The notes beneath the pieces are model-generated. The model was given only the letters and a program-made list of their open reading frames with translations. It was not told where the DNA came from and did not search any database. Shown piece after piece: positions 1 to 64,000 of a stretch of DNA of 64,000 nucleotides (the stretch's first letter is position 1; the number at the start of each line of letters is the position of its first letter). Source of the stretch: an uncultured euryarchaeote (GTDB taxonomy: Archaea; Thermoplasmatota; Poseidoniia; Poseidoniales; Poseidoniaceae); the NCBI GenBank assembly GCA_937915175.1, contig CALDNA010000016.1, positions 54,956-118,955 of the forward strand. Reading direction: 5' to 3'. The translations under genes and the position numbers were made by a program.

Positions 1-459
1 AATTAAATCCACTCCATTGTTGCTGTTGGGCACGGCAAGAAGACCGCCATCAGGTGACCAATCGATGTTGGTTGGTCGCGCATTAGCTGCCTGTTGCTTC
101 GTTGTCATCGTCATGGTGGCCATGTCAAACAGTTGGATCGAATCAGTTTCGGTCTCTGAACCCGAGACCGCGATGGCTAACATCGCTCCATCAGGAGAAA
201 ATTCGAGCGTTTGAACTGGTCGATTAAGTTCAACCGTTGTCAACACGGTGAGGTTATCGAGCCACATGACGGTCATGTGGTCATCATAGCCGCTTGCAAG
301 GTAGGTGAAATCGCCATCAATTGCAACGGCGCTTGAACCGTCCGCTACTGGTACGGTCGTCGCACCCTTGAACGAAATGTCAGAAGAGGCTGCAGAAGCC
401 ATTGTTGTGGTGAGCAGCAAGGCTGTTAAACACACAACTGCAAAACCCTTCACTCGCAT
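1..459 (-). CDS. Secreted beta-propeller (WD40/PQQ-like repeat) protein, 5' part only (gene runs off window start)
   Basis: Reverse-strand frame open from ATG at 459 to position 1 without stop. Translation begins MRVKGFAVVCLTALLLTTTMASAASS (signal peptide), followed by repeat-like segments (DGS.AVAIDGDF, FSPDGAMLAIA, WSPDGGLLAV). Not in ORF track because it lacks a stop inside the window. Confidence 0.4.
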   Translation of the reverse strand, partial: MRVKGFAVVCLTALLLTTTMASAASSDISFKGATTVPVADGSSAVAIDGDFTYLASGYDDHMTVMWLDNLTVLTTVELNRPVQTLEFSPDGAMLAIAVSGSETETDSIQLFDMATMTMTTKQQAANARPTNIDWSPDGGLLAVPNSNNGVDLI

Positions 460-592
460 GCAATCGCCCCCACAAATCCCTATGAGACCTCCACCCCTAC
501 AAACAATCCGGTGCTTAAGTCGGAGAGTCTTTTTTGGGTGGATGAATAAAACCCATCGGTTGGTTCATCAAGGTCGCTCATGTCGAAAGGCC

Positions 593-1477
593 ATGGTGGC
601 ACAGTTACCCCTTGATGAAAACGGCAACAAAATAGTTCGAATTGGCCACTCACCCGATCCAGACGACGCCTTCATGTTTCACGCCATGACCACTGGGGCT
701 TTCCCTACCCCTGGTTACAATTTTGTTCACGAATTGCAAGACATTGAGACGCTTAACCACAGAGCGATGAATTGCGATCTCGAAGTTTCCGCTGTATCCA
801 TCCACGCCTTTCCAGAAATTTCCTCTGATTATGCGCTTATGAACTGTGGAGCCTCGATGGGTGAAGGATACGGACCAATGGTGATCTCCATGCAAGGTGC
901 AACAGAAGAAGAAGTTCGCAGCAACGTCATCGCAGTCCCCGGACTGAAAACCAGTGCATACATGGGTCTACGGTTGGCTTGGGGCGATTGCGAAGTTGCA
1001 GTTGTGCCTTTTGATGAAATCATCCCAAGGGTTCTCGACGGAACTTACCTCAGCGGATTAATCATTCATGAAGGCCAATTGACTTATGTTGAACACGACC
1101 TCCATGTCCACATTGATCTAGGCATCTGGTGGAACGAGCGAACCGATGGCTGGCCAATGCCACTTGGTGGGAACGTCGTTCGTCGGGACCTCGGACAACA
1201 AGCTATGGAAGACATTACGATGTACACGAAGATGAGCATTGAATTCGCGCTCAAATCCCCAGCCGATGCCCTGGAATTTGCCAAGAAATGGGGCCGAGGC
1301 ATCGATGACGAAACCAACAAAGAATTCGTCGGCATGTACGTCAACGATCGAACCATCGATTACAAACCAGAAGGCCGTGCTTCAGTTCGCCGATTTATCA
1401 CCGAAGGTCAAGACCTTGGTTTGATTCAATCGGATTTCAATGCAGTCGATATGGCGTTTATCGGTTCCAATGAGTGA
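593..1477 (+). CDS. mqnD: Futalosine-pathway MqnD-like protein (1,4-dihydroxy-6-naphthoate synthase family; MqnA/MqnD periplasmic-binding-protein fold)
   Basis: Motif VRIGHSPDPDDAFMFHAMTTG matches the MqnD N-terminal signature (SPxPND.FxFHAL). Internal ATG at 593 chosen because the 305-592 extension overlaps the minus-strand signal-peptide gene. Confidence 0.55.
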   Translation: MVAQLPLDENGNKIVRIGHSPDPDDAFMFHAMTTGAFPTPGYNFVHELQDIETLNHRAMNCDLEVSAVSIHAFPEISSDYALMNCGASMGEGYGPMVISMQGATEEEVRSNVIAVPGLKTSAYMGLRLAWGDCEVAVVPFDEIIPRVLDGTYLSGLIIHEGQLTYVEHDLHVHIDLGIWWNERTDGWPMPLGGNVVRRDLGQQAMEDITMYTKMSIEFALKSPADALEFAKKWGRGIDDETNKEFVGMYVNDRTIDYKPEGRASVRRFITEGQDLGLIQSDFNAVDMAFIGSNE

Positions 1478-1577
1478 TTTGGATAAGGTAAAAAGGACCA
1501 TAATTCACCTCATTGGAATGAATCAGGGCTCAACTTCAAAGACTCGAAGCGAATGAAAGGAATCAAGGGGAACCCTC

Positions 1578-1787
1578 ATGCCACACGATCACATCAATCT
1601 TGCTCAGGCCCCAAACGGAGAAATCGGCCCCCGTTGCGAAGAATGCGGGATCCGTCTTACGTTTGGCAGCGCCATGGTTGTCGGAAAATTCTACATGTGC
1701 TGGGATCATTACGTCGAGGCTACAGGCGCAGGTACTGCTACATCCATCGGTGAAGCAGAAGACCGCTTCTGGATGGCCAGCGAGTGA
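1578..1787 (+). CDS. Small cysteine-containing (zinc-ribbon-like) hypothetical protein
   Basis: Of three overlapping ORFs here, only this frame has protein-like composition (the others are R/S-rich). Contains CEECG...MCWDH. Confidence 0.3.
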   Translation: MPHDHINLAQAPNGEIGPRCEECGIRLTFGSAMVVGKFYMCWDHYVEATGAGTATSIGEAEDRFWMASE

Positions 1788-1841
1788 GCATCCACGGTCT
1801 TCAAGAACCTTCGACTCCTCATCACCTTTGAGGCGATTTTA

Positions 1842-3044
1842 TTGGCAACAGGCTGGGCTCGTTTCGCACACCGCTTTAGTGCGTATTATCGCAGTTCTGA
1901 ATTTTGGGCACCGCCAAGGATGAAGACTCGCGAATGGATGTTTATTCCATTCGGAGGTGCTCCACCTATTCGACACAAGGGATTCAGCGATATGCAAGGT
2001 GTTCGCCAATTCTTATCCGACCGCGCCATGCACTCATGCTTCTATTCTACAGCGTATTGGGAACGGCCATTTGAAATGAAAATGGCTGACAAAAATTGGC
2101 TTGGCGCAGACTTAATTTTCGATTTAGATGGTGACCATTTACCCGGTGTAACTGACAAGGATTTCCCAGGCATGCTCGAAGTCATCCATGAACAAGCGTG
2201 GTCATTGTGGAACGATTTTCTGGAACCTGAATTCGGATTTGAAGAAAAATACCTCCAAGTGACCTTTTCCGGCCACAGAGGATTCCACTTGCACTACAGG
2301 GATCCAGCACTGTTTCACTTGGATTCAGAAGCTCGGCGTGAGATGGTGTCTTACATACGAGGCGAAGGTGTTGATGTCAAGGGTGGTTTGGCGCGATATC
2401 ACGACCTTACCAGCGAAGGATGGACGCGTCGGATTCGCGACGGTATGAGTGGGATGGTGACGAAATTACAAGGCATCGCAACGAAAAATGATGGCTATCG
2501 CAAGGAACTCAAATCACTTCATGAGGGTTTAAAATCGCAGTCTCAACGAGAGGGGCGCAAAAGCACCAAAGGTCAGGGGTCAATTGAACAACTCGCTTCG
2601 ATTGTCAATCACCCTGACCGGGCAAAAAGACTCAAGGATGGCAATTTCGGGGTTTTAGAGAAGCATCAATCTTTATTCTTGGACCTGTTAAAAACCGATA
2701 CTTCGGTTGTTTTAGGTTCTGCTGGCGAAACCGACGAAGTCGTAACCATTGACGTACGGAGGCAAATCAGATGGCCGACCTCATTGCACGGTAAATCCGG
2801 AATGCGCGTGTGTGAATTTCCTTTGTCAAGATTGGATCCCGATGGAACAAACCCGTATTCACCACTGCATGAAGCTCTAGCGTTGAGCACCCAAGATATG
2901 CTTACGGTGGAAATGACGGTGGATGATTCAATCGCTCAATTTGGAGACCAAGTTTTTGATCGTTCTGCCGGCGACCGTTTTGAAATTCATGAAGCGGGAG
3001 CCACATTCCTTGTGCTCAAAGGTTGGGCAAAGGTAATTGGTTAG
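1842..3044 (+). CDS. priS: DNA primase small (catalytic) subunit PriS
   Basis: FAHRFSAYYRSSEFWAPP, REWMFIPFG, CFYSTAYWERP and the catalytic ADLIFDLDGDHL motif align with archaeal/eukaryotic PriS/p48. TTG start in ORF track. Confidence 0.8.
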   Translation: MATGWARFAHRFSAYYRSSEFWAPPRMKTREWMFIPFGGAPPIRHKGFSDMQGVRQFLSDRAMHSCFYSTAYWERPFEMKMADKNWLGADLIFDLDGDHLPGVTDKDFPGMLEVIHEQAWSLWNDFLEPEFGFEEKYLQVTFSGHRGFHLHYRDPALFHLDSEARREMVSYIRGEGVDVKGGLARYHDLTSEGWTRRIRDGMSGMVTKLQGIATKNDGYRKELKSLHEGLKSQSQREGRKSTKGQGSIEQLASIVNHPDRAKRLKDGNFGVLEKHQSLFLDLLKTDTSVVLGSAGETDEVVTIDVRRQIRWPTSLHGKSGMRVCEFPLSRLDPDGTNPYSPLHEALALSTQDMLTVEMTVDDSIAQFGDQVFDRSAGDRFEIHEAGATFLVLKGWAKVIG

Positions 3045-3141
3045 GCGGATATTTATCCCGTTAGAACTCACGCCCTCAAGACCTGTTCTTGAGGTAAGGT
3101 TCAAGACCGCGTTACCATCCAGCGGTTTAGAGGTGAACCGC

Positions 3142-4131
3142 ATGGGTCTAAGGAAAGGCAAAAAAAACAAGGCTCCAATTGCGCCAGCTCTAGGGCTTCC
3201 ACTGCCGCCGTTGCCCGGTATGCCTCCTATGCCAGCCCCACCGGGTGCAGCACCAGCACCCCTCCCCGCAGCACTGCCACCTGCTCCGGCGCCGGCTCCT
3301 GCTCTTCCTTTGCCGCCTGCTCCGGCTCCGGCACCCGCTGCACCAACTCAAGACCAAAGTGTATGGGATGCCGCAGCAGCAGCCAAACCACAGGCTGACG
3401 ATGCATACGGTGACTTATGGGCAAAGCGCTCTGAGAAACCCCTCCCGCAGATTTACGGTCACATTGATCGAATCTCATCAGCCGATGCTGGTTCACTTCT
3501 CGACCGCTACGCCGACCGATTTGGCCACGCCCTTGATCGAGACATCATCGTTCTTCGAAAGAAAGAACATGAAGACAAAGTTTCCGAGGTCCGCGATGCA
3601 CCCGTCGTGGAACTTCTCGAAACAGATTCGGAAAGCGACGATATTTCCACTCAACTATCAATAATCGAAGACGAACTTCGATCATTGAAGCCAGAATACC
3701 AAGCAGCAAAACAATCCGGTGACGCACAAGTTCTTTCTGAACTGCGCCCCGTGCTTGAAGCGCTCATGGCAGAACGTAAGACGCTTCAAGCCATGATGAG
3801 TGGAGAAGCAGGTGAACCTTCAACCGCCAATCCGATCGGTGAAGAAGAACAAGCCGAGGATGACATGTTTGCAACCTTTGTGGCGATCGTCGATGAACTG
3901 TTAGGCTCCAACCTCTCAGCAGCAGTTGTTGAAGCATTCGTTGCAAGCGAAGACTTCGCTACCTACGAAGCAGTCGGAAGCGACCCACACAACGCCGATG
4001 AAGACATGCGTGCTGCTTTCTTCAGCATCGTTGACAGCCAACTTGGTAACATGGCTCAAGAAGACATTGATGCCTTTGTTTCTTCTGAGAATTTTGAAAT
4101 CTACAGCGCCATCGGCGCGCAATACCAGTGA
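3142..4131 (+). CDS. Hypothetical Pro/Ala-rich acidic protein with C-terminal tandem ~45-aa repeat
   Basis: Start set at MGLRKGKKNK with a GGTGA Shine-Dalgarno-like sequence 8 nt upstream. Long polyproline/PA tract (PLPPLPGMPPMPAPPGAAPAPLP...). Two repeats: FATFVAIVDELLGSNLSAAVVEAFVASEDFATYEAVG and AAFFSIVDSQLGNMAQEDIDAFVSSENFEIYSAIG. Confidence 0.55.
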   Translation: MGLRKGKKNKAPIAPALGLPLPPLPGMPPMPAPPGAAPAPLPAALPPAPAPAPALPLPPAPAPAPAAPTQDQSVWDAAAAAKPQADDAYGDLWAKRSEKPLPQIYGHIDRISSADAGSLLDRYADRFGHALDRDIIVLRKKEHEDKVSEVRDAPVVELLETDSESDDISTQLSIIEDELRSLKPEYQAAKQSGDAQVLSELRPVLEALMAERKTLQAMMSGEAGEPSTANPIGEEEQAEDDMFATFVAIVDELLGSNLSAAVVEAFVASEDFATYEAVGSDPHNADEDMRAAFFSIVDSQLGNMAQEDIDAFVSSENFEIYSAIGAQYQ

Positions 4132-4142
4132 GTGTGAACAGA

Positions 4143-5081
4143 ATGGGATTACTAGACAAAGCAAGCGATGCAGGGGCAAAACCAGCAGCTAAGAAAGCCA
4201 CGCCCAAGGCAGTCACAGTGGCCAAAGCAATGCCAGCCAAAGCAATGCCAGCCAAAGCAATGCCAGCCAAAGCAAGGCCAGCCAAAGCAGTGAAGGCCGC
4301 AAAACAACCCAAAGCAGCGCGTGTGCGCAAGCCCATCATGAATAATTCCGGCCTCCCGGAAGGCTACGAAATTGCAACACAGAATTCTCGAATGCTCGCA
4401 TGGTTGATGAACTTCATTTGGAACTTTGGAGTTCTCTTTGGTGCCCTTTTCCTCTCGGTCATGGGCTCCACCCCCACAATTCCAGCTGTCGGCGCACTCA
4501 TCATGCTGATCATCAACCTCATTGTGATTCCAATCATGACTGGCCGCACTTTGGGCAATTTCATTTCACGAACCCGGTACATCACCTCCGCAGATGGAAA
4601 ACCTAATTTTATTCACGGTTTGCTTGTCAACTCCGTAGGACTCATGTCCCTTGTCGGTATCTCTCTTGTAATCTTCAACATGGGAAGTATTTTTGATGAT
4701 GCAGGCAAGGTACAACCAATCAACATCGGTTTCCTCGTTCTTGGGATCATCTTTGTCGCTGTTCGCATTATCGATGGACGATTCAAGAAAAACAGCGACC
4801 AGAATCAAGGCCTCTACGACATGCTCTTTGGAGCGTTCTTGGTCAAGTATGTCCCACAAGAGGGCGAAGAACTCACCGGCCTCGCTGCCCGCCTCGAAGG
4901 CATGGCAAACTTTGGCGATTCGTTCACCGCAAAGCGGGAAGAGTCCAGACTCAAGAAGGTCGGAAAGGCGGCTATTAAGGCTGAAGAAGGCGCAACTGAA
5001 CCCTCCGAAGATTCAGAGGAAAAGAAGTCAGAAGTTTCTAAACCTAAGGCTAAGAAAGCCAAGGCCAAGAAAGTCGAGTGA
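4143..5081 (+). CDS. RDD-family membrane protein with Lys/Ala-rich histone-H1-like N- and C-terminal tails
   Basis: Two TM helices flank GRTLGNFISRTRYITSADGKPNF and IIDGRFKKNSDQNQGLYDMLFGAFLV (RDD-family pattern). N-terminus carries the AMPAK repeats and the C-terminus KAKKAKAKKVE. Confidence 0.55.
   Translation: MGLLDKASDAGAKPAAKKATPKAVTVAKAMPAKAMPAKAMPAKARPAKAVKAAKQPKAARVRKPIMNNSGLPEGYEIATQNSRMLAWLMNFIWNFGVLFGALFLSVMGSTPTIPAVGALIMLIINLIVIPIMTGRTLGNFISRTRYITSADGKPNFIHGLLVNSVGLMSLVGISLVIFNMGSIFDDAGKVQPINIGFLVLGIIFVAVRIIDGRFKKNSDQNQGLYDMLFGAFLVKYVPQEGEELTGLAARLEGMANFGDSFTAKREESRLKKVGKAAIKAEEGATEPSEDSEEKKSEVSKPKAKKAKAKKVE
4221..4290 (+). repeat. Perfect 15-nt tandem repeat (gccaaagcaatgcca, about 4.6 copies) encoding (AMPAK)n
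   Basis: Direct inspection: gccaaagcaatgcca x3, then gccaaagcaaggcca, then a partial copy. In-frame within the RDD protein. Confidence 0.85.
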
Positions 5082-5099
5082 ATATCCTGCTAGATTGGC

Positions 5100-6083
5100 A
5101 TGGTTGACAAACGCTTCTCCCTACCTTATGCTTGGCTTGCAGCCACCTTAGCACTCATTGGGGCATATTGGTTCCACACGTTGCCGGCATCCTTTACTGC
5201 TGCACTTGTGCTCTACTGTGGGTACAACGCTCTTATCGAGCTGTATGTTGGAATGAGTTTTCTAACCCCCGGGAAGAAGAAACCATCCTATGAGGCAGAG
5301 GGTTGGACTCATCACGATTTAGCGTATGGTGCGGATTCCCTCCATGCGGTCGCGTTCAAGCAAGCGGGACCTGCTCCTCTTCTTATCCTGGTGCACGGAT
5401 GGCGTAGTTCATCTCGATCGGTCGGTGACAGAGGCGCTTGGTTTGCCCAACGAGGTTGGCATGTACTTCTTATTGAATTACCGAGCCATGGCGCATCCAC
5501 TGACATGAAATTTTGGACAGCGTACAAATCAATGCAGGCGATTAAAACCGTTTGTTCGGACTTAGACGCCATTTTCTCGAAAGAGGATGTCACCAAAGCC
5601 AGTTACTATGGCCATAGCATTGGTTGCTTCATCGGTCTTCGCCTAGTTGCTGATCGAGAATTTGTAGCTCTCGACCACTCAATGTCGAATATTATCTTGG
5701 AATCACCAATGACCATGTACAGTCCAATCTTAAACGAAATCGCACTCAAGCTGAGGATTCCATCGTTTCTCATGAGTGTCTATCGCAAAAGACTGATTCG
5801 ACGGTTTAACGCCTCAATTGGACAAAAGGGCTTATTTTCATCCATTGATGAATTTGATTTGCCGCTATGGGGTTTTCCAAATCTACCGACCCTCTGCATT
5901 CAGGCAGATCCGGACAATCGCCTAGGTATGGGGCATTATGAATTGCTCACCACGGCCTATGCTGATTCTGGTCAAAGTGACCTTCTGACAAGCCATCGAC
6001 TACCAGGCCTAACCCATGCAGGGGCGAAAGTAAATGAAGAGCGCAATCGATTGATCGCAGATTGGCTTGACGTGCAATCCTGA
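5100..6083 (+). CDS. Alpha/beta-hydrolase fold protein with N-terminal membrane anchor
   Basis: LILVHGW...GHSIGCFIG (GxSxG nucleophile elbow). N-terminal hydrophobic segment. Confidence 0.6.
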   Translation: MVDKRFSLPYAWLAATLALIGAYWFHTLPASFTAALVLYCGYNALIELYVGMSFLTPGKKKPSYEAEGWTHHDLAYGADSLHAVAFKQAGPAPLLILVHGWRSSSRSVGDRGAWFAQRGWHVLLIELPSHGASTDMKFWTAYKSMQAIKTVCSDLDAIFSKEDVTKASYYGHSIGCFIGLRLVADREFVALDHSMSNIILESPMTMYSPILNEIALKLRIPSFLMSVYRKRLIRRFNASIGQKGLFSSIDEFDLPLWGFPNLPTLCIQADPDNRLGMGHYELLTTAYADSGQSDLLTSHRLPGLTHAGAKVNEERNRLIADWLDVQS

Positions 6084-7118
6084 TCATTCTTGCTCGCTGG
6101 CATCTGCTTGCTCGCGTGCGAGTTTTCTCATGTCATCGACTTCATCGAGTTCGTCCACGATTTCTTCACCTAATAGCGTCTCTAAGACGTCTTCCATGGT
6201 GACGAGACCTGCAGTACCACCGAATTCATCTCGTACGACTGCGAATTGCTGGCGTTGGCCCAAAAACATCTCTAGCGCCGTGTCAACGGAGGTTTCAGTG
6301 TCCAAAAACATCACGTCCTTCCTCAATTCTTCCATCGTTGTGTCCCATTCATCTCGGCTTGCAGCCATCAATAATTGGGAACGAATGACAATACCAGAAA
6401 TGTCATCGACCGTTTCTTCGAAGACCGGGATCCTCGAAACTCGAATGATGTTGTGTTCATCAAGAACTTCTTTGATTGTGTCCTTGAGGTTAAATGCGGT
6501 CATCACGACACGCGGTGTCATGATTTCAACCACCTTCATTTCACCGAGTCGCAGAAGGTTGTGAATGACGGTTTCTTCATCCTTTTCGATGATGCCTTCT
6601 TCTTCACCGAGGTCTGCGAGGGCTGCTACGTCATCGCGTGTGAACAGGGCATCGTCTCCTTTGGGAAGGATTGACTTTAGCATTTGAATGGGTCCTATAA
6701 AGACGGCCAATACGACTGTAATCCAATGAAGAACATAGCCAGTGGGTTTTGCCAATTGCTTCCAGTATGCTGTCCCCAGTGTCTTTGGAATGATTTCGGA
6801 CAAGAATAAAACAAGCAATGTCAAGATCACCGATGCGTAGGTTAGGTATTCATGACCGAACACCTTGTCCACTTCAGCACCAACACCAGCGGCACCCATT
6901 GTGTGTGCAATGGTATTGAGGGTAAGAATAGCGGTCAGTGGTTTTACGGCATCATCAGACTTTAGATTGGCCCAGATTTTTCCTTTCCGCGTCCCGTCTC
7001 GCTCCCACATCGCAATTTGCGTATGGGGTATCGATAGGACAACTGCTTCCAGAATGGAGCATAAAAATGAGACGCCGAGCGCCAGTGTGCCGTATAAAAT
7101 GAGGATTGTGTAGTCCAT
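6084..7118 (-). CDS. corC: CNNM/CorC-family Mg2+/Co2+ transporter (DUF21 membrane domain, CBS pair, CorC_HlyC)
   Basis: N-terminal four-TM DUF21 region, central CBS-pair region (EIMTPRVVMTAF...IPVFEETVDDISGIV) and C-terminal CorC/HlyC-like domain. Acidic tail. Confidence 0.8.
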   Translation of the reverse strand: MDYTILILYGTLALGVSFLCSILEAVVLSIPHTQIAMWERDGTRKGKIWANLKSDDAVKPLTAILTLNTIAHTMGAAGVGAEVDKVFGHEYLTYASVILTLLVLFLSEIIPKTLGTAYWKQLAKPTGYVLHWITVVLAVFIGPIQMLKSILPKGDDALFTRDDVAALADLGEEEGIIEKDEETVIHNLLRLGEMKVVEIMTPRVVMTAFNLKDTIKEVLDEHNIIRVSRIPVFEETVDDISGIVIRSQLLMAASRDEWDTTMEELRKDVMFLDTETSVDTALEMFLGQRQQFAVVRDEFGGTAGLVTMEDVLETLLGEEIVDELDEVDDMRKLAREQADASEQE

Positions 7119-7297
7119 GCTGTTTCAGTGGCTCCTAGGTGACCGCTGTCTTTGCGTGGGACTCTTAGTTATTGAAAATGTTGGAACCTGCTTCTTCTTC
7201 ATCGCGGACGGAATTGGAGCGTATATTCGGAAACATGTCCTCTTTGAGGTTGAGTTTATGATGATTTTAAAGACAGGCCGCACACCGAACAAAACAC

Positions 7298-9577
7298 ATG
7301 ACCTCCGAACACGTTCTCATTTGTGTTGCTTGGCCGTATGCAAACGGTCCACTTCACTTAGGTCACGTTGCAGGATGTTACTTGCCACCAGACATCCAAG
7401 CACGCTTTGAGCGAGCGCTTGGAAATCGCGTCTTGATGGTGTCAGGTTCAGATGAACATGGAACACCAATCACGGTCTCAGCAGAACAAAACGGAGTCAG
7501 CCCTCAAGATATTGTGGACAAATACCACACAATGAACAGCCAAGCCTTACTGGATTTAGGTTGCGCATGGGAACCTCAAGTCGACCCTCGTGGCGTGGAA
7601 TACGGTGGAGCGCTGTTCAACAGAACGAGCGACCCACGCCACAAGCAAATGGTTCAAGATAATTTCACCGCACTCCTCGATGCAGGTTTGTTTGAAGAAA
7701 AAACGATGAAACAATATTACGAAACAAACGATGACGGAACAGGAAGATTCCTTCCCGATCGCTACGTCGAAGGCGTATGTCCTTCCTGTCAGGAAGATGG
7801 GGCGCGTGGCGATCAATGCGATGCATGTGGCGCAACCTACGAAGCGGAAGAATTGCTCCAACCTCGGTCGAAAATGAACCCGACAGCATCGATTGAAGTA
7901 CGAGATACCGAACACCTTTTCTACCGTCTTGATGCCTTCCAGTCAGCGCTTGAGCACCACGCTTCTGGCCAGCAAAAAGTCTGGAAATCAAACGTCAGAG
8001 CCATGACAAAACAATGGCTCGACATGGGCTTGCGTCCTCGTGCCGTCACCCGTGATCTTGCCTGGGGGATCCCGCTTCCTCTTGAGGGTGAAGAATGGAA
8101 TGGGAAATGTGTTTACGTCTGGTTCGAAGCTGTACAGGGCTATTCCACCTGCGCACGCATCTGGGCTGATTCGGTCGCACTCCAAGCCAACCACCCCGAT
8201 GGAGGGGATGCATGGAAAAATTGGTGGAATATAGCCGAGAATGGTGACGTACCGCGCCACTTGTATTTCCTTGGAAAAGACAACATCCCCTTCCACACCG
8301 TTATTTGGCCAGCCTTGATCTTAGGACTGAATCATGCCAAGAAAGGATTGACAATTGCTGACGAGGTGTTGCTTCCAGGGCCCGGAGAAATGGCGTTGGA
8401 AACCAACGTTCCCGCCATGGAATACCTGATGCTCGCAGGTGGTCAATTTTCCAAATCACGCAAGCATGCAGTTTGGCTACCATCATTCCTTGAGAGGTTT
8501 GACCCTGATACATTGAGGTATTATTTGAGCATCAACATGCCAGAGAATCACGATACAGACTTCAATTGGCCTGATTTTGTAGAAAAAATCAACACTGAAC
8601 TCATCGCAGCGTACGGTAATTTTGTCCATCGCGTCTTAACCCTCGGACACCGATTGCCATCAGGTGACAAGGGTCCACTGGAACCTGTCGAGGTGCCAAC
8701 ACTCACCGAAGCTCATCGAACAAAACTCGAAGAACTGCATGGCTCCATCACCGACTCGTTGTCGAGGCACCGATACAAAGAAGCCTTGAGAACAGTCATG
8801 AATGCATCACAATACGGCAACCAGATGCTTCAAGCCGCAACACCTTGGAAGTACCTCAAGGATGAAACCCCCTCGGAAGAACGCGAACAATCACTTTCCG
8901 ATTTGGCCTTTGGTTGGAGAATTGCCAGGTTCTTAGCGATAACCACCCAACCGTTCATGCCATTCAGTGCGGCACGTCTCTGGGCTGGTTTAGGCTTAAG
9001 CGGGGCTGTAAGTGAGGTCAGGTGGGAAGAAGCGGTCAATTGGAACGCTCCTATGGAATGGAATCCAGCGGACCCGCAACCTTTGTTTAAGCGTCTTGAG
9101 TTGGACGAAATATTAGCCTCTGAGCAATCTCTTGTCGATCCTGATGAAGCATCAGCGGCCGACCCCGGCCATGGCGTCAAAGGCAGCAAAAAGAAAAAGA
9201 ACACACCCCCGGAGGAAAAGAAAGTGAAAGAAGCACCAGAAGGAACAACATACCTAAATTTTGATACGTTCATGGAAGTTGATTTACGAGTCGGCAAAAT
9301 CACCACCGTTGAAGACCACCCAAATGCAGATCGATTGTATGTCGTCACAATTGATGACGGCACAGATGAGCCCCGCACCATTTGCGCTGGTTTGAAGGCG
9401 TATTATTCACCTGAAGAGATGGTTGGGAAATCAGTAGTGTTTGTGGCCAATCTGAAACCGCGACCGCTTCGTGGTGTTGTATCTCAAGGCATGATGCTCG
9501 CAGCAGACGATGGCAATGACAATGTCAAATTAGTCACCATTGACGGTGAAATTTCTACAGGATCTCAAGTCCGTTGA
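7298..9577 (+). CDS. metG: Methionyl-tRNA synthetase with C-terminal EMAP/Trbp111-like tRNA-binding domain
   Basis: HLGH motif (PLHLGHVAG), zinc knuckle CPSCQEDGARGDQCDACG, KMSKS-type motif (QFSKSRKH), Lys-rich linker, and a C-terminal LRVGKI...DRLYV OB-fold domain. Confidence 0.9.
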   Translation: MTSEHVLICVAWPYANGPLHLGHVAGCYLPPDIQARFERALGNRVLMVSGSDEHGTPITVSAEQNGVSPQDIVDKYHTMNSQALLDLGCAWEPQVDPRGVEYGGALFNRTSDPRHKQMVQDNFTALLDAGLFEEKTMKQYYETNDDGTGRFLPDRYVEGVCPSCQEDGARGDQCDACGATYEAEELLQPRSKMNPTASIEVRDTEHLFYRLDAFQSALEHHASGQQKVWKSNVRAMTKQWLDMGLRPRAVTRDLAWGIPLPLEGEEWNGKCVYVWFEAVQGYSTCARIWADSVALQANHPDGGDAWKNWWNIAENGDVPRHLYFLGKDNIPFHTVIWPALILGLNHAKKGLTIADEVLLPGPGEMALETNVPAMEYLMLAGGQFSKSRKHAVWLPSFLERFDPDTLRYYLSINMPENHDTDFNWPDFVEKINTELIAAYGNFVHRVLTLGHRLPSGDKGPLEPVEVPTLTEAHRTKLEELHGSITDSLSRHRYKEALRTVMNASQYGNQMLQAATPWKYLKDETPSEEREQSLSDLAFGWRIARFLAITTQPFMPFSAARLWAGLGLSGAVSEVRWEEAVNWNAPMEWNPADPQPLFKRLELDEILASEQSLVDPDEASAADPGHGVKGSKKKKNTPPEEKKVKEAPEGTTYLNFDTFMEVDLRVGKITTVEDHPNADRLYVVTIDDGTDEPRTICAGLKAYYSPEEMVGKSVVFVANLKPRPLRGVVSQGMMLAADDGNDNVKLVTIDGEISTGSQVR

Positions 9578-10207
9578 TCAAGAATTAATTCGATCATGGA
9601 CAGCATGCATCACCAAGCGTGAACGAGCGGAGCATTCCTCCCTCATCCCAGTGGTAGCCTCTACAAGCGCCGATGACATTGATTCTGGTAATGATGAGAC
9701 GTTGATGTCTACATTGAACAGTGCCCCTTTGACGGCTGCACTCGCAAGCAACGATGCCACACCTACATCAGATGCAGCGTTCCCGTTTCCATTTCGGGCG
9801 AGGCCTTCTAAAACACCTAACAACTTCATGCCTAGTTGAGCAGTTTCCAACGGAACCTCTGCCGCTCTTAGGGTACCCGCACGGATCGCAGTGCGTCGTG
9901 TTGATTTCTCTTCTTCTGTTTCCTTTGGCATTCTAAAGGCTGCCACGACCAGATCAAAAGCATCGCTGTCTTCTTGAGCCAATGGACCCGAACGAGAAAG
10001 GACCTCGGCAGACACTTGACTTGCCACATCTGCTGCTGGCCAACCTGCGGACCATTTTTCCTTGCCGGTTGTAAGGTTGCAAACCATGGTGGTGAGGGCA
10101 GCGGCCTGGCCAAGAGCAACCGCAGCGGCAGTTCCACCACCGGGGGTGGGGTTATCCGATGCCAGAGCATCTTGGAAATCATTCAAACTCATCTCCATCC
10201 AATTCAT
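9578..10207 (-). CDS. Formimidoyltetrahydrofolate cyclodeaminase (FTCD C-terminal-like, stand-alone)
   Basis: LASDNPTPGGGTAAAVALGQAAALTTMVCNLTTGKEKW matches the cyclodeaminase/FchA family signature. The 4-nt overlap with the upstream formiminotransferase gene suggests translational coupling. Confidence 0.75.
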   Translation of the reverse strand: MNWMEMSLNDFQDALASDNPTPGGGTAAAVALGQAAALTTMVCNLTTGKEKWSAGWPAADVASQVSAEVLSRSGPLAQEDSDAFDLVVAAFRMPKETEEEKSTRRTAIRAGTLRAAEVPLETAQLGMKLLGVLEGLARNGNGNAASDVGVASLLASAAVKGALFNVDINVSSLPESMSSALVEATTGMREECSARSRLVMHAVHDRINS

Positions 10208-11268
10208 TGGCCCAACGCCTCCTTGAGTGCGTATTCAATGATTCTTTTTTCGGGATGAAATTTCTCAAGTTGATGTAGACCAAGGCCCTCAATCGCAGCT
10301 TCAACCAACGCTCGCTCCTCGGTAACACCCTCTTCGGCATACCAACGGCCTGACTCCAGCATTGCAGAAAGTGGAACGAGTCCTACCAGTTCACTACCGG
10401 GGACTTCGACCCCGTGATCTTGAGCGATGCTCTTGCATGCTTCAAATGCGACGTGCATCGGGCACTGACTCACATCCCTCAAATTCATTGACACTTGGCT
10501 CATTTGATGCGTTTCCAACGGCACACCCATGCCTTGAACGAGGGTCAGCATACCCGGGACCCTCATTTTACGCCCATCCTCCTTTTTGATAAGCCGGCCT
10601 GTTGAACGGACAAGCGATCCTACCTTGCGCGCTACGTCGGCATTCGGATCGCTCAAGTTGACGTTGTAAGCAACGAGTATCCCACGCGCACCAAAGGTGA
10701 TCGCCCCCGACTTGGCAACAACTTCGTTCCATCGGCGTGGACCGAAGTCGGGGTATCGAGTGTCGTCTTCGTGAATCGATGTGCCATCGGAAAGTCGATC
10801 TTCGAGACCCTCATACTGTCCTTTTCGAATAGTAGAAAGCAGCGTTTTTGCAGATGTGGATGCGGCTTGACCGTAGAGGAAGGTCGGGACGCTGCACGAC
10901 TTCGCCACACGTTCAGCCAATGAGGTTGCGAGTTTCGCACAATCCGTCATGGTCACACCATCAAGAGGAATGAAAGGGCACACGTCAACAGCACCAAGCC
11001 TTGGATGTTCACCTGCATGGTCGCGCATATCGATTTCCGCAATCGCCGTGCACACCAAAATGAAAGCCGCTTCAGATACTGCGGAAGGAGAACCTGCAAG
11101 GGTGATCACTGTGCGGTTGTAGTCTGCATCTGGCTCGACACCAAGAACGGCGCAACCATCTACTTGTGATGCAGCGTCGATTATGCGCTGAATTTTTTCT
11201 GAATCTCGTCCCTCGGATATGTTTGGGACACACTCCACTAAGCCTTCCATAAGCCTCGTTCCGCTCAC
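10204..11268 (-). CDS. ftcD: Glutamate formimidoyltransferase (FTCD N-terminal-like)
   Basis: Hallmark ECVPNISEGRD N-terminus. About 350 aa with two formiminotransferase subdomains. Confidence 0.8.
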   Translation of the reverse strand: MSGTRLMEGLVECVPNISEGRDSEKIQRIIDAASQVDGCAVLGVEPDADYNRTVITLAGSPSAVSEAAFILVCTAIAEIDMRDHAGEHPRLGAVDVCPFIPLDGVTMTDCAKLATSLAERVAKSCSVPTFLYGQAASTSAKTLLSTIRKGQYEGLEDRLSDGTSIHEDDTRYPDFGPRRWNEVVAKSGAITFGARGILVAYNVNLSDPNADVARKVGSLVRSTGRLIKKEDGRKMRVPGMLTLVQGMGVPLETHQMSQVSMNLRDVSQCPMHVAFEACKSIAQDHGVEVPGSELVGLVPLSAMLESGRWYAEEGVTEERALVEAAIEGLGLHQLEKFHPEKRIIEYALKEALGQ

Positions 11269-11304
11269 TCGGACTTTGAATGTTGACCGAGAATTTAGAT
11301 GAAA

Positions 11305-12543
11305 TCAACTGTAAAGTGCTTCCGGGGAGGATGTTCGCCCGCCCGTAGATTTCTTTTCGTTGAGTTTCGTCACTGCCAGCATGAGGTCATCATTGGTGAC
11401 CGAACTGCGTCCGTCACGAATGGCGATCATTCCTGCTTCCACACATGTTGCTTTCAATTCAGCACCACTGTATCCTTCTGTTTTGTCAACAATTCGCTGA
11501 ATGTTGATTCGCTTTGTCGACATAGTAGACGTGTGAAGTTTCAAAATAGCCTTCCGTCCCTTTTCATCGGGTCGGGGAATGGTTACAATTCGATCAAAAC
11601 GTCCAGGCCGCAGGAGTGCATCATCGAGGATGTCTGGTCGGTTGGTTGCGGCGATGATTTTTACATCTTCAAGTGCATCAAATCCGTCCAATTCCGCTAA
11701 GAGTTGCATCAGCGTACGTTGAACTTCGCGGTCTCCGCTGGTGGAACCGTCGAGTCGCTTTGCACCGATTGCATCGATCTCATCAAGGAAAATGATGGAC
11801 GGGGCTTTATCTTTAGCAAGGGAAAATAACTCTCGCACCATTCGCCCACCTTCTCCAATGTATTTCTGTGCCAGTTCACTGCCGACCATTCGAATGAATG
11901 TGGCATCGGTGTGATTGGCGACGGCCTTAGCAAGCAACGTCTTACCGCAGCCCGGTGGGCCAACGAGCAGGATTCCTTTTGGAGGTGTAATCCCTACCTT
12001 CTTGAACAGTTCAGGAGATGTGAGTGGTAGCTCAATAGCCTCGCGCACCGTCTGAATTTGTTCGTCGAGACCAGCAACTTCGTCGTATGTGATGTCCGGT
12101 TTGGTCACCATTTCGGCGCCGCTGACCATTGGGTCCCACGCATCGTGAAGCACCTCTATGACAGCGAGTGTGTCTTGATTGAGTGCGACGCGTGTACCAG
12201 GTTTGAGAGTTTTAGGTTCGAGCCTTTGGTTGAGGGAAACTTGGAAAACCGTTCCATTTGAAGAACGAACAATGGCTGTTCTATCGTCAAGAAGGTCTTG
12301 CAGGTGCCCGATAATAAGGGGTGGTGATTTCAGCAAACGAACTTCATCATCGAGGCGTTGTGCCCTCTTTTTCAGGCTACGAATATCAGATTCCATTTGG
12401 GAACGTTCGTTGATCAAACTCTGTGCTTGATCTTGCAATTCGGAGAAAGCATGCTCCAACGTTTTGATTTCATCCTCGGACGCAACAGATCGTGCAGGAG
12501 GCTTTTGTTCAACATCTGTACCCATGGTTCTCAACCAGTCCAA
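11305..12543 (-). CDS. pan: Proteasome-activating nucleotidase (AAA+ ATPase)
   Basis: N-terminal coiled coil, OB domain, Walker A GPPGCGKTLLAKAVA, Walker B IIFLDEIDAIG and C-terminal hydrophobic-Tyr-X motif (LYS). Confidence 0.9.
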   Translation of the reverse strand: MDWLRTMGTDVEQKPPARSVASEDEIKTLEHAFSELQDQAQSLINERSQMESDIRSLKKRAQRLDDEVRLLKSPPLIIGHLQDLLDDRTAIVRSSNGTVFQVSLNQRLEPKTLKPGTRVALNQDTLAVIEVLHDAWDPMVSGAEMVTKPDITYDEVAGLDEQIQTVREAIELPLTSPELFKKVGITPPKGILLVGPPGCGKTLLAKAVANHTDATFIRMVGSELAQKYIGEGGRMVRELFSLAKDKAPSIIFLDEIDAIGAKRLDGSTSGDREVQRTLMQLLAELDGFDALEDVKIIAATNRPDILDDALLRPGRFDRIVTIPRPDEKGRKAILKLHTSTMSTKRINIQRIVDKTEGYSGAELKATCVEAGMIAIRDGRSSVTNDDLMLAVTKLNEKKSTGGRTSSPEALYS

Positions 12544-12647
12544 ACGGCCAGTTTATTTCAACAAGACGGAGCCATCCCTTCCGAAAGGGCAAAGACGAAG
12601 CCTTCAAAGGATGTCGGCATAACCCACAGATAGGAGTTTTGATTCGA

Positions 12648-13151
12648 ATGGCAGACTGTGAATTGTGTGGCGCCATGAAGGTAGGCGTACGAAACGTGAA
12701 AACCGGAAAGACGGAAGTAACGGCATGCGCCCGTTGCATCGAAAAAATGAACCTTGGACCAAAAGAAACGGCTCCAGGTTTAGCTAAGGCCCAATCCATG
12801 CATTCGAAGCCTTCCCACGCATCTGCTTACGCGGCAAAAGGGAAGAAGGGAAAAGACATCATGCTGAAAACTGAAAAGGAATTGGCTTCTGATTTTGACA
12901 AGAGAATTTCAGCTGCACGGAAATCAAAGGGCTGGAATCATGCTACACTTGGAAAGCGAATGGCTGAAACAGTCAACATCATCAAATCAGCAGAGGCAGG
13001 AAAGCGTCCCACTGATGGAGTACTTCGTAAATTCGAGCGAGTGCTTGGTATTTCTCTATGGGTGGTTTCGACTGAAGAGACCACCACGCATGTGGATCGC
13101 AGTTCAAACCGTGGCATGACGCTAGGTGATTATTTCAATGACCAACCCTGA
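12648..13151 (+). CDS. mbf1: Archaeal multiprotein-bridging factor 1 (zinc ribbon plus Cro/C1-type HTH)
   Basis: MADCELCG...CARCIEK zinc ribbon followed by an HTH_3 region (LGKRMAETVNIIKSAEAGKRPTDGVLRKFERVLGISL). The ORF-track N-terminal extension overlaps pan on the other strand and is rejected. Confidence 0.75.
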   Translation: MADCELCGAMKVGVRNVKTGKTEVTACARCIEKMNLGPKETAPGLAKAQSMHSKPSHASAYAAKGKKGKDIMLKTEKELASDFDKRISAARKSKGWNHATLGKRMAETVNIIKSAEAGKRPTDGVLRKFERVLGISLWVVSTEETTTHVDRSSNRGMTLGDYFNDQP

Positions 13152-13713
13152 TGTTGCACCTGATGTAAGAGTTCATGCCCTTTGGCTGGCTCAAGACGAT
13201 CCCAAGAAAAATACGGCGGTCTTAGCGAATAAACGTGGCGATTTAAAACTCCACAAAAAAATCAACACATTACCGCGCAGAGGCATCATTTTGGAACCAC
13301 TTTGCGGTAAAGTGTTTGGCCCAGAAGACCATCCACTTATCCTCGAACAAGGCGGGGCAGTCGTGGGACTCGATTGCAGTTGGGCCCACATTGAATCAAG
13401 CGTACAACAGGTCATGAAACGCACCCGCTTACAACCACGCATGCTTCCCCTGCTGTTAGCAGCAAACCCCGTGAATTGGGGGAAACCAGGGCGTCTAACC
13501 ACGGCTGAAGCGTTGGCAACGGTACTCTACTTGGTTGGTCGAACAGAGCAGGCCGCACGAGTTCTTGGCGCATTCCGCTGGGGTCCCCGTTTTTTTGAAT
13601 TGAATCAAGAGCCACTGGATGCCTATGCTGCCGCCACGTCGAGCGCTGAACTCGTTGCGCTTCAGTTTGAATTCTTCGACCTTAGCCATTTGGAAGAGGG
13701 GGAAGAAGATTGA
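13126..13713 (+). CDS. tsr3: 16S rRNA aminocarboxypropyltransferase Tsr3 (DUF367)
   Basis: DDPKKNTAVLANKRGDLKL, ILEPLCGK, GLDCSWAHIE and LLAANPVNWGKPGRLTTAEALATVLYLVG align with archaeal Tsr3. Confidence 0.8.
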   Translation: MIISMTNPDVAPDVRVHALWLAQDDPKKNTAVLANKRGDLKLHKKINTLPRRGIILEPLCGKVFGPEDHPLILEQGGAVVGLDCSWAHIESSVQQVMKRTRLQPRMLPLLLAANPVNWGKPGRLTTAEALATVLYLVGRTEQAARVLGAFRWGPRFFELNQEPLDAYAAATSSAELVALQFEFFDLSHLEEGEED

Positions 13714-14510
13714 CTGAGCTTTCTTTGCCTTTTGGAATTCAACGGCTAACAACAACAGAAGCATCCATACAAACTGACGATCTTGCACATGAGGCACTCA
13801 TTCGCTTGCAAGATTCAAATGGAACTTTTGTATCCCTCCTCGGAACACCTGAAAACCTTCCATTCCTCTACATTGGCCATTGCGTGACAGAAGGCTATGG
13901 AGAAATGAACCGAATCACATTAACGACGACCACGTCAAAAGAACATGGCTATGTTGTCCATAGCACAGAGCCGCTCCCCAACCCACCTTCAACGAAGAAC
14001 GCCATGCGGTACGTCTCAACCTCATGCGGGGCTTGTGACTCGCCTGGACTTGAAGAATTGATCAGCGGATTGCCTGCATACCGGGGCGAACATCGTGAGA
14101 TCAATTTGGCCTTGTTAGAAGACGGCTTCACTGCTATGAAAAAAAAACAAGTCGGGTTTCAAACAACAGGTGGAATGCATGGGGCAGGCTTGTTGATGCC
14201 CGCGTCAGGCCTCACCTATGTGGCTGAAGACATTGGACGCCACAACGCTGTGGACAAAGTGGTTGGCATGGCTGTGGCCAACCAGTTCATCAAAGACCAA
14301 ACCATTTTGCTTTTGTCGGGACGTTGTGGATGGGATATTGTTGCAAAATCCGCCCGCGCCGGCCTTGGTACAATTGCGTGCGTGGGGGCTTGCTCCTCGT
14401 TAGCTGCTGAAACGGCAAGGGCATTGGGGATCAGAATTTTTAGTTTTGTGAAACCAAGTTCTTGTGTGGCAATTGGCGCTATTGGTGCTTCATCGAATGG
14501 CAAGCCTTGA
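13710..14510 (+). CDS. fdhD: Formate dehydrogenase accessory sulfurtransferase FdhD
   Basis: SCGACDS cysteine motif, GGMHGAGL and EDIGRHNAVDKVVG conserved blocks. Confidence 0.8.
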   Translation: MTELSLPFGIQRLTTTEASIQTDDLAHEALIRLQDSNGTFVSLLGTPENLPFLYIGHCVTEGYGEMNRITLTTTTSKEHGYVVHSTEPLPNPPSTKNAMRYVSTSCGACDSPGLEELISGLPAYRGEHREINLALLEDGFTAMKKKQVGFQTTGGMHGAGLLMPASGLTYVAEDIGRHNAVDKVVGMAVANQFIKDQTILLLSGRCGWDIVAKSARAGLGTIACVGACSSLAAETARALGIRIFSFVKPSSCVAIGAIGASSNGKP

Positions 14511-14528
14511 GAACTGCAGCCGGCCCGT

Positions 14529-16844
14529 TTGGCTTGGGGCTTGTCTATGGAGGAACACCTTTCACCGGAAACACCCAAAGATAATCTCAAACTAAGGTTG
14601 GGGAAACCAAAGAAATCAGCCGCCGGAATTCCAGCTGCATTGTCTTCAATGAGCCACGGTATCAAAAAAATGGGCCTCGTAAAAACGGTTCGAACCTTGA
14701 CAATGGTGAATCAGCAAGCGGGCTTTGATTGCCCCGGATGCGCCTGGCCCGACCCATCGCACAGAACTTCGTTTGAATTTTGTGAGAATGGAGCAAAAGC
14801 CGTGGCGGATGAGGCCATGAAGGCTAAGGTCAATCCTCAATTCTTCCAAAAATACAGCGTGAAGGAACTCACTGGAAAAAGCGATCACTGGCTGAACAAA
14901 CAAGGTCGAATCGCCCATCCAATGATTTTGAAACCCGGGGCGACGCATTACACCAAAATTTCTTGGAAGGAAGCATTCACCCACATTGGCTCAACAATCG
15001 CCAACCTGGAACAACCCGAAAAAGCTGTTTTCTACACATCGGGACGCACATCCAATGAAGCGGCATTTCTCTACCAAGCCTACGTTCGGGCCCTTGGCAC
15101 CAACAACATGCCTGATTGTTCGAACATGTGCCACGAATCCAGCGGGAAAGGCTTGGGTGAGACCATTGGCATAGGCAAAGGCACAGTCACATTGGAGGAT
15201 TTCAATGAAGCAGAGGTCATCATTGTGATTGGTCAGAACCCCGGAACAAATCACCCACGGATGCTTACGGCCTTACGCGATGCCAAGCATAACGGCGCCC
15301 AAATCATTCACATCAATCCCCTTCCCGAAGCTGGACTTGAACGGTTCAAACATCCGCAAGATTACATGAAATTAGACTTCAAAACTACAAAATTGTCCGA
15401 TCATCATTTGCAAGTGAAAATCGGAGGGGACGCAGCGTTGATGAAAGGCTTCATCAAAACTCACATCAAGAAGGGTCAGACTGATACTGCCTTCATCAAA
15501 AATTCAACACGAGGGTATGAGGCAATGTGCCAACAAGCCATCGCAACATCATGGAAGGAGATTGTGCGAGACACAGGCTTAGACCGAGAGACGATTGAAT
15601 CGGTTGGTGCGTTGCTCGCTTCTTCAAACGCAACCATCGCGTGTTGGGCAATGGGACTCACGCAACAGCCAAACGGCGTGGCAGTGATTCAAGAAGTTGT
15701 CAACCTCCTGCTGATGGGTGGCCATGTAGGTAAACCAGGTGCAGGTTTCTGTCCAGTGAGGGGTCATTCGAACGTTCAAGGTGATCGTACGGTTGGTATA
15801 TGGGAAGCACCATCAGATGCATTCCTTGACCGAATGGAAAAGGGCCTTGGATTCCCAATGCCCCGGAAACACGGTTATGATGTTGTCAACGCCATACGCG
15901 CCATGAACAAAGGTAAGGTCAGTGTGTTCTTCTGCATGGGGGGCAACTTCCTATCCGCAACACCTGATACACATCAAACAGCCAAAGGTCTTGCACAAAT
16001 TGATTTGACGGTACAAGTTTCTACAAAATTAAACCGTTCTCATCTCATCACAGGAAAAACGGCTATCATCCTTCCCTGCCTTGGTCGCACTGAACTGGAT
16101 CAACAGGCCGAAGGAGAACAATTTGTAACCGTTGAAAATTCGATGGGCATCGTTCACAAATCGACGGGCGGTCTGAAACCAGCGTCCCCCGATTTAATGA
16201 GCGAACCCGCTATAGTAGCCCATTTGGCTAGCGCATCATTGAAGGAAGCAAAATTAGATTGGATGGGCCTTGTCAGCCATTACGATGGAATCCGTAATCT
16301 GATGAGTGAAAGCCTAGCAGGTTTTGAACGGTACAATGAACGCGTACGAGAACCGAACGGATTCGCCCTGCCGAATCCTCCACGTGACACACGTTCGTTC
16401 GCCACTGAAGATGGCTTCGCCCACTTTACCGCTCACAATCTACCAGACGTCTCTGTACCCGATGGATGCTACGTTATGATGACCATGCGATCTCACGATC
16501 AGTACAACACGACCATCTATGATGTGCACGACAGGTACCGTGGTATTCACGGCAACCGCAGAGTTGTTCTCATGAACGCAACAGACATGGCAGAAAGAGG
16601 ATGGAAAAACCGACAAGAGGTCCAACTTACGAGTCACTTTGAGGGCGTAGAACGAAAATCAGCCCATTGGCAGTTGGTTGCCTATGACATCCCAAGTGGA
16701 AACATTGCCACTTACTTCCCAGAATCAAACACGCTCGTACCACTCGATTCTACCGCAGCCGGCTCCAACACGCCTACCTCGAAATGGGTCATTGTCTCAA
16801 TCGATGACAACCTCACAACCAAAAGGGTGCATGAGGAAGAATGA
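14529..16844 (+). CDS. Molybdopterin oxidoreductase, FdhF/YdeP-like formate-dehydrogenase family catalytic subunit
   Basis: 771 aa. N-terminal Cys cluster region (FDCPGCAWPD), the molybdopterin-oxidoreductase fold and a C-terminal MopB binding region. Immediately follows fdhD. Confidence 0.75.
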   Translation: MAWGLSMEEHLSPETPKDNLKLRLGKPKKSAAGIPAALSSMSHGIKKMGLVKTVRTLTMVNQQAGFDCPGCAWPDPSHRTSFEFCENGAKAVADEAMKAKVNPQFFQKYSVKELTGKSDHWLNKQGRIAHPMILKPGATHYTKISWKEAFTHIGSTIANLEQPEKAVFYTSGRTSNEAAFLYQAYVRALGTNNMPDCSNMCHESSGKGLGETIGIGKGTVTLEDFNEAEVIIVIGQNPGTNHPRMLTALRDAKHNGAQIIHINPLPEAGLERFKHPQDYMKLDFKTTKLSDHHLQVKIGGDAALMKGFIKTHIKKGQTDTAFIKNSTRGYEAMCQQAIATSWKEIVRDTGLDRETIESVGALLASSNATIACWAMGLTQQPNGVAVIQEVVNLLLMGGHVGKPGAGFCPVRGHSNVQGDRTVGIWEAPSDAFLDRMEKGLGFPMPRKHGYDVVNAIRAMNKGKVSVFFCMGGNFLSATPDTHQTAKGLAQIDLTVQVSTKLNRSHLITGKTAIILPCLGRTELDQQAEGEQFVTVENSMGIVHKSTGGLKPASPDLMSEPAIVAHLASASLKEAKLDWMGLVSHYDGIRNLMSESLAGFERYNERVREPNGFALPNPPRDTRSFATEDGFAHFTAHNLPDVSVPDGCYVMMTMRSHDQYNTTIYDVHDRYRGIHGNRRVVLMNATDMAERGWKNRQEVQLTSHFEGVERKSAHWQLVAYDIPSGNIATYFPESNTLVPLDSTAAGSNTPTSKWVIVSIDDNLTTKRVHEEE

Positions 16845-18082
16845 AGCAAATCGGTTACCTCGAATTGATTCGGACCAACCACGCATTCAGGCGTCTTTGG
16901 TCGGCATCTGTCATCTCGATGCTGGGTGAATGGTTCAACACCATTGCTTTGTTCTTAATTATCTTCGAATACACCGATTCAGAATTCCTTCTCGGGTTGT
17001 TGTTTACCATGCGGATGCTTTGTTTTGCAGCCTTTCAGCCGTTTGGAGGCTTGCTTGCCGATCGATTCAACCGCAAGGTCATCATGGTTTGGACAAACCT
17101 GATTCAAGTTGTATTAGCGCTCTGTTTCTTGTTGATCGATGGCCCAGAGGACATCGTATGGATTTACATTCTCACCGGTTTGATGATGGTCCTCCACGGC
17201 ATGTATGTGACCGCTGAACGTGCTGCTCTCCCGAACATCGTTCCACCTGAGCACTTAGCGACGGCAAACGCACTTGATGCTGCAAGCTGGTCGACAGCAT
17301 TGTGCATTGGCGCCATGATGGGCGGCATTGTTGTGGAGTTCTACGGGACGAACGCCGCATTCATCATCGATGCTGTGACCTTTGCCTTCAGTGCTTTTTT
17401 ACTGAGGAAATTGACCATCCCGCAAAAGATAGACGAAAGCATGAAAGGTCCACTTTTCTCCACCGCCATATCCAACATACGCAATGGTTGGGCACGTATT
17501 GCAAGGGAAAAGCGACTCCAGCGCATCGTCTTTGCTAAATCCTCTTGGAACATCGCAGGAGGAGGTTTGGCGGGTGTTTTCTTGGTTGTCGCTGGTTCAG
17601 ATGTTGATGGGTTTGGAATGGCGCTTGGGTTTGGAATCTTCTTCTTTGCAAGAGGCGTAGGGACTGGGCTAGGACCCATTGCAGCAAGGAAATTCCTTAC
17701 CAATGAAGAACGGTGGCCCACACTGGTTGGGGTATTGGTCATGGTTTCAGGGGCTTTTTACTTCCTTGTTGGCCTCACCCTCGATCATTCATTGTACCTC
17801 ACCATGGCGCTGGTCATGTTGGCGCACTCTGCATCAGGAGCCAATTGGGTCCTCTCGACCATTCTCACACAACAATGGGTCGAGGATGAGGTGAGAGGGC
17901 GTGTATTTTCGATGGATATGTTGCTCATGTCGATTGCCTTTTCCATCTCCAGCGCTGCTGCTGGCTACCTCCTCGAACATGATTTCTTTACACTGCGGAA
18001 TGGTTTCCTGATATTCTCAGTCATCATGATGATCTCAGGCGCCTTTTTCAGCATGTGGCGCGCCGAACCCGCACGAGCATGA
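16841..18082 (+). CDS. MFS-family transporter
   Basis: About 12 predicted TM segments, GxLaDRfGRK-like motif (GGLLADRFNRKVIM) between TM2 and TM3. Confidence 0.7.
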   Translation: MKQIGYLELIRTNHAFRRLWSASVISMLGEWFNTIALFLIIFEYTDSEFLLGLLFTMRMLCFAAFQPFGGLLADRFNRKVIMVWTNLIQVVLALCFLLIDGPEDIVWIYILTGLMMVLHGMYVTAERAALPNIVPPEHLATANALDAASWSTALCIGAMMGGIVVEFYGTNAAFIIDAVTFAFSAFLLRKLTIPQKIDESMKGPLFSTAISNIRNGWARIAREKRLQRIVFAKSSWNIAGGGLAGVFLVVAGSDVDGFGMALGFGIFFFARGVGTGLGPIAARKFLTNEERWPTLVGVLVMVSGAFYFLVGLTLDHSLYLTMALVMLAHSASGANWVLSTILTQQWVEDEVRGRVFSMDMLLMSIAFSISSAAAGYLLEHDFFTLRNGFLIFSVIMMISGAFFSMWRAEPARA

Positions 18083-18137
18083 AGACACGACCTCACTCAA
18101 TACGAACGCTCAAGGATGGGTTCTGTTTGGTGAGAAC

Positions 18138-20177
18138 ATGGGCGATGCATTTCAGGGTTTGAAGGCCCACATCGCGGAGGGTATTCCTCTGGACTTGCCG
18201 CTACACCCTGGTCTTGATCCAAATGTCGATCATGCACCCCACCGCCGTCAAATTCTAACACAAAAAGAAAAGAAATTGGCCTTACGTAACGCTTTGAGGT
18301 ACTTTGATAGTGCACACCACGAAGTCTTAGCCCCAGAATTCGCAGAGGAACTGAACACGTTTGGCCGCATTGTAATGTGGCGGTTCCGGCCAACTGAATA
18401 CGAAATGAAGGCGCATCCAATCCATGCATACCCTGCCCGGTCTACGCACGCTGCTTCGATCATGCTGATGATTCAAAACAACCTCGATCCAGCGGTTGCT
18501 CAATTCCCTCATGAATTAATCACTTATGGTGGCAACGGCAGTGTGTTTCAAAATTGGGCACAGTACAGGTTGTGCATGCAATACCTCTCTCAAATGGATG
18601 ATGAGCAAACATTAGTGATGTATTCGGGACACCCCATGGGCCTGTTCCCTTCGAACGCAAACGCTCCACGTGTCGTCGTCACAAATGGCATGATGATTCC
18701 AAGCGAATCGACGCCAGACAACTATGAACGGCTCAATGCAATGGGCGTCACCCAATACGGGCAAATGACTGCTGGCTCTTACATGTACATCGGACCACAA
18801 GGCATTGTCCACGGCACAACCATCACCCTCCTGAACGCCGCAAGAGCTCATTTAGGTCTCGCTGGAGATGCAGGGCTCGGTGGTGTGACATTCGTAACCT
18901 CTGGCCTTGGAGGTATGTCTGGTGCTCAAGCAAAAGCCGCAGTGATTGCTGGTGCCTCATGCATCGTTGCCGAATCCAACGCTCATGCTGCGTACAAACG
19001 CCACGAACAAGGTTGGTTAACCGAGGTCACCGATGATATCGATGTGGCCATCGACCAGATGGTCGAAGCGGCTGACAATAAAGAAGCCAAATCAATCGGT
19101 CTTATTGGAAACATCGTGGAACTTTGGGAACGCTTGGTCGAGCGCAACATCAACGTCGACCTCGGCTCCGATCAAACAAGCCTCCACAACCCATTCCAAG
19201 GTGGCTACTTCCCGGTAGGGATTCCGTACGATGAAGCCGCTGCTATGCTTTCTGACAATCCCACTCTCTTTGCAGATGAAGTTCGCAAGACATTGATTCG
19301 GCATGCTGAAGCAGTCAATGCCATGTCCAGCAATGGAATGTACTTCTGGGATTATGGCAATGCGTTTCTCCTTGAAGCAAGTCGGGCCGGCGCAGATGTG
19401 TTGAATGACGACGGAACGTTCCGATACCCGAGCTACGTTGAAGACATCATGGGGCCAATGTGCTTCGACTATGGATTCGGTCCTTACCGCTGGGTCTGCT
19501 GTTCAGGCGACCCTAAGGATTTAGAGATCACAGATCGAATTGCAAAAGAAGTGTTAGAAGAGATGCTGGTTACAGCCCCCACTGAAATCACTCAACAAAT
19601 GAAGGACAACATTCGATGGATTACAGAAGCAGGCCAAAACAACATGGTTGTGGGTTCCCAAGCTAGAATTCTCTATGCTGATGATGAAGGGCGGCGCCGG
19701 ATTGCCTCTGCCATGAACAGCGCCATAGCCAGCGGCGAGTTGTCTGGACCAATTGTTCTTGGACGCGACCACCACGATGTATCAGGCACTGACAGCCCTT
19801 ACAGGGAAACCGCGAACATTCGAGACGGGTCCATGTGGACTGCTGATATGGCGGTCCAGAACTTCGTCGGCGATGCATTCCGAGGAGCCACCTGGGTTAG
19901 CCTTCACAACGGAGGAGGTGTTGGTTGGGGCCAAGTCATCAACGGTGGTTTTGGAATGCTTTTGGATGGGACTCAGGCGTGCGAAGAAAAACTCCAGTCA
20001 ATGTTGCACTGGGATGTTAACAACGGTGTTGCCCGCAGAGCATGGGCGCGTAATGACGGTGCTGATTTTGCAATCAAGCGCGCCATGCAGGCCGACAAAC
20101 GCTTGCATGTCACACTCCCTCATCATGCAAATGATGATGTGGTCGATCAAGCATTCAAAGGAGCGGGTATACAATGA
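18138..20177 (+). CDS. hutU: Urocanate hydratase (long, about 680-aa form)
   Basis: Full-length similarity to urocanase (NAD-binding GGMSGAQ region, ...GLGGVTFVTSGLGGMSGAQAKA...). 4-nt overlap with hutH. Confidence 0.9.
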   Translation: MGDAFQGLKAHIAEGIPLDLPLHPGLDPNVDHAPHRRQILTQKEKKLALRNALRYFDSAHHEVLAPEFAEELNTFGRIVMWRFRPTEYEMKAHPIHAYPARSTHAASIMLMIQNNLDPAVAQFPHELITYGGNGSVFQNWAQYRLCMQYLSQMDDEQTLVMYSGHPMGLFPSNANAPRVVVTNGMMIPSESTPDNYERLNAMGVTQYGQMTAGSYMYIGPQGIVHGTTITLLNAARAHLGLAGDAGLGGVTFVTSGLGGMSGAQAKAAVIAGASCIVAESNAHAAYKRHEQGWLTEVTDDIDVAIDQMVEAADNKEAKSIGLIGNIVELWERLVERNINVDLGSDQTSLHNPFQGGYFPVGIPYDEAAAMLSDNPTLFADEVRKTLIRHAEAVNAMSSNGMYFWDYGNAFLLEASRAGADVLNDDGTFRYPSYVEDIMGPMCFDYGFGPYRWVCCSGDPKDLEITDRIAKEVLEEMLVTAPTEITQQMKDNIRWITEAGQNNMVVGSQARILYADDEGRRRIASAMNSAIASGELSGPIVLGRDHHDVSGTDSPYRETANIRDGSMWTADMAVQNFVGDAFRGATWVSLHNGGGVGWGQVINGGFGMLLDGTQACEEKLQSMLHWDVNNGVARRAWARNDGADFAIKRAMQADKRLHVTLPHHANDDVVDQAFKGAGIQ

Positions 20178-21724
20178 GGCCAACAGTTCAACTCGATGGT
20201 ACAACGCTCACGCCCGCAGAGGTTGAACGGATCTCCACAAACCATGCCGATGTGAGTATTTCCGAGGCAGCATGGCAGCGGGTCAATGTAGCTCGAGATG
20301 TGGTCGAAGGCATCCTAGAGCGTGGAGAAACCGTGTACGGAATTAACACGGGGTTCGGCGCTCTTGTCCACCAACGTATTTCACCCGATGATTTGGCAAC
20401 GCTCCAAACAAACCTGATTCGATCCCACGCAACTGGCTTAGGCGAGCCAATGACTCGAGCCTCGGTTCGAGCAATGATGGTGGTGCGAATCAACTCCCTT
20501 GTGAAGGGTCACTCCGGTGTTCACCCTGAAGTTCTGGAACAACTCGTTTCTTTCTTGAATCACGACATCGTCCCCCATGTACCCCGAATTGGTAGTTTGG
20601 GTGCGAGCGGTGACCTTGCACCTTTGTCGCACATGGCCCTTGCACTGCTTGGTGAAGGGGAGGTTTTGTCAGAACAAGGCCAAGCAATATCGACTAAGGA
20701 AGTTTTGACAGAAAAAGGCATGATTGGGATAAAATTGCGTGCCAAAGACGGCCTCTCGTTGATCAATGGGACGAGCCAAATGTTGGCCTTCATGACGCTT
20801 GCCGAACGACGCCTCAACGCTCTCATGCCCTTGGCAGATCTAATTTTATGCACTTCGATGGAAGCGAGAAAAGCAAGCGTCAAGCCATCGGATGACCGTG
20901 TCCATCAAGCACGACCTCATCCCGGTCAACGCCTTGTTGCGGAACGGATCAGAACCATCATGGCTCATTCCCCCATTCTGGCGTCTCATGCAGACTGCGA
21001 TCGCGTTCAGGATGCATACTCCTTCCGTTGCGCACCTCAAGTCCATGGGGCAGTCTTACAACGGTACCATTCTCTCGTAGAGACACTCGAAATTGAACTC
21101 AACAGCGCTACGGATAACCCACTCATTTTCCCAGATCCACAGAACCCAGGGCCACATGAAGTGATTTCCCAAGGAAATTTCCATGGCGAAGTGATTGCCC
21201 TAGCTGCAGATTCCATGAGCGCTGCATTGTTTGAATTGGGCTCGATTTCTGAGCGAAGAATAGACCAAATGTTGGACCCGGCTCGCAGTGAATTGCCGGC
21301 ATTTTTGGCTCAAAACTCAGGGCTTGAATCAGGGTTGATGATCGTTCAATACGTCGCAGGGGCCTCACTTGCAGAACTGCACGGCCATGTCATGCCCCGT
21401 GCCGCATTTTCGACCAGTACATCGGCAGGTCAAGAAGACCATGTGAGCATGGGGGCAACCGCTGCATGGAACCTTCTGGAAGCAACAAAACGGCTCTCTG
21501 AAGTGTTGGCTTGTGAACTGTTTGTAGCGTGTGAAGCGCTTGAATGTGAAGAAACAGAACCGGCTCCCTTTGTTGCAGCTCTTAAGCAGCGCGTCCGGAC
21601 GATTGCAAAACCACTCACTGGTGACCGAAGCACAAGCAAGGAATTAATTTCGATTGCCGAGGAACTCTGTGATGGTGCATGGTTGGCCAGAATTGAAGCA
21701 GAACTGGGCCGAATACCACGTTAA
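20174..21724 (+). CDS. hutH: Histidine ammonia-lyase
   Basis: MIO-forming GSLGASGDLAPLSH motif and typical HAL length. Confidence 0.9.
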   Translation: MRPTVQLDGTTLTPAEVERISTNHADVSISEAAWQRVNVARDVVEGILERGETVYGINTGFGALVHQRISPDDLATLQTNLIRSHATGLGEPMTRASVRAMMVVRINSLVKGHSGVHPEVLEQLVSFLNHDIVPHVPRIGSLGASGDLAPLSHMALALLGEGEVLSEQGQAISTKEVLTEKGMIGIKLRAKDGLSLINGTSQMLAFMTLAERRLNALMPLADLILCTSMEARKASVKPSDDRVHQARPHPGQRLVAERIRTIMAHSPILASHADCDRVQDAYSFRCAPQVHGAVLQRYHSLVETLEIELNSATDNPLIFPDPQNPGPHEVISQGNFHGEVIALAADSMSAALFELGSISERRIDQMLDPARSELPAFLAQNSGLESGLMIVQYVAGASLAELHGHVMPRAAFSTSTSAGQEDHVSMGATAAWNLLEATKRLSEVLACELFVACEALECEETEPAPFVAALKQRVRTIAKPLTGDRSTSKELISIAEELCDGAWLARIEAELGRIPR

Positions 21725-22611
21725 AGTGCGTCGATAAGGGCCTTGACCTGATCAAAACCGGTAAGTTGGCGTATTCGGAACTTCGCAGTGGTGAGTTCAC
21801 TCGCACTCAACGATTCGCTGCATGAGTCAATTTGACGTTCAAGCTCAACAGCTGTTCGCACCTTTGACTCGATGGATGCATACAATTCAAAGCCCTCATG
21901 ATCGTTGAGGTAGAGTGCTGGCTCGACTTCGGAAACATCCAAACCCATTCTCCTCCATTGCAAAATACGTTTGCGCAGGAGTTGCTTCGTGAACCCGTTT
22001 TTAGGAAGCCGGTTCAGCATGACAAGAGCAGGCAAGCCTTCTTCGGTAACAGGGAGGGTTTCAATCGGTTCCATTTCCGGTTCTTCAGATTCGAGTTCCA
22101 TCATTGGTTCCAGTTGCTCATGGATGTAGGACATCAATGGGGCCTCCCTTCTGAAACGAGCCAGCCAAATGGAATTGAATGCGAGAGGATCGATAGGGAG
22201 AATGAGGGTCCATTGGGTGCGGTGAAGATCGTCGCGTAGCGTCCGAATGTAATTGAGTACTGTTGTTTCACCGTGCAGTGTCACCAGCCATTCGAGGCCC
22301 TCAATCACAAGTATCCCATGATGGTTGGAGATTCTGGTGTGAATGAGCGCGTGGAGTTCGTCAAGGTCTGGCGCCACATGGGCTTGCCCAACTCGATGAG
22401 TCATCCAATATGTTTCCACTTTCGATATGTCAATTTGATTCAAAAGCCTGCGATGTGGCAATCTTGAAACGAATACGATGTGCTCATTGCTGGTTTGGCC
22501 CAAGTGGTCAACCCACTCGAAAAGAGATTTCTTAGCATCCATTTCACAACTGAAAAGCTGACCTTTTGTGACGGAATCACTTCCGTTGAACGCCTCCCGC
22601 AACTGCTCCAT
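21721..22611 (-). CDS. DUF835-like domain protein
   Basis: C-terminal region (WMTHRVGQAHVAPDLDELHALI...GILVIEGLEWLV...DPLAFNSIWLARFRREA) resembles the archaeal DUF835 pattern. Assignment from memory of the family only. Confidence 0.45.
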   Translation of the reverse strand: MEQLREAFNGSDSVTKGQLFSCEMDAKKSLFEWVDHLGQTSNEHIVFVSRLPHRRLLNQIDISKVETYWMTHRVGQAHVAPDLDELHALIHTRISNHHGILVIEGLEWLVTLHGETTVLNYIRTLRDDLHRTQWTLILPIDPLAFNSIWLARFRREAPLMSYIHEQLEPMMELESEEPEMEPIETLPVTEEGLPALVMLNRLPKNGFTKQLLRKRILQWRRMGLDVSEVEPALYLNDHEGFELYASIESKVRTAVELERQIDSCSESLSASELTTAKFRIRQLTGFDQVKALIDAL

Positions 22612-22676
22612 TGGTACGGGTAACCGTTGAAAGACTATGAATCATTATATCCGTTGTTGTCATCGGTTAGATAGGT

Positions 22677-24515
22677 GTGCCTATGACTGAAGACAAGACT
22701 GATGAAGTTGCCACAGGCGAATGTGGTGCTTGTCGAGCCGTTATCCCAATCGATTCTGAAGTATGCCCCGAGTGCAATATCTCCTTTTCCGGCGTCTCTG
22801 ATGAGGCACTGGGTGAATGTGGCGCTTGCCATGGTCTTGTCCCTCTCGATTCTACCAAGTGCACCCACTGTGGAACTGTCTTCATTGCAGATGATGTCGT
22901 TGATGTGTTGAGAAATTGGCTTGCTACAACCGGAATTACAATTCCAATGTTGTTCAAGAAATTTGACACCGATGGAGACGGGCAAATTGATTCCAGTGAA
23001 TTGAAAACTGGTTTGCTCAGTTTGAACCTCGCAGACCTCCCCCCTTCTCAAGTTGAACGATTGATTGAGACCATCGATTCAGATGGAGATGGACGTCTAG
23101 ACCTTGCCGAATTGCACGCAACGATCACTGGCGAAGAACTCACTGAAAGCGAACTCGAAACGCTCTCTTCTGATTCCAATAACGAAGAATCCACAAAAGA
23201 AGCGGAAGATGAAGCATCTGAAACCGACGAACAAATCGATGTGGATAACGAAGAACCTTCGGAAGGGGACGAAGAAGAATCATCCGAAGAAGATTCCATT
23301 GAAGAAGAATCTGATGAGGAAAGTACAGAGCATATCGAAGAAGACTCGACTGAAGAAGAACCCGAAGAAGTTGATTCAGAGGAAGAAGAAGCGTTGGAAG
23401 ACGATCTTGAACTCGGTGTGGGTGATGAAGACGAAGCAGAAAGCATACCTCTCATTCGAAGAATTGCCGATGCAATGGATGAAGAAGGAACTTCGCCCAA
23501 TTATTTCTTCTCTCATCTCGATCGAGATGCTGACGGTGCCGCAGATGTCAGTGAACTCACAAACGCGTTGAAGGGATTGCTGGACGACGAAGTTTCTTAC
23601 GATGAAATTGAACAGTTCCTTGTCGATGTTGATGGAGATGGGGATCGAAGAATCGACATGTTTGAATTCATAATCGCTCTTGAAGCACTCGATGATGCTG
23701 ACGAAGCATTGGAGGAAGATGATGGTGGGGAAACCGAAAAACCATTCCCTACGAAGTTGCAAAAAAGCATGATGGGCAAGCAGTGGAATGACATTGTTTG
23801 GCCACTGATGCATCTGGCCTTTGGCCTGTTCATTGCTCTTTTGGTGCTCAATGCCTTCGGTGGAATCGGCCCGCTCTCTGTTGATGGAACAGGAGGTCTA
23901 GTGGAACTCGAAGTCAAGGGGACCCTCATTCATCAAGATGGATTCGAGAACGGGGATGTTTACCCTTGCGACCCCGAATATCAAGTGGGTGATTGTAAAA
24001 ACTCACTCACACCGTTTGCAGGAGAATCCTCATCAATGCCCGCTGGATTTTATTGGGATGGCATTCTATTCATGGTTCTTGGTACAGGCGCCCTCATTGG
24101 TAGCCTTTATGCGCACCTAATTCTCATGGCTACATGGAGAGCACGTTCCCGAGCCATGAAGGAAGTTTTAGACGATCAATCCGACGCCTCCGAGGAAGCC
24201 CCATCAGATAATGATGCGGCAGAAGATGACGATGAACATCAAGAAGATGATTCCATTGAAGAAGAAATGGATGAAGTTCTGGAAGAAAATTTCGAAGAAG
24301 ATGAACTTGGTGAAGATGAAGATTCTGAAGAAAAATCCGAGGGCGATCCAGACGAAGAAATCGACATTGGTTCCCGCATTGGATTATCGCTTGAGGATGA
24401 AGAAGTCTACGGAAAAATCATTGAGTTTGACGATGATGAAGGAACCGTGACCATCAAAGAAGATGGCAGCGGTGAAGAAATCACAGGCTACCAAGACGAT
24501 ATTTTCTTGGAGTGA
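22677..24515 (+). CDS. Acidic EF-hand calcium-binding membrane protein with N-terminal double zinc ribbon
   Basis: Two CxxC...CxxC ribbons. Four EF-hand loops (DTDGDGQIDSSEL, DSDGDGRLDLAEL, DRDADGAADVSEL, DVDGDGDRRIDMFEF). Two TM helices and long D/E-rich tracts. Confidence 0.7.
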   Translation: MPMTEDKTDEVATGECGACRAVIPIDSEVCPECNISFSGVSDEALGECGACHGLVPLDSTKCTHCGTVFIADDVVDVLRNWLATTGITIPMLFKKFDTDGDGQIDSSELKTGLLSLNLADLPPSQVERLIETIDSDGDGRLDLAELHATITGEELTESELETLSSDSNNEESTKEAEDEASETDEQIDVDNEEPSEGDEEESSEEDSIEEESDEESTEHIEEDSTEEEPEEVDSEEEEALEDDLELGVGDEDEAESIPLIRRIADAMDEEGTSPNYFFSHLDRDADGAADVSELTNALKGLLDDEVSYDEIEQFLVDVDGDGDRRIDMFEFIIALEALDDADEALEEDDGGETEKPFPTKLQKSMMGKQWNDIVWPLMHLAFGLFIALLVLNAFGGIGPLSVDGTGGLVELEVKGTLIHQDGFENGDVYPCDPEYQVGDCKNSLTPFAGESSSMPAGFYWDGILFMVLGTGALIGSLYAHLILMATWRARSRAMKEVLDDQSDASEEAPSDNDAAEDDDEHQEDDSIEEEMDEVLEENFEEDELGEDEDSEEKSEGDPDEEIDIGSRIGLSLEDEEVYGKIIEFDDDEGTVTIKEDGSGEEITGYQDDIFLE

Positions 24516-24519
24516 TTGA

Positions 24520-24894
24520 ATGACTTCAGACCCGCTGACTGCTTATGCGGGTCTCGCAGCATGCCCAAATTGCGGCTGCTTAGAACGGAAAGGCACTGTG
24601 CGGTGCGCTGAATGTGGCACGTTCCATGCTGGAATCCACATGGATGAACGTAAAGATCCGATTCCAACTGTGGCGCCTGCCGAGCGCGCACCAATTGATC
24701 CATCTGCTTACTCCCTGTCAGGAGATCAAGCTGTTCCAGAAGAGTCATTCGAAGAGACCGAAGAAATCGTAAATTGGGAGGGAGGTTCTTCCGATTTCAC
24801 AATGGAAGAAGGAGACGAACCTCCACTCGCTCGCGTCGATCCGGACGACCTGGAGTTTCCAGAACCGGAAGACCTCAGTTCCATTGAGGATTAG
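24520..24894 (+). CDS. Small zinc-ribbon protein with acidic C-terminal tail
   Basis: CPNCGC...CAECG ribbon. Starts 5 nt after the EF-hand gene and is probably co-transcribed. Confidence 0.5.
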   Translation: MTSDPLTAYAGLAACPNCGCLERKGTVRCAECGTFHAGIHMDERKDPIPTVAPAERAPIDPSAYSLSGDQAVPEESFEETEEIVNWEGGSSDFTMEEGDEPPLARVDPDDLEFPEPEDLSSIED

Positions 24895-24977
24895 TTTCTT
24901 ATCTTATGAAAGTTGATTGTATTAAGTGCCTCTCAGGGGTCAAATAAATACAACTCATAGGTTGTTTGATTTATTCC

Positions 24978-25053
24978 TGGTGGGCTCGGAGAGAATTGAA
25001 CTCTCGATCTTCGCCATGTCAAGGCGACGTCATAACCCCTAGACCACGAGCCC
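24978..25053 (-). tRNA. tRNA-Val (anticodon GAC), CCA encoded
   Basis: Reverse complement reads GGGCTCGTGGTCTAGGGGTTATGACGTCGCCTTGACATGGCGAAGATCGAGAGTTCAATTCTCTCCGAGCCCACCA. It has a 7-bp acceptor stem, an anticodon stem TCGCC/GGCGA with loop TTGACAT, and a GTTCAAT T-loop. Confidence 0.8.
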
Positions 25054-25111
25054 CTAGGTAATTTGTCCTGCGAACAGGTGTATTAAATCGCATCGGTGAA
25101 AACGCATCGAT

Positions 25112-25297
25112 TCAACTAACGATTTTAGAAATCTTTCCAGTGCAGCCTGCTTGGGAGCAAAACCCAGCCATGCGCGTTCTGCCATTTTTCATCTTGATCA
25201 ATTGACCATCTTTGATGGGTCCATATGTTTTGCATTTCAAACAAAAACCTTCGACAGCTGCCATGTGACTCACGCTCTGGTGGAGGGGACAATTCAT
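25112..25297 (-). CDS. Small zinc-ribbon protein (DUF5679-like, CxxC...CxxxC)
   Basis: FCLKCKTYGPIKDGQLIKMKNGRTRMAGFCSQAGCTGKI resembles small archaeal ribbon proteins of the CxKCk...NGR...GxCxxCGt type. Confidence 0.5.
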   Translation of the reverse strand: MNCPLHQSVSHMAAVEGFCLKCKTYGPIKDGQLIKMKNGRTRMAGFCSQAGCTGKISKIVS

Positions 25298-25550
25298 AGA
25301 TGCTTCGTTATTGAATGTAGAAAATTTGGATTTGTCAATAATATGTCTATTTTGGGCTCCGAACCCCTCCTCGAAGGGCGGTATTTAGGAATAATTGAAA
25401 AAATTATGTCTTCGTATGGCAGTGAATGGAGTACTGCGGACTAGTTCTGCAAATCAGCCAGGATGCATCTTATTCCAATTCACGGCCAATGTCGTATAAC
25501 ATACATTATGCGACGTGCAGGGGGTGTGGAAAACACCACATTCGCCAACT

Positions 25551-25883
25551 TCACTCAGTTTGCAGATGCCGTGGGTCAATTTCGAACATACCAATCAATG
25601 GTGGGCCTGCGACAACCGACTCCAATCCACCATCCTTTGGATCCAGCACCTTCAGGACTTCATCGGATATTCTCTTCCAAGCTTGCCGATCGGAAAATAC
25701 GGTTTGAACCAAAACCATCTCGGTACCATCGGTGGAATTCCCAACCCAAGCGGCTAGGCATCCATCTTGTCGCCGCTTGAATGCTTGTCGCGTTTCCAAC
25801 ATTCGAAGAAATCGAGCACCCTTTCCTTTTGCCGCTCCACAGACAACGGTCTCAATGAATACCTTCTTGATTTTATGACTCAT
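25551..25883 (-). CDS. ABM (antibiotic-biosynthesis-monooxygenase/Dabb-like) domain protein
   Basis: About 110 aa with an ETVV...KGKG..FL..L...Q.....GCL...V....DGTEMVLVQTVFSDRQAWK pattern reminiscent of the ABM fold. Weak. Confidence 0.35.
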   Translation of the reverse strand: MSHKIKKVFIETVVCGAAKGKGARFLRMLETRQAFKRRQDGCLAAWVGNSTDGTEMVLVQTVFSDRQAWKRISDEVLKVLDPKDGGLESVVAGPPLIGMFEIDPRHLQTE

Positions 25884-25937
25884 GGTGACTCAACTCTAAT
25901 TCCTTTATACACTGCATCAAAAACCATTAGTTGTTAT

Positions 25938-27242
25938 TCAGTGGTGGCTGAGTTTTCCATTTAGCATGGTGGCTCTAAACGGGGTAGTCCCGGGCGAGTT
26001 GCACCAGCTCTGCCACTGGTTGCCGTTGAGAACATTGAGGTTCGCAGCCGCACCAACTTGGAGGCGGCCGTGAACAACTCCGTCTGGATGAGGTGAAGTT
26101 TCGGATGGGTTGCGGCTCGATGCGACAAGTGCGGCAAGTGGATCAACGTTGTTTCGGTGAACCAATAAGGAACCGATGAATGGTAAACTGAGTATGTTGC
26201 AATTGGGATTAAAATCTGTAGCGACCGACCAGCAGTATTTTTTCTCAATGGCTTGGTTGAACGACGGCCAAGGTTCACCCATGGTGTATGGAGTTCCAGG
26301 GAGGAATCCAGTGTTCACACCTGCATCTTGCATGTTCATACGCGTGTCCAATGGAGTGTGGTGAGCGTGGTCGGCAGTCACAACGCCCAAATCGGCCGCG
26401 AGTTCTCCGCCACCACCGTCAACAAATTCGTCAATGTGAATTCGTTGGCGCAAACCACCAGACTTTGCTGAACGCAAAATGTCTTCACTCTCTTCGACAG
26501 TAAACCATCCTGGTTCGCAGAACACATCGGCTGCGTTGGCTAATCCTTGATCCAAAACCGCTGGCAATTGTTCACTTAGTATCTCTTCTACATATTCTGA
26601 ACGTGTAAGATTCACCGGCGTGTCATGGGCACCCAACCAAGTGAGTTCCATAGAAGGGAGGTGATTGATTGAGTGGAGGTGATTGGCTACCTCGAGCAAC
26701 AGCAATTCACGTTCTGTCGAAAGGCCATAGCCGCTTTTAGTTTCCATGTGGGTTGTTCCATTGAGAAGCGCCAGCCTCATGCGCTGATAGCCGAGTTGCA
26801 CCAAAGCATCCTTTGAGGCTGATGCAGTCTGACGAACAGTGTGTTGAATCCCTCCACCGTTTGCGGCAATCGCTTGGTATGTCATGCCCTTTTGTTTCAT
26901 GGTTATTTCATTCGAACGATCGCCTGCCCAGAGCAGATGATTGTGACCATCGACAAGCCCAGGAACGACTGCATTCCCGCCGAGTGAAACAATGGTAAGT
27001 TGTTCCGTGGACGCATTCGGTCCGCCATACTCTTCCATGAGTTGCGATGATTCCTCAATAGATTCGATTGTGCCATCATTTATCACAATCCCCTTTCCAG
27101 CAGGAGATGTTAGTAAATCATAGTTGGACATATCGGCCCCAATGAGCGGTCCATCACCAGAGAGATGGGCCAACGGGCCTAGGTCGAGTAAGACGGTCCG
27201 CATTGTCATATGGTAGGGCTGAGGGTTGAAGAACAATGGCAC
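25938..27242 (-). CDS. hutI: Imidazolonepropionase
   Basis: Amidohydrolase motifs (VDGHNHLLWAGDRS, metal-binding His and Asp). Length and overall similarity to HutI. Alternative ATG start at 27209 (MTMRTVLL). Confidence 0.85.
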   Translation of the reverse strand: MPLFFNPQPYHMTMRTVLLDLGPLAHLSGDGPLIGADMSNYDLLTSPAGKGIVINDGTIESIEESSQLMEEYGGPNASTEQLTIVSLGGNAVVPGLVDGHNHLLWAGDRSNEITMKQKGMTYQAIAANGGGIQHTVRQTASASKDALVQLGYQRMRLALLNGTTHMETKSGYGLSTERELLLLEVANHLHSINHLPSMELTWLGAHDTPVNLTRSEYVEEILSEQLPAVLDQGLANAADVFCEPGWFTVEESEDILRSAKSGGLRQRIHIDEFVDGGGGELAADLGVVTADHAHHTPLDTRMNMQDAGVNTGFLPGTPYTMGEPWPSFNQAIEKKYCWSVATDFNPNCNILSLPFIGSLLVHRNNVDPLAALVASSRNPSETSPHPDGVVHGRLQVGAAANLNVLNGNQWQSWCNSPGTTPFRATMLNGKLSHH

Positions 27243-27248
27243 TTAGTC

Positions 27249-28271
27249 ATGACCATGGCGGGGACCTGGACACTGGGCATTGAGTCCACAGCACACACCC
27301 TCTCTTTTGGGTTGGTCGATTCAAAAGGCGCACCCAGCCCAGCAAGTTCCTCGACTGTTCGCCCTGACGAAGGGGGTATTCATCCGCGTCAGGCCGCCGA
27401 TCACCACAAAGATGCGGCTTCGTCGTTGTTTGACAAGCTCCTAGAAACGAACGAAATCACGCCTTCCGACATCGGGGCAATCGCATACTCACAAGGCCCC
27501 GGCCTTGGCCCGTGCCTCAGGGTAGGTGCGGCAATTGCAAGGGGCCTTTCCAGCCGATTAGCAGTGCCTCTGATTGGTGTGAATCATTGCGTCGCACACA
27601 TAGAAATCGGGCGCCAGCAGTGCGGTTGTCAAGACCCCATTTTACTGTACGTATCAGGGGGAAATACGCAAGTGATAGCGCACTTAGACGGGCGTTACCG
27701 GGTGCTCGGCGAAACCCTCGACATCGGCATTGGCAACATGTTGGATAAGTTTGCACGTGGTCAAGGTATCCCTTTTCCTGGCGGTCCCGTGATTGAAAAA
27801 CTTGCATCGGAGTGGCTCGCCGAAAACACAGGTGCCAGCCTTGTTGGACTTGAACTGCCCTTCGCCGTTCGAGGTATGGATTTGGCGTTCTCCGGCGTAA
27901 TGACTGCGGCACAACGCCTATTGGATAATGGAGCCGATTTAGGTGCGGTGTGCTGGTCGCTCCAAGAACATGCATTTGCTGCCTGCGTTGAGATTGCTGA
28001 GCGCGCACTTGCCCACACCGGTAAAACTGAACTGTTGCTTGGTGGTGGCGTAGCCTGCAACACCAGATTGCGCGAAATGTGCACACTGATGGCGGAAGAA
28101 CGCGAAGCAACCTCTCACGCCCCGCCCCGGATGTATTGCATCGATAACGGTTCAATGATTGCTCTTTTGGGCCATATTGAATTGAATCATGGGCGGACGA
28201 CAACCTATGAGCAAAGTGCTGTAGATCAGTACCTTCGAACCGATCAAACACCCGTGACATGGGCGGTTTAA
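27249..28271 (+). CDS. kae1: tRNA N6-adenosine threonylcarbamoyltransferase Kae1 (KEOPS catalytic subunit), not fused to Bud32
   Basis: LGIESTAHTLSFGLV N-terminus, HCVAHIE metal-binding His pair, GGGVACN block. The ORF-track start at 27210 would overlap hutI, so ATG 27249 is preferred. Confidence 0.85.
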   Translation: MTMAGTWTLGIESTAHTLSFGLVDSKGAPSPASSSTVRPDEGGIHPRQAADHHKDAASSLFDKLLETNEITPSDIGAIAYSQGPGLGPCLRVGAAIARGLSSRLAVPLIGVNHCVAHIEIGRQQCGCQDPILLYVSGGNTQVIAHLDGRYRVLGETLDIGIGNMLDKFARGQGIPFPGGPVIEKLASEWLAENTGASLVGLELPFAVRGMDLAFSGVMTAAQRLLDNGADLGAVCWSLQEHAFAACVEIAERALAHTGKTELLLGGGVACNTRLREMCTLMAEEREATSHAPPRMYCIDNGSMIALLGHIELNHGRTTTYEQSAVDQYLRTDQTPVTWAV

Positions 28272-28497
28272 CAGTCCAAAACTACACTCATGGTTTTTAT
28301 ACGGTCACAAGCGGGACAAAGCGGGGGCCACCAACATTAGCGAGCGCAGCGGAAGGAAAAAGCGGGACGAACCGTTCAATCCGTTCGCACCGAATGCTTC
28401 CGCTCAACGCAATAAGCGGCAAACCGATCGCAAAGCCACCGAACGGCGTGCAGCCCCTGTGCGACCCGCAACACCTCAAGCCGAATCCACCGATGGC

Positions 28498-29220
28498 ATG
28501 TCGGAATTGGCCAAAAAACAAAAAGAAGCCATGGAGAGAATGAAGCGACAATCCGGCGGGTCTTCAAAAGCACAACAAACCTCTCCTGGCCCTGATAAGA
28601 GCTCCCCCACAATGACAAACTCCGTAGCACAAAAAGCCCCTGCACAACCGCAGGTGTCCCACGAAGATCGGATGGCCGAACTACGTAGGAAATCTGAGAT
28701 CTCCCGCCAAAATGCCAAGGCCAAAGTCAAGGCAAACTCAGAACCGGCAGCTGAAACAGTAGAGGCTGAACCCGTGACGGTCGCTGATCCCGTGTTGGTC
28801 AGCGTCGAATCCATCGCTCCAACTGCAGTGGCGACTCCCGCCACTTCTAACGCCGATGAAGCGGCTGCAAAAAACGTCTTCAAAAACGTCGTTGTAACGG
28901 TTGCAAAAACATCCAGCGACCGTCGAAGGAAACGCCGACGCCACGACAAAAAAGGTGGCGGCCGACAAAAGCAAGAGAAGAAATTGAACCGTCAAAAGTA
29001 CTTGGAATACAAGTATGCGGCAAGAGATATCTTGGACAACCCGAACATCCCAGAAGAACATCGTTCCAACATCCTTGGACAAGTCTGGGCAAAGGGTGAG
29101 CGAATGGGCGTGGTTGATTCAATGGAATTCATTGATCAGAAGGTCCTCGAAGAGATTCTTCCCGAAGCCGTGGCTCAGCGACTTCGTGATTTAGTCAATA
29201 AAATGACAACAAGAAGGTGA
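28498..29220 (+). CDS. Hypothetical highly basic protein (Lys/Arg-rich centre, conserved C-terminal domain)
   Basis: ATG 28498 is in frame within the ORF-track GTG ORF. Contains RRRKRRRHDKKGGGRQKQEKK and a C-terminal block KYLEYKYAARDILDNPNIPEEHRSNILGQVWAKGERMGVVDSMEF. Confidence 0.45.
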   Translation: MSELAKKQKEAMERMKRQSGGSSKAQQTSPGPDKSSPTMTNSVAQKAPAQPQVSHEDRMAELRRKSEISRQNAKAKVKANSEPAAETVEAEPVTVADPVLVSVESIAPTAVATPATSNADEAAAKNVFKNVVVTVAKTSSDRRRKRRRHDKKGGGRQKQEKKLNRQKYLEYKYAARDILDNPNIPEEHRSNILGQVWAKGERMGVVDSMEFIDQKVLEEILPEAVAQRLRDLVNKMTTRR

Positions 29221-29224
29221 ATAT

Positions 29225-29731
29225 ATGGCAGAAAATACAGTCAGTGAAAACATGGTAGCAAGCGTGCATTATACCGGAACTCTCCCCGAGAATGGTGAAG
29301 TCTTCGACAGCAGCGAGGGACGTGACCCATTGACCTTCCTCGTTGGACATAAGCAAATGATCCCTGGTTTTGAAGACGAAATCATGGGCGCTAAAGTCGG
29401 TGAGCGAAGGGAATTCACCCTGACCTCAGACCGTGCTTATGGAGACCGAGACAAAGATGCAGTGATGGAAATTCCTCGAGAACAATTCAAGCAACTCGAA
29501 GAAGAGTCAAGCCTCGAAGTGGGAATGCAACTGGTCGCCCAAATGCCTCACGGACCATCCCCTTTCACAATTACCAGCCTCACTGATGAGACGGTTACCG
29601 CAGATTTCAACCACGCTTTGGCTGGACAATCGCTTACCTTCTCTGTGGAGGTTGTGGAACTTCGAGAAGCCTCGGAAGAAGAACTGTCTCATGGCCACGT
29701 ACATGGCCCAGACGGTCACGACCACGATTGA
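29225..29731 (+). CDS. FKBP-type peptidyl-prolyl cis-trans isomerase (SlyD-like) with His-rich tail
   Basis: VHYTGTLPENGEVFDSS...FLVGHKQMIPGFEDEIMG is the FKBP core. An inserted-flap region and C-terminal HGHVHGPDGHDHD. Confidence 0.8.
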   Translation: MAENTVSENMVASVHYTGTLPENGEVFDSSEGRDPLTFLVGHKQMIPGFEDEIMGAKVGERREFTLTSDRAYGDRDKDAVMEIPREQFKQLEEESSLEVGMQLVAQMPHGPSPFTITSLTDETVTADFNHALAGQSLTFSVEVVELREASEEELSHGHVHGPDGHDHD

Positions 29732-31374
29732 ACCAAGCGAGTCTTGATGAAGCCCGTCCTCTTGGGCAAGGCATGGTCACTGAACGTAAGGAACAGTGGA
29801 ACACCCTAAGCGGTCTCGATTTGCCGCTGCAAAGCACGCCTGAAACGGTTCGTCAAGCAGGTTCAGAAGAGACCGAATTAGGATCAGCAGGAAGCCCACC
29901 CTACACGCGCGGCATTCACTCCACAATGTATCGGTCGCGCTTGTGGACCATGCGACAATATGCGGGGTTCTCGAGCGCATCAGCCACAAATGAACGCTTC
30001 AAACTCTTGCTGGAACGTGGCCAAAAAGGTCTCTCCGTTGCTTTTGATTTACCAACACAACTTGGCTTAGATGCTGATGATGAAATGTCGTTTGGGGAAG
30101 TTGGAAAGGTTGGCGTATCCATTTCACAACTCGACGACATGAGGGAATTGCTCCAAGGCATTCCGCTGGACAAAGTGAGCACTTCGATGACAATCAACGC
30201 CCCAGCAATGATTCTGCTTGCCATGTACATAGCGGTGGCAGAAGAACAAGGCGTTGCCTCGAACGAAGTTCTCGGAACCATTCAAAATGATATTCTCAAG
30301 GAATACATCGCACGGGGGACATATGTATTCCCACCAAAACAAAGCATGCGCTTGATCACTGACATCTTCGAATACTGCGCGGCTGAAGTTCCACGTTGGA
30401 ATACAATATCAATTTCAGGCTACCATATTCGAGAGGCAGGGTCTACAGCTGTTCAGGAAGTTGCCTTTACGTTGGCGAATGCCTTGGAGTATGTCGATGC
30501 GGCCATTGAATCCGGACTGGATATTGATACATTTGGACCAAGACTTTCGTTCTTTTTCAATTGCCATAATGACTTCTTTGAAGAGGCATCGAAGTTTAGG
30601 GCTGCCCGCACATTATGGTATGAACTGATCAGCGAACGCTACCAACCCAAGAATCCTAAGTCCGCCATGCTGAGGTTTCACACACAGGTGGCAGGCGTGA
30701 GCCTGACTGCACAACAGCCACTTAACAACGTGGCGAGAGTGACCATCCAAGCCTTGGCCGCAGTATGTGGTGGAACGCAAAGCCTCCACACAAATTCATA
30801 CGATGAGGCGCTTGGATTACCTACCGAAAAATCCGCAACGGTCGCCTTACGAACCCAACAAATCATCGCAGAAGAAAGTGGCGCTGCTGATGTCGTGGAC
30901 CCGCTTGGTGGATCGTACCACGTCGAGCAATTGACAAAGCGAATTCATGACGAAGCATTGGCCCAAATAAAGACCATTGAGTCTCTTGGAGGCGCAATGA
31001 AGGCCATTGAACAAGGATGGCAGCAACGTGAAATTCACAACGCAGCCTATGCCCACCTCAACGACGTCGAAGCAGGCTCACGCCTGATCGTTGGCGTCAA
31101 CCATGGTGTAATGGAAGAAACCTCTACAACAGAAGTGTTGAAGCTCGACCCCACAGTTGGTGAAGCCCAGTGTAAAAAACTGGAGGACTTACGAAACCAT
31201 CGAGATGAGCAACAATGTGAAGCGAACCTTGGAAAAATCCGTATTGCTGCTGCAAGCGATGATAACCTCTTCCCACTCGTCATTGAGGCTGTAAAGGCGG
31301 GTTGCACGCTTGGTGAGATTATGCAAGCCATGAAAGATGTGTTCGGCACATGGATGGCACCGAGTGGATTTTGA
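29728..31374 (+). CDS. mcmA: Methylmalonyl-CoA mutase, large (catalytic, TIM-barrel) subunit
   Basis: About 550 aa, similar to the MCM substrate-binding domain (AGFSSASATNERFKLLLERGQKGLSVAFDLPTQLG). No B12-binding DxHxxG domain in this ORF. 4-nt overlap with the FKBP gene. Confidence 0.85.
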   Translation: MNQASLDEARPLGQGMVTERKEQWNTLSGLDLPLQSTPETVRQAGSEETELGSAGSPPYTRGIHSTMYRSRLWTMRQYAGFSSASATNERFKLLLERGQKGLSVAFDLPTQLGLDADDEMSFGEVGKVGVSISQLDDMRELLQGIPLDKVSTSMTINAPAMILLAMYIAVAEEQGVASNEVLGTIQNDILKEYIARGTYVFPPKQSMRLITDIFEYCAAEVPRWNTISISGYHIREAGSTAVQEVAFTLANALEYVDAAIESGLDIDTFGPRLSFFFNCHNDFFEEASKFRAARTLWYELISERYQPKNPKSAMLRFHTQVAGVSLTAQQPLNNVARVTIQALAAVCGGTQSLHTNSYDEALGLPTEKSATVALRTQQIIAEESGAADVVDPLGGSYHVEQLTKRIHDEALAQIKTIESLGGAMKAIEQGWQQREIHNAAYAHLNDVEAGSRLIVGVNHGVMEETSTTEVLKLDPTVGEAQCKKLEDLRNHRDEQQCEANLGKIRIAAASDDNLFPLVIEAVKAGCTLGEIMQAMKDVFGTWMAPSGF

Positions 31375-31383
31375 GGGGATGCT

Positions 31384-31824
31384 ATGAAGTTTGGACCCAT
31401 TCACATTGACCACATCGGTATTGCGACAGCACAACTCGATGGTGCATCTGAGTTTTGGAATCTCCTTGGTCTTAAACAAGCAGATCAGGATGAAACCGTC
31501 GTAGATCAAGGTGTCACGACTCGCTTTTTTTCAACATCGGAGGAACCTGAGAATTCCAGCGCTCATCCGCCGATGGTGGAACTGCTAGAACCCACTTCTG
31601 AAGACACCCCAATTGGTCGATTTCTAGCCAAGAGAGGACCCGGCGTACAGCAAATCTGTTTCCGCGTGGGTGATTTACTCGGGCTCATTCAACACCTCAA
31701 AGACAACGGTGTCGTGATGATCGATGAGAAGCCGAGGATGGGTGCCGGTGGCAAGCAAATCGCCTTTGTCCATCCAAAGTCAACAGGTGGCGTTCTCGTC
31801 GAGTTGACAGAATCACCTCGTTGA
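31384..31824 (+). CDS. mce: Methylmalonyl-CoA epimerase (glyoxalase/VOC family)
   Basis: HIDHIGIATAQLD N-terminal VOC metal motif, about 145 aa, directly follows the mutase. Confidence 0.8.
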   Translation: MKFGPIHIDHIGIATAQLDGASEFWNLLGLKQADQDETVVDQGVTTRFFSTSEEPENSSAHPPMVELLEPTSEDTPIGRFLAKRGPGVQQICFRVGDLLGLIQHLKDNGVVMIDEKPRMGAGGKQIAFVHPKSTGGVLVELTESPR

Positions 31825-32189
31825 AGGGTATTCCATCAACTCAAAGGGTAACCATCATAATCGAGCGCATCAAGGTGGTTTTCATGCGCACATGTGTTGA
31901 CACATTGATTGCCTTAGCCCATGTTGACGGGCCTCGCGTCCGAAAGGAAGCACAATACATCGCTGATCGACTTGATGTTCTTCGACAATCCGGCGCAATT
32001 TCGAACGATGCCTACCTCGACGCAGGTGCGATTCAGGGTGCATTCAACATGATCGGAAACCTTGTAGAAATGGGTGTTTCACAAAAAGAAATCTTTGGAC
32101 AATTGAAGCAGCAACTCATTCGAGCGTGCCATATTGAAGAGAAACACCCTGGCCTTGACTCCGCAGTTGAATCCGGTAGAGCTTCGTGA
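31821..32189 (+). CDS. Hypothetical protein (weak TerB-like helical domain)
   Basis: ALAHVDGPRVRKEAQYIADRL resembles the TerB-type LA.aDG...E motif. No B12-binding signature, so this is not the MCM small subunit. Confidence 0.35.
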   Translation: MKGIPSTQRVTIIIERIKVVFMRTCVDTLIALAHVDGPRVRKEAQYIADRLDVLRQSGAISNDAYLDAGAIQGAFNMIGNLVEMGVSQKEIFGQLKQQLIRACHIEEKHPGLDSAVESGRAS

Positions 32190-32199
32190 GGTGGAGAAC

Positions 32200-33033
32200 A
32201 TGCAACCCCTGTTAACGCTGACCAGTGTGTCGAAATCTTTTGGCGATTTGCAAGCGCTTGACAGTGTAGACCTCAACATCAATGCAGGCGAAGTCGTAGG
32301 CCTCGTAGGCAGCAATGGTGCTGGGAAAACCACCCTCCTGCGGCTTATGGCTGGTGTCTATACGCCGACATCTGGAACTGTGTTGCTCGCAGACGGTAAT
32401 CCAGTCAGCAAAATGCGACAATCCCTCGGCGTGGTCCCTGAGTCTACGGGACTCTACTCTCGGCTCACTGCATGGGAAAACATACGTTACCACTCAAGAA
32501 TGCACGGCATTTCTGACAAAGATGCATGGGCCCGTACGGCCAAATTTGCTCAACATCTCGACATGGTCGACAGTTTAGGCCGTCACACCAAGGGATTTAG
32601 CCGTGGTATGCGTCAAAAGACTGCGTTGCTGCGAGCCTTGGCCCACGGCCCGTCAATTCTTTTACTCGACGAACCGACTGCTGGTTTAGACATAACAAGC
32701 GCACGGACCGTACGAAAGTTGGTTCATCAGTTAAAAAATGAAGGTGGAACCGTAATTTATTCGACCCACCAGTTAGCTGAAGCCGAACAAGTATGTGATC
32801 GCATCGTAATTGTTCACAACGGAGAAGTTCGTGCTGATGGATCTCCGGAAGACCTCCTCAAATCAACCAATTCCACTTCGTTAGAAGAAGCCTATGTGGC
32901 TCTCACCAAAGATACGGCAAGGCAACGGCAAGAAGATGACCAGAAGGAAGGGCGATTCACAGGCATGTGGCGGTCGTTCTTCACACCTAAACCGCCTTCA
33001 ACACCTGCACTGGAGGTGGAAGAAGATGAGTGA
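32200..33033 (+). CDS. ABC transporter ATP-binding protein (ABC-2 exporter type)
   Basis: Walker A GSNGAGKTT, signature-like region, Walker B ILLLDEPTAGLD, H-loop. Start chosen at MQPLLTLTSV. Confidence 0.8.
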   Translation: MQPLLTLTSVSKSFGDLQALDSVDLNINAGEVVGLVGSNGAGKTTLLRLMAGVYTPTSGTVLLADGNPVSKMRQSLGVVPESTGLYSRLTAWENIRYHSRMHGISDKDAWARTAKFAQHLDMVDSLGRHTKGFSRGMRQKTALLRALAHGPSILLLDEPTAGLDITSARTVRKLVHQLKNEGGTVIYSTHQLAEAEQVCDRIVIVHNGEVRADGSPEDLLKSTNSTSLEEAYVALTKDTARQRQEDDQKEGRFTGMWRSFFTPKPPSTPALEVEEDE

Positions 33034-34246
33034 GTTAGCAACCTATCGCATCAAAGCAATTGCGAAAAAGGAATTGGTGGAATTTGTTCGCGACTGGCGG
33101 ACCATCATGGCCATCATTGTCATCCCCCTGTTGATGTTCCCATTGCTGTTCATACTCTTCCCTGTGCTTTTGGAATCCGAAGCGGCTGAGTTGGATGCTC
33201 TTGAGTTAACGGTCATCGTCCAAACAGATTTGATGGAACCAAGCCTTGAGCAAGCGATCAATAATGTAAGCATACGAGTCGTCTATGAAGCGTTGCCAAA
33301 CCTCACGGTGCTCTCCGAACCTGGTGAAGATTTAGAACGCGTACGAAACTTATCTGTTGATGCTGTTCTAAGGTTTGAGCAGGAGAATTCAACATGGAAC
33401 TATGCCATTTTACACCTTTCGACTTCAGAGCGCTCCAATGAGGCTTGGAACAGGTTGCTGGACGCCCTAGGCACATGGGAGTCCGAAGAAGTTGAACGAA
33501 GAATTGTAGATTCAGGGCTCGATGTCAACACAACCCTTGATCCGTTGCGTTGGGATGGTGACGTAAGCCAGAGCGATGTGGCAACCAGTGGAGAACAGGC
33601 AGGCATGCTTCTGTCCCTGTTTATCCCGTTGGTGCTGGCCATTTGGACCTACTCCAGCGCGCTGCAGCCTTCCATTGATATGACTGCTGGAGAGCGAGAG
33701 AGAGGTACACTGGAAGCCCTCCTCTGCCTGCCATGCACCAGAATGGAATTGTTGCTTGGTAAATGGGTCGCTGTTGCCACAATTACCGGCGTGGGCGTGG
33801 TGTTACAGATTTGTGGACTGTTGTTTGCTATTGGTTATCTTGCTTCATCCAGCGTAATTGGCTTGCCTGAACTTTCCATCATGACCGTGGCATTGATTGT
33901 TGCAGCAATTCTGCTGTTTGCAATCATGGTGGTTGCCATTGAACTGGCTTTAGCCATGCGCTCACACAGCGTCAAAGAGGCAGGATCCATTTTGGCACCA
34001 ATGCTGTTGCTGATCGTTTTCCCAGCGTTGTTCACACAAGTCATCAACCTCGACGGCATTGAGTCATTTTGGTTTGCAATACCAGTGGTGAACATCCTCC
34101 TGGCATTGCGCGAATTGTTGATGAATCGAATCATCACGGAACACATCATCATTTGGGCGGGCACAAGCATCGTCTATGCAGGATTAGCAGCCTACTATGC
34201 AAGCAGGCAGTTTAACCGAGAAGACATTGTTACGAGTCTCTCGTAA
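33026..34246 (+). CDS. ABC-2 family transporter permease
   Basis: Start at MSELATYRIKAIAKKEL overlaps the ATPase stop. One N-terminal TM, a large extracytoplasmic loop, then five C-terminal TM helices typical of ABC-2 permeases. Confidence 0.75.
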   Translation: MSELATYRIKAIAKKELVEFVRDWRTIMAIIVIPLLMFPLLFILFPVLLESEAAELDALELTVIVQTDLMEPSLEQAINNVSIRVVYEALPNLTVLSEPGEDLERVRNLSVDAVLRFEQENSTWNYAILHLSTSERSNEAWNRLLDALGTWESEEVERRIVDSGLDVNTTLDPLRWDGDVSQSDVATSGEQAGMLLSLFIPLVLAIWTYSSALQPSIDMTAGERERGTLEALLCLPCTRMELLLGKWVAVATITGVGVVLQICGLLFAIGYLASSSVIGLPELSIMTVALIVAAILLFAIMVVAIELALAMRSHSVKEAGSILAPMLLLIVFPALFTQVINLDGIESFWFAIPVVNILLALRELLMNRIITEHIIIWAGTSIVYAGLAAYYASRQFNREDIVTSLS

Positions 34247-35752
34247 TCAGGCAGAGAACGCTACAAAAGAATCCCTAACCACATCGATGATGAGGTCAAT
34301 TTCTTCGGAAGTGATGGAAAAGTGCGGGGTAAATCGTAGCGCATTGGTTCCACCATGAATGACGCCCAATCCGTGGCGGCGGCACCAGGGTTCAACGGCG
34401 TCAAACCCAACGACAGGAAACTGTTCTGGCACAAGTTCGGCACTAAGAAGTAGCCCTGTCCCCTGCACCTTCGTAATAATACCAGGCATTTCTTCACCAA
34501 GAGCAATGAGCTTCTCGACAAATTCGTCACCACGATCTTTGATGTTTGCACGCAAATCAGGAGTCATGCTATCAAGCACAGCGCAGGCAGTTTCGAGCGC
34601 TCTTGGATTTGTTGTCATCGTGTTGCCATAGATTCCAACCACGTAGTTGTCTGCAGCCCGTTCGTTCATTCCGAGAACGGAGAGTGGAAACTGGCCGGCG
34701 TTTAGTGCCTTTGACCATGTCTCGAGGTCAGGCACCTCTGCATCTTGGAATCCATCATAATCAATAATCGATAAGCATCCTTGCCCGCGAATGCCTGCTT
34801 GGATTGAATCAACCAACAGCATCGAGCCGTGTTCGAGGGTAAGCCGGCGAGCCGCATCGTAAAAATCACGCTCAACACAAGCACCGGGATTGCCTTCGCC
34901 TTGAACCGGCTCAATGGCCATCAGTTCGATGAACCAATTTTCATCTTCTGCGCGTTGGAACATTGCTTCAAGGGAAGCGATATCATTTGCAGGGACAAGA
35001 AGCAAATTATCTCGGTCTCTAAAGGTCGCTAGATTTTTGTCATACGAGCGCATGCAGGAATGAGAGATTTGGGCTGGTCGGTCTGTGCGACCATGGAACG
35101 CTTTTTCGATTGCAAGGAGTTTGATTTCTTTTCCTTCATGCTTCCCACCAGGGCCTGTGTGAGTGCGTGCGTTGACGTCAGCGATACGAAGACTGACCGT
35201 TACGGATTCTGAACCACTGTTCATGCAAATGAATTTGGTAAACGGGCATGAACCCCGAGTGTGGCCAAGTTCCCGTTGGAGACGTTCAGCAAGGCGTTTC
35301 TGACTGAATGAAGGCGTCATAACGTTCGCCATGACCCAGTTTCCAGACATGGCTTCTATGACAGACTCAGGTCCATGCCCTGCACCAAGCATACCGTAGC
35401 CACCGTTGTCGTGCAACACAGCACCGTAAGCGGTCACAATCCATGGCCCACGTCCAGCAAGGGCGATGTACGGATTCACAGTAGCGGGCGCGTAGAAGTT
35501 TACGAAATCATGTTGCAGAACTTTAACCAGGTCTGCTTCTTTGTGTTGAAGGGTCTCAAGGCCAAATTCAGATACGACCTCGTCAAACCGTGCTGTCGCT
35601 TCGCCGATGGCTTGCGTGAGCTTGGGATCGAGTTCACAAAAACGGGCAATGACTTCATCAGTCAGCCCTATTGTGTCCATGTCACCCGTATTCAGACGGA
35701 TGTTGTGCAGGTGCTCAAGAGCCTCATGAGGTTGCAACTTCGCTGTCATCAA
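34247..35752 (-). CDS. Class-III (PLP-dependent) aminotransferase, acetylornithine/ornithine aminotransferase-like
   Basis: GSESVT, DSIQAGIRGQG (DEVQTGfGRtG-type) and the PLP-lysine region SKALNAGQFPLS. 501 aa. Confidence 0.8.
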   Translation of the reverse strand: MMTAKLQPHEALEHLHNIRLNTGDMDTIGLTDEVIARFCELDPKLTQAIGEATARFDEVVSEFGLETLQHKEADLVKVLQHDFVNFYAPATVNPYIALAGRGPWIVTAYGAVLHDNGGYGMLGAGHGPESVIEAMSGNWVMANVMTPSFSQKRLAERLQRELGHTRGSCPFTKFICMNSGSESVTVSLRIADVNARTHTGPGGKHEGKEIKLLAIEKAFHGRTDRPAQISHSCMRSYDKNLATFRDRDNLLLVPANDIASLEAMFQRAEDENWFIELMAIEPVQGEGNPGACVERDFYDAARRLTLEHGSMLLVDSIQAGIRGQGCLSIIDYDGFQDAEVPDLETWSKALNAGQFPLSVLGMNERAADNYVVGIYGNTMTTNPRALETACAVLDSMTPDLRANIKDRGDEFVEKLIALGEEMPGIITKVQGTGLLLSAELVPEQFPVVGFDAVEPWCRRHGLGVIHGGTNALRFTPHFSITSEEIDLIIDVVRDSFVAFSA

Positions 35753-35857
35753 TGTGCTGTCCCATACGGGATGCCTTGAACATTCGCTTGTCCAAGCATG
35801 GCAGGGACCCTTCTGTAATGCTTAGCAGAACATTCCATTTTTGATGAAATAATACCT

Positions 35858-35878
35858 GAGTAATACTGGAGTAATACT
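35858..35878. promoter_or_regulatory. Two copies of GAGTAATACT spaced 11 bp centre to centre, each an internal palindrome AGTA-a-TACT; candidate operator overlapping an A/T-rich TATA-like element
   Basis: Seen directly at 35858-35867 and 35869-35878. TTTGATGAAATAATA lies just upstream (35840-35855). About 30 nt upstream of the RHH gene start. Confidence 0.45.
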
Positions 35879-35905
35879 TAAAGAGGGCGCATCTAAGCGC
35901 CATTC

Positions 35906-36076
35906 ATGCCCAAAATATCTCTGGACATGCCAGCGGAGTTGGTTGAAGATTTACGAAAGCACGTGGGCGATGACCACAAGTTCGTAAGTTTGGCTGATGC
36001 AGTTCGCACAGCTTGCCGTAAACTCCTCGACCAGTTGGATGAGATTGATGCACGACACGGGCGCCAGGTGGAATGA
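35906..36076 (+). CDS. Ribbon-helix-helix (CopG/Arc-like) small DNA-binding protein, 56 aa (absent from ORF track)
   Basis: ATG 35906 to TGA 36074-36076 translates to MPKISLDMPAELVEDLRKHVGDDHKFVSLADAVRTACRKLLDQLDEIDARHGRQVE. This has an N-terminal beta-strand (ISLDMPAELVEDL) then two helices, the RHH pattern. Ends 3 nt before folE. Confidence 0.5.
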   Translation: MPKISLDMPAELVEDLRKHVGDDHKFVSLADAVRTACRKLLDQLDEIDARHGRQVE

Positions 36077-36079
36077 AAC

Positions 36080-36649
36080 ATGGTAACACGAACAGAAGCA
36101 GAAAAGGCCGTATTGACCCTCTTGGGATACTTGGAAGACGATCCACAACGCGAAGGGTTGACCAAGACACCACAGCGTGTCATCGATTCTTGGGACGAAT
36201 TGTTTGCAGGTTACAAATTAAATGCCGCAGATCTACTCGATTCGACCTTTAACGGCGAGGGTTACGACGGCATTGTGTTGTTGCGTGACATTGAATTCCA
36301 CTCAACCTGTGAGCACCATCTTCAACCGTTCAATGGACGCGCCCACATTGCATACATTCCCGTTGAACGAATTGTTGGGATCAGTAAATTGGCTCGCATT
36401 ATTGATTTGCATGCTCGTCGCCTTCAAAACCAGGAGCGAATTACAAAGGGCATTGCTGATGATTTGGAGAAGCATTTGGCACCGCTTGGTGCCGCTGTCA
36501 TCATCGAAGCGTCCCATGGATGCATGCGCTGCCGAGGTGTGAAAAAGCAAAATTCAGTGATGACAACCTCCGCCATGCGGGGCGTGTTCTTCGAACGACC
36601 TGAAGCGCGTCAAGAACTCATGCAGTTGATTCAAGCCCGCCCTTTGTGA
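36080..36649 (+). CDS. folE: GTP cyclohydrolase I
   Basis: FHSTCEHHLQPF (CEHH zinc motif) and SHGCMRCRGV block. Confidence 0.85.
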   Translation: MVTRTEAEKAVLTLLGYLEDDPQREGLTKTPQRVIDSWDELFAGYKLNAADLLDSTFNGEGYDGIVLLRDIEFHSTCEHHLQPFNGRAHIAYIPVERIVGISKLARIIDLHARRLQNQERITKGIADDLEKHLAPLGAAVIIEASHGCMRCRGVKKQNSVMTTSAMRGVFFERPEARQELMQLIQARPL

Positions 36650-36658
36650 AGTGAGTCA

Positions 36659-37321
36659 ATGAGCGACCAAGAGTTCTGCCTCATCGCTGGCGAAACGCCG
36701 GTGGACAATCCAACAGACCTGGCAACGGTCTATCCTATTGTCGAGATCTTTCATTCGGTACAAGGCGAAGGATTCCACGCCGGCATACCTCATGTGTTCG
36801 TTCGATTGGGAACCTGCAATTTACGTTGTAAGTGGTGCGATACGGACTTTATGACCTTTGAAAACATGAACGCAATTGACATTCTTGCAAGCGTTATGGA
36901 ATTTGATTGCAAACGCGTCATATTCACTGGAGGAGAGCCAATGCTTCAGGACCTATGGCCCCTTCACCGGCTTCTGAAAGCACGAGGATACAACTTATCT
37001 GTGGAAACGAACGGAACCATCGAAATCCCTGAAGGTTTGCTCGACTGGGTTTGCGTTTCTCCAAAGGACCAGATGTACCCCGATGTGAAAATACGTCAGC
37101 GAACGGGGGACGAACTCAAGTGTGTCTATGTCGGACAAGACTTAGAATTATACAGTGATCTGCAACAAGGGTTCAAACATCATTTCCTTCAACCGTGCTA
37201 CATGGACACAGAGAGTGTAGAGTGGAATGGGAAGAACTTCGCCGAAACCGAAGCGGTTGTCAAGACAAATGCTCCGTGGCGATTGAGCCTACAAACTCAC
37301 AAATGGATGGGTGTGGATTAA
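36659..37321 (+). CDS. queE: 7-carboxy-7-deazaguanine synthase (radical SAM)
   Basis: CNLRCKWCDT radical-SAM CxxxCxxC cluster, about 220 aa, between folE and queC. Confidence 0.8.
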   Translation: MSDQEFCLIAGETPVDNPTDLATVYPIVEIFHSVQGEGFHAGIPHVFVRLGTCNLRCKWCDTDFMTFENMNAIDILASVMEFDCKRVIFTGGEPMLQDLWPLHRLLKARGYNLSVETNGTIEIPEGLLDWVCVSPKDQMYPDVKIRQRTGDELKCVYVGQDLELYSDLQQGFKHHFLQPCYMDTESVEWNGKNFAETEAVVKTNAPWRLSLQTHKWMGVD

Positions 37322-38475
37322 TGACCAAGCGCTCAGTTATGGCCCTTTCAGGAGGCATGGATTCTACAGCATTGCTTGTCCGCCTTTTGGCTGACGGGGC
37401 AAAGGTCAGCTGTATCTCATACAGGTATGGCCAAAAGCACAGCGTTGAACTCCAACGCGCCAAACAAAACATCGAATATTTACGCTCCAAAGGTGCCAGT
37501 GTCGACCACGTGGTTGTGGATTTGACTGGCGCAATGAGTCTGTTTGATTCTGCTTTGCTCGATGGAGGGGCGGAGATTCCTGAAGGTCACTATGAAGAAG
37601 AGCAAATGAAGGCCACAGTTGTACCAAATCGAAACGCTATTTTTGCATCCATTCTCTATGGCCACGCGCTCTCCATTTCATCAAGAGAATCCACTGATGT
37701 CTCGATTGCACTGGGCGTTCATTCGGGTGACCATGAGATCTACCCAGATTGTCGGCCAGAATTTTACACTGCCCTAGAACACGCATTCGCAATTGGCAAC
37801 TGGGACAGTGAGCGGGTGAAATTTCAACTTCCTTACTTGAACGGAAATAAGGTCACCATTCTAAAGGATGCGCTAAGGGCTTGCGACCAACTTGAACTTA
37901 ATTTTGACCGGGTTTTTGAAAATACAATTACCTCGTACAATCCAGATGCAAAAGGAAGAAGTTCGGGTCGAAGCGGCTCGGATGTCGAGCGCATTTTGGC
38001 CTTCAACGCACTAGATTTGGTCGATCCTATCGAATATGTTGAACCATGGGGCGTCGTGCTGGAAGCAGCCCTCGAGACTGAGAGAAAGCACAAGGATGCT
38101 TACTACAAAGAAAAATTATCCGAACTGCAATATCATGTCACACGCAACAGCGGAACTGAACAAGCTTTTACCGGAATTTACTGGGATGAGAAACGCAAGG
38201 GGACGTACACATGCGTCTGTTGCGGGCATGTCCTCTTCACATCAACAATGAAGTTCGATTCAGGCTGTGGCTGGCCTTCATTCCACAGCGAACACGCAAG
38301 AGCGGGAATCGTTCAAATTGAAGATCGAACATATGGCATGCTTAGGGTTGAAGTTCGCTGTAAAAAATGCGATGCTCACCTCGGTCACATTTTTGAGGAC
38401 GGGCCACGAAAGCACGGAGGCAACCGATATTGCATCAATTCAGCATCATTGAACTTCGAGGAGATGGAAGAATGA
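37321..38475 (+). CDS. queC: Fusion protein: 7-cyano-7-deazaguanine synthase QueC (PP-loop ATPase) N-terminal, peptide-methionine (R)-S-oxide reductase MsrB C-terminal
   Basis: Residues 1-240: SGGMDST PP-loop, YGQKHSVEL and VPNRNAIFASI QueC blocks. Residues 255-384: full MsrB (YHVTRNSGTEQAFTGIYW, CVCCG...CKKCDAHLGHIFEDGP, catalytic RYCINSAS). Continuous frame with no stop. The ORF-track start at 37195 overlaps queE and is rejected in favour of ATG 37321. Confidence 0.8.
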   Translation: MTKRSVMALSGGMDSTALLVRLLADGAKVSCISYRYGQKHSVELQRAKQNIEYLRSKGASVDHVVVDLTGAMSLFDSALLDGGAEIPEGHYEEEQMKATVVPNRNAIFASILYGHALSISSRESTDVSIALGVHSGDHEIYPDCRPEFYTALEHAFAIGNWDSERVKFQLPYLNGNKVTILKDALRACDQLELNFDRVFENTITSYNPDAKGRSSGRSGSDVERILAFNALDLVDPIEYVEPWGVVLEAALETERKHKDAYYKEKLSELQYHVTRNSGTEQAFTGIYWDEKRKGTYTCVCCGHVLFTSTMKFDSGCGWPSFHSEHARAGIVQIEDRTYGMLRVEVRCKKCDAHLGHIFEDGPRKHGGNRYCINSASLNFEEMEE

Positions 38476-38921
38476 CAACAAGAATCCGCAGATACGTCGA
38501 AACCGATACGGGCCATAGGGTTCCTAACCACAAGAGCAAGTGCCGACACATGCATGGCCATCGCTACAGATTTGAAGCGGAAATTGAAGGCGATGTGGTT
38601 CAGGAACGTGGAGTTTCAGATGAAGGCATGTTGATGGATTTCTCCGATGTGAGTGAAATCTTAACGCTTCATGTCCACGACATCATCGACCACGCTTTTG
38701 TTGTCTATGAGCACGATGAACAGGCACTTGCAGCGCTTGCATGCATGGAAGATGGGCACCGGACCCTGGTTGTTCCATTCATACCAACAGCAGAGAATCT
38801 AGCAAAATGGGCTTTTGAACAGGTTCAACCTCATATTGCTTCGGCGTACGGTAACCGATTGAAATTAGTGGCTATGCACGTGAGGGAAACACCGAAGAGC
38901 ACCGCTACATGGTATGCGTGA
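38472..38921 (+). CDS. queD: 6-carboxy-5,6,7,8-tetrahydropterin synthase
   Basis: CRHMHGHRYRFE (C.xHGH zinc/catalytic motif) and HNYxxE-like blocks. ATGA overlap with the preceding gene. Confidence 0.8.
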   Translation: MTTRIRRYVETDTGHRVPNHKSKCRHMHGHRYRFEAEIEGDVVQERGVSDEGMLMDFSDVSEILTLHVHDIIDHAFVVYEHDEQALAALACMEDGHRTLVVPFIPTAENLAKWAFEQVQPHIASAYGNRLKLVAMHVRETPKSTATWYA

Positions 38922-38927
38922 ATCGCC

Positions 38928-39773
38928 TCATTCCTCTTCGAGACTGATCTTTCGTCTACGTTGACTTCGCCAAATTTCGTTGCCCTCAACGAATTGAATA
39001 GCCGTAGTTGCATCGAGTAAGCCGCCAATCATTCGAGTAGCCTCACCTTGAGTGGGCATTGAACGCATGATTGAACGCATCAACGATTGTTGGAAACTTT
39101 GCCTTCGCTCATCGTTCCCCGGTAACGCACCTGCAAGTTCCTTCACGGTTTGCAAGAGAACCTGCTTCAATTCAGGGTTGAGTGCACGTTCGAGCGGAAC
39201 CACATCTGGCATCCCAGCATCCTTTCCTTGTGCGTTGATCACCCGATAGCGGTGCAGTTCGTAAACGCAGGCATTCACGGCGTGTGAAAGGTTGGCAATA
39301 GGATAGCCCTCCCATGTGGGCAGCGTCACTAAATAATCGCATTTAGCTAAATCTTCTGTGGACATCCCCTTCCCTTCTTCACCAAAAACGAGGCAAACAT
39401 GACCGTTGAAATCATTGACGCGCTCGGCTAACTCCCAAGGGTAAACGAAATGTCGAAAGTTTGTTTTAGCGCCTATTTCTCTTTTCCCAGAGGTCCCAAT
39501 CACCATCGAAGCGTCCGCAGTTGCCTCTTCCAAGGTGGTGTAGGTGGTGCATAAATCGAGCACCCTACCTGCATGCTTGGCCCGATTTCGTGCTTCAATA
39601 TCGTCCGCCTGACAATTTGGTGCTACAAGGCGCAAGTTGACAAAACCGTAGTTGAGCATCGAGCGGCACACGGCACCAAGGTTGCCCGGATGGGAAACGC
39701 CAATCAAAACAATGGATAGGCTGTAGGGCGAGGTTGGCAAGGGGAGCGTTGTTCTGTCACCCATTCCTTTCAC
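38928..39773 (-). CDS. SPOUT-class (SpoU/TrmH/TrmJ-like) tRNA/rRNA 2'-O-methyltransferase
   Basis: IVLIGVSHPGNLGAVCRSMLNYGF (motif 1), VIGTSGKRE, and a C-terminal knot region with NLSHAVNACVYEL. Confidence 0.7.
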   Translation of the reverse strand: MKGMGDRTTLPLPTSPYSLSIVLIGVSHPGNLGAVCRSMLNYGFVNLRLVAPNCQADDIEARNRAKHAGRVLDLCTTYTTLEEATADASMVIGTSGKREIGAKTNFRHFVYPWELAERVNDFNGHVCLVFGEEGKGMSTEDLAKCDYLVTLPTWEGYPIANLSHAVNACVYELHRYRVINAQGKDAGMPDVVPLERALNPELKQVLLQTVKELAGALPGNDERRQSFQQSLMRSIMRSMPTQGEATRMIGGLLDATTAIQFVEGNEIWRSQRRRKISLEEE

Positions 39774-40018
39774 TCCTCTTCGAGAACGGAGTCGGTATCA
39801 AACGATGCAATCCATCTTGGATCGCATGCTTGATAGAGAAAGAAAAGGTACCCAGGACCTTCTTCCCTGTCTTCCATGACAATTGAACGGCGTCGGACAC
39901 CATGCTTGTTGCGTAGATGAAGGATGAGACCTTCGAGGACAGCCTTGCGGTCGTGGTGAATCGAAACGGGGGTGCGGTCCCAGTTGACCCGCAGTGCCAT
40001 GTGTATGCCCCTGCTCAA
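39770..40018 (-). CDS. Hypothetical small protein (82 aa) translationally coupled to the SPOUT methyltransferase
   Basis: The stop overlaps the downstream start by 4 nt. Protein-like composition and an acidic C-terminus (LEEE). No family recognised. Confidence 0.4.
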
Positions 40019-40206
40019 TCGACTCGGCGTTGTCGGTATGTGGTCACGTAGCCAGCGATCCAGTTGCGGAGTTTCTTAGACTCCACATCGGTGAGTTGTT
40101 GGACCATTTTCTTGTTGTGGTCGAAGTCGTCGGTGAATTTCTCGCCGTGATCTTCAACAAGGTGGATGGCTCGAATTTTGATAAAACTTGGTCGAATATT
40201 TCCCAT
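40015..40206 (-). CDS. rps17e: 30S ribosomal protein S17e
   Basis: [55 protein letters not shown] matches the S17e consensus (MG.iR..fIKr.a..lie.y...ft.DF..NKk.v.e...v.SKklRN.IAGYvT). Confidence 0.75.
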
Positions 40207-40212
40207 AATTAA

Positions 40213-40488
40213 TCACTCCGTGGATAGTTTGACTTCGATTGGAATATCAGGTTCATCGTGACGAGTCACGTGAAGCTTGATTTTGCGAGGTGGGTTTTCA
40301 ATTCCACGAGCCCAGATGTGCTCGTTGACCGATGGGTCAATCCAGACTTCTTCGTCTTCTCGCACTTTGAGGTGCTGAATGACGTGTTCTCGGATGATTT
40401 GAATTGCACGTGGAGCGCGCTTGTATCGGGTGATGGCCCATGCCTTTCGGAGTGGGACAATTAGCTCTGATTCATTTGGTCGTACCAT
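40213..40488 (-). CDS. rpl31e: 50S ribosomal protein L31e
   Basis: IVPLRKAW...RAPRAIQIIREHV...DPSVNEHIWARGIENPPRKIKL matches L31e. Confidence 0.8.
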   Translation of the reverse strand: MVRPNESELIVPLRKAWAITRYKRAPRAIQIIREHVIQHLKVREDEEVWIDPSVNEHIWARGIENPPRKIKLHVTRHDEPDIPIEVKLSTE

Positions 40489-40499
40489 ACATATTCACC

Positions 40500-40655
40500 T
40501 CAGCGTTGGAGCTTACTACGGCGCCAGTGGTGTCGCTTTGGGTGCGACACAGTGTTTCGGTCGGTCTTTAGCATGACCCAAACTGGGACACGCCGATTCT
40601 GCTTGCCCACCTTCATCAGGCGGATTTTTTTTGCGGCTGGTTTATTTCTAGACAT
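40500..40655 (-). CDS. rpl39e: 50S ribosomal protein L39e (51 aa, not in ORF track)
   Basis: Reverse-strand ATG at 40655 to TGA at 40500. Translates to [51 protein letters not shown], the L39e consensus (KK.RLaKa.kqNrrvP.Wv.lKT.R...hpkRRhWRR.kL). Confidence 0.75.
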
Positions 40656-40669
40656 ATTCGAGCACCCTT

Positions 40670-41029
40670 TCAGATTCTTCGGATGGACGCACTACGGCGG
40701 CTCTTCGAGTGGGAAGCGAGCAACTGCTTGAGTTGCTCGTCAGACATTGGGGCGGTGAATTTGCCCTGTTGATGGAGTTGGAGGATGGATTGTTTGATCG
40801 ATGCTGCCCGAGCGGGGGTGGCGAGTGCAAGTGTTGCAATTCGGGCACGTGCATCGTTGGTGAGGAGTGTTCGCATAGCGCCGTCAACTTGCGCTGCTTC
40901 AACCTGCGCTTGTTGTGCTTTGACTTCTGCATCGGCCTGTTGGGATGCTTGGGCTTCGAACTGTTGTTGGAGGGCTGCGCGGCGTTGCTCGCGAATCATG
41001 TTGAGTTCGTCATCTTGAGACGTCGACAT
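40670..41029 (-). CDS. PDCD5/TFAR19-like double-stranded-DNA-binding protein
   Basis: [32 protein letters not shown]...SDEQLKQLL matches the archaeal PDCD5-family C-terminal helix bundle. Start placed at MSTSQDD so it does not overlap rps19e. Confidence 0.65.
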
Positions 41030-41054
41030 GCTGGCCACCCTCTTCACTTCCTCT

Positions 41055-41546
41055 TCAGTACTTTGACAGTCCTGGGTAATGTTCGTCTGCGTCGGCTCGG
41101 CAAGAATGAGCGACAGCGTCAATCATTTTGTGGCCGGCTGCTGTGATGCGTCGACCTGAGTAGAGTTGTTGTGGGCCTTCTTCAGTCTCGACGGTTCGTG
41201 TAGGAACTTTTTCAACGAGTCCGGAGGCTTCGAGTTGTTGGAGTGCGGTTCGGATGATGTGGCGTGATGCGACACCTGGTGTGTTAGGTGCTGCGCCGTT
41301 GTCTTTGCGTCCACCGTAGGCTTGAGACAGGTGGGTCACACCCATTGGTCCCTCTCGTGCTAGCTTGCGCATGAGTGCAGCAGATCGAAGGAACCACCAG
41401 TTTTCTTGGCTTGGGGGGCGTTCTCGTGAGACTCCAGTTTTTACGAATTCTGCCCATTCTGGGATTTCCACGGCCTTTTCTTCAGCCAATCGCGCAGCGA
41501 GTGCGGGGTTCAACATTTCTGCGGGAATATCATAGAGAGTCGTCAA
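41055..41546 (-). CDS. rps19e: 30S ribosomal protein S19e
   Basis: MTTLYDIPAEMLNPALAARLAEE...PEWAEFVKTGVSRERPP...WWFLRSAALMRKL...GGRKDNGAAPNTPGVASRHIIRTALQQLEASGLVEK is full-length S19e. Confidence 0.85.
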   Translation of the reverse strand: MTTLYDIPAEMLNPALAARLAEEKAVEIPEWAEFVKTGVSRERPPSQENWWFLRSAALMRKLAREGPMGVTHLSQAYGGRKDNGAAPNTPGVASRHIIRTALQQLEASGLVEKVPTRTVETEEGPQQLYSGRRITAAGHKMIDAVAHSCRADADEHYPGLSKY

Positions 41547-41668
41547 GACAAAACACCAAGCAATTTGCCGACCTTACGCCCCTATATGAAGAGAGCGGGT
41601 CACCAGCACCTCCTGAACTCTCGCTGTGTCCTCTTTACACAGGGGGTTCTATCCTCAGACAAGGGTTG

Positions 41669-42526
41669 ATGAAGGGCCCTGTCTTCCAAGGCTTGATGAG
41701 GAAGGCATTAGCCCAAAACCCGAACCTTTTGCGGACGCTGTTAGGTCTTTCTTTCACCCTTATATTTATGCTGTCATACGCCGTTTACGGCGCAACGGTA
41801 TCGCCCTCCTATTACCTCTATGATACAGATTCAACCCTCACCACCCATGAAAATATTGATCCAGTTCGCATCTATCAAGAAGACACGAACACGACGACTT
41901 GGACGTGGTCAGTGCCAGCCGACGGAGCGAACTTGACTTGGGTTAATCTCACTGCGGTTGAACTGTCGAACGGAGCCGAAGTGCGGTTGATCAACGGAGC
42001 TGGTTTATTCAGCCACCAGAAATTAGGCGTTGACGGAGCAGATGGGTTCAGTTGCCGAGACTCCTGTCAGAAAAACACAACACATTCCATCATCGTGGAG
42101 GAAGGTGGGGAAATATCGATTATCGCTCTGACGAGCACAGATCCCGCTCGACGCTCAAACGGAACCGTATACGCCCAAACTGAATCGGGAGCCAAAGAGA
42201 AGGCCCTTGATGCAATCGAATACGAACACTCACCGTCGCTCATCAGGGTTGAAATCATCGAAAAGGGCAACAGATCAACAGCCCCTGCCATGACCATCAC
42301 CACGGTGAATGAAGCGTTTGCATCGATTGGACCGTTTTCAGTGGATGCAGCAACCGAATTTTTGTGGGCTTTAGCGGCGGTAGTCGGTTGTTTTGCTATG
42401 GTGTTAATCCCTTCATTCACAGTATATTTTGCTGCCAACGCTAAAGAAAAGCGCGACGCAGTCAAACTGGCAGCATCGGAACAGGACATCAACGAAGCCT
42501 TAGGGACCCAAAACGAAGACGAGTGA
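41669..42526 (+). CDS. Membrane-anchored extracytoplasmic hypothetical protein (N-terminal signal/TM, C-terminal TM)
   Basis: Start at MKGPVFQ. The upstream part of the ORF-track frame lies antisense to rps19e. Hydrophobic segments at both ends with Thr/Asn-rich sites between them. ATGA overlap with the giant surface protein gene. Confidence 0.5.
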   Translation: MKGPVFQGLMRKALAQNPNLLRTLLGLSFTLIFMLSYAVYGATVSPSYYLYDTDSTLTTHENIDPVRIYQEDTNTTTWTWSVPADGANLTWVNLTAVELSNGAEVRLINGAGLFSHQKLGVDGADGFSCRDSCQKNTTHSIIVEEGGEISIIALTSTDPARRSNGTVYAQTESGAKEKALDAIEYEHSPSLIRVEIIEKGNRSTAPAMTITTVNEAFASIGPFSVDAATEFLWALAAVVGCFAMVLIPSFTVYFAANAKEKRDAVKLAASEQDINEALGTQNEDE

Positions 42527-45500
42527 AGCCGCCACTTTCCTCATATATGTTGAAGCGTTGTACTCGCACGAGCGCCATGATTCGTACGCCCGCAATTTTG
42601 TTGGTTGTCCTTTTCTTACTGGCTTCTGCCGCCCCAATGGCGGACCTAACAGATGCAGAAACCGACGTTTCAATGTCGGTTGCAAAAGCGACTGGTGTCG
42701 ATGTTACAGTGTCGAATGTTTCTTTTTCATACACAACCGCAGGGGATGAAGAGCGATACAGAATGTTCTCATCAAACCATCCGATTCCCGCATTCAATCG
42801 TCCTGCAGAACTCTATGTCGTGGACGCCGTTGTCGATGTCCCAATCTATGCTGAAGTTACAGTGGATAATATTGGAACCAGTGCATCAGGTAACATTGAT
42901 GTTGAACTCAAGGTATTCCATAACGAATATCAGCAATTTGAAATGATCAATACCACGAAGCAGATGCCTTCCCTTACGGGAGGGAGTTCGAACACCCTCG
43001 GATTTACGTTTACCCCAACGTATTCGGGAAACCATTCCCTCCAAGTTGTTGCTGCATCAACAATCGCTGACGACAACCCTGCCAACGACGACAGGAACCG
43101 GCATTTCACGGTAGCCTCACATTACTTCAATTGTGAAGTTCTTTCGGGCTGGACAATCACGAATGAATGGGGAATAAACTCTGAGACCTCCCTCTCACAA
43201 GGGACTGCCTGCCATGTCGGAAATGGAGCCTCATCCTCTTACACTGCATCGACAACCAGTGTCTTGGAAACCCCAGCTTTTGACATGTCGGATGCTGTGT
43301 CCAACCCCCTTAGAACGAACGGATTGAGTTTCTTCTACACGGGCAGTTCGCAACCAGGTGATGAATTGAAGGTTTATGTCCAAGATAACGCTGGAACAAA
43401 CACCCAACTGGGAGGCATTACTGGAACCGTCGATGAAGCCTTCATTGACGGAGTGAGTTGGCAAACATTTTCGGTCAACAGCCAGGGCATCACTTCGCCA
43501 CTTATTCCCGCCCCTCAAAGCGCTTTTACTTCTTCAACAAAATTCCGTTTTGTATTCACAACTGATGCTGTAACCAATGACATCGGATTTTGGATGGATG
43601 ACATCGTCATTATGTATGATCAAAAAGTCAAGCCAATCGAGTATGCCATTTCCTCCGCAGGAATCTCCACCATTGGATCCCTCCCTGATGAATGGGGGAG
43701 TGTTCAGGTGAGTTTGACAAATGAAGGGAACATCTCAGATTATGTGTTGCCGACCATTGAAGGCTTACCTGATGGCTGGGAAGTGTATTTTGCACACCTC
43801 ACTGGCGTTTCTATCAACGAGCAAACAGGAGTGTTATTGTCACCCGGTGAAACGAAGGCAATTGAAGTAAAAATCAGGCCCGACGTCAACGCCACAACTG
43901 GATTCGAGCAAATGACCTTCATCGGGACCTCCAGCCAATATGAATCAATTAACACTACACTCCCTGTCCAATTCCAAGTTCTTCCAGACAGAGAGCCGTT
44001 CATCGTACAGCCAGAAGTTCGACCAACATGCCCCCCTGGCTACAGTTGCCCGTTCACGGTTGAAGTGCAAAACATTGGGGATGCAACTGACGTGTTTGAT
44101 TTATCCATCGAACAGGGTGCTTTGCCAGAGGGATGGAGCGTGCAATTGGCATGGACTCAATCCACCTCAATTATGGTTCGACCAGACACCCCCGTGCAGG
44201 TCGCAATGACAATGACGATTCCATCCACTGCTGCGCCGGATACAGTGGCCCCATTCACGCTCATAGCCCAATCACAAAACAACACAGCTAAGCAACATCA
44301 AGCGGACATTAGTGTGTCAGCATCGATGATCAGTGAAGCGTACATTGGGATGACGACAACCCAAATGATGCGCGATTGGTTGGTTGATGCCGGTGAAACA
44401 AAAACTGTCGAATTCACCATCTGGAACAATGCGACGCGTCAAGATATTTTTTCGATGGAAGTGACTCACGAAGCAGTTGGTTTGTGGACCATCGAACAGC
44501 CAACTCGCCCAGACGCGGTGATAAATCCAGGCGCAAGCACCACCTTCACTGTGAAAGTAACTGCACCCGAAACAGGGCAAGCAGGTGACAAAGCACCCTC
44601 ACTTACGCCAACCATCACCTCGAAACGCAGTGGCATGTCCATCAGCGGTGAGATGTTTGACAACATCGTGGTCCGGACCATCAGCGACCTCACAATCACC
44701 CTGTTAGAAACGCCCGACAAATTAAGGCCGGGTACGGCCAATAAGGTCCTCATCGAAATCGTCAATCAAGGCAATGGACCGATCGATGCCATCGTAACAG
44801 CAGATGGACTGCCTGCAGCGTGGGATGCATGGATGAAAGTCAATGGCGATATTGTATCAGAGTCCATTGCCCTCTCTGCACCGTACGATTTGGACAACAA
44901 CGCAACTGTCGAGATGTGGATCGTTGTTCCGAGCGAAGAGGCGGCAAGTGAGATTCATACAATCACCATCATGGTTTCAAACGCCTTAGGATTGGAAGAC
45001 GTTCAAATTGAAGACAACAGCGTCACCTTCGATACCATCACGGCATCTGTACGCATTCCAGACCTCGTAGGTTCAAGTCAATCTCAATCCGCAATGGTTG
45101 GCGACACAGTGAGCGTCAACGCCACCTTACGAAACATCGGAAACGCTGCGGATGATGGAATCATTGTCCTTGCATCCTTTTCGAGTTCACCGCCCGAGGA
45201 AAACATTGTTGCATTCTTCACGACGAGCAAAGGTGGGTCTTCCAAATCTGTTGGTGAGGCTGTGACGATGATGCTTCTGCCCAACCAATCAACAACATTG
45301 ACAGTGGACCTGATTCTGCCGAACACAATGATTCTTAACACTCGAATTGTCGTTTCGTTTGAAGTCATTGCGGGACTGAACGCCGAAATGCAGCCTTATG
45401 AATTGAGGCATGAAGCATTAATCATCGTGGACCAACAACGCCAAATTGGAGCATCACTGAGCAGGGGGACCGATGAAGTATACCCTACTGGGACTGGTGT

Positions 45501-46140
45501 TCCGTTGTTTGTGAACATCACCAGTACCTCAAGCCAGCGCGAGGATCTTAGGTTACGAACAACGTTGCCCGAATCTTGGCAAATGGTGTGCAATGGCATC
45601 CTCGTGGATAAAGAAGGTCAAAATCTAACTTTTGAACCGGGCCACGTGGCTCCACAGTTATCCGATGTTCCATGCACCCTTCACCGTCTTGGCGGCCCGT
45701 TAGGGGGTATCGTAACATTTCAACTCGAGACAGAGGATGGTGCCCGTACATGGCAAACCAGCCAAGCGTATTCCTTCTCTGAACGCCCAACCGACCAAGC
45801 CTCGATGAATGTAGGTGCGATTGCTGGAGGTGGAGGTGCCCTTGTTGCATTTGTATTCCTGATGAGTGTCCTGCTTCGGGGTCGAAGCAAAGAAGAAGAA
45901 TTTGAAGAGGAAGTCAAAATTGTACCGCAGGAGTTCCAGCATAGTGGGCCGCCTGTCTCAACTGGGCCACCGATCTCAGCACCTCAAAGTTCCACACCTG
46001 CAGCACAAACTACAGAAGCACCAGCGGCTGCATCCAATGGTCCAGAAGTTCCACTCACCGGTTTACCATCCGGTTGGACGATGGAACAGTGGGCTCATTA
46101 TGGTCAACAATACCTTGACCGACTTGAAGGACAAGCATGA
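42523..46140 (+). CDS. Giant (1205 aa) cell-surface protein with signal peptide, multiple CARDB/Ig-like beta-sandwich domains and a C-terminal transmembrane anchor
   Basis: N-terminus AILLVVLFLLASAAPMA. Repeated beta-rich modules (VDNIGTSASGNIDVELKV, VQNIGDATDVFDLSI, IVNQGNGPIDAIV, LRNIGNAADDGIIVL). C-terminal GAIAGGGGALVAFVFLMSVLL TM, then a charged, Pro/Gln-rich tail. Confidence 0.7.
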   Translation: MKPPLSSYMLKRCTRTSAMIRTPAILLVVLFLLASAAPMADLTDAETDVSMSVAKATGVDVTVSNVSFSYTTAGDEERYRMFSSNHPIPAFNRPAELYVVDAVVDVPIYAEVTVDNIGTSASGNIDVELKVFHNEYQQFEMINTTKQMPSLTGGSSNTLGFTFTPTYSGNHSLQVVAASTIADDNPANDDRNRHFTVASHYFNCEVLSGWTITNEWGINSETSLSQGTACHVGNGASSSYTASTTSVLETPAFDMSDAVSNPLRTNGLSFFYTGSSQPGDELKVYVQDNAGTNTQLGGITGTVDEAFIDGVSWQTFSVNSQGITSPLIPAPQSAFTSSTKFRFVFTTDAVTNDIGFWMDDIVIMYDQKVKPIEYAISSAGISTIGSLPDEWGSVQVSLTNEGNISDYVLPTIEGLPDGWEVYFAHLTGVSINEQTGVLLSPGETKAIEVKIRPDVNATTGFEQMTFIGTSSQYESINTTLPVQFQVLPDREPFIVQPEVRPTCPPGYSCPFTVEVQNIGDATDVFDLSIEQGALPEGWSVQLAWTQSTSIMVRPDTPVQVAMTMTIPSTAAPDTVAPFTLIAQSQNNTAKQHQADISVSASMISEAYIGMTTTQMMRDWLVDAGETKTVEFTIWNNATRQDIFSMEVTHEAVGLWTIEQPTRPDAVINPGASTTFTVKVTAPETGQAGDKAPSLTPTITSKRSGMSISGEMFDNIVVRTISDLTITLLETPDKLRPGTANKVLIEIVNQGNGPIDAIVTADGLPAAWDAWMKVNGDIVSESIALSAPYDLDNNATVEMWIVVPSEEAASEIHTITIMVSNALGLEDVQIEDNSVTFDTITASVRIPDLVGSSQSQSAMVGDTVSVNATLRNIGNAADDGIIVLASFSSSPPEENIVAFFTTSKGGSSKSVGEAVTMMLLPNQSTTLTVDLILPNTMILNTRIVVSFEVIAGLNAEMQPYELRHEALIIVDQQRQIGASLSRGTDEVYPTGTGVPLFVNITSTSSQREDLRLRTTLPESWQMVCNGILVDKEGQNLTFEPGHVAPQLSDVPCTLHRLGGPLGGIVTFQLETEDGARTWQTSQAYSFSERPTDQASMNVGAIAGGGGALVAFVFLMSVLLRGRSKEEEFEEEVKIVPQEFQHSGPPVSTGPPISAPQSSTPAAQTTEAPAAASNGPEVPLTGLPSGWTMEQWAHYGQQYLDRLEGQA

Positions 46141-46165
46141 TACATCAGCGCTAAGAGCGAAAGCC

Positions 46166-46339
46166 ATGGCCACATATCCTGCCCCGTGGTATGGCTTGTG
46201 GGTCTTGGTTATGTTTTTCGGCGTAGCCACGTGGTTTTTGAGAAACTTCACCGAACGGGTTGAAGCAACTCGCCTTTCTGCTTTGTTAGGTGTAGTTTCC
46301 ATGACAACCCTTCTTTTGTGGACTCTTTTGGAATTTTGA
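46166..46339 (+). CDS. Small hydrophobic protein (57 aa, two predicted TM helices)
   Basis: In-frame ATG within an ORF-track ORF, just after the surface-protein stop. MATYPAPWYGLWVLVMFFGVATWFLRNFTERVEATRLSALLGVVSMTTLLLWTLLEF. 6 nt upstream of the PqqD-like gene. Confidence 0.3.
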   Translation: MATYPAPWYGLWVLVMFFGVATWFLRNFTERVEATRLSALLGVVSMTTLLLWTLLEF

Positions 46340-46345
46340 GGTGCG

Positions 46346-46897
46346 ATGATGGACATAGTTGATGTGAGCAAACATGCCTATGCTGGCACTTATCCTTGCC
46401 GAGTTCCAGTCTGGTGGGGCCGCTACGGTGAGGCTGGACCACATCCCGACCTCGATGGCGTAAGTGGTCGCCGAATTGTCTTGAGGATTGAAAAAAGATT
46501 TAACCGCTTTGAACGAATTTTAGCGCGCTTGTTCCGAGCACCGAGGGAAGTACGCAGGCCCCTTGATCCAAAAAACAGCATGCTCTGGGAATTAGCCAAT
46601 GGCATGCGTACATTCGAAGAAATATGCATCCAAATGAACGAGGTATTCCAAGAAGATATGGCACCTGTTGTCGATCGCACAGCTTCAGGGATTGACGCAC
46701 TTAAACGTAGAAACTTAATGACGGTTCTTTCCACTAAATTCTCAAAAAAATGGTCCACAGGACCAGGTGTCGTTCCAGAACATCAAACATTAGCGCCGCT
46801 CGGTGAGGGTATGAAAATCGACGCAGACCCACTTGACGGAGAACAAAACGTCAGAGAAGTGGAAGGAGCAACTCAACCGGCCGCCCAACACAACTGA
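46346..46897 (+). CDS. PqqD-like (RiPP-recognition-element-like) domain protein
   Basis: Central region RIVLRIEKRFNRFERILARLF...SMLWELANGMRTFEEICIQMNEVFQEDMAPVVDRTASGIDALKRRNLM matches the PqqD family pattern (iW.l.dG.rt..eI...l.e.f......v..D...fi..L...gLi). Confidence 0.45.
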   Translation: MMDIVDVSKHAYAGTYPCRVPVWWGRYGEAGPHPDLDGVSGRRIVLRIEKRFNRFERILARLFRAPREVRRPLDPKNSMLWELANGMRTFEEICIQMNEVFQEDMAPVVDRTASGIDALKRRNLMTVLSTKFSKKWSTGPGVVPEHQTLAPLGEGMKIDADPLDGEQNVREVEGATQPAAQHN

Positions 46898-47198
46898 TCG
46901 TTCCTGTATCCAATAAGGGACGCTCCATGAGATGGCCGTTTTCTGCTAAAAAAGCAACAACTGAATCCAGTTTGGAGGGTTCCAAAGAAGAGGAATCAGC
47001 AGATTTGAATTTCGGATCTTTTAGACGAATAGCATTGTGGAGTGGACCTTGAAGACGCGACAAAACCGAACGGATTTCCGTAGTGGTAAGAGGTGTGTTG
47101 AGGTAAAGATGAACTCGTACATTCATCGATGATGCTTCGCACATTGCGAGCGCTTGACGCGATTTTGAACATCGTGGGTTATGATAAAGGGTGATCAT
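46851..47198 (-). CDS. arsC: ArsC/Spx-family (glutaredoxin-fold) arsenate-reductase-like protein
   Basis: MITLYHNPRCSKSRQAL (catalytic Cys in the YHNP.C..S motif) ... ENGHLMERPLLDTG. The ORF-track N-terminal extension is rejected. Confidence 0.7.
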   Translation of the reverse strand: MITLYHNPRCSKSRQALAMCEASSMNVRVHLYLNTPLTTTEIRSVLSRLQGPLHNAIRLKDPKFKSADSSSLEPSKLDSVVAFLAENGHLMERPLLDTGTISCVGRPVELLLPLL

Positions 47199-47980
47199 TG
47201 GTCCACATCCGTATTTTTTGCACCTTCTGCAGCCGGTGACCAAACCAATCGTAAACCAATGCCGTCGCCTCGATGGTCCCTCAAGGCGGAAGCACGCGCA
47301 CGGCTTCGGGTGCTGTCTGATTCTGTAAACCATGAACCGCCTCTGTGGACTTTGCGTGTGGTCAAAGAGGAAATGTGAGCGTGTTGTGTACCGGAATGTT
47401 GCTTGTAGTTGGGTGCATAATCATCTTGACACCATTCTCCTGTTTGGCCGTGGAGGTCCAAGAAACCCCATGGATTAGCCTTTTTTTGACCAACTTCACG
47501 AGTGGTTGCCCCTGCGTTTCCTGCGTGCCAGCCATAATCATTCAATTCTGAATCGCGGTCTCCGAAGCTCCAACGAGAGTCTGTGTTGGCGCGAGCGGCG
47601 TATTCCCATTCTGCTTCCGATGGTAGGCGCCAAGTCCCTGTCAATCCTAAACGCACAGTGTTTTGTTCTGCTTCATTCATTTTTGAAATGAAGATTTGAG
47701 CATCATCCCATGAAATCATTTCCACAGGCCTCAGACCTGCGGCCCAACCCTCCTGAAATTTCGATGGATTGAGACCCATGATGGATTGCCAGTGGGCTTG
47801 AGTAACGGGGCGTTCTCCGAGGAAAAAAGGATCGAGGATTTCAGTTTCAATGGCTGGCCGTTCGGTCTTAGAGCCACGTTCATCTGCGTCACCCATCAGA
47901 AAGCGACCCGGTTCAACCAAAATGTACCGTCCGCCGTAGAGGCCATCGAATGCAGGGCGTGTGGAAGACATGCGCCTCAC
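47195..47980 (-). CDS. Formylglycine-generating-enzyme (SUMF1/EgtB-like, DUF323) family protein
   Basis: RPVEMISWDDAQIF, WRLPSEAEWEYAARA and VHRGGSW are signature blocks of the FGE-sulfatase domain. Confidence 0.7.
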   Translation of the reverse strand: MRRMSSTRPAFDGLYGGRYILVEPGRFLMGDADERGSKTERPAIETEILDPFFLGERPVTQAHWQSIMGLNPSKFQEGWAAGLRPVEMISWDDAQIFISKMNEAEQNTVRLGLTGTWRLPSEAEWEYAARANTDSRWSFGDRDSELNDYGWHAGNAGATTREVGQKKANPWGFLDLHGQTGEWCQDDYAPNYKQHSGTQHAHISSLTTRKVHRGGSWFTESDSTRSRARASALRDHRGDGIGLRLVWSPAAEGAKNTDVDQ

Positions 47981-48555
47981 GATTCGGATTTGAGCATTTT
48001 GGCTGTTCGCAATACGGATTCAACGAGGGTGTTGAGGCGTTCAGCGGTGGCAGCATTTACCAGTTCTCCATGGTCGTCAAAGGCTTCTTTGACATGGCCG
48101 ACTGCGAGTTGTTCCGGGACGGGCCAAGCATGGAGCCAGCGGAGCATAATCCTCATGTGGTTCAAGGTGTTGGAATTCTCTATACCTCCAAGCGTGCACA
48201 TGAGGCCGAACGCTTTGCCTCCCACATGCTTGTCATAGAGCCAATCAAATGTGTTTTTCATAACACCAGACATTGTACCGTGGTATTCTGGTGAACAGAC
48301 CAAAAATCCATCGCACGAACTTGCTAGTTCCTGGAATGCTTTCACGTTCGCATGCTCCCAACAGCCGTCTTCACCAACAAAGGGAAGCGGGGTTTTGTCA
48401 CAATCCCAAAAATGAACTTCAGCCCCTGCTGCTTCTGCAATAGAGAGGGCTTGAGTGATCATCATGCCGCTTTTTGACGATGTACGGTATTCGCCAGAGA
48501 GTCCCATGATGCGCAATGGTTGTTCGGTCATGCCACTGGGTCGGCACCAAAGCAT
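47977..48555 (-). CDS. NAD(P)H-dependent FMN reductase (flavodoxin-like, SsuE/ArsH-type)
   Basis: LRIMGLSGEYRTSSKS...ADGFLVCSPEYHGTMSGVMKNTFDWL...AFGLMCTLGG is the FMN_red family pattern. Confidence 0.7.
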   Translation of the reverse strand: MLWCRPSGMTEQPLRIMGLSGEYRTSSKSGMMITQALSIAEAAGAEVHFWDCDKTPLPFVGEDGCWEHANVKAFQELASSCDGFLVCSPEYHGTMSGVMKNTFDWLYDKHVGGKAFGLMCTLGGIENSNTLNHMRIMLRWLHAWPVPEQLAVGHVKEAFDDHGELVNAATAERLNTLVESVLRTAKMLKSES

Positions 48556-48599
48556 TTCAATTTAAGGTCACAAATCAAACACACACAGAAGCAATCCTT

Positions 48600-51401
48600 A
48601 TGCATCCCTGTGGACCCCTATGGATTGGGGAACCTATGATGGACGCCACTGACGATGAAAACAATTCAACGCCAGATGGCAGTTCGGATGATACTGTTGC
48701 TGATTCAGTGATGGACTCCATGGCCGCTGCGCTCGAGTCAGCGGGTATTTCCTTGGCCGAGCCTTCGGAAGAAACCGAGGAGAAAAAGAAGTATTCAGAC
48801 GAGGTGTTGCGACAAGTCCTTGCCGACCAAAATATCGAAGATGAAGAAGGATTCATCGCCTTTGCCAAAACCATGGATGGTGATGAAAATGGATACCTGA
48901 ACAAAAGTGAACTTCTTGATGCTGCCGAAGCATGGCTTCACATGAACGCAAATGAAGGCATAGAACAAGAAATGTCCGTTGAAGAAGAAGTCAACGCTTT
49001 GCTTCAACAAGGCGAGGAATATTCCCGGAAAAACGACTCCAAGAAAGCCCTCGCTGCGTTTAACAAAGCGATTTCAATTGATCCTTCATGCGACATGGCT
49101 TGGTTCAACCGAGGCGTGTTGCTTGAAGCTCAGCAAGACGCCCGTGGGGCGCGGCAAGCCTTCCAGATTTGCCTTGACCTGAATGAAGAGCACGCACCGG
49201 CAACCGCTAATCTAGCTATTCTTCTCGAACGTATCGGCGATGAAACGGGAGCATACGAAATGGCGACAAGAGCATTGGTGTTTTTCCCAGGCCATCCGAC
49301 CCTCTCTGAATTGCAAGCGAGGTGCAAAGGAAGCATTGAGAGCATCGAAATTGAAGCAATGCCAATCGTGGAACCAACTCAAACCTTCAGCGAAGCCCAA
49401 GTGAAGAAGGCTATGGAAGAAACCGGGGCAACCGACCGCGAAGCGGTGTTAGCAGAGGCTGTGCATCACGACGACGGCAACGAGAACTTAGAATTCAGTG
49501 AATTGATGGCTGCTGCTGAAGTGGTTGCGGCGACTGAAGTTGTAGAAATCAATCTTCAAGGTCAACCGGCTTTATTGCATGAGACCGTAGAACCTCAGCC
49601 AACTGCTGAACATGAAGCAGTGCCACTGCCCGAACCGCAACAAACTGTGGCCCTAACTCCTGCACCGGCTGTAGAGCCCGTTCCAGTTCCACAAGTAGAA
49701 GCGGTCAATCTTGATCGTTTGGTCGAACAAGCAACGGAATTGATCAAAACAGGCGCCGCTGCTGATGCTCTCAACCTCCTGAAACCTCATCTGAAAACCA
49801 TCGGTGCTCAACACGCACCATCATGGCGAATTGCGGGTGGTGCTATGGCTCGTTTGAATTTGGATGACCACGCCATCAGCGCTCTTACACACGCCCAAAC
49901 CCTCGACCCAACTCAAGCAAGCGGATGGTTCAACCTCGGTTCAATTCATCAACGTCGCGGTGAACACCAACAGGCCATTACCGCTTACATGAGCGCCCTT
50001 GGAGCGCAACCAGATTACCTCAAGGCCTCGCTCAAATGCAGTATGCTTTGCTATGAAACTGGCGACATTGAAAATTACCTCATAGCAACACGTTCAGTGC
50101 TACTGTCCGATGCGAATAATGCAGTTCGCACGCAAATGATAGAGGTCTTGATTGGTCTTGCAGAAGGGGAAGCGAACGTCATAGAATCAGCCCAAGGGCT
50201 ACCACCGACCTTGCCCGAAGGCCCTCACTTGGCACATGAAGCACTTCAGATGCTCGGTGTTGGGGCCACGGCCCTCCATGCACGCGCTCACACAGCCTCA
50301 AACGATCACGTGCAAGCAGTCACCACCTGGAAGGCCCTCATCCAAAGCGACGGAGCAAACCCAGTCAACTGGCGAGGACTTGCTCGAGCGCTTGAAAATG
50401 CAGGTGATTTGGAAACGGCTCAAAAGTGCCACGCCAAAGCAACCGCATTGGATGGAACAGCTCCCGCATCACTTGAATCAACTCTAGCCCCAGTGGAGCC
50501 TCTGGGGACCACACAAGCAACACCGCCCCCCACTGCACAACTGAGTCAACCGGCGCCAGCACCTGCCTACCCTGCACCTGCAATGACACCGCCAACTCAA
50601 CCGGCACCCGAACCAGTCTACCCTGCACCTGCAATGCCAGCGCCGACTCAACCGGCACCCGAACCTGTTTATCCCGCTCCGGCCTACTCGCCACCACCTC
50701 AAGAGCCCCCACATCCAGATGAGGCAACAGCAGATTTCTACATGGGAGCACTTGGCCTCAACAATGAGCCACAGGCACCCGAATTTGCACCGCAAGCAGC
50801 AGCAGCCCCCGCACCTTTACCAGCGTACGATTTGGCTAATGACCCATTGATGCAGCCTCTACCTGTGCAGCGCACAGAACCTCAAGTCACCTCTCAACCT
50901 GAGGTCGACCTAGCAAAGGCGGCCCTCGATGCAGCTGCTAGGGTTTCGGTGCAAACAACTGGCGAAGTCAATTCCATGTCGATCGCAAATCAGGACATAG
51001 CGTGGTACAATCAAGGGGTTCAGTTGATTGAAGATGGAAAGTACGACAAAGCACTTTCATCCTTTGACCGGGCCATACCCTCGTTTGCCAACGATGAAGA
51101 CATGCTCATTCGAATTCTCAATGGAAAAGGCAACGCTTACTACTACCTCGAACAATACCCGAAGTGCGTTGAAGCTTATCATCAAGCCATGCTGATTCGT
51201 CCCGCTGAAGTCCGTGGAAAAACACTCTACAACATGGGAAGCGCCTACGCTGAAATGGAGCGTTACCCCGATGCAATCAAATGCTTTGAACAATCGATCC
51301 CACGTGGCCTTCTCAAAGAAGAAGTGGCACGAGCCAGGGACCAAATCCGACGCTGTTCAATCCTTCAAAAGGAACGGGATAGGAAGCGACGACGTGCTTG
51401 A
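48600..51401 (+). CDS. Large acidic protein with EF-hand-like loop, N- and C-terminal TPR repeats and a proline-rich (PAPxYPAPAM) tandem-repeat linker
   Basis: Start set after the convergent FMN-reductase start. DGDENGYLNKSEL EF loop. TPR-like helices (AWFNRGVLLEAQQDARGARQAF..., IAWYNQGVQLIEDGKYDKAL..., KTLYNMGSAYAEMERYPDAIKCF). Central P/A/E/Q-rich region. Confidence 0.6.
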   Translation: MHPCGPLWIGEPMMDATDDENNSTPDGSSDDTVADSVMDSMAAALESAGISLAEPSEETEEKKKYSDEVLRQVLADQNIEDEEGFIAFAKTMDGDENGYLNKSELLDAAEAWLHMNANEGIEQEMSVEEEVNALLQQGEEYSRKNDSKKALAAFNKAISIDPSCDMAWFNRGVLLEAQQDARGARQAFQICLDLNEEHAPATANLAILLERIGDETGAYEMATRALVFFPGHPTLSELQARCKGSIESIEIEAMPIVEPTQTFSEAQVKKAMEETGATDREAVLAEAVHHDDGNENLEFSELMAAAEVVAATEVVEINLQGQPALLHETVEPQPTAEHEAVPLPEPQQTVALTPAPAVEPVPVPQVEAVNLDRLVEQATELIKTGAAADALNLLKPHLKTIGAQHAPSWRIAGGAMARLNLDDHAISALTHAQTLDPTQASGWFNLGSIHQRRGEHQQAITAYMSALGAQPDYLKASLKCSMLCYETGDIENYLIATRSVLLSDANNAVRTQMIEVLIGLAEGEANVIESAQGLPPTLPEGPHLAHEALQMLGVGATALHARAHTASNDHVQAVTTWKALIQSDGANPVNWRGLARALENAGDLETAQKCHAKATALDGTAPASLESTLAPVEPLGTTQATPPPTAQLSQPAPAPAYPAPAMTPPTQPAPEPVYPAPAMPAPTQPAPEPVYPAPAYSPPPQEPPHPDEATADFYMGALGLNNEPQAPEFAPQAAAAPAPLPAYDLANDPLMQPLPVQRTEPQVTSQPEVDLAKAALDAAARVSVQTTGEVNSMSIANQDIAWYNQGVQLIEDGKYDKALSSFDRAIPSFANDEDMLIRILNGKGNAYYYLEQYPKCVEAYHQAMLIRPAEVRGKTLYNMGSAYAEMERYPDAIKCFEQSIPRGLLKEEVARARDQIRRCSILQKERDRKRRRA
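50545..50690 (+). repeat. Tandem approximately 60-nt coding repeats (about 2.5 copies) encoding TQPAPEPVYPAPAM(T/P)PP
   Basis: caaccggcacccgaaccagtctaccctgcacctgcaatg... is repeated with few substitutions, within the TPR/EF-hand protein. Confidence 0.7.
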
Positions 51402-51416
51402 GCAAGAAGTGATTGT

Positions 51417-52805
51417 ATGAGTTCAAACGAATCTTTAGACGTCATTGAACGATTGATTGAGTGTGGTCTAGAACCAAAACGGGCTCGAATCGTGATGGAT
51501 TTAGCCACGCACCCACCCTCAAAGGCCAGTGAGGTCGGGAAGCGAATTGGTATCACGAGAATGGATGCGTACAATTCACTGAGAAAAATGCAAGAGTTGG
51601 GTCTCGTTAAAGCAACACTCGACAAGCCGATGAGGTTTCAGGGAATTCGCATCGAAGAGGTGTTCGCTCTGCTGATTCAACGTTCGGAAATGGACCTAAG
51701 GAGAATGCAAGAACACCTCGATGCAATGAAAGAAGGGGAACAAGCAGCCTTGCTTTCTTACAACGCCCCCGAAGCAGAAGCAAATTTCAGTGTTCTCAAA
51801 GATCGTCATTCCATTATGGCAAACCTCCAATCCATCTTGAATGAAGCTGAAAACAATGTCTGGATGCTTCTGGGCAATTGGGGAATCCTTCACCTGAAGA
51901 GGTCAGGCGCCTATGAGGCGTTAATCGAAGCTGTGAACCGTGGAGTGAAGGTGCGGATTTCGTCTTCGCTCAATGAGAAAACAGTCAAATTCTTTGATGA
52001 TATTGATGAACGCATCGAGATACGTCATCACGAACATTTTACCATCCAAGGAATCTATGTGGATGACGAACTTGGACTTCAGTTCATCAACACCGATGAA
52101 AACCCGACTGGAAGGGGGAAAAACGACACAGCCTTGTTGATTGAATCCAAAGGCTTCATCGAGGCTCATGCTGAACTAATGAACATTCAGTGGGCTGCTG
52201 GAACCAGTTACCGCGCCGCACGTGCACGACTGATTGAAGGCTCCATCATCGAACCGCTCAACCTTACTCTTGGGGATGGATCGTACTATGAACGGCTCAA
52301 ACATTCCCTAGAAGAAAACAGATTAAAAACTGAAATTCCTAATGCACCGAACGCATTTTTGAGAAAAGCAGGAGAACCGATTCCCTCCAAGGGCAACCCG
52401 GAAGCCGCTGCATTGGTCAGTCTTGGTATTGACCTCAATGAAGTATTGAGCGCCGTTGGAAGACGCATTGGGCAAGAACTCGCTGGAAAATGGAACGGTG
52501 TGGAAAGCGATGAGGATTTTTGGAGTCATCTTGGCAATGAATGGAACCAACTGGGCATGGGTCAAATAATCACAAAAGGCATGCCTCCACGATCTGTTCT
52601 TGTTCAGAATGGTGCAGCCTGTGGCGGTAAACCGACGGTAGGTGGAATGTTCTGCCACCTCGATGAAGGTATTTTACAGGGCATTGTGATGGAGCGGCAC
52701 AACATCAAAGTCATGTCAAAAGAACGCGTTTGCACAAGCGACGGACTCGACACATGCCATTTCGAAATTGAGTGTCAAAGTTCCCCGACTGAATCAGTGG
52801 TCTGA
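51417..52805 (+). CDS. TrmB-family transcriptional regulator with C-terminal V4R (4-vinyl-reductase-like) small-molecule-binding domain
   Basis: N-terminal winged HTH (LIECGLEPKRARIVMDLATHPPSKASEVGKRIGITRMDAYNSLRKMQELGLV). C-terminal CHLDEGILQGIVMERHNIKV...CTSDGLDTCHFEIE matches the V4R consensus (C....G...G.....E..C...G...C.F.i). Confidence 0.6.
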   Translation: MSSNESLDVIERLIECGLEPKRARIVMDLATHPPSKASEVGKRIGITRMDAYNSLRKMQELGLVKATLDKPMRFQGIRIEEVFALLIQRSEMDLRRMQEHLDAMKEGEQAALLSYNAPEAEANFSVLKDRHSIMANLQSILNEAENNVWMLLGNWGILHLKRSGAYEALIEAVNRGVKVRISSSLNEKTVKFFDDIDERIEIRHHEHFTIQGIYVDDELGLQFINTDENPTGRGKNDTALLIESKGFIEAHAELMNIQWAAGTSYRAARARLIEGSIIEPLNLTLGDGSYYERLKHSLEENRLKTEIPNAPNAFLRKAGEPIPSKGNPEAAALVSLGIDLNEVLSAVGRRIGQELAGKWNGVESDEDFWSHLGNEWNQLGMGQIITKGMPPRSVLVQNGAACGGKPTVGGMFCHLDEGILQGIVMERHNIKVMSKERVCTSDGLDTCHFEIECQSSPTESVV

Positions 52806-52883
52806 GCGCAAGTTCTTAGGCGACCACCTCGTGGGCTAATCATGGACTGCGGTACATGTGAAACGGCTGGGCCTGTTCAGGTC

Positions 52884-53222
52884 ATGCAACCTGAGGTTGT
52901 CGATGTTGGACTTACCATCTCTGATAAAGCACAAACAATGCTCGCTGACGCATTTGGCGATGACCGCTCGATGGCGTTGCTCGTGGGTGTTCTTTCCGGT
53001 GGATGTTCTGGCTACATGTATGATCTACAAATTGTTGAAGAGACAGATCAATCGTGCCAAGAAATCACCATCAACGGCTTCCGAGTGCTTGTTCCAAATG
53101 CATCCAGTCATCTTCTTGACGGAATTGAAATTGATTACGTCGACCGCTTGATGGGCGGGGGATTCAAAATCAACAATCCCAATGCGGACTCATCCTGCGG
53201 CTGCGGCGAATCCTTTGCTTGA
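52884..53222 (+). CDS. iscA: IscA/HesB-family iron-sulfur cluster insertion protein
   Basis: Starts MQPEVVDVGLTISDKAQTML. GGCSGY and the C-terminal CGCGESF signature. The ORF-track N-terminal extension (MDCGTCETAG) is possible but not needed. Confidence 0.75.
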   Translation: MQPEVVDVGLTISDKAQTMLADAFGDDRSMALLVGVLSGGCSGYMYDLQIVEETDQSCQEITINGFRVLVPNASSHLLDGIEIDYVDRLMGGGFKINNPNADSSCGCGESFA

Positions 53223-53231
53223 GGAAAAACA

Positions 53232-53933
53232 ATGCCGACAGCGCCATACCACGATGGTCATTTGAGCGTTTGGCGCGGCAATGATGTTCTTTCTTTCATC
53301 GATGGTTTGTCGACAAACCATGTTCTTGACCTCCAAGAAGGGCAATTCCGTCACACAACCTTCACCACAGCACAAGCGAAAGTTATCGATCGAGTCGGTC
53401 TCTTCCACATGGGTGGTTTCATTGCGGTGTTCAGCCATGGACCCTATTGGGAATCCCTCATGGCACACATCTCACCACGCATCTTAGGTCAAGATGTAAC
53501 CATTTCCAACGCAACCGATAACAATAATTTTTTTGTGCAATTTGGGGTTGATGGAAACGATGTTGGCACCTTCAGCGCCAGTGAAGGAGCTACAGTGGCC
53601 CACAGCATGCCACACCTCAACTACATTGTTGCGTCCAAGAACTCGCAGGTGCCAGTGGATGCAACACCATCTGATTTCCATGAATGGAGGACGCATCATG
53701 TCATTCCATGGCAAGGGTTTGAGATCACAAAAAAGCACCATGCATTTGCATGTGGTTTGGGCGATGACGTTCACCCTTCAAAGGGCTGTTACATTGGACA
53801 AGAGTTGCTAACAAGAATGCGCACAAGGGGAAAAATGGGGCGTGAATTGGTCTGCGTCAACACAGACGATGTTCCACCCAAAGACGTTACAACTCGGGGG
53901 TTGTCAAAGTCCCTCGCTATCGTACGCCTCTGA
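53232..53933 (+). CDS. ygfZ: YgfZ/IBA57-like folate-binding protein (GcvT-fold) of Fe-S cluster biogenesis
   Basis: KGCYIGQE hallmark motif near the C-terminus. GcvT-like length (233 aa). Confidence 0.65.
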   Translation: MPTAPYHDGHLSVWRGNDVLSFIDGLSTNHVLDLQEGQFRHTTFTTAQAKVIDRVGLFHMGGFIAVFSHGPYWESLMAHISPRILGQDVTISNATDNNNFFVQFGVDGNDVGTFSASEGATVAHSMPHLNYIVASKNSQVPVDATPSDFHEWRTHHVIPWQGFEITKKHHAFACGLGDDVHPSKGCYIGQELLTRMRTRGKMGRELVCVNTDDVPPKDVTTRGLSKSLAIVRL

Positions 53934-53934
53934 A

Positions 53935-54873
53935 TCAGTAGCCTAGCAATTCCGAAAGTTGAGACTTGTAGAAGTTGCCTGAACCTTGCAGTGAAGCCAA
54001 TTCTTCTTCTGACAATTCGAGTTCTAGAATCCGTTCAATACCGCCAGCGCCAAGGATTACCGGCACGCCGATGTACACATCATCAAGGCCATATTGACCA
54101 GTGAGGTGCGCTGAGGCTGGTATCAATCGCTTGCGATCGTTTAGGACGGCTTCAGCCATGATGGCTGCTGCTGAACCAGGTGCATAGAATGCGGAACCCC
54201 GTTCAAGGAGTTTGACAATTTCCCCGCCACCGGAGGCTGTTCGCTTGCAGATGGCGTCAATTGTTTCTGCGTCGAGCAGATGAGTAATGGCGATACCCCC
54301 AACGGTGGTGAAACGGGGCAATGGCACCATGGTGTCACCGTGGCCACCAAGGACCATGGCTTGTACATCTTCTTCTGCACAACCAACTGCTTGCGCAACA
54401 AAGTGTGTCATGCGAGCTGAGTCCAAAACGCCCGCTTGACCGCAAACTCGGTTGGCTGGGAATCCTGTGACCTTCTGCATGTGATAGGTCATCAAATCCA
54501 ACGGATTGGTGACCATGACAATGGTTGACTCGGGTGCGTGGTCTCGAATGCCTTCACCGACCTGCTTGACAATACCTGCGTTCTTTGCAATGAGATCTTC
54601 ACGGGTCATCCCGGGTTGACGTGGGAATCCTGATGTGACGACGACAACATCAGCGCCTGCTATGTCTTCGTAACTGGATGTGCCAGTAATGGCACCATCG
54701 TAGTTGAGAACTTGTCCGTTTTGAGACATATCGAGGGCTTTTCCTTTTGCGAAGCCTTCGTAAATATCGAGCAAGACAATATCTGCGATTTTCATTTGTG
54801 CGAGGACAAAGGCGCATGTTGCACCAACATTTCCGGCTCCAATCACTGCAATTTTTCTTCGGTTATTTCCCAT
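53935..54873 (-). CDS. mdh: Malate dehydrogenase (LDH-like, archaeal type)
   Basis: KIAVIGAGNVGATCAF Rossmann motif and a catalytic His region. Start at MGNNRRKIAV rather than the ORF-track extension. Confidence 0.8.
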   Translation of the reverse strand: MGNNRRKIAVIGAGNVGATCAFVLAQMKIADIVLLDIYEGFAKGKALDMSQNGQVLNYDGAITGTSSYEDIAGADVVVVTSGFPRQPGMTREDLIAKNAGIVKQVGEGIRDHAPESTIVMVTNPLDLMTYHMQKVTGFPANRVCGQAGVLDSARMTHFVAQAVGCAEEDVQAMVLGGHGDTMVPLPRFTTVGGIAITHLLDAETIDAICKRTASGGGEIVKLLERGSAFYAPGSAAAIMAEAVLNDRKRLIPASAHLTGQYGLDDVYIGVPVILGAGGIERILELELSEEELASLQGSGNFYKSQLSELLGY

Positions 54874-55083
54874 AATGGTCACTTCGGCAAATCCCTCCAT
54901 ACATAGGACCTCCATAAGGAACATGGTGGAGGTTTCAATCTCCCAATGCCAGAAGGAGGAAGAAATGATGGAAAGTGATTTGAAAAATCGACAATGTCGA
55001 GCGAGTTGTCTAAAAACCCCCTTCCGTTGGGTTCAATCAACCCCAGCCAGCGGCAACGTAAAGCGGGGGCTTGAGGCATCACA

Positions 55084-56247
55084 ATGAAACTCGGCGTACC
55101 AATGGAACCAGAAGGCGAAACCCGTGTTGGGATTGTCCCTTCGAGCATGAAAAAACTCCTCAAAGCAGGCTTTGAAGTTGTTATTGAAAGCGGTGCTGGA
55201 AAAGCTGCGAACTATCACGATTCTGAATATGAAAAGGCTGGAGCAACCGTCGGCACACGCGCTGATGCTCTTGGATGCACAAACATCGTCTGCATCAGAT
55301 TCCCAGGTGTAGAAGGCATCAGTGAAGGAACCAACTTAGCATGCACATCTGATCCGTTCAGAAATCCGGAATACGTCAAGTCGTGCATGGATGCAGGCAT
55401 CACGCTTCTATCGATGGACATGATTCCTCGCCGTCTTTCTCGTGCACAATCCATGGACGTCAATTCCTCACAAGACAATTTAGCAGGATACAAAGCGGTC
55501 TTGCTTGGTGCTTCACATGTGCCAAAGGGCATTCCAATGATGACCACATCAGCTGGAACCATTCGTCCGGCAAAGATTGTCATCATGGGAAGCGGTGTTG
55601 CAGGATTGCAAGCAATCGCAACAGCAAAGCGACTTGGTGGCGTAGTTTACGCATCTGATGTTCGCAAGTCTGCGGCCGAGCAAATCGAATCTGTAGGCGG
55701 TCGCTTCATTGAAGTCGAAGGCATGGACGATTTCGAAGACGAATCCGGATACGCAAAACCACTCACACCTGAATTTATTCAGAAGGTCAATGACACTGTA
55801 TGTGGGGTCGCGGCTGATGCAGACATCATCGTCACCACTGCTCGTATTTTCGGGCGCCCTGCACCGATCACTGTGCCATCAAGCGCAGTTAAAAACTTCA
55901 AATCTGGAGCGGTTGTTGTCGATATGAATGCGGATGTTGGCGGCAACTGTGAAGACACCGTCGCAGGTGAAGTCAAAATTACCGACAACGGCGTCATCAT
56001 CGTCGGAACTTCCAACCTACCAGGAACCATTGCTACAACCTCGAGCATGCTGTATTCAAACAACTTAACCACATTCATGACTTCACTTGTCCATGAAGGT
56101 GAAGTCGTAATCTCGGAAGAAGATGACATCCTCGTCGGGGCTCCAGAAGGCAGCGATTTCTATGTCAACGGCATGGGTGGCGTCCTCATCTGCAAGGATG
56201 GAGTCATACATCCAAAGCAAACTCGCCTTGGAGGTGCACTCGAATGA
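55084..56247 (+). CDS. pntAA: NAD(P) transhydrogenase subunit alpha part 1 (dI, NAD(H)-binding)
   Basis: Alanine-dehydrogenase/PNT N-terminal fold. VIMGSGVAGLQAIATAKRLGG Rossmann motif. Confidence 0.85.
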   Translation: MKLGVPMEPEGETRVGIVPSSMKKLLKAGFEVVIESGAGKAANYHDSEYEKAGATVGTRADALGCTNIVCIRFPGVEGISEGTNLACTSDPFRNPEYVKSCMDAGITLLSMDMIPRRLSRAQSMDVNSSQDNLAGYKAVLLGASHVPKGIPMMTTSAGTIRPAKIVIMGSGVAGLQAIATAKRLGGVVYASDVRKSAAEQIESVGGRFIEVEGMDDFEDESGYAKPLTPEFIQKVNDTVCGVAADADIIVTTARIFGRPAPITVPSSAVKNFKSGAVVVDMNADVGGNCEDTVAGEVKITDNGVIIVGTSNLPGTIATTSSMLYSNNLTTFMTSLVHEGEVVISEEDDILVGAPEGSDFYVNGMGGVLICKDGVIHPKQTRLGGALE

Positions 56248-56555
56248 CGCCAGAATTTTTAATCGGAAACCTTACCCTATTTATCCTCGCTATTTTCCTC
56301 GGATTTGAATTGATCACCAAGGTTCCTGCAACATTGCACACACCATTGATGAGCGGAGCAAATGCTATTTCCGGAATTTCAATTATTGGCGCCCTCATCG
56401 GATCCAATGTCGCATATGATGGTGGTGAAACGGCCCTTTCTGGACTGTTGGCATTTGTCGCAGTCGTTCTAGCCATGATCAACGTCGTTGGAGGCTTTGC
56501 AGTCACCAACCGTATGTTGAATATGATTGCTGGTAAAAAGCGAGGAGGTGCTTGA
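56244..56555 (+). CDS. pntAB: NAD(P) transhydrogenase subunit alpha part 2 (membrane)
   Basis: About 100 aa with three TM helices. ATGA overlap with pntAA. Confidence 0.8.
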   Translation: MTPEFLIGNLTLFILAIFLGFELITKVPATLHTPLMSGANAISGISIIGALIGSNVAYDGGETALSGLLAFVAVVLAMINVVGGFAVTNRMLNMIAGKKRGGA

Positions 56556-57975
56556 GATGGAAGACTGGATTGCTGTAGGCTACCTCATATCCGCTGCCCT
56601 GTTCATCTTCGGTTTGAAGAAACTCGGCCACCCGAAGACCGCTCCATTTGGAAATCAACTCGGTGCCACTGGTATGCTCGTTGCTGTACTCACCACCGTG
56701 CTCAGTATGCAAGTCGCTGGTAATGCAAACTGGGAACTCATTATTGCAGGACTGATTCTTGGTTCTCTGATCGGTTATTGGATGGCTGTGAAGGTCGAAA
56801 TGACCGGAATGCCGGAATTAGTTGCTCTGTTCAACGGTTTCGGTGGAGCTGCATCAGCGCTCGTTGCGCTTTCTGAAATTCAGAAGTTCATCGCTGACTC
56901 AACCACCGTTCCAGAAGGACTCGAACTTACCGTTACAATGGTAGCAGCCGGACTCTCGGCGCTCGTTGGCTGGATGACATTGACCGGTTCCATGCTGGCC
57001 ATGTACAAACTCAAAGGTGGAATCGAAGTCTTTGGAAAATGGATTAAGACACCCACATGGGGCCCGACTTGGCTCAATCCAGTCAAGATTCTGCTGTTCC
57101 TAGGTGTCATTGCGCTCATCATCGCCAGCATCGAAGATCCAACAAACGAACAGTACCTTTGGGCCATCATTGGTATCTCTTGCATCCTCGGTCTAATCCT
57201 TGTTCTTCCAATTGGAGGGGCAGACATGCCCGTTGTGGTTTCCTTGTTGAATTCACTCTCAGGAATTGCAGCGGCATTCACTGGTTTCATCATAGGAAAC
57301 TCTGTGTTAATTATTGCAGGCTCTTTGGTCGGCGCATCTGGACTTATCTTGACCTTCATTATGTGCAAGGCAATGAACAGAAGGCTGATTGATGTGTTGT
57401 TCAAATCCTTTGGAGGCGACGGCGAGAAGCAATCTCTTACCCGAACAAAGGTAGGCTCTGACGCTGATGAAGTCGCTATGATGCTTGATGGTGCGCAGAA
57501 AGTGATCATCGTTCCAGGCTATGGAATGGCGGTTTCTCAATGCCAACACCAAGTGAAGGAGTTTGCTGACTTAATGAAGGAGAAGTTCGACACGGAAATC
57601 AAGTACGCAATTCACCCGGTTGCTGGCAGAATGCCAGGGCACATGAACGTCCTTCTCGCAGAAGCAAATGTCCCCTATGAGCAACTCATCGAGATGGATG
57701 AAATCAACAGTGAATTCCCAGATTGTGATGTGGCACTTGTTATCGGCGCTAACGATACGACAAACCCAGCTGCTCGTAGCGGCGAGGGCCCGTTGGCTGG
57801 CATGCCAATCATTGATGCCGATGCTGCTCGCACCGTTGTGATCATCAAGCGCTCATTGTCGGTTGGTTACGCTGGTGTTGACAACGACTTGTTTTACATG
57901 GACAAAACCATGATGCTTTTCGGCGATGGAAAGGCCATGATGGCTGGATTAAACACCGCTGTCAAGGAAATTTGA
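56527..57975 (+). CDS. pntB: NAD(P) transhydrogenase subunit beta (dII membrane plus dIII NADP(H)-binding)
   Basis: Multiple TM helices, then C-terminal dIII (VIIVPGYGMAVSQCQH...VALVIGANDTTNPAA). Alternative start at 56557 (MEDWIAVGY). Confidence 0.85.
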   Translation: MLVKSEEVLEMEDWIAVGYLISAALFIFGLKKLGHPKTAPFGNQLGATGMLVAVLTTVLSMQVAGNANWELIIAGLILGSLIGYWMAVKVEMTGMPELVALFNGFGGAASALVALSEIQKFIADSTTVPEGLELTVTMVAAGLSALVGWMTLTGSMLAMYKLKGGIEVFGKWIKTPTWGPTWLNPVKILLFLGVIALIIASIEDPTNEQYLWAIIGISCILGLILVLPIGGADMPVVVSLLNSLSGIAAAFTGFIIGNSVLIIAGSLVGASGLILTFIMCKAMNRRLIDVLFKSFGGDGEKQSLTRTKVGSDADEVAMMLDGAQKVIIVPGYGMAVSQCQHQVKEFADLMKEKFDTEIKYAIHPVAGRMPGHMNVLLAEANVPYEQLIEMDEINSEFPDCDVALVIGANDTTNPAARSGEGPLAGMPIIDADAARTVVIIKRSLSVGYAGVDNDLFYMDKTMMLFGDGKAMMAGLNTAVKEI

Positions 57976-58069
57976 GCCATCCTAAAAAGGCACATGACCA
58001 GTTGTTTGGCTCGTTGCTGAAAAGTAACGTTCAAAGGGCTGGGTCAAGTGGCATTGGTAAGGTGAGTCT

Positions 58070-59026
58070 ATGCTGTCGCGCAATACCCGTCTCCTCATGG
58101 TTGGTTTGATTGCCCTCCTGTTCGCAGCCCCTGCTTTAGGGATGCCAGGTGGACCCCCTTGGAAGAACGGCGATTCACTCGTCGTTGAATCCGGTTGCTC
58201 ATGCCACGGTGACGGCGTTCCATCTACCGAAGTCGTCGTTTCGATTTCGGGTGTTCCACGCTCGTATACCCTAGATGAAACATACACGCTCACCGTTTCA
58301 CTCCAGCATGCATCCAATGCTGAGGGCGGATTTATGATCTGGGATTACAACATCGGCTCGCTCGCACCTGGCGAAGGTTCAGCGGTTGTCGCCGATGAAC
58401 CCGGAGCCATTTCACAAAGCGCTGTGGGCAACAACTGGGTCTTTACGTGGACCGCTCCATCCGAAGATGTTGGTGTTGTTCCGTTCCAACTCGTTGGGAA
58501 CGCTGTCAATGGCAACGGAAACTTCGATGCAGGCGATGCATGGAATATTCTCTCCTTCTCCATATCCCCACCGGGCAGCACCACGAACGATGGCACCGAT
58601 GAATTGGCCGTGCGAACCATCAGCGTAGGGGACTACGACAGCCTGTTTGTTGCTGACGTCGATCCTGAAGTAGCAGAGATTGAGCGGCAAGAAGAACTAG
58701 CAGATTTGTTTTTCGATGAAGGGAACATCTACTACTTTGCAACCTTCTCCATCCTCCTCGTGGCCGCCGTCATCCAAGGTGAATTTTACCAACGACGCTT
58801 TGCCGGTGGACCTGAACATTTGGACAAAAGTTTGGCCATCCCACAGGGTCTTCGCCGAGGCGCTCTCAGTGCAGGCTTGCTGATTCTGTTTGCTTACCTC
58901 ATGGACAACGACTCTGGATGGCAACTCAGCCTAACCGTTGGGATGTGTACCCTTTGGGCCATGTATGGCGTTTACAGGACCATTGACCAAGCTCGCGCAG
59001 AACCTCAACCAGAAGACCTTGTTTGA
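58070..59026 (+). CDS. Secreted/membrane-anchored hypothetical protein (signal peptide, beta-rich ectodomain, C-terminal TM helices)
   Basis: MLSRNTRLLMVGLIALLFAAPALG signal. CSCHG motif. C-terminal hydrophobic segments. Confidence 0.5.
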   Translation: MLSRNTRLLMVGLIALLFAAPALGMPGGPPWKNGDSLVVESGCSCHGDGVPSTEVVVSISGVPRSYTLDETYTLTVSLQHASNAEGGFMIWDYNIGSLAPGEGSAVVADEPGAISQSAVGNNWVFTWTAPSEDVGVVPFQLVGNAVNGNGNFDAGDAWNILSFSISPPGSTTNDGTDELAVRTISVGDYDSLFVADVDPEVAEIERQEELADLFFDEGNIYYFATFSILLVAAVIQGEFYQRRFAGGPEHLDKSLAIPQGLRRGALSAGLLILFAYLMDNDSGWQLSLTVGMCTLWAMYGVYRTIDQARAEPQPEDLV

Positions 59027-59066
59027 GTCACTTCCACCTCCCCAAATCCAGGGTTGAGGGTACACC

Positions 59067-60383
59067 ATGTCTTTGCAACTCGAACGGGATCAGCGGGTAC
59101 ATCTTCAAGCCCACCTCGACGAATTGACTGGTCGAGTCACTCTCATTTTTGCCGCCATCGTCGTGATGACGCTTGTGGTTTCGACCCAAATCGATGCTTG
59201 GTTGGATCTGCTGCTTGCTAAAATTGACCCATGCAGCAGTGATTGTCTCAACCTCTATGATCCTGCCCGATGGAGCGCCGTACGGTGGCTCGGCGCACTG
59301 TTAGCCGCCATCGCTCTCGCATCGCCACTGATTATGCAACAGGCTTGGGCCTTCAGCAACAAAGGCTTGTTGCCCAGCGAGCGTGCATGGATGCTACGCT
59401 GGATGTTTGGTGGATGCGCCGTGGCTCTAACCGCATCAACCCTTACCCTCGTTTGGCTTCTTCCAACAACATTTGGTGTTGGGCATTCAATTCAAACCGA
59501 CATGGGTTTAGTTGCACGTTATGATGCGGTCCTAATGCTTTCAATCGCCATTGCTGTGATTTGGATGCAAACCGTCGTCAGCGTGGCTGTATTGGCACTG
59601 GCCATTGCAGGACAACTTGGTGCTCTCAACAAACACACGGCGGATTGGTGGCGCTTGAGAACCTATGGATTAGTGCTTTTGTTGCTGTATGCATCGCTGC
59701 CACAATTTGGTGGTCTTGCGTTTGTCTTGATCGTTGCGTCGCTGTTGGTGATGGAGGTTGTTTGCAAGCCGTGGTTGAATCAAGAGCCACCCCTCGCTGT
59801 TGAAATCGTAACGGTGTTGGACGAAGAAGGCGGTGCTCGGCGACCGATGGTGTTAGAATGCCACTGCAACGGAGCAGCCATACCTTTGCCGTCGCCAATC
59901 GATTTGTCTGTGCCGCGTCTTGCCTACGAAGGCTTGTGCAGGTCCGAACACCAACGGGAGCAGGTTTTAGACGTCATATTAGCCACCAAAGCAACCGACC
60001 TTATCGTTACAGGTTGCGATGGAGTCCCCCTCGGAGAACAATTCAAATCCAATTGCACAAGCCTTGGAGCCAGTTTGCGAGGAATGAACCTGCTTGAGCG
60101 GCAATCCTATCGAACCCAACCCGCACAACATCCTGGACTTGAATTCAAATTGATGCTTGCCCAACTAAGTTCCCCGTGGCCGGAACAAAATCAAATTGAA
60201 AGGCTCGTCCACATCATGAAGAAGCATCCCGATCAAACCTATGTCTACACCTCAGGCAACGAGAAGCATTCATGGGGCCAACAACTTAACCCAGACAGCG
60301 TCTTCATTCACATTCCGTCAGCGTTCAAAAAAGAATTTGAACAACGCGTGGAGAACCTCAGAATTTCCGTTGAATGCATTTGA
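59067..60383 (+). CDS. tatC: Sec-independent protein translocase TatC with about 190-aa C-terminal cytoplasmic Cys-containing extension
   Basis: HLQAHLDELTGRVTLIFAAIVV (the HL.ELR.R TatC N-motif), ASPLIMQQAWAFSNKGLLPSER (the PxxxYQxWxFxxPGLxxxER motif), six TM helices, then a soluble tail (ECHCNG, CRSEH, TGCDG). Confidence 0.6.
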   Translation: MSLQLERDQRVHLQAHLDELTGRVTLIFAAIVVMTLVVSTQIDAWLDLLLAKIDPCSSDCLNLYDPARWSAVRWLGALLAAIALASPLIMQQAWAFSNKGLLPSERAWMLRWMFGGCAVALTASTLTLVWLLPTTFGVGHSIQTDMGLVARYDAVLMLSIAIAVIWMQTVVSVAVLALAIAGQLGALNKHTADWWRLRTYGLVLLLLYASLPQFGGLAFVLIVASLLVMEVVCKPWLNQEPPLAVEIVTVLDEEGGARRPMVLECHCNGAAIPLPSPIDLSVPRLAYEGLCRSEHQREQVLDVILATKATDLIVTGCDGVPLGEQFKSNCTSLGASLRGMNLLERQSYRTQPAQHPGLEFKLMLAQLSSPWPEQNQIERLVHIMKKHPDQTYVYTSGNEKHSWGQQLNPDSVFIHIPSAFKKEFEQRVENLRISVECI

Positions 60384-60459
60384 TTCTTTTTGAATTAAAT
60401 TACGATTCCGAGGGTCAATGCACACAAGGATTCAAACCAAATGGTAGGGAGGTTAAGCC

Positions 60460-62577
60460 ATGAACCCAAGAATCGGTGTCCCCTTCATGGTGGCTCTTCT
60501 CTTGGCGAGCAGTTGGGCGTTTTCAAATGAGCAAACGGTCAACGATTGGGTCCGCGAAAACCAATTTGAAGCGGAATCCGAAGAACTGGCGCTTCTTGGC
60601 ATGCAGAACAATGAAACTTGGCTTGTCCTAATTGCAGACTTCCAATCTGACCGGGCAAGCGAGGCATGGGGTCCTGACCAAGCTCAGTACCTCCTGGACG
60701 ATGTTGCAGCAGCCTACATCGGGCAAGTTTCAGGCAATCAAAGTCAACTCAATGTTGTTGTCGACCAGAAGGTGACGACAGCGACAGACTCGATGGAGTC
60801 GTACGGGACTGATGTTGGCGGAAACAGAGACACAGACGCATCAGGTCAATTCCAACCCATGCGTCTGGCCGAAGAAGTCGTACTGGATCATGCAAGCGAT
60901 ATTAATTGGTCTCAATTCGATCTCAATTCAGATGGCGTCATCGACCGTTTGCTGATCTTACACACCACCAAAGGGCAAGAAGAGACACCTGGCCAAACCA
61001 ATAAAATTTGGAGTCATTTTACACAGTTCGAGGACCCAATACCAGTCGCCAAAGGGTACACAGTCGGGCATTACACAATGGCAAGCCTTCGTACGGGGTC
61101 AAGCGGCATAGGAATTATTCTGCACGAAATGATGCATCAAATGGGCGCTCTTGACCTTTATCCGGTTCATGAAGCAAACCCACAAAGCGACTGGCAAGGC
61201 GTCGGGAAATGGGACATCATGGCGAGCGGCAATTGGAACGGTGGTGGAGCATGGCCGGCACTGCCGACGGCTGCTTCGCTGGATTTGATTGGCCTCGAAC
61301 GAAGTTCATCCATGGATTTGACATGGCCCTCATCGAGCGTTGCACCATGCATTGGACCTACTGTGGAAATGGTGGGCATGAGCGAAGGTGGTAATGCGTT
61401 ACGAATCCAAGAGGATGAACAGCAAGTCATCTGGATTGAACATCGAACGGATTTTGGATTTGATTCGCATCTGCCTGGCCATGGAATTCTCGTCACCATG
61501 CAAGACAGAAGTGTGGGCGATGAAGAAAGGAACGAACTCAACAGGGACGCCGAACAACCGTGGTTGGCTGTGCTTGAAGCAGATGGACGCAATGATCTGA
61601 GGAAAGGCGCCAACGATGGCGAAGCCAGTGATTTGTTCACCAACGGCACCTCCTTTGGTGCGCAAGGTGTGCTGATTCGGGACCATGATGGCTTCTTGGT
61701 TCCCTGGACTGCAACGGTAAGCGGTGAAGAGAACCTTTCCCTCCAATTCACGGCTGCAAATTGCACCCCTAACTTCACGGCAAACGGGCCAGATTTTGGT
61801 GCAGTGCTTTTGCCAAGTGAATCGTTGATGTTCACGATGCAGACTGAAGCACCCTGCACCCTCAACCACACACTCACATTAACCGACGGACGAGGTATCG
61901 TCTTGGAACCCAGAAACTTGACATCTGGAATCACCGATGTCTCCTTGCAATTTGGATGGAACGGGACCCCAAATTCAGAATCAATACTTCAAGGAACAAT
62001 CACGTGTGGAACTGGCACGCTCGACCTCTCAACAAAAGTCTTGACATTAGCGCGTATTCCGGTGGAGAACTTGGTCACAGGCACCCTTTCGATCAACCAA
62101 GAAAGCATCATACTGCTGCCAATCGAATCGATTGGAACTGGATCGCAATCATTCACACTGGATTTGGATGGACCGATGTCAAGGGTCGCAACCATCGAAG
62201 ACCGGATTACGCTCACTGGAGAAGATAATCTTGAAGTTCAAATTACCCCCAACAACCTTCTGGAAAATGGCATGCGGGTGCGTGGCGAGCTCGTGTTGAT
62301 TGATTCAAACGGCCACCGCTGGATGTATGGATTGGAATTCACGGCAGAAACTGAAGAGCCTTCATCGCTCGAAGAATGGCGCACTCCTGGCCGTATACTG
62401 GGCCTTGTTGGCCTTGTCGCTGCTGTCTGGGTGTTGCTCGGAATGACCGAACGGAAAAAGAAACCAAAACCCTCTCCGGATGTGGAGCAAAACCAAGTGA
62501 TTGCCCATGCAACAGAACCACATGCATCAGAAGAAATTCATGACCCATGGGGTCGGCCTGTCGATAATTTCGACTGA
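60460..62577 (+). CDS. Membrane-anchored secreted zinc metallopeptidase, M6 (immune-inhibitor-A-like) family
   Basis: Signal peptide. IGIILHEMMHQMGALDLYP (the HExxH...DLY InhA-type motif) and WDIMASGNW. Long beta-rich C-terminal region. C-terminal TM (ILGLVGLVAAVWVLLG) followed by a KKKPKP tail. Confidence 0.6.
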   Translation: MNPRIGVPFMVALLLASSWAFSNEQTVNDWVRENQFEAESEELALLGMQNNETWLVLIADFQSDRASEAWGPDQAQYLLDDVAAAYIGQVSGNQSQLNVVVDQKVTTATDSMESYGTDVGGNRDTDASGQFQPMRLAEEVVLDHASDINWSQFDLNSDGVIDRLLILHTTKGQEETPGQTNKIWSHFTQFEDPIPVAKGYTVGHYTMASLRTGSSGIGIILHEMMHQMGALDLYPVHEANPQSDWQGVGKWDIMASGNWNGGGAWPALPTAASLDLIGLERSSSMDLTWPSSSVAPCIGPTVEMVGMSEGGNALRIQEDEQQVIWIEHRTDFGFDSHLPGHGILVTMQDRSVGDEERNELNRDAEQPWLAVLEADGRNDLRKGANDGEASDLFTNGTSFGAQGVLIRDHDGFLVPWTATVSGEENLSLQFTAANCTPNFTANGPDFGAVLLPSESLMFTMQTEAPCTLNHTLTLTDGRGIVLEPRNLTSGITDVSLQFGWNGTPNSESILQGTITCGTGTLDLSTKVLTLARIPVENLVTGTLSINQESIILLPIESIGTGSQSFTLDLDGPMSRVATIEDRITLTGEDNLEVQITPNNLLENGMRVRGELVLIDSNGHRWMYGLEFTAETEEPSSLEEWRTPGRILGLVGLVAAVWVLLGMTERKKKPKPSPDVEQNQVIAHATEPHASEEIHDPWGRPVDNFD

Positions 62578-63711
62578 TCAACGGCCTGGGAGCCAACGCT
62601 GAACTTGCAGGTACGACCAATCATCCTTCATGGTTAAGGCACAAACCCAAGATTTGTGAACACCTTCAGCTAAGCGAACCGCAAGGCATGCAGCGTTCCA
62701 TGTAACAGGAGCACGTTCCAAAGGCAAAAGCAACCACGGAGCATGTGTTTCTCCAACAGCCGCGTCGTAAATCCTCCATTGACTTCCGTACTTGAATCCA
62801 GGTCGCAAAACCACGCCTCGTCCCATTAAGTCATCATAGAGATGGAGGTGTGGAGGGAGTGGATTTGATTCAAGGCGTTCAGCGAGCCATTCACCTTCTT
62901 CTAAGCGCAGGTGACGCCCAGACTGGTGTTCGACCCCCAAGGAGGGCCAAGGCCATGTTCCCGTCAAGGGAATGTACCAACCCTCGCCTCGTTTGATTCG
63001 TGTTGCCCAATATTCTGCAAGGTGAGTTCGGGATGAATCATCGAGTTGAGACCATGTGGTTTGGTTTCCGCTGATGTCAGCAAAACTCAATCGATACATG
63101 GTCACGTCGAGTTCTTCATCGACGACAAACAGTTCAGCGATCATGCCGTTTTTGATGACGCTCCGAGTCCATTGTTCCATTTCCACCCAATCAACATCAT
63201 CGGTGGTCCAAGCCCACCGAACATGAGCCACAGGGTCTTCTTTGGAAAAAATTTGTTCACGGTTCCAGCGAAGCGCCCATGTTGTTGATGCAATCGTAAA
63301 TCCACGCTTTTCTGAAATGTTTTCGACGGGGACAACAAGTTCCCCGCCGCTTCTGGCCACATCGAACGCAACTGAGCGTGCAACCAAATCAGGATCGTTC
63401 TTGAGTGAATCAGAAAACCACTCATCGCTTGGTAGTGGGAGATGACGGTGCCAATGACAGAACAAAATCTCTTCATGAGTCATGAAAACACCACCGTCAG
63501 AATCCGTCCGGCCGAGAGCGCTTTTTTGATGCAAACGTGATGCCAAAGGTGCTTCAATGTACCACTCGTTATTTTTGTAAGACGGTGGAGGTAAGGGCAT
63601 GCTTGGTGCTTGATTTGGAGTCAATGAGGTGCCAAGCGGTCGCGTGGTGCGAACACGGGGGGTGAACGTTCTCTTGTGTCGCCCCATGGTCCTGCGTTGT
63701 GAACGCTTCAT
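62578..63711 (-). CDS. endA: tRNA-splicing endonuclease EndA (two-domain alpha2-type) with basic N-terminal extension
   Basis: C-terminal catalytic domain GRGVVLRPGFKYGSQWRIYD...THAPWLL...AVRLAEGVHKSWVCA aligns with EndA, including the Y/H/K catalytic residues. Confidence 0.7.
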   Translation of the reverse strand: MKRSQRRTMGRHKRTFTPRVRTTRPLGTSLTPNQAPSMPLPPPSYKNNEWYIEAPLASRLHQKSALGRTDSDGGVFMTHEEILFCHWHRHLPLPSDEWFSDSLKNDPDLVARSVAFDVARSGGELVVPVENISEKRGFTIASTTWALRWNREQIFSKEDPVAHVRWAWTTDDVDWVEMEQWTRSVIKNGMIAELFVVDEELDVTMYRLSFADISGNQTTWSQLDDSSRTHLAEYWATRIKRGEGWYIPLTGTWPWPSLGVEHQSGRHLRLEEGEWLAERLESNPLPPHLHLYDDLMGRGVVLRPGFKYGSQWRIYDAAVGETHAPWLLLPLERAPVTWNAACLAVRLAEGVHKSWVCALTMKDDWSYLQVQRWLPGR

Positions 63712-63777
63712 TTGAGTTCGTTGGTCAACCGATTGTCCTATGTGCTATGGGCGCTGACAAGCAACAGGGGAGCGAAA

Positions 63778-64000
63778 GTGGTCGACGGGTATCTCGGTTC
63801 ATTGACAACCGAACAGCGGATGCTTTTGCACCTGTTGGACCATCGACTTCCCGAAGGTGAATGGGAGGCTCCCGCTGCGGTAACTCAAGCGGGCATTTCC
63901 GCAGCGGTTCACGTCCAACGCAAGCACGTGCCCCGAACGCTCAAACGCCTCGAAGAAAGGGGAGACATCGTCAAGGCCAAGCGCCACGTTCCGGGCGGCA
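63778..64000 (+). CDS. Winged-HTH regulator-like protein, 5' part (GTG start; runs off window end)
   Basis: From GTG 63778 the frame stays open to the window end. It reads MVDGYLGSLTTEQRMLLHLLDHRL...GISAAVHVQRKHVPRTLKRLEERGDIVKAKRHVPG, an HTH-like helix followed by a wing. Confidence 0.3.
   Translation, partial: MVDGYLGSLTTEQRMLLHLLDHRLPEGEWEAPAAVTQAGISAAVHVQRKHVPRTLKRLEERGDIVKAKRHVPGG

Follow-up and report, generated by a model that had tools for sequence, protein, structure and literature searches.

A small ribbon-helix-helix protein and its phased palindromic boxes as a candidate switch for preQ0 supply in Poseidoniales and other archaea

Archaeosine (tRNA G15) and 7-deazaguanine DNA modifications both derive from the 7-deazaguanine preQ0, whose pathway bacteria control with preQ1 riboswitches. 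Among ribbon-helix-helix (RHH) proteins, MetJ and NikR are examples that answer to a small ligand by regulating genes of metabolism or uptake. The preQ1 riboswitches precede both preQ0/preQ1 biosynthesis operons and transporter genes, including yhhQ (PMC5372724). For archaea, no description of the regulation of preQ0 supply was found in the searchable literature, a gap that would be closed by a protein regulator dedicated to the pathway and having a defined operator.

The closest described systems are two families of small archaeal RHH factors. aCcr1 recognizes a 9-bp palindrome, A(T/G)G(A)TA(G)A(T/G)TACN, with AGTAATACN as its main reading, occupies one or two such boxes at core promoters, and represses by blocking the formation of the pre-initiation complex; its main target is cdvA, and the archaeosine tgt operon is among the genes it represses most strongly (PMC9976878). 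CdrS is a haloarchaeal RHH regulator co-transcribed with ftsZ2 (PMC7439475, PMC8406309), whose sites, from −41 to −110, have been linked to activation (PMC8406309).

In the window, that is, the whole 64 kb stretch of DNA analyzed here, a predicted RHH gene opens the operon for preQ0 synthesis and is preceded by three palindromic boxes. The stretch belongs to the Poseidoniales (Marine Group II), of which, to our knowledge, there is no cultured representative. Its relevant features are as follows:

35848..35856, no strand: box 1, the distal and degenerate one, AATAATACC; phased at 11 bp with box 2 and scoring 10.2 bits on the matrix built from orthologues
35859..35867, no strand: box 2, perfect palindrome AGTAATACT; 14.1 bits, the most conserved across 83 unique upstream regions
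35870..35878, no strand: box 3, proximal, perfect palindrome AGTAATACT; 14.1 bits, shared in part with the predicted BRE and with the 5' end of the TATA element
35877..35884, + strand: predicted TATA-like element CTTAAAGA; A/T-rich and conserved, its distance to the start codon being constant, equivalent to TTATAT of relatives
35906..36076, + strand: predicted RHH regulator gene (56 aa), first cistron; 1081 homologous clusters, codon-position diversity, AF2 model
36080..36649, + strand: folE, GTP cyclohydrolase I; PF01227 3e-67, NF006825 237 bits
36659..37321, + strand: queE, 7-carboxy-7-deazaguanine synthase, radical SAM; best NCBIfam matches all QueE models
37321..38475, + strand: queC fused to msrB; PF06508 and PF01641
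38472..38921, + strand: queD, 6-carboxytetrahydropterin synthase, last gene of the operon; PTPS PF01242 1.4e-25
38928-39773, − strand: SpoU methylase gene, convergent, next after queD

The queE product matches TIGR04508 at 1.7e-40, and its scores against the NCBIfam QueE models lie under the curated cut-offs. In the fusion protein, the QueC part (PF06508, 4.5e-39) spans residues 5-230 and the SelR/MsrB part (PF01641, 4.3e-49) residues 266-380, the latter also scoring 173.8 bits with TIGR00357, above its cut-off.

The 56-aa open reading frame lies on the forward strand immediately before folE, as originally predicted: its TGA ends at 36076 and the folE ATG begins at 36080, leaving a gap of 3 nt. 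It is a real gene under purifying selection, encoding a highly conserved protein, with pairwise diversities of 0.23, 0.075 and 0.57 at codon positions 1, 2 and 3, respectively. A search of the preQ0 loci of relatives recovered the same small gene together with AGTAWTACT boxes across Poseidoniales, in agreement with the expectation that both would recur. All 80 species-level Poseidoniales genomes retrieved carry the RHH gene directly upstream of folE-queE-queC(-msrB)-queD, and in 79 of these 80 its stop codon either overlaps the folE start or lies within 9 nt of it. The view that the gene was unannotated has to be abandoned, as NCBI names it 'CopG family transcriptional regulator' and JGI 'Arc/MetJ-type RHH', both generic, automatic names. 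Its presentation as undescribed survives only for the preQ0 link, which no paper found makes, and not for the naming of the gene, which was already in public data.

The assignment of the protein to the RHH superfamily rests on homologues and predicted fold, because direct sequence searches gave nothing significant: against Pfam, NCBIfam and PDB sequences the window protein had no significant match, the best being CdrS at 15 bits, with ribosomal S15 appearing by chance. In its AF2 model (mean pLDDT 86.4), residues 1-9 are extended and helices span residues 10-17 and 29-51, so that the modelled monomer has the RHH order of an N-terminal strand followed by two helices, the strand being expected to pair only in a dimer. 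The β-strand had originally been assigned to ISLDMPAELVEDL, a stretch that merges the strand region (about K3-M8) with helix 1 at residues 10-17. The top three Foldseek neighbors are all RHH domains (NikR 3od2, ParD 7ycw and PrpA 7ycv; TM 0.61-0.73, rmsd 2.0-2.4 Å), with E-values that are not significant at so small a protein size. Among homologues, Pfam RHH_1 (PF01402) matches 7 of 30 family members at E ≤ 0.1, the window protein itself having no RHH match, and homologue P0175 reaches 27.2 bits, above the Pfam gathering score of 20.5. The best match of a PDB profile search is the RHH protein ORF56, and homologues match CdrS, aCcr1 and NikR N-terminal models at 1e-5 to 5e-9. Transitive homology and the predicted fold indicate that the window protein is a member of the RHH superfamily, related to the CdrS and aCcr1 families yet outside both. 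The prediction of an RHH-type gene is thereby upheld through homologues and fold, but not through Pfam on the window protein itself.

Compared with aCcr1 (Sulfolobales, NF053762), the protein is likewise a small single-domain archaeal RHH factor, of 56 rather than 58 aa, and the aCcr1 box is essentially identical to AGTAWTACT, a resemblance of operators that is not proof of orthology. The aCcr1 boxes are located between TATA and the start codon, whereas those described here are predicted upstream of and over BRE/TATA, and the aCcr1 gene is not found in front of preQ0 genes. Membership of NF053762 was rejected, as the window protein has no match and its relatives reach 17-27 bits where the cut-off is 60. 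CdrS (NF058555) is the best-scoring named family for both the window protein and its relatives; it shares with them a length of about 55-60 aa, a position as first gene of an operon with its presumed target, and a symmetric DNA motif with sites tens of nucleotides upstream of the transcription start site (TSS). Nevertheless, the downstream gene in the contexts examined here is folE, queD, queE or yhhQ and never ftsZ2, and the ChIP-seq target list of CdrS does not include 7-deazaguanine genes. With 15.3 bits for the window protein and 14.5-36 for distant relatives against a cut-off of 100, and no synteny with ftsZ2, membership of this family was rejected as well.

The same predicted fold is found in Arc, CopG, MetJ, omega and the N-terminal domain of NikR. 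As with these classical RHH repressors, the subsites of the present system are short, palindromic or repeated, and separated by about one helical turn, an arrangement that would allow cooperative dimer-of-dimer binding, and the autoregulation proposed below is a trait of the classical RHH repressors. It differs from them in having no significant sequence match, in its archaeal (TBP/TFB) promoter, and in a longer loop between helix 1 and helix 2 (HVGDDKKF) and an invariant C-terminal extension, LDxLDEIDxRHGR. The C-terminal metal-binding (ACT-like) tetramerisation domain of NikR is absent, only the N-terminal RHH part of NikR aligning to the relatives, and no ligand-binding domain is recognizable in the 56 residues. 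Searches of IMG/VR contigs and of INPHARED gave no viral or phage homologue of the protein. A type II antitoxin of the ParD/CopG type was also considered and rejected, as no toxin gene adjoins: folE, one of the que genes or yhhQ follows instead.

The two adjacent repeats on which attention had originally fallen are present as described: the 64 kb window has two copies of GAGTAATACT and no more, 35858-35867 and 35869-35878, 11 bp start to start, and both contain the AGTA-A-TACT dyad. The count of the single 10-mer is unremarkable, since at least two matches arise in 25 of 100 shuffles when one mismatch is allowed; it is the adjacency of the repeats, rather than this count, that is remarkable. 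Using a weight matrix built from orthologous upstream regions, the 11-bp-phased pairs score 28.2 and 24.3 bits, the next best pair in the window scores 0.7 bits, and the matrix scan finds no second box array in the 64 kb. Counted back from the start codon, the boxes are centred at about 32, 43 and 54 nt. Between the end of box 3 and the ATG there are 27 nt, the commonest value among relatives (found in 52 of 83 regions, with 71 of 83 differing by no more than 1 nt). Degenerate box 1 has a conserved distal counterpart in relatives, A[A/G]TAWTACT.

Across the 83 unique upstream regions, 188 sites yield a palindromic matrix that reads A/G-G/A-T-A-W-T-A-C-T, with a density of 19.4 sites per kb upstream versus 0.51 per kb elsewhere and a spacing of exactly 11 bp between neighboring sites in 98 of 108 cases. 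Poseidoniales upstream regions usually contain two or three AGTAWTACT boxes, with a maximum of five, and the spacer flanking the boxes is substitution-saturated. In most Poseidoniaceae the proximal box reads A[c/g][g/t]AATAyT, with a degenerate left half and an invariant AATAYT that runs on into TTATAT; this degenerate box may be mainly BRE/TATA. In the 14 Thalassarchaeaceae (MGIIb) loci the entire intergenic region measures 52-72 nt and therefore has space for boxes, TATA and spacer only. A metagenome-contig scan for the exact AGTAWTACTNNAGTAWTACT matched 120 stretches and met the RHH-folE locus in 1 of the 80 loci inspected; it is uninformative on the regulon because an abundant unrelated repeat from one sample series swamped the matches.

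The upstream stretch TTTGATGAAATAATA, previously taken as TATA-like, turned out to hold the third phased box AATAATACC, and a better TATA candidate lies downstream of the boxes. The upstream alternative was discarded because the stretch is not conserved and, in MGIIb loci, the stop codon of the preceding gene abuts box 1. In Poseidoniales the last box abuts TTATAT about 27 nt before the start codon, and a leaderless promoter is therefore suggested; an SD-like 4-mer is present in the spacer of only 13 of 78 relatives. From this layout, the operon promoter is probably leaderless, and both in the window and across Poseidoniales the boxes likely lie upstream of and over the predicted BRE/TATA. What remains of the idea that the dyads cover the operon promoter is a conserved, phased, operator-like array, which is not placed between TATA and TSS. 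Similar elements, TTTTAAAG and GTTCAAGG, lie about 25 nt before the start codon at 7298 and that of an aminotransferase gene, and related TATA-like copies precede other window genes, whose promoters have no boxes. A scan for sigma-70 promoters and intrinsic terminators found nothing and is irrelevant for an archaeon.

Outside Poseidoniales, preQ0 genes adjoin the homologues in 11 of 15 informative contexts. The partner loci of these distant homologues are the non-homologous folE2-queC-queE-queD, queD-queE-queC, queE alone, and the preQ0 transporter gene yhhQ; no preQ0 gene lies close to four family members, those of Methanosarcina, of Methanomethylovorans and of two Halorubrum contexts. The functional link to preQ0 metabolism is thus strongly backed, with homologues adjoining non-homologous genes of both synthesis and salvage. 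Phased boxes precede the homologues placed before yhhQ (L213, with five boxes, L082 and L088), before queE (L086), before folE2-queC-queE-queD (L089) and before queD-queE-queC (L211 and L222). Accordingly, the boxes travel with the RHH gene and not with folE. Their position relative to the promoter varies: in Archaeoglobaceae-type loci they lie between a TATA-like AAAATTATAT and the SD/ATG, a repressor geometry; in L213, L082 and L088 they cover a TATA-like element or follow it; and in haloarchaeal loci they do likewise, or come a few nucleotides before the ATG. RHH homologues also stand beside non-homologous preQ0 genes in cultivable haloarchaea, and the regulator hypothesis is therefore directly testable. 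Cultivable carriers of the gene include Halococcus dombrowskii H4, Halostella litorea, Halorubrum ezzemoulense Fb21 and Haloplanus sp. HW8-1.

The explanation that we regard as probable is an autoregulatory RHH factor that controls preQ0 supply, most likely acting as a repressor through the phased boxes. From a gene, a fold, boxes and a preQ0 association that are all computed, we infer a mechanism in which RHH dimers would bind the three 9-bp palindromic boxes (AGTAWTACT). A distance of 11 bp from centre to centre places the boxes on one face of the helix and would favor cooperative contacts between dimers. The array would end on the BRE/TATA of a probably leaderless promoter, where, once occupied, it would bring the protein into competition with TFB and TBP, above all at the proximal box, and the protein would thereby shut off its own synthesis and that of preQ0 together. 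A pathway metabolite such as preQ0 might modulate DNA binding. Poseidoniales boxes upstream of the predicted TATA also fit an activator.

Of the two possible signs of regulation, repression is the likelier. An activating role for the same protein and boxes, in which dimers on boxes 1 and 2 would recruit or stabilize TFB and TBP and the 'proximal box' of relatives would be chiefly BRE/TATA itself, appears unlikely, although several features fit it: these two boxes are centred some 43 and 54 nt ahead of the predicted TSS, the left half of the third is degenerate in most Poseidoniaceae and its AATAYT continues into TTATAT, and the TTAAAG of the window, unlike the TTATAT that most relatives have, might depend on assistance. 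Furthermore, the related CdrS binds 41-110 nt upstream of TSSs, and ftsZ1, with a site at −50, falls on CdrS depletion (PMC8406309). Against activation, the proximal box of the window is a perfect AGTAATACT on BRE/TATA, the boxes of Archaeoglobaceae-type loci, L088 and haloarchaea cover or follow the TATA-like element or come shortly, by a few nucleotides, before the ATG, the precedent of the aCcr1 box is repression (PMC9976878), and positive autoregulation of a biosynthetic operon would be unusual.

It seems quite improbable that the protein is instead the Poseidoniales equivalent of the cell-cycle regulators CdrS/aCcr1, with a genome-wide regulon in which the folE site is incidental or one target of many. 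CdrS is the best NCBIfam match, the box is the same as the aCcr1 box, some family members are orphans without a preQ0 neighbor, and over-expression of aCcr1 represses many genes, including the archaeosine tRNA-ribosyltransferase operon SiRe_0018/0019 (PMC9976878); however, the score of 15 bits stands against a CdrS cut-off of 100, aCcr1 gives no match, ftsZ is not adjacent in any context seen, preQ0 genes of four kinds accompany the family at 80/80 Poseidoniales loci and in 11/15 contexts elsewhere, and the single array of the window points the same way. We give hardly any credence to the view that the boxes are repeats of the core promoter, or bound by some other factor, and that the small protein has a different task, for example as an antitoxin-like or enzyme-associated subunit. 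In its favor, the protein-box link is itself a prediction, AGTAWTACT dyads occur in unrelated settings (the abundant metagenomic repeat and the RHH-PIN pair of L121), and the invariant HGR tail is encoded by GGAAGG-like codons that might also serve folE as its Shine-Dalgarno sequence. Yet the boxes accompany the RHH gene across lineages regardless of the flanking genes, no toxin gene adjoins, RHH dimers (Arc, CopG, aCcr1) bind 9-bp palindromes at one-turn spacing, and the other window promoters have their TATA-like element without boxes.

The assumption that no preQ1 riboswitch serves this operon is supported, with no Rfam match at E ≤ 1 in 35400-36400; at gathering scores, Rfam finds one tRNA only in the whole window and nothing in 8 related loci. 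An RNA element was rejected, as the small hairpin at 35886-35901, with its modest z-score (−2.2), lacks conservation among relatives and matches no Rfam family. Because the same protein-box pair joins other preQ0 synthesis genes and yhhQ, the family can be seen as a protein counterpart of the preQ1 riboswitch regulon of bacteria: the regulon logic, one sensor before synthesis and transporter genes, would be alike, with the sensor role proposed here, whereas the sensor is RNA there and the candidate regulator a protein here. Tentatively, the 56-residue protein may itself sense a 7-deazaguanine intermediate, preQ0 or a precursor, tuning its own affinity for the array and jointly controlling synthesis and YhhQ salvage, the ligand perhaps binding at the HVGDDKKF loop and invariant DEIDxRHGR tail of the RHH oligomer. 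If so, a minimal protein would play the role of the preQ1 riboswitch across Euryarchaeota (Poseidoniales, Halobacteria and Archaeoglobi), and joint control would span preQ0 synthesis with either FolE or FolE2.

This is probably the first protein switch proposed for the preQ0 tRNA-modification pathway in archaea, and it would extend the reach of the aCcr1/CdrS-like clade of tiny archaeal RHH factors from the cell cycle to a metabolic pathway, with an operator type, AGTAWTACT, that is common to different phyla. A further question that it poses is by what means a protein of 56 residues would sense a metabolite, should it do so. Separately, an AGTAWTACT dyad lies upstream of the RHH-PIN gene pair in L121, a locus reached via the DNA motif.

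Comparative evidence shows that the 56-codon ORF in front of folE is a gene, the first cistron of a preQ0 synthesis operon. The original prediction had placed this small ORF at 35906-36076, ending 3 nt before folE, and the limits are borne out, with the folE ATG at 36080. The operon is composed of the following genes:

35906-36076, plus strand: ribbon-helix-helix (RHH) ORF, product MPKISLDMPAELVEDLRKHVGDDHKFVSLADAVRTACRKLLDQLDEIDARHGRQVE
36080-36649: folE, downstream of the RHH gene
36659-37321: queE, downstream of folE
37321-38475: queC-msrB fusion, downstream of queE
38472-38921: queD, last of the downstream genes listed

The genes from folE to queD are close-set or overlapping and are followed by a convergent SpoU methylase gene. 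The window belongs to a Marine Group II archaeon. At the closest genome locus, from a Poseidoniaceae MAG, the RHH product is identical to that of the window over 55 aligned residues, and in 80/80 species-level Poseidoniales loci the RHH gene stands immediately 5' of folE-queE-queC(-msrB)-queD. A large protein collection holds 1081 homologous 90% clusters, several of them automatically named "CopG family transcriptional regulator" (NCBI) or "Arc/MetJ-type ribbon-helix-helix transcriptional regulator" (JGI); the description of the gene as unannotated therefore applied only to the ORF track then in use. The mean pairwise diversity of 80 unique orthologous coding sequences is 0.23, 0.075 and 0.57 at the first, second and third codon positions, a pattern indicating that the protein is under purifying selection. 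Its identity across Poseidoniaceae and Thalassarchaeaceae is 73-100%, and the downstream enzymes, at 55-90%, are less conserved than the regulator in front of them.

Two further features of the operon were noted in Marine Group II lineages. In Poseidoniaceae, including the window (37321-38475), QueC carries a fused, bona fide MsrB (methionine-R-sulfoxide reductase) domain, and in Thalassarchaeaceae msrB stands as its own gene between queC and queD (locus L042, 5094-5549); given these two arrangements, msrB is a conserved part of the Marine Group II RHH-preQ0 operon, though why is not obvious. Some Thalassarchaeaceae (L036, 3756-5021; L046, L049, L059) also carry a gene for a 421-aa trypsin-like protease between folE and queE.

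The window protein itself has no significant match in Pfam, NCBIfam or PDB sequence searches, its best match being CdrS (15.3 bits, E = 0.015). The family is narrow, with only 115 representatives at 50% identity among 1.84 billion proteins, and it is through its more distant members that it is linked to RHH proteins. The homologue P0175 exceeds the Pfam RHH_1 gathering score (27.2 vs 20.5), RHH_1 is matched by 7/30 family members, and E-values against the CdrS, aCcr1 and NikR N-terminal models range from 1e-5 to 5e-9. The best PDB sequence for the family profile, weak at E = 0.19, is ORF56, an RHH protein from plasmid pRN1, and the alignment covers the strand and the two helices. An AlphaFold2 model from a 30-sequence alignment (mean pLDDT 86) predicts an extended N-terminus, a helix at 10-17, a long loop and a helix at 29-51; its three best PDB structural neighbours are the RHH domains of NikR, ParD and PrpA (TM 0.61-0.73, rmsd 2.0-2.4 Å), with E-values that are not significant for so small a query. 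From the profile matches of distant members, the model and these neighbours, an RHH fold is accepted for the window protein as a prediction. Uncommon traits of the family are a longer loop between helices 1 and 2 (HVGDDKKF) and an invariant C-terminal extension (LDxLDEIDxRHGR). The wider family falls partly within DUF7120, a Pfam family with no assigned function, of which no mention was found in open-access papers or bioRxiv.

Directly upstream of the ORF, GAGTAATACT occurs at 35858-35867 and 35869-35878, the only two copies in the window, with a third in-phase copy of the core, AATAATACC, 5' of both at 35848-35856. Within the window alone the 10-mer count is unremarkable; it is the comparative evidence that is decisive for reading the repeats as more than chance. 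Poseidoniales loci share this motif 5' of the RHH gene, and 83 unique upstream regions, used to refine a weight matrix, gave 188 sites with the symmetric palindromic consensus A/G-G/A-T-A-W-T-A-C-T. Adjacent sites are spaced exactly 11 bp apart in 98/108 cases and 22 bp in 6 more, at a density of 19.4 per kb in the 120 nt upstream versus 0.51 per kb in the remainder of the loci. For the phased pairs of the window the scores are 28.2 and 24.3 bits; no other pair in the 64 kb exceeds 0.7. Because the sequence between boxes and start codon is saturated with substitutions (pairwise difference ~0.7), the boxes constitute a genuine phylogenetic footprint. Both the small ORF and its dyads recur, then, at orthologous preQ0 loci, and the two 11-bp-spaced palindromes first reported stand, extended to three conserved, phased boxes tied to the regulator gene.

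Aligned by their proximal box, the regions give the consensus aAaTAaTACT..AGTAtTACTctAggAATAcTTATAtg, followed by ~22 unconserved nt and the start codon. The distance from the end of this box to the start codon is 27 nt in 52/83 regions and within 1 nt of that in 71/83. A conserved TTATAT (in the window TTAAAG, inside CTTAAAGA at 35877-35884) occupies the stretch from ~28 to 23 nt before the start codon. The usual centre of an archaeal TATA box is ~26 nt 5' of the transcription start site (TSS), and the operon mRNA is for this reason predicted to be leaderless or nearly so; a Shine-Dalgarno-like 4-mer occurs in the spacer of only 13/78 regions. With box centres ~32, 43 and 54 nt ahead of the start codon, the array would lie upstream of and over the predicted BRE/TATA. 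The TATA-like element originally proposed, TTTGATGAAATAATA, is box 1 plus an unconserved stretch, and its place is taken by the candidate at 35877-35884. Only 52-72 nt separate the RHH start from the stop of the permease gene before it in 14 Thalassarchaeaceae loci, space for boxes, TATA and spacer and nothing else.

Similar elements occur elsewhere in the window. TTTTAAAG and GTTCAAGG lie ~25 nt ahead of two start codons, the one at 7298 and that of the divergent aminotransferase gene, and TTCAAAGG- or TTTTAAAG-type elements precede further genes, including those starting at 58070 and 20174; since several genes are so preceded, leaderless promoters with an unusual TATA consensus are suggested for this genome. 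Upstream of the class-III aminotransferase gene (34247-35752), GCGAATGTTCAAGG (35775-35789, minus strand; kept in relatives as GCGAATGTTCAAAGG) is probably its BRE/TATA, ~25 nt before the ATG (35749). An inverted repeat GGCGC-N6-GCGCC at 35886-35901, between the TATA-like element and the ATG, has a modest fold z-score of -2.2 and is not conserved in relatives. At the other end of the RHH gene, the invariant His-Gly-Arg codons (e.g. CACGGAAGG; window 36056-36079) are often GGAGG-like, a Shine-Dalgarno-like 4-mer lies just upstream of the folE start in 52/80 loci, and these codons may double as the folE Shine-Dalgarno sequence.

The link to preQ0 reaches past gene order inherited inside a single taxonomic order, as distant homologues (40-60% identical) in other archaea adjoin preQ0 genes of other kinds:

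L082 and Archaeoglobaceae L213/L214: queuosine-precursor transporter YhhQ (TIGR00697, 164 bits)
L085, L088: YhhQ-like N-termini
L086, L087: QueE-like radical SAM gene overlapping the RHH stop
L089: folE2-queC-queE-queD (folE2, PF02649, is not homologous to FolE)
L090: queC
Halostella litorea and a Halococcus dombrowskii plasmid: RHH gene followed by queD-queE-queC
Haloplanus sp. HW8-1 and Halorubrum ezzemoulense plasmids: RHH gene closely preceded by queD-queE-queC

No preQ0 gene was found within 3.5-4 kb in Methanosarcina sp. KYL-1, Methanomethylovorans, Halorubrum xinjiangense and relatives, or Halorubrum sp. BOL3-1. Altogether, preQ0 genes adjoin the homologue in 11 of the 15 informative contexts (one contig being too short to inform), which is far above chance for adjacency to ~5 pathway genes. 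The phased boxes travel with the regulator gene: five with 11-bp spacing precede the Archaeoglobaceae RHH-yhhQ pair, three to five precede RHH-folE2, and two to three precede each of the RHH-queE, RHH-queD and other RHH-yhhQ loci. In the Halorubrum ezzemoulense and Halococcus dombrowskii loci, queD is itself preceded, at a distance of a few nt, by single box-like sites. Binding of the boxes by something other than the RHH protein is hardly to be expected.

The haloarchaeal family members and queD-queE-queC clusters (L219-L222; L215/L216) reside on plasmids or megaplasmids, beside ISH3 transposase, ADP-ribosylglycohydrolase and CBS-domain genes. The queC of Halococcus dombrowskii is split by an ISH3 insertion, and que genes are absent beside the RHH gene of Halorubrum sp. 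BOL3-1.

Among characterised proteins, those nearest to the window protein are aCcr1 and CdrS, both small archaeal RHH factors. The target of aCcr1 is a palindromic box of 9 bp, A(T/G)G(A)TA(G)A(T/G)TACN, mainly reading AGTAATACN, between TATA and start codon, where the bound protein acts as a repressor; SiRe_0018/0019, the archaeosine tgt operon, is among the 17 genes most strongly repressed via aCcr1 (PMC9976878). This box is essentially the same as that at the window promoter. CdrS, co-transcribed with ftsZ2, recognises a symmetric motif located 41-110 nt before TSSs and is apparently an activator of ftsZ1; no 7-deazaguanine gene is among its 18 ChIP-seq sites (PMC7439475, PMC8406309). Membership in either group was rejected, as the window protein falls below the curated score cut-offs of both and lacks the synteny of either; by analogy, it would work like them without being a member. 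That it is a global regulator of this kind, only incidentally placed at the preQ0 operon, is very unlikely.

Acting on the phased boxes, the RHH protein is probably a repressor of its own operon and, through it, of preQ0 synthesis. Cooperating dimers would bind the AGTAWTACT boxes on one DNA face and, at the proximal box on BRE/TATA, compete with TFB and TBP, thereby repressing the operon; in other lineages the same module would govern salvage through yhhQ, or alternative operons for synthesis. Archaeoglobaceae-type loci have their boxes between a TATA-like AAAATTATAT and SD/ATG, an arrangement read as classical repressor geometry. The opposite sign, activation from boxes just upstream of BRE, is unlikely but retains some weight: boxes so placed can activate, as suggested for CdrS, and the proximal box is half-degenerate in most Poseidoniaceae and may be chiefly BRE/TATA. 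The proposal of an RHH autoregulator of the preQ0 operon was right in substance, but less certain as to repression than first worded. Direct sensing of preQ0 or a precursor by the protein is possible, if doubtful; no feature of the 56 residues marks a ligand site, and the conserved loop and RHGR tail are candidate places for one.

In bacteria, que operons and yhhQ are both under preQ1 riboswitches (PMC5372724). No Rfam family matches the window leader or eight related loci, and at gathering scores the whole 64 kb window yields one tRNA gene only (24981-25053, minus strand); the suggestion of protein-based control in place of a riboswitch holds in substance. Full-text searching of open-access papers and bioRxiv gave no account of preQ0 or archaeosine synthesis being regulated by a protein. 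The proposed mechanism is of a known kind and its assignment to the preQ0 operon appears new, and this assignment is testable in cultivable haloarchaea.

Box-like motifs were also observed in other settings. AGTATTACT(AA/TT)AGTAATACT is the centre of an abundant ~100-bp conserved repeat, possibly a mobile element, in one metagenome series (L091-L168, mostly Ga01539xx and Ga01573xx); it sometimes occurs twice per contig in opposite orientations and is unrelated to the RHH locus. In contig L121, a 71-aa RHH-like ORF begins 2 nt after an AGTAWTACT-NN-AGTAWTACT dyad (4448-4467) and is followed by what looks like a candidate PIN-domain toxin gene; because the dyad precedes an RHH-like ORF there, this operator type may be used by other RHH proteins too.

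Follow-up and report, generated by a model that had tools for sequence, protein, structure and literature searches.

Is a single reading frame that encodes both a QueC stripped of its zinc ligands and an MsrB a genuine bifunctional gene, and are the loss of the zinc site and the gain of the second domain connected? The question is raised by a locus in a 64,000-nucleotide stretch of DNA (here called the window, meaning everything that was analysed) from a Poseidoniaceae-like member of the Poseidoniales (Marine Group II). We consider it likely that the gene is genuine, bifunctional and conserved in the Poseidoniales lineage, with a zinc-free QueC joined to a canonical MsrB, the zinc site having been lost earlier and independently and the fusion having arisen from a coupled gene pair.

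The fused gene, queC::msrB (37321..38475, plus strand), comprises 384 codons plus a stop and is open throughout. It is the sole queC of a complete, conserved preQ0 operon with the order folE-queE-queC::msrB-queD, whose genes overlap or nearly abut and whose order is kept in relatives. The opening gene, folE (36080..36649, plus strand), encodes a GTP cyclohydrolase I of the type I, zinc-dependent family (Pfam PF01227, E = 3e-67; NCBIfam FolE models above their cutoffs). It is followed by queE (36659..37321, plus strand), encoding a radical-SAM 7-carboxy-7-deazaguanine synthase that matches Pfam Radical_SAM and has the QueE model TIGR04508 as its best NCBIfam match (E = 1.7e-40, below the equivalog cutoff). 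Reading the letters at the junctions, we found that the ATG of queC::msrB overlaps the queE stop codon (TAATG) and that its TGA overlaps the ATG of queD (ATGA). The queD gene (38472..38921, plus strand) encodes a 6-carboxytetrahydropterin synthase (Pfam PTPS, E = 1.4e-25), with the QueD model TIGR03367 as its best NCBIfam match at 79.9 bits, below the cutoff of 89.25. These Pfam and NCBIfam matches to the neighbours agree with the sequence-only reading, which had placed the gene within a complete folE-queE-queC-queD operon. Downstream, a gene for a SpoU-family RNA 2′-O-methyltransferase (38928..39773, minus strand; Pfam PF00588, E = 7e-24) lies in convergent orientation, abutting queD with its 3′ end, and the same neighbour is present in most Poseidoniales loci.

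The N-terminal part of the product (residues 1-242; 37321..38046, plus strand) adopts the PP-loop ATPase fold of QueC, as judged from Pfam, Foldseek and conserved columns. Pfam PF06508 matches residues 5-230 with E = 4.5e-39 and 134.6 bits against a gathering score of 22, and the match spans profile positions 2-208 of 210. Foldseek aligns the domain with the QueC structures 3bl5 (TM 0.77-0.79) and 2pg3 (TM 0.70). The ATP pyrophosphate-binding PP-loop, which conforms to the SxGxDS motif, reads SGGMDS (residues 10-15; 37348..37365, plus strand) where canonical QueC has SGGQDS, and its S, G, G, D and S are invariant across 68 canonical QueC sequences and the query. Further QueC motifs are YGQKH (residues 36-40) and VVPNRN (residues 100-105). 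Among the 38 columns that are at least 90% conserved in the 68 Cys4 (CCCC) QueC sequences, 34 are kept, and the four that changed are exactly the zinc cysteines. Fold, PP-loop, these 34 columns and the operon partners folE, queD and queE are thus common to canonical QueC and the fused protein, which differs in its zinc ligands, in its score against the family model and in the added C-terminal MsrB. A caution on the QueC assignment is that the domain reaches 128.7 bits against NCBIfam TIGR00364, less than the equivalog cutoff of 150.3.

Two other kinds of QueC were considered. A defence-type protein (Cap9 of type IV CBASS, or QatC) was rejected: the PADLOC defence-type QueC profile gives a weak match of 42.9 bits covering residues 3-52 only, compared with 134.6 bits for Pfam and 151.7 bits for PHROG 1550 among biosynthetic profiles, and no CBASS or Qat partners were found at the locus, where the gene is surrounded by que genes and genes for ribosomal proteins. 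Gat-QueC, found in archaea and phage 9g, unites QueC with a class II glutamine amidotransferase and is a known precedent for QueC fusions in 7-deazaguanine pathways (PMC5699537). Pfam finds QueC and SelR in the window protein and no class II glutamine amidotransferase domain. The partners also differ in kind, since that of Gat-QueC is a pathway-related amidotransferase concerned with nitrogen chemistry, whereas queC::msrB has a protein-repair enzyme that is not known to act in the pathway.

The former zinc knuckle is the segment TITSYNPDAKGRSSGRSGSDVER (residues 202-224; 37924..37992, plus strand). Alignment with E. coli QueC and the 68 Cys4 relatives places S205, S215, S218 and D221 opposite C188, C197, C200 and C203 of the E. 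coli enzyme, in accord with an earlier claim that all four ligands had been replaced. Where the QueC sequences of 2pg3 and 3bl5 read TLTCYN, the window protein reads TITSYN. Misalignment was considered and rejected: residues 202-224 hold no cysteine, so that no other register can restore the ligands, and the alignment to the 68 Cys4 sequences is unambiguous, with T..Y and ER..AF as flanking anchors. All 120 closest homologues keep the Cys-free loop, and in 60 homologues twelve of its residues (T202, T204, Y206, P208, D209, G212, R213, G216, G219, D221, E223 and R224) never vary. The loop of the nearest Cys4 relatives is the same except that the cysteines are present (TxTCYxPDxxGRSCGKCGSCxER).

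The remainder of the protein contains an MsrB (SelR) domain (residues 266-380; 38116..38460, plus strand), identified by Pfam PF01641 (E = 4.3e-49; 165.7 bits against a cutoff of 24.9), by NCBIfam TIGR00357 (173.8 bits, above the cutoff of 113.05), by comparison with MsrB sequences in the PDB (E = 1e-39) and by Foldseek alignment with 3cez (TM 0.89, rmsd 1.8 Å). Both zinc-binding CxxC pairs are present, CVCC at residues 298-301 (38212..38223, plus strand) and CKKC at residues 347-350 (38359..38370, plus strand), together with the resolving Cys316 in GCGWP (residues 315-319; 38263..38277, plus strand) and the catalytic Cys371 in RYCINS (residues 369-374; 38425..38442, plus strand). All four motifs are kept in every MsrB copy, fused or separate. 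The C-terminal ∼120 residues constitute a canonical zinc-containing, two-cysteine MsrB that would reduce methionine-R-sulfoxide. The profile searches and the presence of every quoted motif uphold the view that QueC and MsrB are both complete and in frame, and that the latter retains its zinc pairs and catalytic cysteine.

Canonical zinc-containing MsrB proteins (E. coli 6SYM, B. pseudomallei 3CEZ and human MSRB3) share 52-54% identity with the domain and give the best Foldseek alignments (TM ≤0.89); catalytic cysteine, resolving cysteine and both zinc pairs are common to them and the fused protein. Those proteins stand alone or are joined to MsrA or thioredoxin, whereas the domain described here is attached by a helix to the C terminus of QueC. 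MsrA-MsrB and Trx-MsrA-MsrB (PilB), with which the MsrB domain aligns well, are precedents for MsrB fused to other domains. However, their partners belong to one repair system, and Pfam finds neither an MsrA nor a thioredoxin domain in the product of queC::msrB. The junction, WGVVLEAALETERKHKDAYYKEK (residues 243-265; 38047..38115, plus strand), is predicted by AlphaFold2 to be one continuous helix linking the final helix of QueC with the N terminus of MsrB, with a pLDDT of 89-94 across the block; the model of the whole fused protein has a mean pLDDT of 87.8 and a pTM of 0.77. There is no in-frame methionine between residues 97 and 309.

The chance that assembly or sequencing error joined two neighbouring genes is close to nil, even though related species do have separate, adjacent queC and msrB. 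All 120 of the closest 90%-identity clusters (66-99% identity), many of them represented on multiple contigs, carry both Pfam domains, and the exact fused protein occurs on 6 public contigs. The same reading frame is intact in an independent genome, which can be aligned at 93% identity with no insertion or deletion. A syntenic fused operon, folE-queE-queC::msrB-queD, is present at 67% identity in a genome labelled Thalassarchaeaceae, and the search of related genomes that had been proposed also yielded fused genes at 21 GTDB species loci. An artefact is refuted by these clusters, contigs, loci and the independent genome. Among the 150 nearest 50%-identity cluster representatives, the Poseidoniales representative is the only one to carry MsrB.

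The loss of the zinc site extends well beyond the fusion. Stand-alone Cys-free QueC proteins of 258-272 residues are encoded in at least 579 viral stretches of IMG/VR, in the cultured Flavobacterium phage immuto (QQO91946.1), in marine Planctomycetota (Pirellulaceae), in Marine Group III and in some Poseidoniales. Those from viruses, phage immuto, Pirellulaceae and Marine Group III belong to the same subfamily, at 44-60% identity to the fused protein. The stand-alone proteins have the same or a similar loop (types SSSD, SSTD, SHTD, SNTD and SDSS) and differ in having no MsrB domain; the SDSS type of the phage has a differing loop with insertions. The bacterial copies lie outside any que operon. 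Because the Cys-free loop occurs in stand-alone QueC proteins, including those of Poseidoniales in which msrB is absent or separate, the zinc loss predates the fusion and did not depend on it, and the two are therefore separate features.

This distribution contradicts the proposal, made from the sequence alone, that MsrB is a structural stand-in for the lost zinc module. A zinc-containing MsrB docked onto QueC might be imagined as a brace, given that the fusion puts it ∼25 residues downstream of the former knuckle and that a rigid linker is predicted. However, the same loop is found in QueC proteins that stand alone, whether in viruses, the cultured phage, Planctomycetota, Marine Group III or those Poseidoniales that lack msrB; in 28 species msrB encodes a polypeptide of its own; and the Cys-free loop retains a conserved sequence. 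We therefore regard such a brace as extremely improbable.

Does a QueC without zinc still make preQ0? In QatC, a distant member of the QueC family, changing the four zinc cysteines to alanine severely reduced function (PMC13639016), so activity of a zinc-free QueC cannot be assumed. QueC reaches preQ0 through the amide intermediate ADG (PMC5699537), and the existence of this intermediate lends some plausibility to an enzyme that stops there. The domain might thus be inactive or make another product, leaving the gene an MsrB with an N-terminal passenger; both the importance of the zinc site in QatC and the score below the TIGR00364 cutoff are in keeping with such a change. Yet the conserved columns other than the zinc ligands are intact, PP-loop included, the gene is the only queC of its complete and conserved preQ0 operon, and purifying selection has evidently maintained the clade in numerous viruses and cells. 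We consider altered or lost chemistry improbable. Since the Cys-free clade retains every other residue conserved in the family, its members are most likely active without zinc. The N-terminal ∼245 residues thus appear to be a zinc-free QueC variant that would convert 7-carboxy-7-deazaguanine to preQ0 in an ATP-dependent reaction. In archaea this preQ0 presumably goes into archaeosine at G15 of tRNA. No arcTGT was found among the 35 window ORFs scanned; as it could be located in another part of the genome, this absence carries no information. If the Cys-free enzymes are active, zinc is dispensable for QueC catalysis, and a natural, widespread clade that has lost the Cys4 hallmark of the family with its other conserved residues intact offers a direct route to the role of the metal.

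One conceivable reason for the loss is economy in zinc-poor surface seawater, comparable to the use of zinc-independent paralogues under Zur control, FolE2 among them. Apart from viruses, Cys-free QueC turned up in pelagic lineages of the ocean (Poseidoniales, Marine Group III and marine Pirellulaceae), which fits, as does the listing of queC as differentially regulated in the Zur regulon table for a Neisseria meningitidis zur mutant (PMC6103462). However, the same protein retains a zinc-binding MsrB, the FolE of the operon is the zinc-dependent type I enzyme rather than FolE2, and sparing one zinc atom per QueC while others are kept would be a weak driver. On balance this explanation seems rather unlikely.

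The fusion is best understood from the arrangements seen at 80 GTDB species loci. Besides the 21 that are fused, 28 have a separate adjacent msrB, 14 are archaeal loci without msrB (2 of which end too close to a contig edge for a call) and 17 are bacterial loci with stand-alone Cys-free QueC. In the 28, msrB lies directly 3′ of queC, typically with a 4-nucleotide ATGA overlap. Fused or separate, msrB thus occupies the position between queC and queD in 49 of the 63 archaeal loci. Because all three operon states (no msrB, a separate overlapping msrB and a fused one) occur across Poseidoniales, the fusion can be derived from a translationally coupled gene pair. Their presence within one order makes this a worked example of that route and provides natural controls on the functional meaning of the association with MsrB.

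These observations probably have the following history behind them. The Cys4 site would have changed to Ser/Ser/Ser-Thr/Asp before and independently of the fusion, in a QueC clade common to marine viruses, Planctomycetota, Marine Group III and Poseidoniales. As for the fusion, msrB would first have been inserted between queC and queD, becoming translationally coupled to queC through overlapping stop and start codons. Finally, a short in-frame deletion across this overlap would have joined the two genes.

Fused proteins have two types of junction, one in products of 383/384 residues and another in products of 364 residues. These types, together with single neighbor-joining trees, hinted at two independent fusions, which bootstrapping did not uphold. 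With the MsrB alignment, the split uniting all fused sequences was recovered in 57% of bootstrap replicates and that uniting the window type with separate type A in 28%; with the QueC alignment the all-fused split was recovered in 1%, and the alternatives were likewise poorly supported. We claim at least one fusion event, because bootstrapping did not resolve one from two.

Most likely the two domains, joined by a rigid helix, work independently, one in preQ0 synthesis and the other in methionine-R-sulfoxide reduction. Caution on this independence comes from the recurrent position of msrB in the archaeal loci and from the rigid, non-flexible linker, either of which could indicate functional coupling; a tie between oxidative repair and preQ0 or archaeosine synthesis had also been raised in the sequence-only reading. 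According to such a view, MsrB was recruited and later tethered to serve a preQ0 pathway ‘oxidation-hardened’ for sunlit and oxic surroundings. Its targets might be oxidised methionines in QueC (Met13, within SGGMDS, and Met96, both invariant among homologues), in QueE or in FolE, while the oxidation-prone Cys4-Zn site was removed. The existence of two distinct junctions and the clear purifying selection on MsrB in all copies are compatible with this idea, as is the overall model confidence expressed in the pTM. However, lineages with no msrB close by (viruses, Planctomycetota, Marine Group III and some members of the Poseidoniales) share both the Cys-free loop and the methionine of SGGMDS, operon membership implies co-transcription and not mechanistic coupling, and repeated independent fusion was not established by bootstrapping. 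Coupling therefore strikes us as a minority possibility, although one that merits more weight than zinc economy. A broader version, which we offer as speculation of similar standing, is that a zinc-independent QueC isozyme moved horizontally among marine viruses, Planctomycetota and Marine Groups II and III and gained a dedicated MsrB, first as a coupled neighbour and then by fusion, possibly repeatedly, giving an oxidation-proofed preQ0 pathway that is active under photo-oxidative stress.

The sequence-only reading had described an unrecognised architecture. This holds for the literature searched, where we found no paper on a QueC-MsrB fusion or a zinc-free QueC clade, and no relevant paper on Poseidoniales and methionine sulfoxide reductase or on archaeosine and Marine Group II. 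It does not hold for sequence databases: the fusion is widespread in Poseidoniales, and public records have both Pfam domains precomputed. The names given to the fused protein are ‘MsrB’ only (NCBI) or ‘QueC’ only (JGI). Because records name MsrB only, queC, and hence archaeosine precursor synthesis, may be wrongly scored as missing in Marine Group II, an annotation gap that concerns a globally abundant ocean archaeon. In at least one GenBank assembly the annotation covers the last 138 residues only, and the QueC half is left unannotated.

A single open reading frame of 384 codons on the forward strand of the window (37321-38475) encodes a QueC joined to an MsrB. Pfam matches residues 5-230 of the product to QueC (PF06508, E 4.5e-39) and residues 266-380 to SelR/MsrB (PF01641, E 4.3e-49) and detects no other domain in it, in agreement with a sequence-only reading that had placed both full domains in one frame. 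The MsrB half scores 173.8 in NCBIfam, above the equivalog-domain cutoff of 113, and the QueC half scores 128.7, below a cutoff of 150.3. Against solved structures, the protein matches MsrB at E about 1e-39 and QueC at 1e-20 (2pg3) and 1e-12 (3bl5). The second domain is a textbook MsrB of the zinc-containing, two-Cys kind: the zinc CxxC pairs and catalytic cysteine recognized earlier, together with the resolving cysteine, are present in every separate and fused MsrB copy.

The ATG of queC::msrB and the queE stop have one base in common (TAATG), the TGA of the fused gene overlaps with the queD ATG (ATGA), and folE ends 9 bases before queE. Because these gene ends overlap or nearly abut, folE, queE, queC::msrB and queD form a tight operon, and Pfam and NCBIfam confirm the proposed setting by identifying the neighbours as FolE type I, radical-SAM QueE and PTPS/QueD. 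A SpoU-family RNA methyltransferase gene (38928-39773, reverse strand) is convergent with the operon and its 3′ end abuts queD; it occupies the same place in most Poseidoniales loci, followed by ribosomal genes for S17e, L31e, L39e and S19e. With genes for the DNA primase small subunit, a PAN-like AAA ATPase, tRNA intron endonuclease, Kae1, MetRS and ribosomal proteins, the window as a whole is ordinary archaeal chromosome.

Both Pfam domains are present in all of the 120 best protein clusters (66-99% identity), which measure 376-399 aa except for one 331-aa partial and whose named members are Candidatus Poseidoniaceae, Thalassarchaeaceae or ‘Euryarchaeota’ MAGs. The window protein occurs unchanged on six public contigs, and its 90% cluster takes in MDA9117158.1 (NCBI) from a Poseidoniaceae archaeon. 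The operon recurs around a Thalassarchaeaceae-labelled homologue of 67% identity, again flanked by the SpoU methylase and genes for ribosomal proteins. This survey of related genomes bears out the fusion as genuine, and it belongs to Marine Group II.

A GTDB scan covering one genome per species returned 80 loci, 63 archaeal and 17 bacterial, which were then searched with the six window proteins. The fused gene occurs in 21 of the 80 and a separate msrB directly follows queC in 28. In these 28 the usual arrangement is a 4-nt overlap (ATGA) between the stop of queC and the start of msrB; in the others the two are no more than a few bases apart or overlap by 11-41 nt. Fourteen archaeal loci, including the Marine Group III-like L120, L148 and L149, carry folE-queE-queC-queD without msrB, although two of the fourteen (L115, L117) are too near a contig edge to tell. 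Junction sequences divide the fused proteins into the window type of 383/384 aa (...ALETERKHKDAYYKEKLSELQYHVTR) and a shorter type of 364-368 aa (...ALKAQLRYHVMKENGTE), the latter with an additional four-residue deletion in MsrB ahead of RYCINS. Compared with the separate genes, the window type is missing the last ~6 queC codons and about 12 N-terminal msrB codons, which points to an in-frame deletion across the overlap; codons lost on both sides rule out plain stop-codon read-through as the origin. We propose that msrB would first have inserted between queC and queD, then become translationally coupled to queC, and finally fused with it, the fusion being the end point of the visible series.

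Single neighbour-joining trees, which place the window type beside one group of separate genes, suggested two fusion events. Bootstrapping of the MsrB alignment recovers an all-fused split in 57% of replicates and the window type with its neighbour group in 28%, and the QueC alignment gives the all-fused split in 1%, with alternatives weak too. On this support we claim only that at least one fusion took place. In two fused-type loci (L140 4390-4995, L146 4077-4986) the match to queE is broken into two or three segments that lie in different frames, which may stem from frameshifts or from errors in assembling the MAGs concerned. A 4.3-kb contig labelled uncultured Rhodobiaceae bacterium (L111, CALDQY010000058.1) contains the folE-queE-queC-msrB-queD-SpoU locus typical of Poseidoniales, of almost the same type as L099, L144 and L156, and has therefore probably been misbinned into a bacterial MAG as a contaminant.

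In an AlphaFold2 model derived from 60 homologues (mean pLDDT 87.8, pTM 0.77), the last QueC helix continues unbroken, as a helix at residues 243-265 (pLDDT about 90), to the N-terminal region of MsrB. In Foldseek searches the C-terminal part of the model aligns with MsrB (TM 0.89, rmsd 1.8 Å) and the N-terminal part with QueC (3bl5, TM 0.77-0.79; 2pg3, TM 0.70) and also with Cap9. Because no in-frame Met lies between residues 97 and 309, the fused gene is unlikely to yield MsrB as a separate product.

The loss of all four QueC zinc cysteines, also claimed earlier, holds when the window protein is aligned with E. coli QueC (MG1655 record) and 85 full-length representatives obtained by searching 1.84 billion cluster representatives exhaustively. 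E. coli C188, C197, C200 and C203 correspond to S205, S215, S218 and D221, within the loop TITSYNPDAKGRSSGRSGSDVER. Among 38 QueC columns at least 90% conserved in 68 relatives with all four cysteines (Cys4), the window protein is identical at 34, and the four exceptions are exactly the zinc ligands. The nearest Cys4 relatives have the same loop with the cysteines present (for example TITCYKPDSDGRSCGKCGSCTER), which indicates clean ligand substitution and rules out both loop deletion and misaligned cysteines. A few relatives (P0237, P0224, P0258) read Cys-Cys-Cys-Asp and are possible intermediates between Cys4 and Ser/Ser/Ser/Asp. The Cys-free loop, modelled at pLDDT 76-82, is strongly conserved, with T202, T204, Y206, P208, D209, G212, R213, G216, G219, D221, E223 and R224 invariant in 60 homologues. 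In QatC, a distant QueC-family defence protein, mutation of the four zinc cysteines severely reduces function (PMC13639016).

Among the 150 nearest 50%-identity representatives, MsrB is confined to the Poseidoniales cluster, and many are stand-alone QueC proteins of 242-272 aa with Cys-free loops (SSSD, SSTD, SPTD or SDSS at the four positions). A pattern scan of IMG/VR turned up relatives on at least 579 viral stretches; the best 80 comprise 71 Cys-free, 5 Cys4 and 4 unclassifiable proteins, SDSS being the commonest type (57 of the best 80). The cultured Flavobacterium phage vB_FspM_immuto has an annotated QueC of this type (vB_FspM_immuto_3-5A, L002 5992-6873, QQO91946.1), with S, D, S and S in place of the cysteines and a long loop insertion. 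All 17 bacterial GTDB loci, from Pirellulaceae, Planctomycetota, Mariniblastus and one Pedosphaera, encode a Cys-free QueC that stands alone, in most cases with S, H, T and D (L093, L102, L108, L113, L114, L118, L137, L139, L153, L155, L158, L160 and L162, from Pirellulaceae/Planctomycetota MAGs), so that His is conserved at the second ligand position. These genes lie away from other que genes; one from Planctomycetaceae sits among unrelated chromosomal genes on a 1.66-Mb contig. Two IMG/VR contigs classed as viral (L009, L010; about 28-30% GC) encode SSSD-type QueC that groups with the Marine Group III-like archaeal QueC of L120, L148 and L149 in a neighbour-joining tree, and could be viruses of such archaea or misclassified cellular fragments.

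Judged from these comparisons, zinc loss in QueC is independent of the MsrB fusion, and the many stand-alone Cys-free proteins conflict with the earlier idea of MsrB making up for the missing zinc module. Zinc sparing as the driver of ligand loss is weakened as well, given that the MsrB half keeps its own zinc site and the operon's FolE is the zinc-dependent type I.

The best-supported reading of queC::msrB is a bifunctional protein whose QueC half most likely still makes preQ0, because the complete, conserved preQ0 operon has no other queC, every conserved residue save the zinc ligands is kept, and the Cys-free clade to which it belongs is maintained in many cells and viruses. By analogy with known archaeal tRNA modification (PMC5699537), this preQ0 would go to archaeosine; the sole tRNA in the window has G15, and arcTGT was not found among the window ORFs scanned. 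MsrB may possibly serve the pathway by repairing Met13 of the PP-loop or Met96, both invariant, or by general hardening against oxidation. The sole support for such a link is the persistence of msrB in the operon and the predicted rigid linker; the same methionines occur in relatives without msrB nearby. The mechanism behind the bifunctional gene is most likely ordinary.

Gat-QueC has been named as the known QueC fusion (PMC5699537). Neither a literature search on QueC together with MsrB or SelR nor one on methionine sulfoxide reductase in Poseidoniales yielded anything on this fusion, and the publications consulted on QueC and zinc call the zinc site conserved and do not mention a zinc-free clade. 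Public records name the fused protein either ‘MsrB’ (NCBI) or ‘7-cyano-7-deazaguanine synthase’ (JGI), never both. In GCA_028044985.1 the 384-codon frame is intact (L166 2263-3417, JAOFTI010000001.1) and the annotation covers just the final 138 codons, as ‘MsrB’, leaving the QueC half in a 740-base unannotated gap; comparable ‘MsrB’ records of 132-134 aa (P0304, P0316) occur in two other clusters. Both domains are known families, and the zinc-free QueC clade and the MsrB fusion are new variants, apparently undescribed though abundant in public data. The finding provides a natural experiment, and a clean one, for probing zinc's role in QueC, and a useful way to correct the annotation of a major group of ocean archaea.

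Inteins interrupt many metagenomic QueC homologues that are apparently viral (P0122, P0123, P0136, P0139, P0147, P0153, P0156, P0179, P0257, P0258, P0140), most at a conserved GDH|C...HN|(S/C)IYPDC site. That of P0140 lies within the zinc knuckle (CGS|C...HN|CTER), so placed that the fourth zinc ligand comes directly after it. Pfam identifies Intein_splicing, Hint and LAGLIDADG domains in all four intein-bearing QueC proteins scanned. Residues 256-380 of the window protein, in the MsrB domain, match positions 227-351 of the 371-position phrog_35155 (function unknown), so some phage proteins have an MsrB-like domain fused to something else.

Genes for histidine utilisation lie dispersed over the window at 9578-11268 (−), 18138-21724 (+) and 25938-27242 (−); they encode formiminotransferase and cyclodeaminase (as two separate ORFs), urocanase, histidine ammonia-lyase and an amidohydrolase. 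Marine Group II archaea are described as degrading proteins and amino acids, and these genes fit that lifestyle. The forward strand also encodes a 612-aa protein with EF-hand calcium-binding motifs (22677-24515) and a 1205-aa protein (42523-46140) that is hydrophobic both at its N-terminus and in a C-terminal segment and is probably a surface protein.

What the first reader, a model, noticed from the sequence alone, without database searches (positions are those of the whole stretch)
46166..48555. PqqD-like (RRE-type) protein next to a small hydrophobic ORF, converging on an FGE-like / ArsC-like / FMN-reductase trio
The PqqD-like domain. The 183-aa protein (46346-46897) carries a domain that closely matches the PqqD family. 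In bacteria that family is the peptide-recognition element of RiPP maturation systems.

The small ORF. Six nucleotides upstream, and right after the giant surface-protein gene, sits a 57-codon ORF encoding a very hydrophobic peptide. It could be a precursor or substrate peptide, or simply a small membrane protein.

The convergent genes. On the opposite strand, running into this pair, are three genes. One is a formylglycine-generating-enzyme/EgtB-like protein, a family that performs Cys oxidation or C-S chemistry on peptides and small thiols. The second is an ArsC/Spx thioredoxin-fold reductase. The third is an NAD(P)H:FMN reductase.

Interpretation. No radical-SAM or other canonical RiPP enzyme is present, so a PqqD-like protein in this company is unexplained. 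The PqqD-like ORF and the arsC ORF appear to overlap by about 47 nt in convergent orientation, so one of the ends may be mis-set.
Basis: partly seen in the sequence, partly recalled or inferred. Interest (0 to 1): 0.6.

Follow-up and report, generated by a model that had tools for sequence, protein, structure and literature searches.

The report
Membrane micro-protein plus PqqD-like partner
The PqqD-like gene and the tiny hydrophobic gene in front of it are a real, strongly conserved two-gene unit of marine Thermoplasmatota archaea, most likely a membrane-tethered peptide-binding adaptor and not a peptide natural-product pathway. The FGE-like/ArsC/FMN-reductase genes facing them are a separate operon.

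Summary
All ORFs exist at the stated coordinates in this Poseidoniales (Marine Group II) window, including the 6-nt spacing and the 47-nt convergent overlap.

"Closely matches PqqD" is overstated. The 183-aa protein has no Pfam hit even at E=10. Its family is still PqqD-related: 25 of 28 homologues hit PF05402, distant homologues pass Pfam's cut-off, and AlphaFold models best match RiPP-recognition-element structures (TbiB1, PqqD).

The 57-codon ORF is a real gene for a two-helix membrane hairpin (33 synonymous vs 5 non-synonymous codon changes against a relative). A homologue lies directly upstream of the PqqD-like gene in 116 of 133 loci across Poseidoniales, MGIII, other Thermoplasmatota and one Methanomassiliicoccales. 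The pair stays together through inversions.

The FGE-like gene accompanies it in only 43 of 118 species loci, all of the Poseidoniaceae-type arrangement, and always on the opposite strand. FMN reductase, FGE-like and ArsC form their own operon with 4-nt gene overlaps. The FGE-like protein lacks both catalytic cysteines.

No RiPP enzyme is linked in any lineage.

Best reading: the cytoplasmic RRE-fold protein docks on the micro-protein, often beside giant surface-protein genes. The function is untested.

The parts
41696..42526 (+). 276-aa protein of unknown family with hydrophobic segments near both termini. First gene of the co-directional cluster.
   Evidence: ORF. Called as a 276-aa gene in the near-identical contig L001. 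No Pfam hit. A homologue stays next to the cluster in MGIIa and MGIIb arrangements.
42523..46140 (+). Giant (about 1197-1205 aa) surface protein with a CARDB domain, an N-terminal signal-like segment, a C-terminal membrane helix and a Pro-rich cytoplasmic tail.
   Evidence: for the ORF. CARDB at 2.3e-13, FixG_C and NPCBM_assoc. The called start in L001 corresponds to window 42547.
46060..46119 (+). Conserved motif GLPxGW(T/S)xEQWxxYGQQYLD at the very C-terminus of the giant protein.
   Evidence: The regex matches once in the window and in 47 related loci, always at the giant's C-terminus just before the small ORF.
46166..46339 (+). 57-aa two-helix membrane hairpin micro-protein. Hydrophobic segments lie at about residues 7-26 and 37-56, with a charged loop LRNFTERVEATR.
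   Evidence: Hydropathy and codon comparison: 33 synonymous vs 5 non-synonymous codon changes against L004. HMM homologues lie directly upstream of the PqqD-like gene in 116 of 133 loci, and 116 of 117 hits are at that position. There are 22 public clusters, all named 'hypothetical protein'. No Pfam or NCBIfam hit.
46338..46343 (+). GAGGTG Shine-Dalgarno-like motif that overlaps the small ORF's stop codon, 2 nt before the PqqD-like start codon.
   Evidence: Direct reading. 'F*G' (TTT TGA GGN) recurs at this junction in L004, L006 and L008.
46346..46897 (+). 183-aa cytoplasmic PqqD/RRE-fold protein. It has an N-terminal YPCRxPVWWGR beta-hairpin, a core domain and a variable acidic tail.
   Evidence: 109 homologues. 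Alignment A1 with invariant motifs. AlphaFold2 model with pLDDT 90.5. Family-level PF05402 hits.
46457..46741 (+). Core RRE-like winged-helix domain (residues 38-132) with the invariant RRPLD strand and the WELxDG helix.
   Evidence: Core model with pLDDT 88.9. The Foldseek top 7 hits are all RREs: TbiB1 5v1u prob 1.00, TM 0.57/0.63, plus PqqD 5sxy and 3g2b.
46851..46897 (.). 47-nt convergent overlap of the 3' ends of the PqqD-like and ArsC genes.
   Evidence: Both stop codons read directly. The same overlap is called in L002, L004-L007.
46851..47198 (-). 115-aa ArsC-family (glutaredoxin-type arsenate-reductase-like) protein. Last gene of the minus-strand operon.
   Evidence: PF03960. TIGR00014 at 79.6 bits, below the 106 cut-off. 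The best PDB match is 3rdw at 8.5e-16, with YHNPRCSKSR, ERP and GRP conserved. Its ATG overlaps the FGE-like TGA as ATGA.
47195..47980 (-). 258-261-aa FGE-sulfatase-fold protein without FGE's catalytic cysteines.
   Evidence: PF03781 at 3.5e-40. The best solved relative is T. denticola TvpA 2y3c at 3.6e-29. In the alignment to S. coelicolor FGE 2q17/6muj, the two cysteines of 'ylC-h-dsyC' align to T and R.
47977..48555 (-). 192-aa NAD(P)H-dependent FMN reductase (ArsH-like). First gene of the minus-strand operon.
   Evidence: PF03358 at 1.7e-30. ArsH TIGR02690 at 97.8 bits, far below the 292 cut-off. In MGIIb genomes its homologue sits directly upstream of the small/PqqD-like pair on the same strand.

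Best explanation
The finding spans two independent units.

Unit 1 (46166-46897, + strand) is a conserved two-gene cassette of Thermoplasmatota. It encodes a 57-aa membrane hairpin micro-protein, translationally coupled to a cytoplasmic protein with a PqqD/RRE (peptide-binding winged-helix) fold.

The most likely mechanism is inferred, not shown. The RRE-fold protein would use its invariant beta-strand edge (RRPLD) and adjacent helix to bind a short segment of the micro-protein. The best candidate is the conserved, positively charged loop, which should face the cytoplasm. This would form a membrane-tethered peptide-binding adaptor. In Marine Group II the cassette is attached to the locus of a giant C-terminally anchored surface protein, so it may serve envelope-protein assembly or anchoring. 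It is not a RiPP biosynthetic cluster.

Unit 2 (46851-48555, - strand) is a tightly coupled operon: FMN reductase, FGE-fold protein, ArsC. It probably has a redox or arsenic-detoxification role. It faces unit 1 only in genomes with the Poseidoniaceae-type gene order.
For: Shown:
- The small ORF is under purifying selection: 33 synonymous vs 5 non-synonymous codon changes.
- A small-protein homologue lies directly upstream, on the same strand, in 116 of 133 PqqD-like loci. 116 of 117 small-protein hits in about 1 Mb of loci are at that position.
- The pairing holds in MGIIa, MGIIb, MGIII, other Thermoplasmatota MAGs and a Methanomassiliicoccales chromosome.
- The pair is inverted as a unit between the MGIIa and MGIIb gene orders.
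- An SD-like GAGGTG overlaps the small ORF's stop codon.
- The fold is PqqD/RRE.
- No RiPP enzyme is linked. Neighbours elsewhere are GrpE/DnaK, acetyl-CoA synthetase, Dph2, TBP and AlaRS. There is no CxxxCxxC ORF in the window.
- The FGE-like gene is present in only 43 of 118 species loci.
- The minus-strand genes overlap as ATGA/GTGA.
- The FGE-like protein lacks the catalytic cysteines.
- A giant signal-peptide, C-terminally anchored protein adjoins the pair in three different arrangements. In 11 non-Poseidoniales loci this giant (about 1130-1195 aa) shows no detectable sequence similarity to the window's giant.
Against: - No physical interaction was tested, and no natural fusion of the two proteins was found.
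- Foldseek E-values are weak (0.045-0.1), and winged-helix DNA binders follow closely in the ranking.
- The window protein itself has no Pfam hit.
- About 14 evaluable loci lack the small ORF, for example L013/L014 and the MGIIb subset where the FMN reductase abuts the PqqD-like gene.
- One MGIIb subgroup lacks the giant gene next to the pair, so the envelope link is not universal.
- Much of the synteny within Poseidoniales could be inherited rather than selected.
- The FMN reductase stays adjacent in both MGII families, so a link to it is not excluded.
Confidence: 0.5

Rival explanations
1. Cryptic RiPP-like pathway. The 57-aa product would be a precursor recognised by the PqqD-like RRE and modified by the FGE-fold protein and FMN reductase, or by unlinked enzymes.
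For: The RRE fold is otherwise characteristic of RiPP pathways (PMC12710340). The short ORF lies directly upstream. The FMN reductase is adjacent in both MGII families.
Against: - The small protein is a two-helix hydrophobic hairpin conserved along its whole length, with no leader/core pattern.
- The FGE-like gene is absent from 75 of 118 species loci and is always on the other strand.
- The FGE-fold protein lacks the catalytic cysteines.
- No protease, transporter, rSAM, YcaO or similar gene is linked in any lineage.
- All NCBIfam RiPP-chaperone models score far below their cut-offs.
Confidence: 0.07
2. The PqqD-like protein is a winged-helix DNA-binding regulator. The micro-protein is its membrane-bound antagonist or sensor, in the manner of an anti-regulator.
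For: After the RREs, the next Foldseek hits are wHTH regulators: PerR, Fur, Lrp/AsnC. Several distant homologues carry Lys/Arg-rich tails. A zinc-ribbon protein follows the gene in non-Poseidoniales lineages.
Against: RRE structures outrank the DNA binders (prob 1.00 vs 0.33 or less). Sequence profiles hit only PqqD-type models. The window protein and many relatives have acidic tails. No conserved target operon is evident.
Confidence: 0.15
3. The RRE-fold protein is a cytoplasmic chaperone or adaptor for the conserved C-terminal tail of the giant surface protein (GLPxGWTxEQWxxYGQQYLD), and the micro-protein is accessory.
For: The tail motif is strictly conserved and lies immediately before the cassette in 48 loci. 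Giant anchored proteins adjoin the pair in three arrangements.
Against: - The strict regex for the motif matched only loci with the giant-small-PqqD-like gene order. MGIIb giants were not examined with a looser pattern.
- The giants of other lineages have different, short basic tails.
- Many lineages keep the pair with no giant nearby.
Confidence: 0.15

Closest known systems
Discrete RiPP recognition elements of the PqqD family (PF05402): PqqD, lasso-peptide B1 proteins such as TbiB1, MftB, ScmD
   Same: The same small winged-helix plus beta-sheet fold (Foldseek top hits). The same sequence family at profile level. A stand-alone protein encoded right next to a short ORF.
   Different: - No modifying enzyme is linked.
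- The adjacent short ORF is a conserved two-helix membrane protein rather than a leader-core peptide.
- There is an extra conserved N-terminal beta-hairpin (YPxRxPVWW), an extra helix (residues 54-62) between two strands of the core, and a long variable charged tail.
- The family appears confined to archaeal Thermoplasmatota.
- The window protein itself falls below every curated cut-off.
Formylglycine-generating enzyme / EgtB / PvdO / TvpA family (PF03781)
   Same: The FGE-sulfatase fold covers nearly the whole 258-261-aa protein.
   Different: Both Cu-binding catalytic cysteines are replaced, by T and R. There is no DinB-like N-terminal domain as in EgtB. The closest solved relative is Treponema denticola variable protein 1 (PDB 2y3c).
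ars-type detoxification genes (ArsC glutaredoxin-type reductase, ArsH FMN reductase)
   Same: The ArsC fold with the catalytic Cys and the Arg-containing motifs conserved. The FMN reductase's best NCBIfam match is ArsH.
   Different: Both score below the equivalog cut-offs (79.6 vs 106, and 97.8 vs 292). No arsenite pump or ArsR was seen nearby. ArsC is present in only 24 of 118 related loci.

Membership tests
PqqD / RRE superfamily (PF05402) | Sequence match to the PF05402 profile above the 23.4-bit gathering score | tested here: inconclusive
   The window protein has no hit even at E=10. 25 of 28 close homologues hit at E<=1. Distant homologues, linked to the window protein by profile E-values of 1e-20 or better, score 41.2, 34, 32.2, 26.4, 25.6 and 24.6 bits. 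Membership therefore rests on transitive homology.
PqqD / RRE superfamily (PF05402) | Winged helix-turn-helix with a three-stranded sheet, as in solved RREs | tested here: met
   AlphaFold2 models with pLDDT 90.5 and 88.9. The Foldseek top hits are TbiB1 5v1u (prob 1.00, TM 0.57/0.63, rmsd 3.4-3.9 A), PqqD 5sxy and 3g2b, and lasso B1 6jx3. E-values are only 0.045-0.6, as is usual for a domain this small.
RiPP biosynthetic cluster (functional RRE context) | A linked precursor peptide plus at least one modifying enzyme (radical SAM, YcaO, lasso B2/C, ATP-grasp, MNIO and similar) | tested here: not met
   No such Pfam family occurs in the neighbours in the window or in seven other lineages. There is no CxxxCxxC ORF in the 64-kb window.
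RiPP biosynthetic cluster (functional RRE context) | Binding of a peptide segment by the RRE | not testable with these tools
   This needs complex prediction with interface scores, or a binding assay.
PQQ-pathway PqqD (TIGR03859) | Equivalog score of at least 46 bits, with pqqA/B/C/E neighbours | tested here: not met
   The best family member scores 24.4 bits and the window protein has no hit. There are no pqq genes nearby.
Formylglycine-generating enzyme | Two active-site cysteines that bind Cu(I) (PMC6676471, PMC4505483) | tested here: not met
   In the alignment to S. coelicolor FGE 2q17/6muj, 'rggsylCh-dsyCnr' aligns to the window's 'rggswfTesdsTRsr'. There is no Cys anywhere after RGGSW.
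EgtB / OvoA-type sulfoxide synthase | An N-terminal DinB-like iron-binding domain preceding the FGE-like domain | tested here: not met
   The protein is only 258-261 aa. The TIGR03440 match covers model positions 293-412 of 413 only and scores 49.5 bits against a 360 cut-off.
ArsC (glutaredoxin-coupled arsenate reductase) | ArsC fold with the catalytic Cys in HNPxC and the conserved Arg residues | tested here: inconclusive
   PF03960 is met. YHNPRCSKSR, ERP and GRP are conserved against 3rdw, 3f0i and 1i9d. TIGR00014 scores 79.6 bits, below its 106 cut-off.
ArsH | Equivalog score of at least 292 bits | tested here: not met
   97.8 bits. It is a generic FMN_red family member, PF03358 at 1.7e-30.

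The most novel reading that the evidence does not exclude
The micro-protein/PqqD-like pair could be a previously undescribed archaeal use of the RiPP-recognition fold outside natural-product biosynthesis. In this reading it is a membrane-anchored peptide-recognition module that recognises a transmembrane micro-protein, and through it helps assemble, anchor or regulate giant surface (possibly S-layer-like) proteins in uncultured marine Thermoplasmatota.
Probability: 0.2. Interest if true: 0.6.

Novelty: new variant of a known kind. Interest (0 to 1): 0.4.

Why it matters
RRE/PqqD domains are used as class-independent beacons for mining peptide natural-product clusters. This family shows the fold maintained across an archaeal phylum with no biosynthetic enzymes, paired instead with a membrane micro-protein. 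Genome miners would therefore score it as a false positive. It also hints that the fold has a non-biosynthetic, membrane-associated role. It gives a concrete and cheap experiment (a two-protein binding test) for a pair of 'hypothetical' genes present in many of the species-level genomes sampled for the very abundant Marine Group II archaea. It also marks the giant surface-protein locus of these uncultured organisms for study.

Tried and rejected
- A profile of the family against PDB sequences gave only noise, such as myosin and DBF4.
- My first degenerate DNA pattern had a miscounted run of N and found nothing. The corrected pattern hit all 15 known loci exactly once.
- I looked for natural small::PqqD-like fusions. 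There are none, only frame overlaps.
- I looked in the window for the zinc-ribbon partner seen in other lineages. It is absent.
- I tested whether the giant proteins of the other lineages are homologous to the window's giant. No significant similarity was found.
- A literature search for PqqD in Poseidoniales returned nothing.
- I considered predicting the complex from a read-through fusion.
- I considered the idea that a gene end is mis-set. It is rejected because both ends are stop codons and the overlap is conserved.
Full report
**Origin and observation**

The window is from a Candidatus Poseidoniales (Marine Group II) archaeon. The 183-aa protein is 99% identical to a protein of GCA_003672505.1, and that contig has the same gene order.

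- The giant gene ends at 46140.
- The 57-codon ORF is 46166-46339.
- Six nucleotides separate its TGA from the ATG at 46346.
- The 183-aa ORF ends at 46897.
- The ArsC-family ORF on the other strand ends at 46851, which gives a 47-nt convergent overlap.

Because both ends are stop codons, neither can be mis-set. The same 47-50-nt overlap is called in relatives whose PqqD-like protein is 72% and 57% identical to the window's.

Pfam confirms FGE-sulfatase (3.5e-40), ArsC (2e-08) and FMN_red (1.7e-30).

**Is the 183-aa protein PqqD-like?**

Not 'closely'. It has no Pfam or NCBIfam hit, even at E=10, and a family profile finds nothing among PDB sequences. The relationship is nevertheless real at family level:
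- 25 of 28 homologues hit PF05402 at E<=1, best 8.9e-06.
- A profile search of 1.84 billion representatives finds 346 relatives at E<=0.001. They share the core 'vvLxxxKxFxRFE...RRPLDxxxSxxWELxDG...E.I.P...R'.
- The more distant relatives pass Pfam's 23.4-bit gathering score with 41.2, 34 and 32.2 bits.
- Those relatives give sub-threshold hits to ScmD, PqqD, lasso-PqqD and GeoRSP-PqqD chaperone models.

AlphaFold2 models are confident, with pLDDT 90.5 for the full length and 88.9 for the core. Foldseek ranks RRE structures first: TbiB1 5v1u (prob 1.00, TM 0.57/0.63), PqqD 5sxy and 3g2b, and lasso B1 6jx3. E-values are only 0.045-0.6, and winged-helix DNA binders come next in the ranking.

The protein is therefore a divergent member of the PqqD/RRE superfamily. 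It carries an extra conserved N-terminal beta-hairpin (YPCRxPVWWGR) and a variable acidic tail.

**The small ORF**

It encodes two hydrophobic helices around a charged loop, LRNFTERVEATR. Against the orthologue in L004, 38 of 57 codons differ, 33 of them synonymously. This is strong purifying selection.

It is present, called or uncalled, in every Poseidoniales locus first examined. It is also found upstream of distant PqqD-like genes in L012 and L015.

I then scanned one genome per GTDB species with a degenerate DNA pattern for the RPLD...W...DG...E...P signature. They come from Poseidoniaceae, Thalassarchaeaceae, MGIII, assorted Thermoplasmatota and Thermoplasmata MAGs, and one Methanomassiliicoccales chromosome.

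With an iterated HMM:
- 116 of 133 loci (116 of about 130 with enough upstream sequence) have the micro-protein directly upstream on the same strand.
- 116 of the 117 micro-protein hits in all this DNA are at that position.

Even where the first HMM failed, a 55-60-aa two-helix ORF with the same layout sits there. The junction carries an SD-like GAGGTG that overlaps the stop codon. This is the one near-universal association of the PqqD-like gene.

**The convergent trio**

FMN reductase, FGE-like and ArsC overlap head to tail by 4 nt (GTGA/ATGA). They are one operon on the minus strand.

Among the 118 species loci:

| Gene near the PqqD-like gene | Species loci |
|---|---|
| small ORF | 103 |
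| FGE-like | 43 |
| ArsC | 24 |
| FMN reductase, convergent | 34 |
| FMN reductase, directly upstream on the same strand | 19 |

The FGE-like gene occurs only in the Poseidoniaceae-type arrangement and always on the opposite strand. In Thalassarchaeaceae the FMN reductase lies directly upstream of the small/PqqD-like pair on the same strand, and FGE-like and ArsC are absent.

Comparing the two layouts shows that the small/PqqD-like pair was inverted as a unit:
- MGIIa: p276> giant> small> Pq> <ArsC <FGE <FMNred TPR>
- MGIIb: <TPR FMNred> small> Pq> <giant <p276

Other points on the trio:
- The FGE-fold protein's closest solved relative is T. denticola TvpA (3.6e-29).
- Aligned to S. coelicolor FGE, its two Cu-binding cysteines are T and R (their role is described in PMC6676471 and PMC4505483).
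- It has no EgtB N-terminal domain.
- ArsC keeps the catalytic Cys and the Arg motifs, but it scores below the equivalog cut-off, as does the ArsH-like reductase.

The trio looks like a redox or detoxification operon that is merely a neighbour. The persistent adjacency of the FMN reductase within MGII is noted as a caveat.

**No RiPP machinery**

Outside Poseidoniales the neighbours are GrpE/DnaK, acetyl-CoA synthetase, Dph2, TBP and AlaRS. No ORF of 120 aa or more in the 64-kb window has a CxxxCxxC motif. The micro-protein is conserved along its whole length rather than showing a leader/core pattern. A RiPP reading is therefore unlikely.

**What else travels with the pair**

- In MGIIa the pair ends a tight co-directional cluster: p276, then the giant CARDB protein, then small, then PqqD-like, with gaps of 20, 25 and 6 nt.
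- In MGIIb it is convergent with giant and p276.
- In 11 non-Poseidoniales loci it is followed, 4-155 nt downstream, by a 1130-1195-aa protein. This protein has the same topology (signal peptide, C-terminal anchor) but no detectable sequence similarity to the window's giant.
- Other lineages have instead a roughly 85-aa zinc-ribbon gene downstream.
- One MGIIb subgroup has lost the giant.

A link to giant surface proteins is therefore recurrent but not universal.

**Mechanism (inferred)**

RREs bind a short peptide as an extra strand against the edge strand of their beta-sheet (background knowledge of RRE-leader complexes, not tested here). In this family an invariant strand, RRPLD, precedes the WELxDG helix. 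That it is the peptide-binding edge is my inference; I did not check which strand of the model superposes on the binding strand of the RRE hits. The most conserved part of the micro-protein is the basic loop, which should face the cytoplasm by the positive-inside rule.

I propose that the cytoplasmic RRE-fold protein docks on the micro-protein and forms a membrane-tethered adaptor. No interaction was tested, and no natural fusion exists.

The rivals that remain open are a winged-helix regulator with a membrane antagonist, and an adaptor for the giant protein's conserved C-terminal tail.

**Verdict**

The proposed link to the FGE/ArsC/FMN-reductase trio is not supported.

What is really there is an uncharacterised, phylum-wide micro-protein/RRE-fold cassette. 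It is a new variant of a known fold family in a non-RiPP context. Interest is moderate.

Noticed in passing
window 46060-46119; same position in 47 related loci: The giant surface protein ends in a strictly conserved cytoplasmic motif, PPLPxxGLPxGW(T/S)xEQWxxYGQQYLD, after a Pro-rich linker. It occurs once in the window. It has no Pfam match (the hits all lie elsewhere in the protein).
   Followed up: partly
L031, L042, L047 (3499-7023), L064, L076, L081, L100, L112, L115, L128, L133: In non-Poseidoniales Thermoplasmatota the small/PqqD-like pair is followed on the same strand by a 1130-1195-aa protein. It has a signal peptide, a conserved 'GWWWDIFENLVYYGDPDL' region and a C-terminal membrane anchor. 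It has no Pfam hit and no detectable similarity to the MGII giant.
   Followed up: partly
L012 7435-7686, L013 7744-8004, L014 2407-2673; also L026, L032, L069, L077, L078, L088, L089, L108: A roughly 85-aa zinc-ribbon protein (CPxCG...YYExALITGxKYHCxDCDYxGxFxIE) is encoded immediately after the PqqD-like gene, often with a 4-nt overlap, in MGIII, Methanomassiliicoccales and other lineages. It is absent from the window.
   Followed up: partly
L036, L038, L055, L080, L087, L102 and others; L048, L066, L079, L099: In Thalassarchaeaceae the FMN reductase gene directly precedes the small/PqqD-like pair on the same strand. In a few genomes the small ORF is missing and the reductase abuts the PqqD-like gene. 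One MGIIb subgroup also lacks the giant gene, and p276 is then directly convergent.
   Followed up: partly
L022 (NZEQ01000052.1, 'Verrucomicrobiales'), L037 (CAXRJJ010000038.1, 'Yoonia sp.'), P0037 ('Deltaproteobacteria'): Contigs binned to bacteria carry the full Poseidoniales gene order (p276, giant, small, PqqD-like, FGE-like, FMN reductase, TPR). They are probably mis-binned archaeal contigs.
   Followed up: no
window 48516-48555: The longest ORFs of the divergent FMN-reductase and 961-aa TPR genes overlap by 40 nt at their 5' ends. In relatives the reductase is called 176-184 aa and the TPR gene starts about 100 nt away, so the true starts here are probably internal.
   Followed up: no
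window 42523-42547: The giant gene's longest ORF starts at a GTG that overlaps the p276 stop by 4 nt. Public annotation of the near-identical contig starts it 24 nt later, at an ATG (1197 aa).
   Followed up: no
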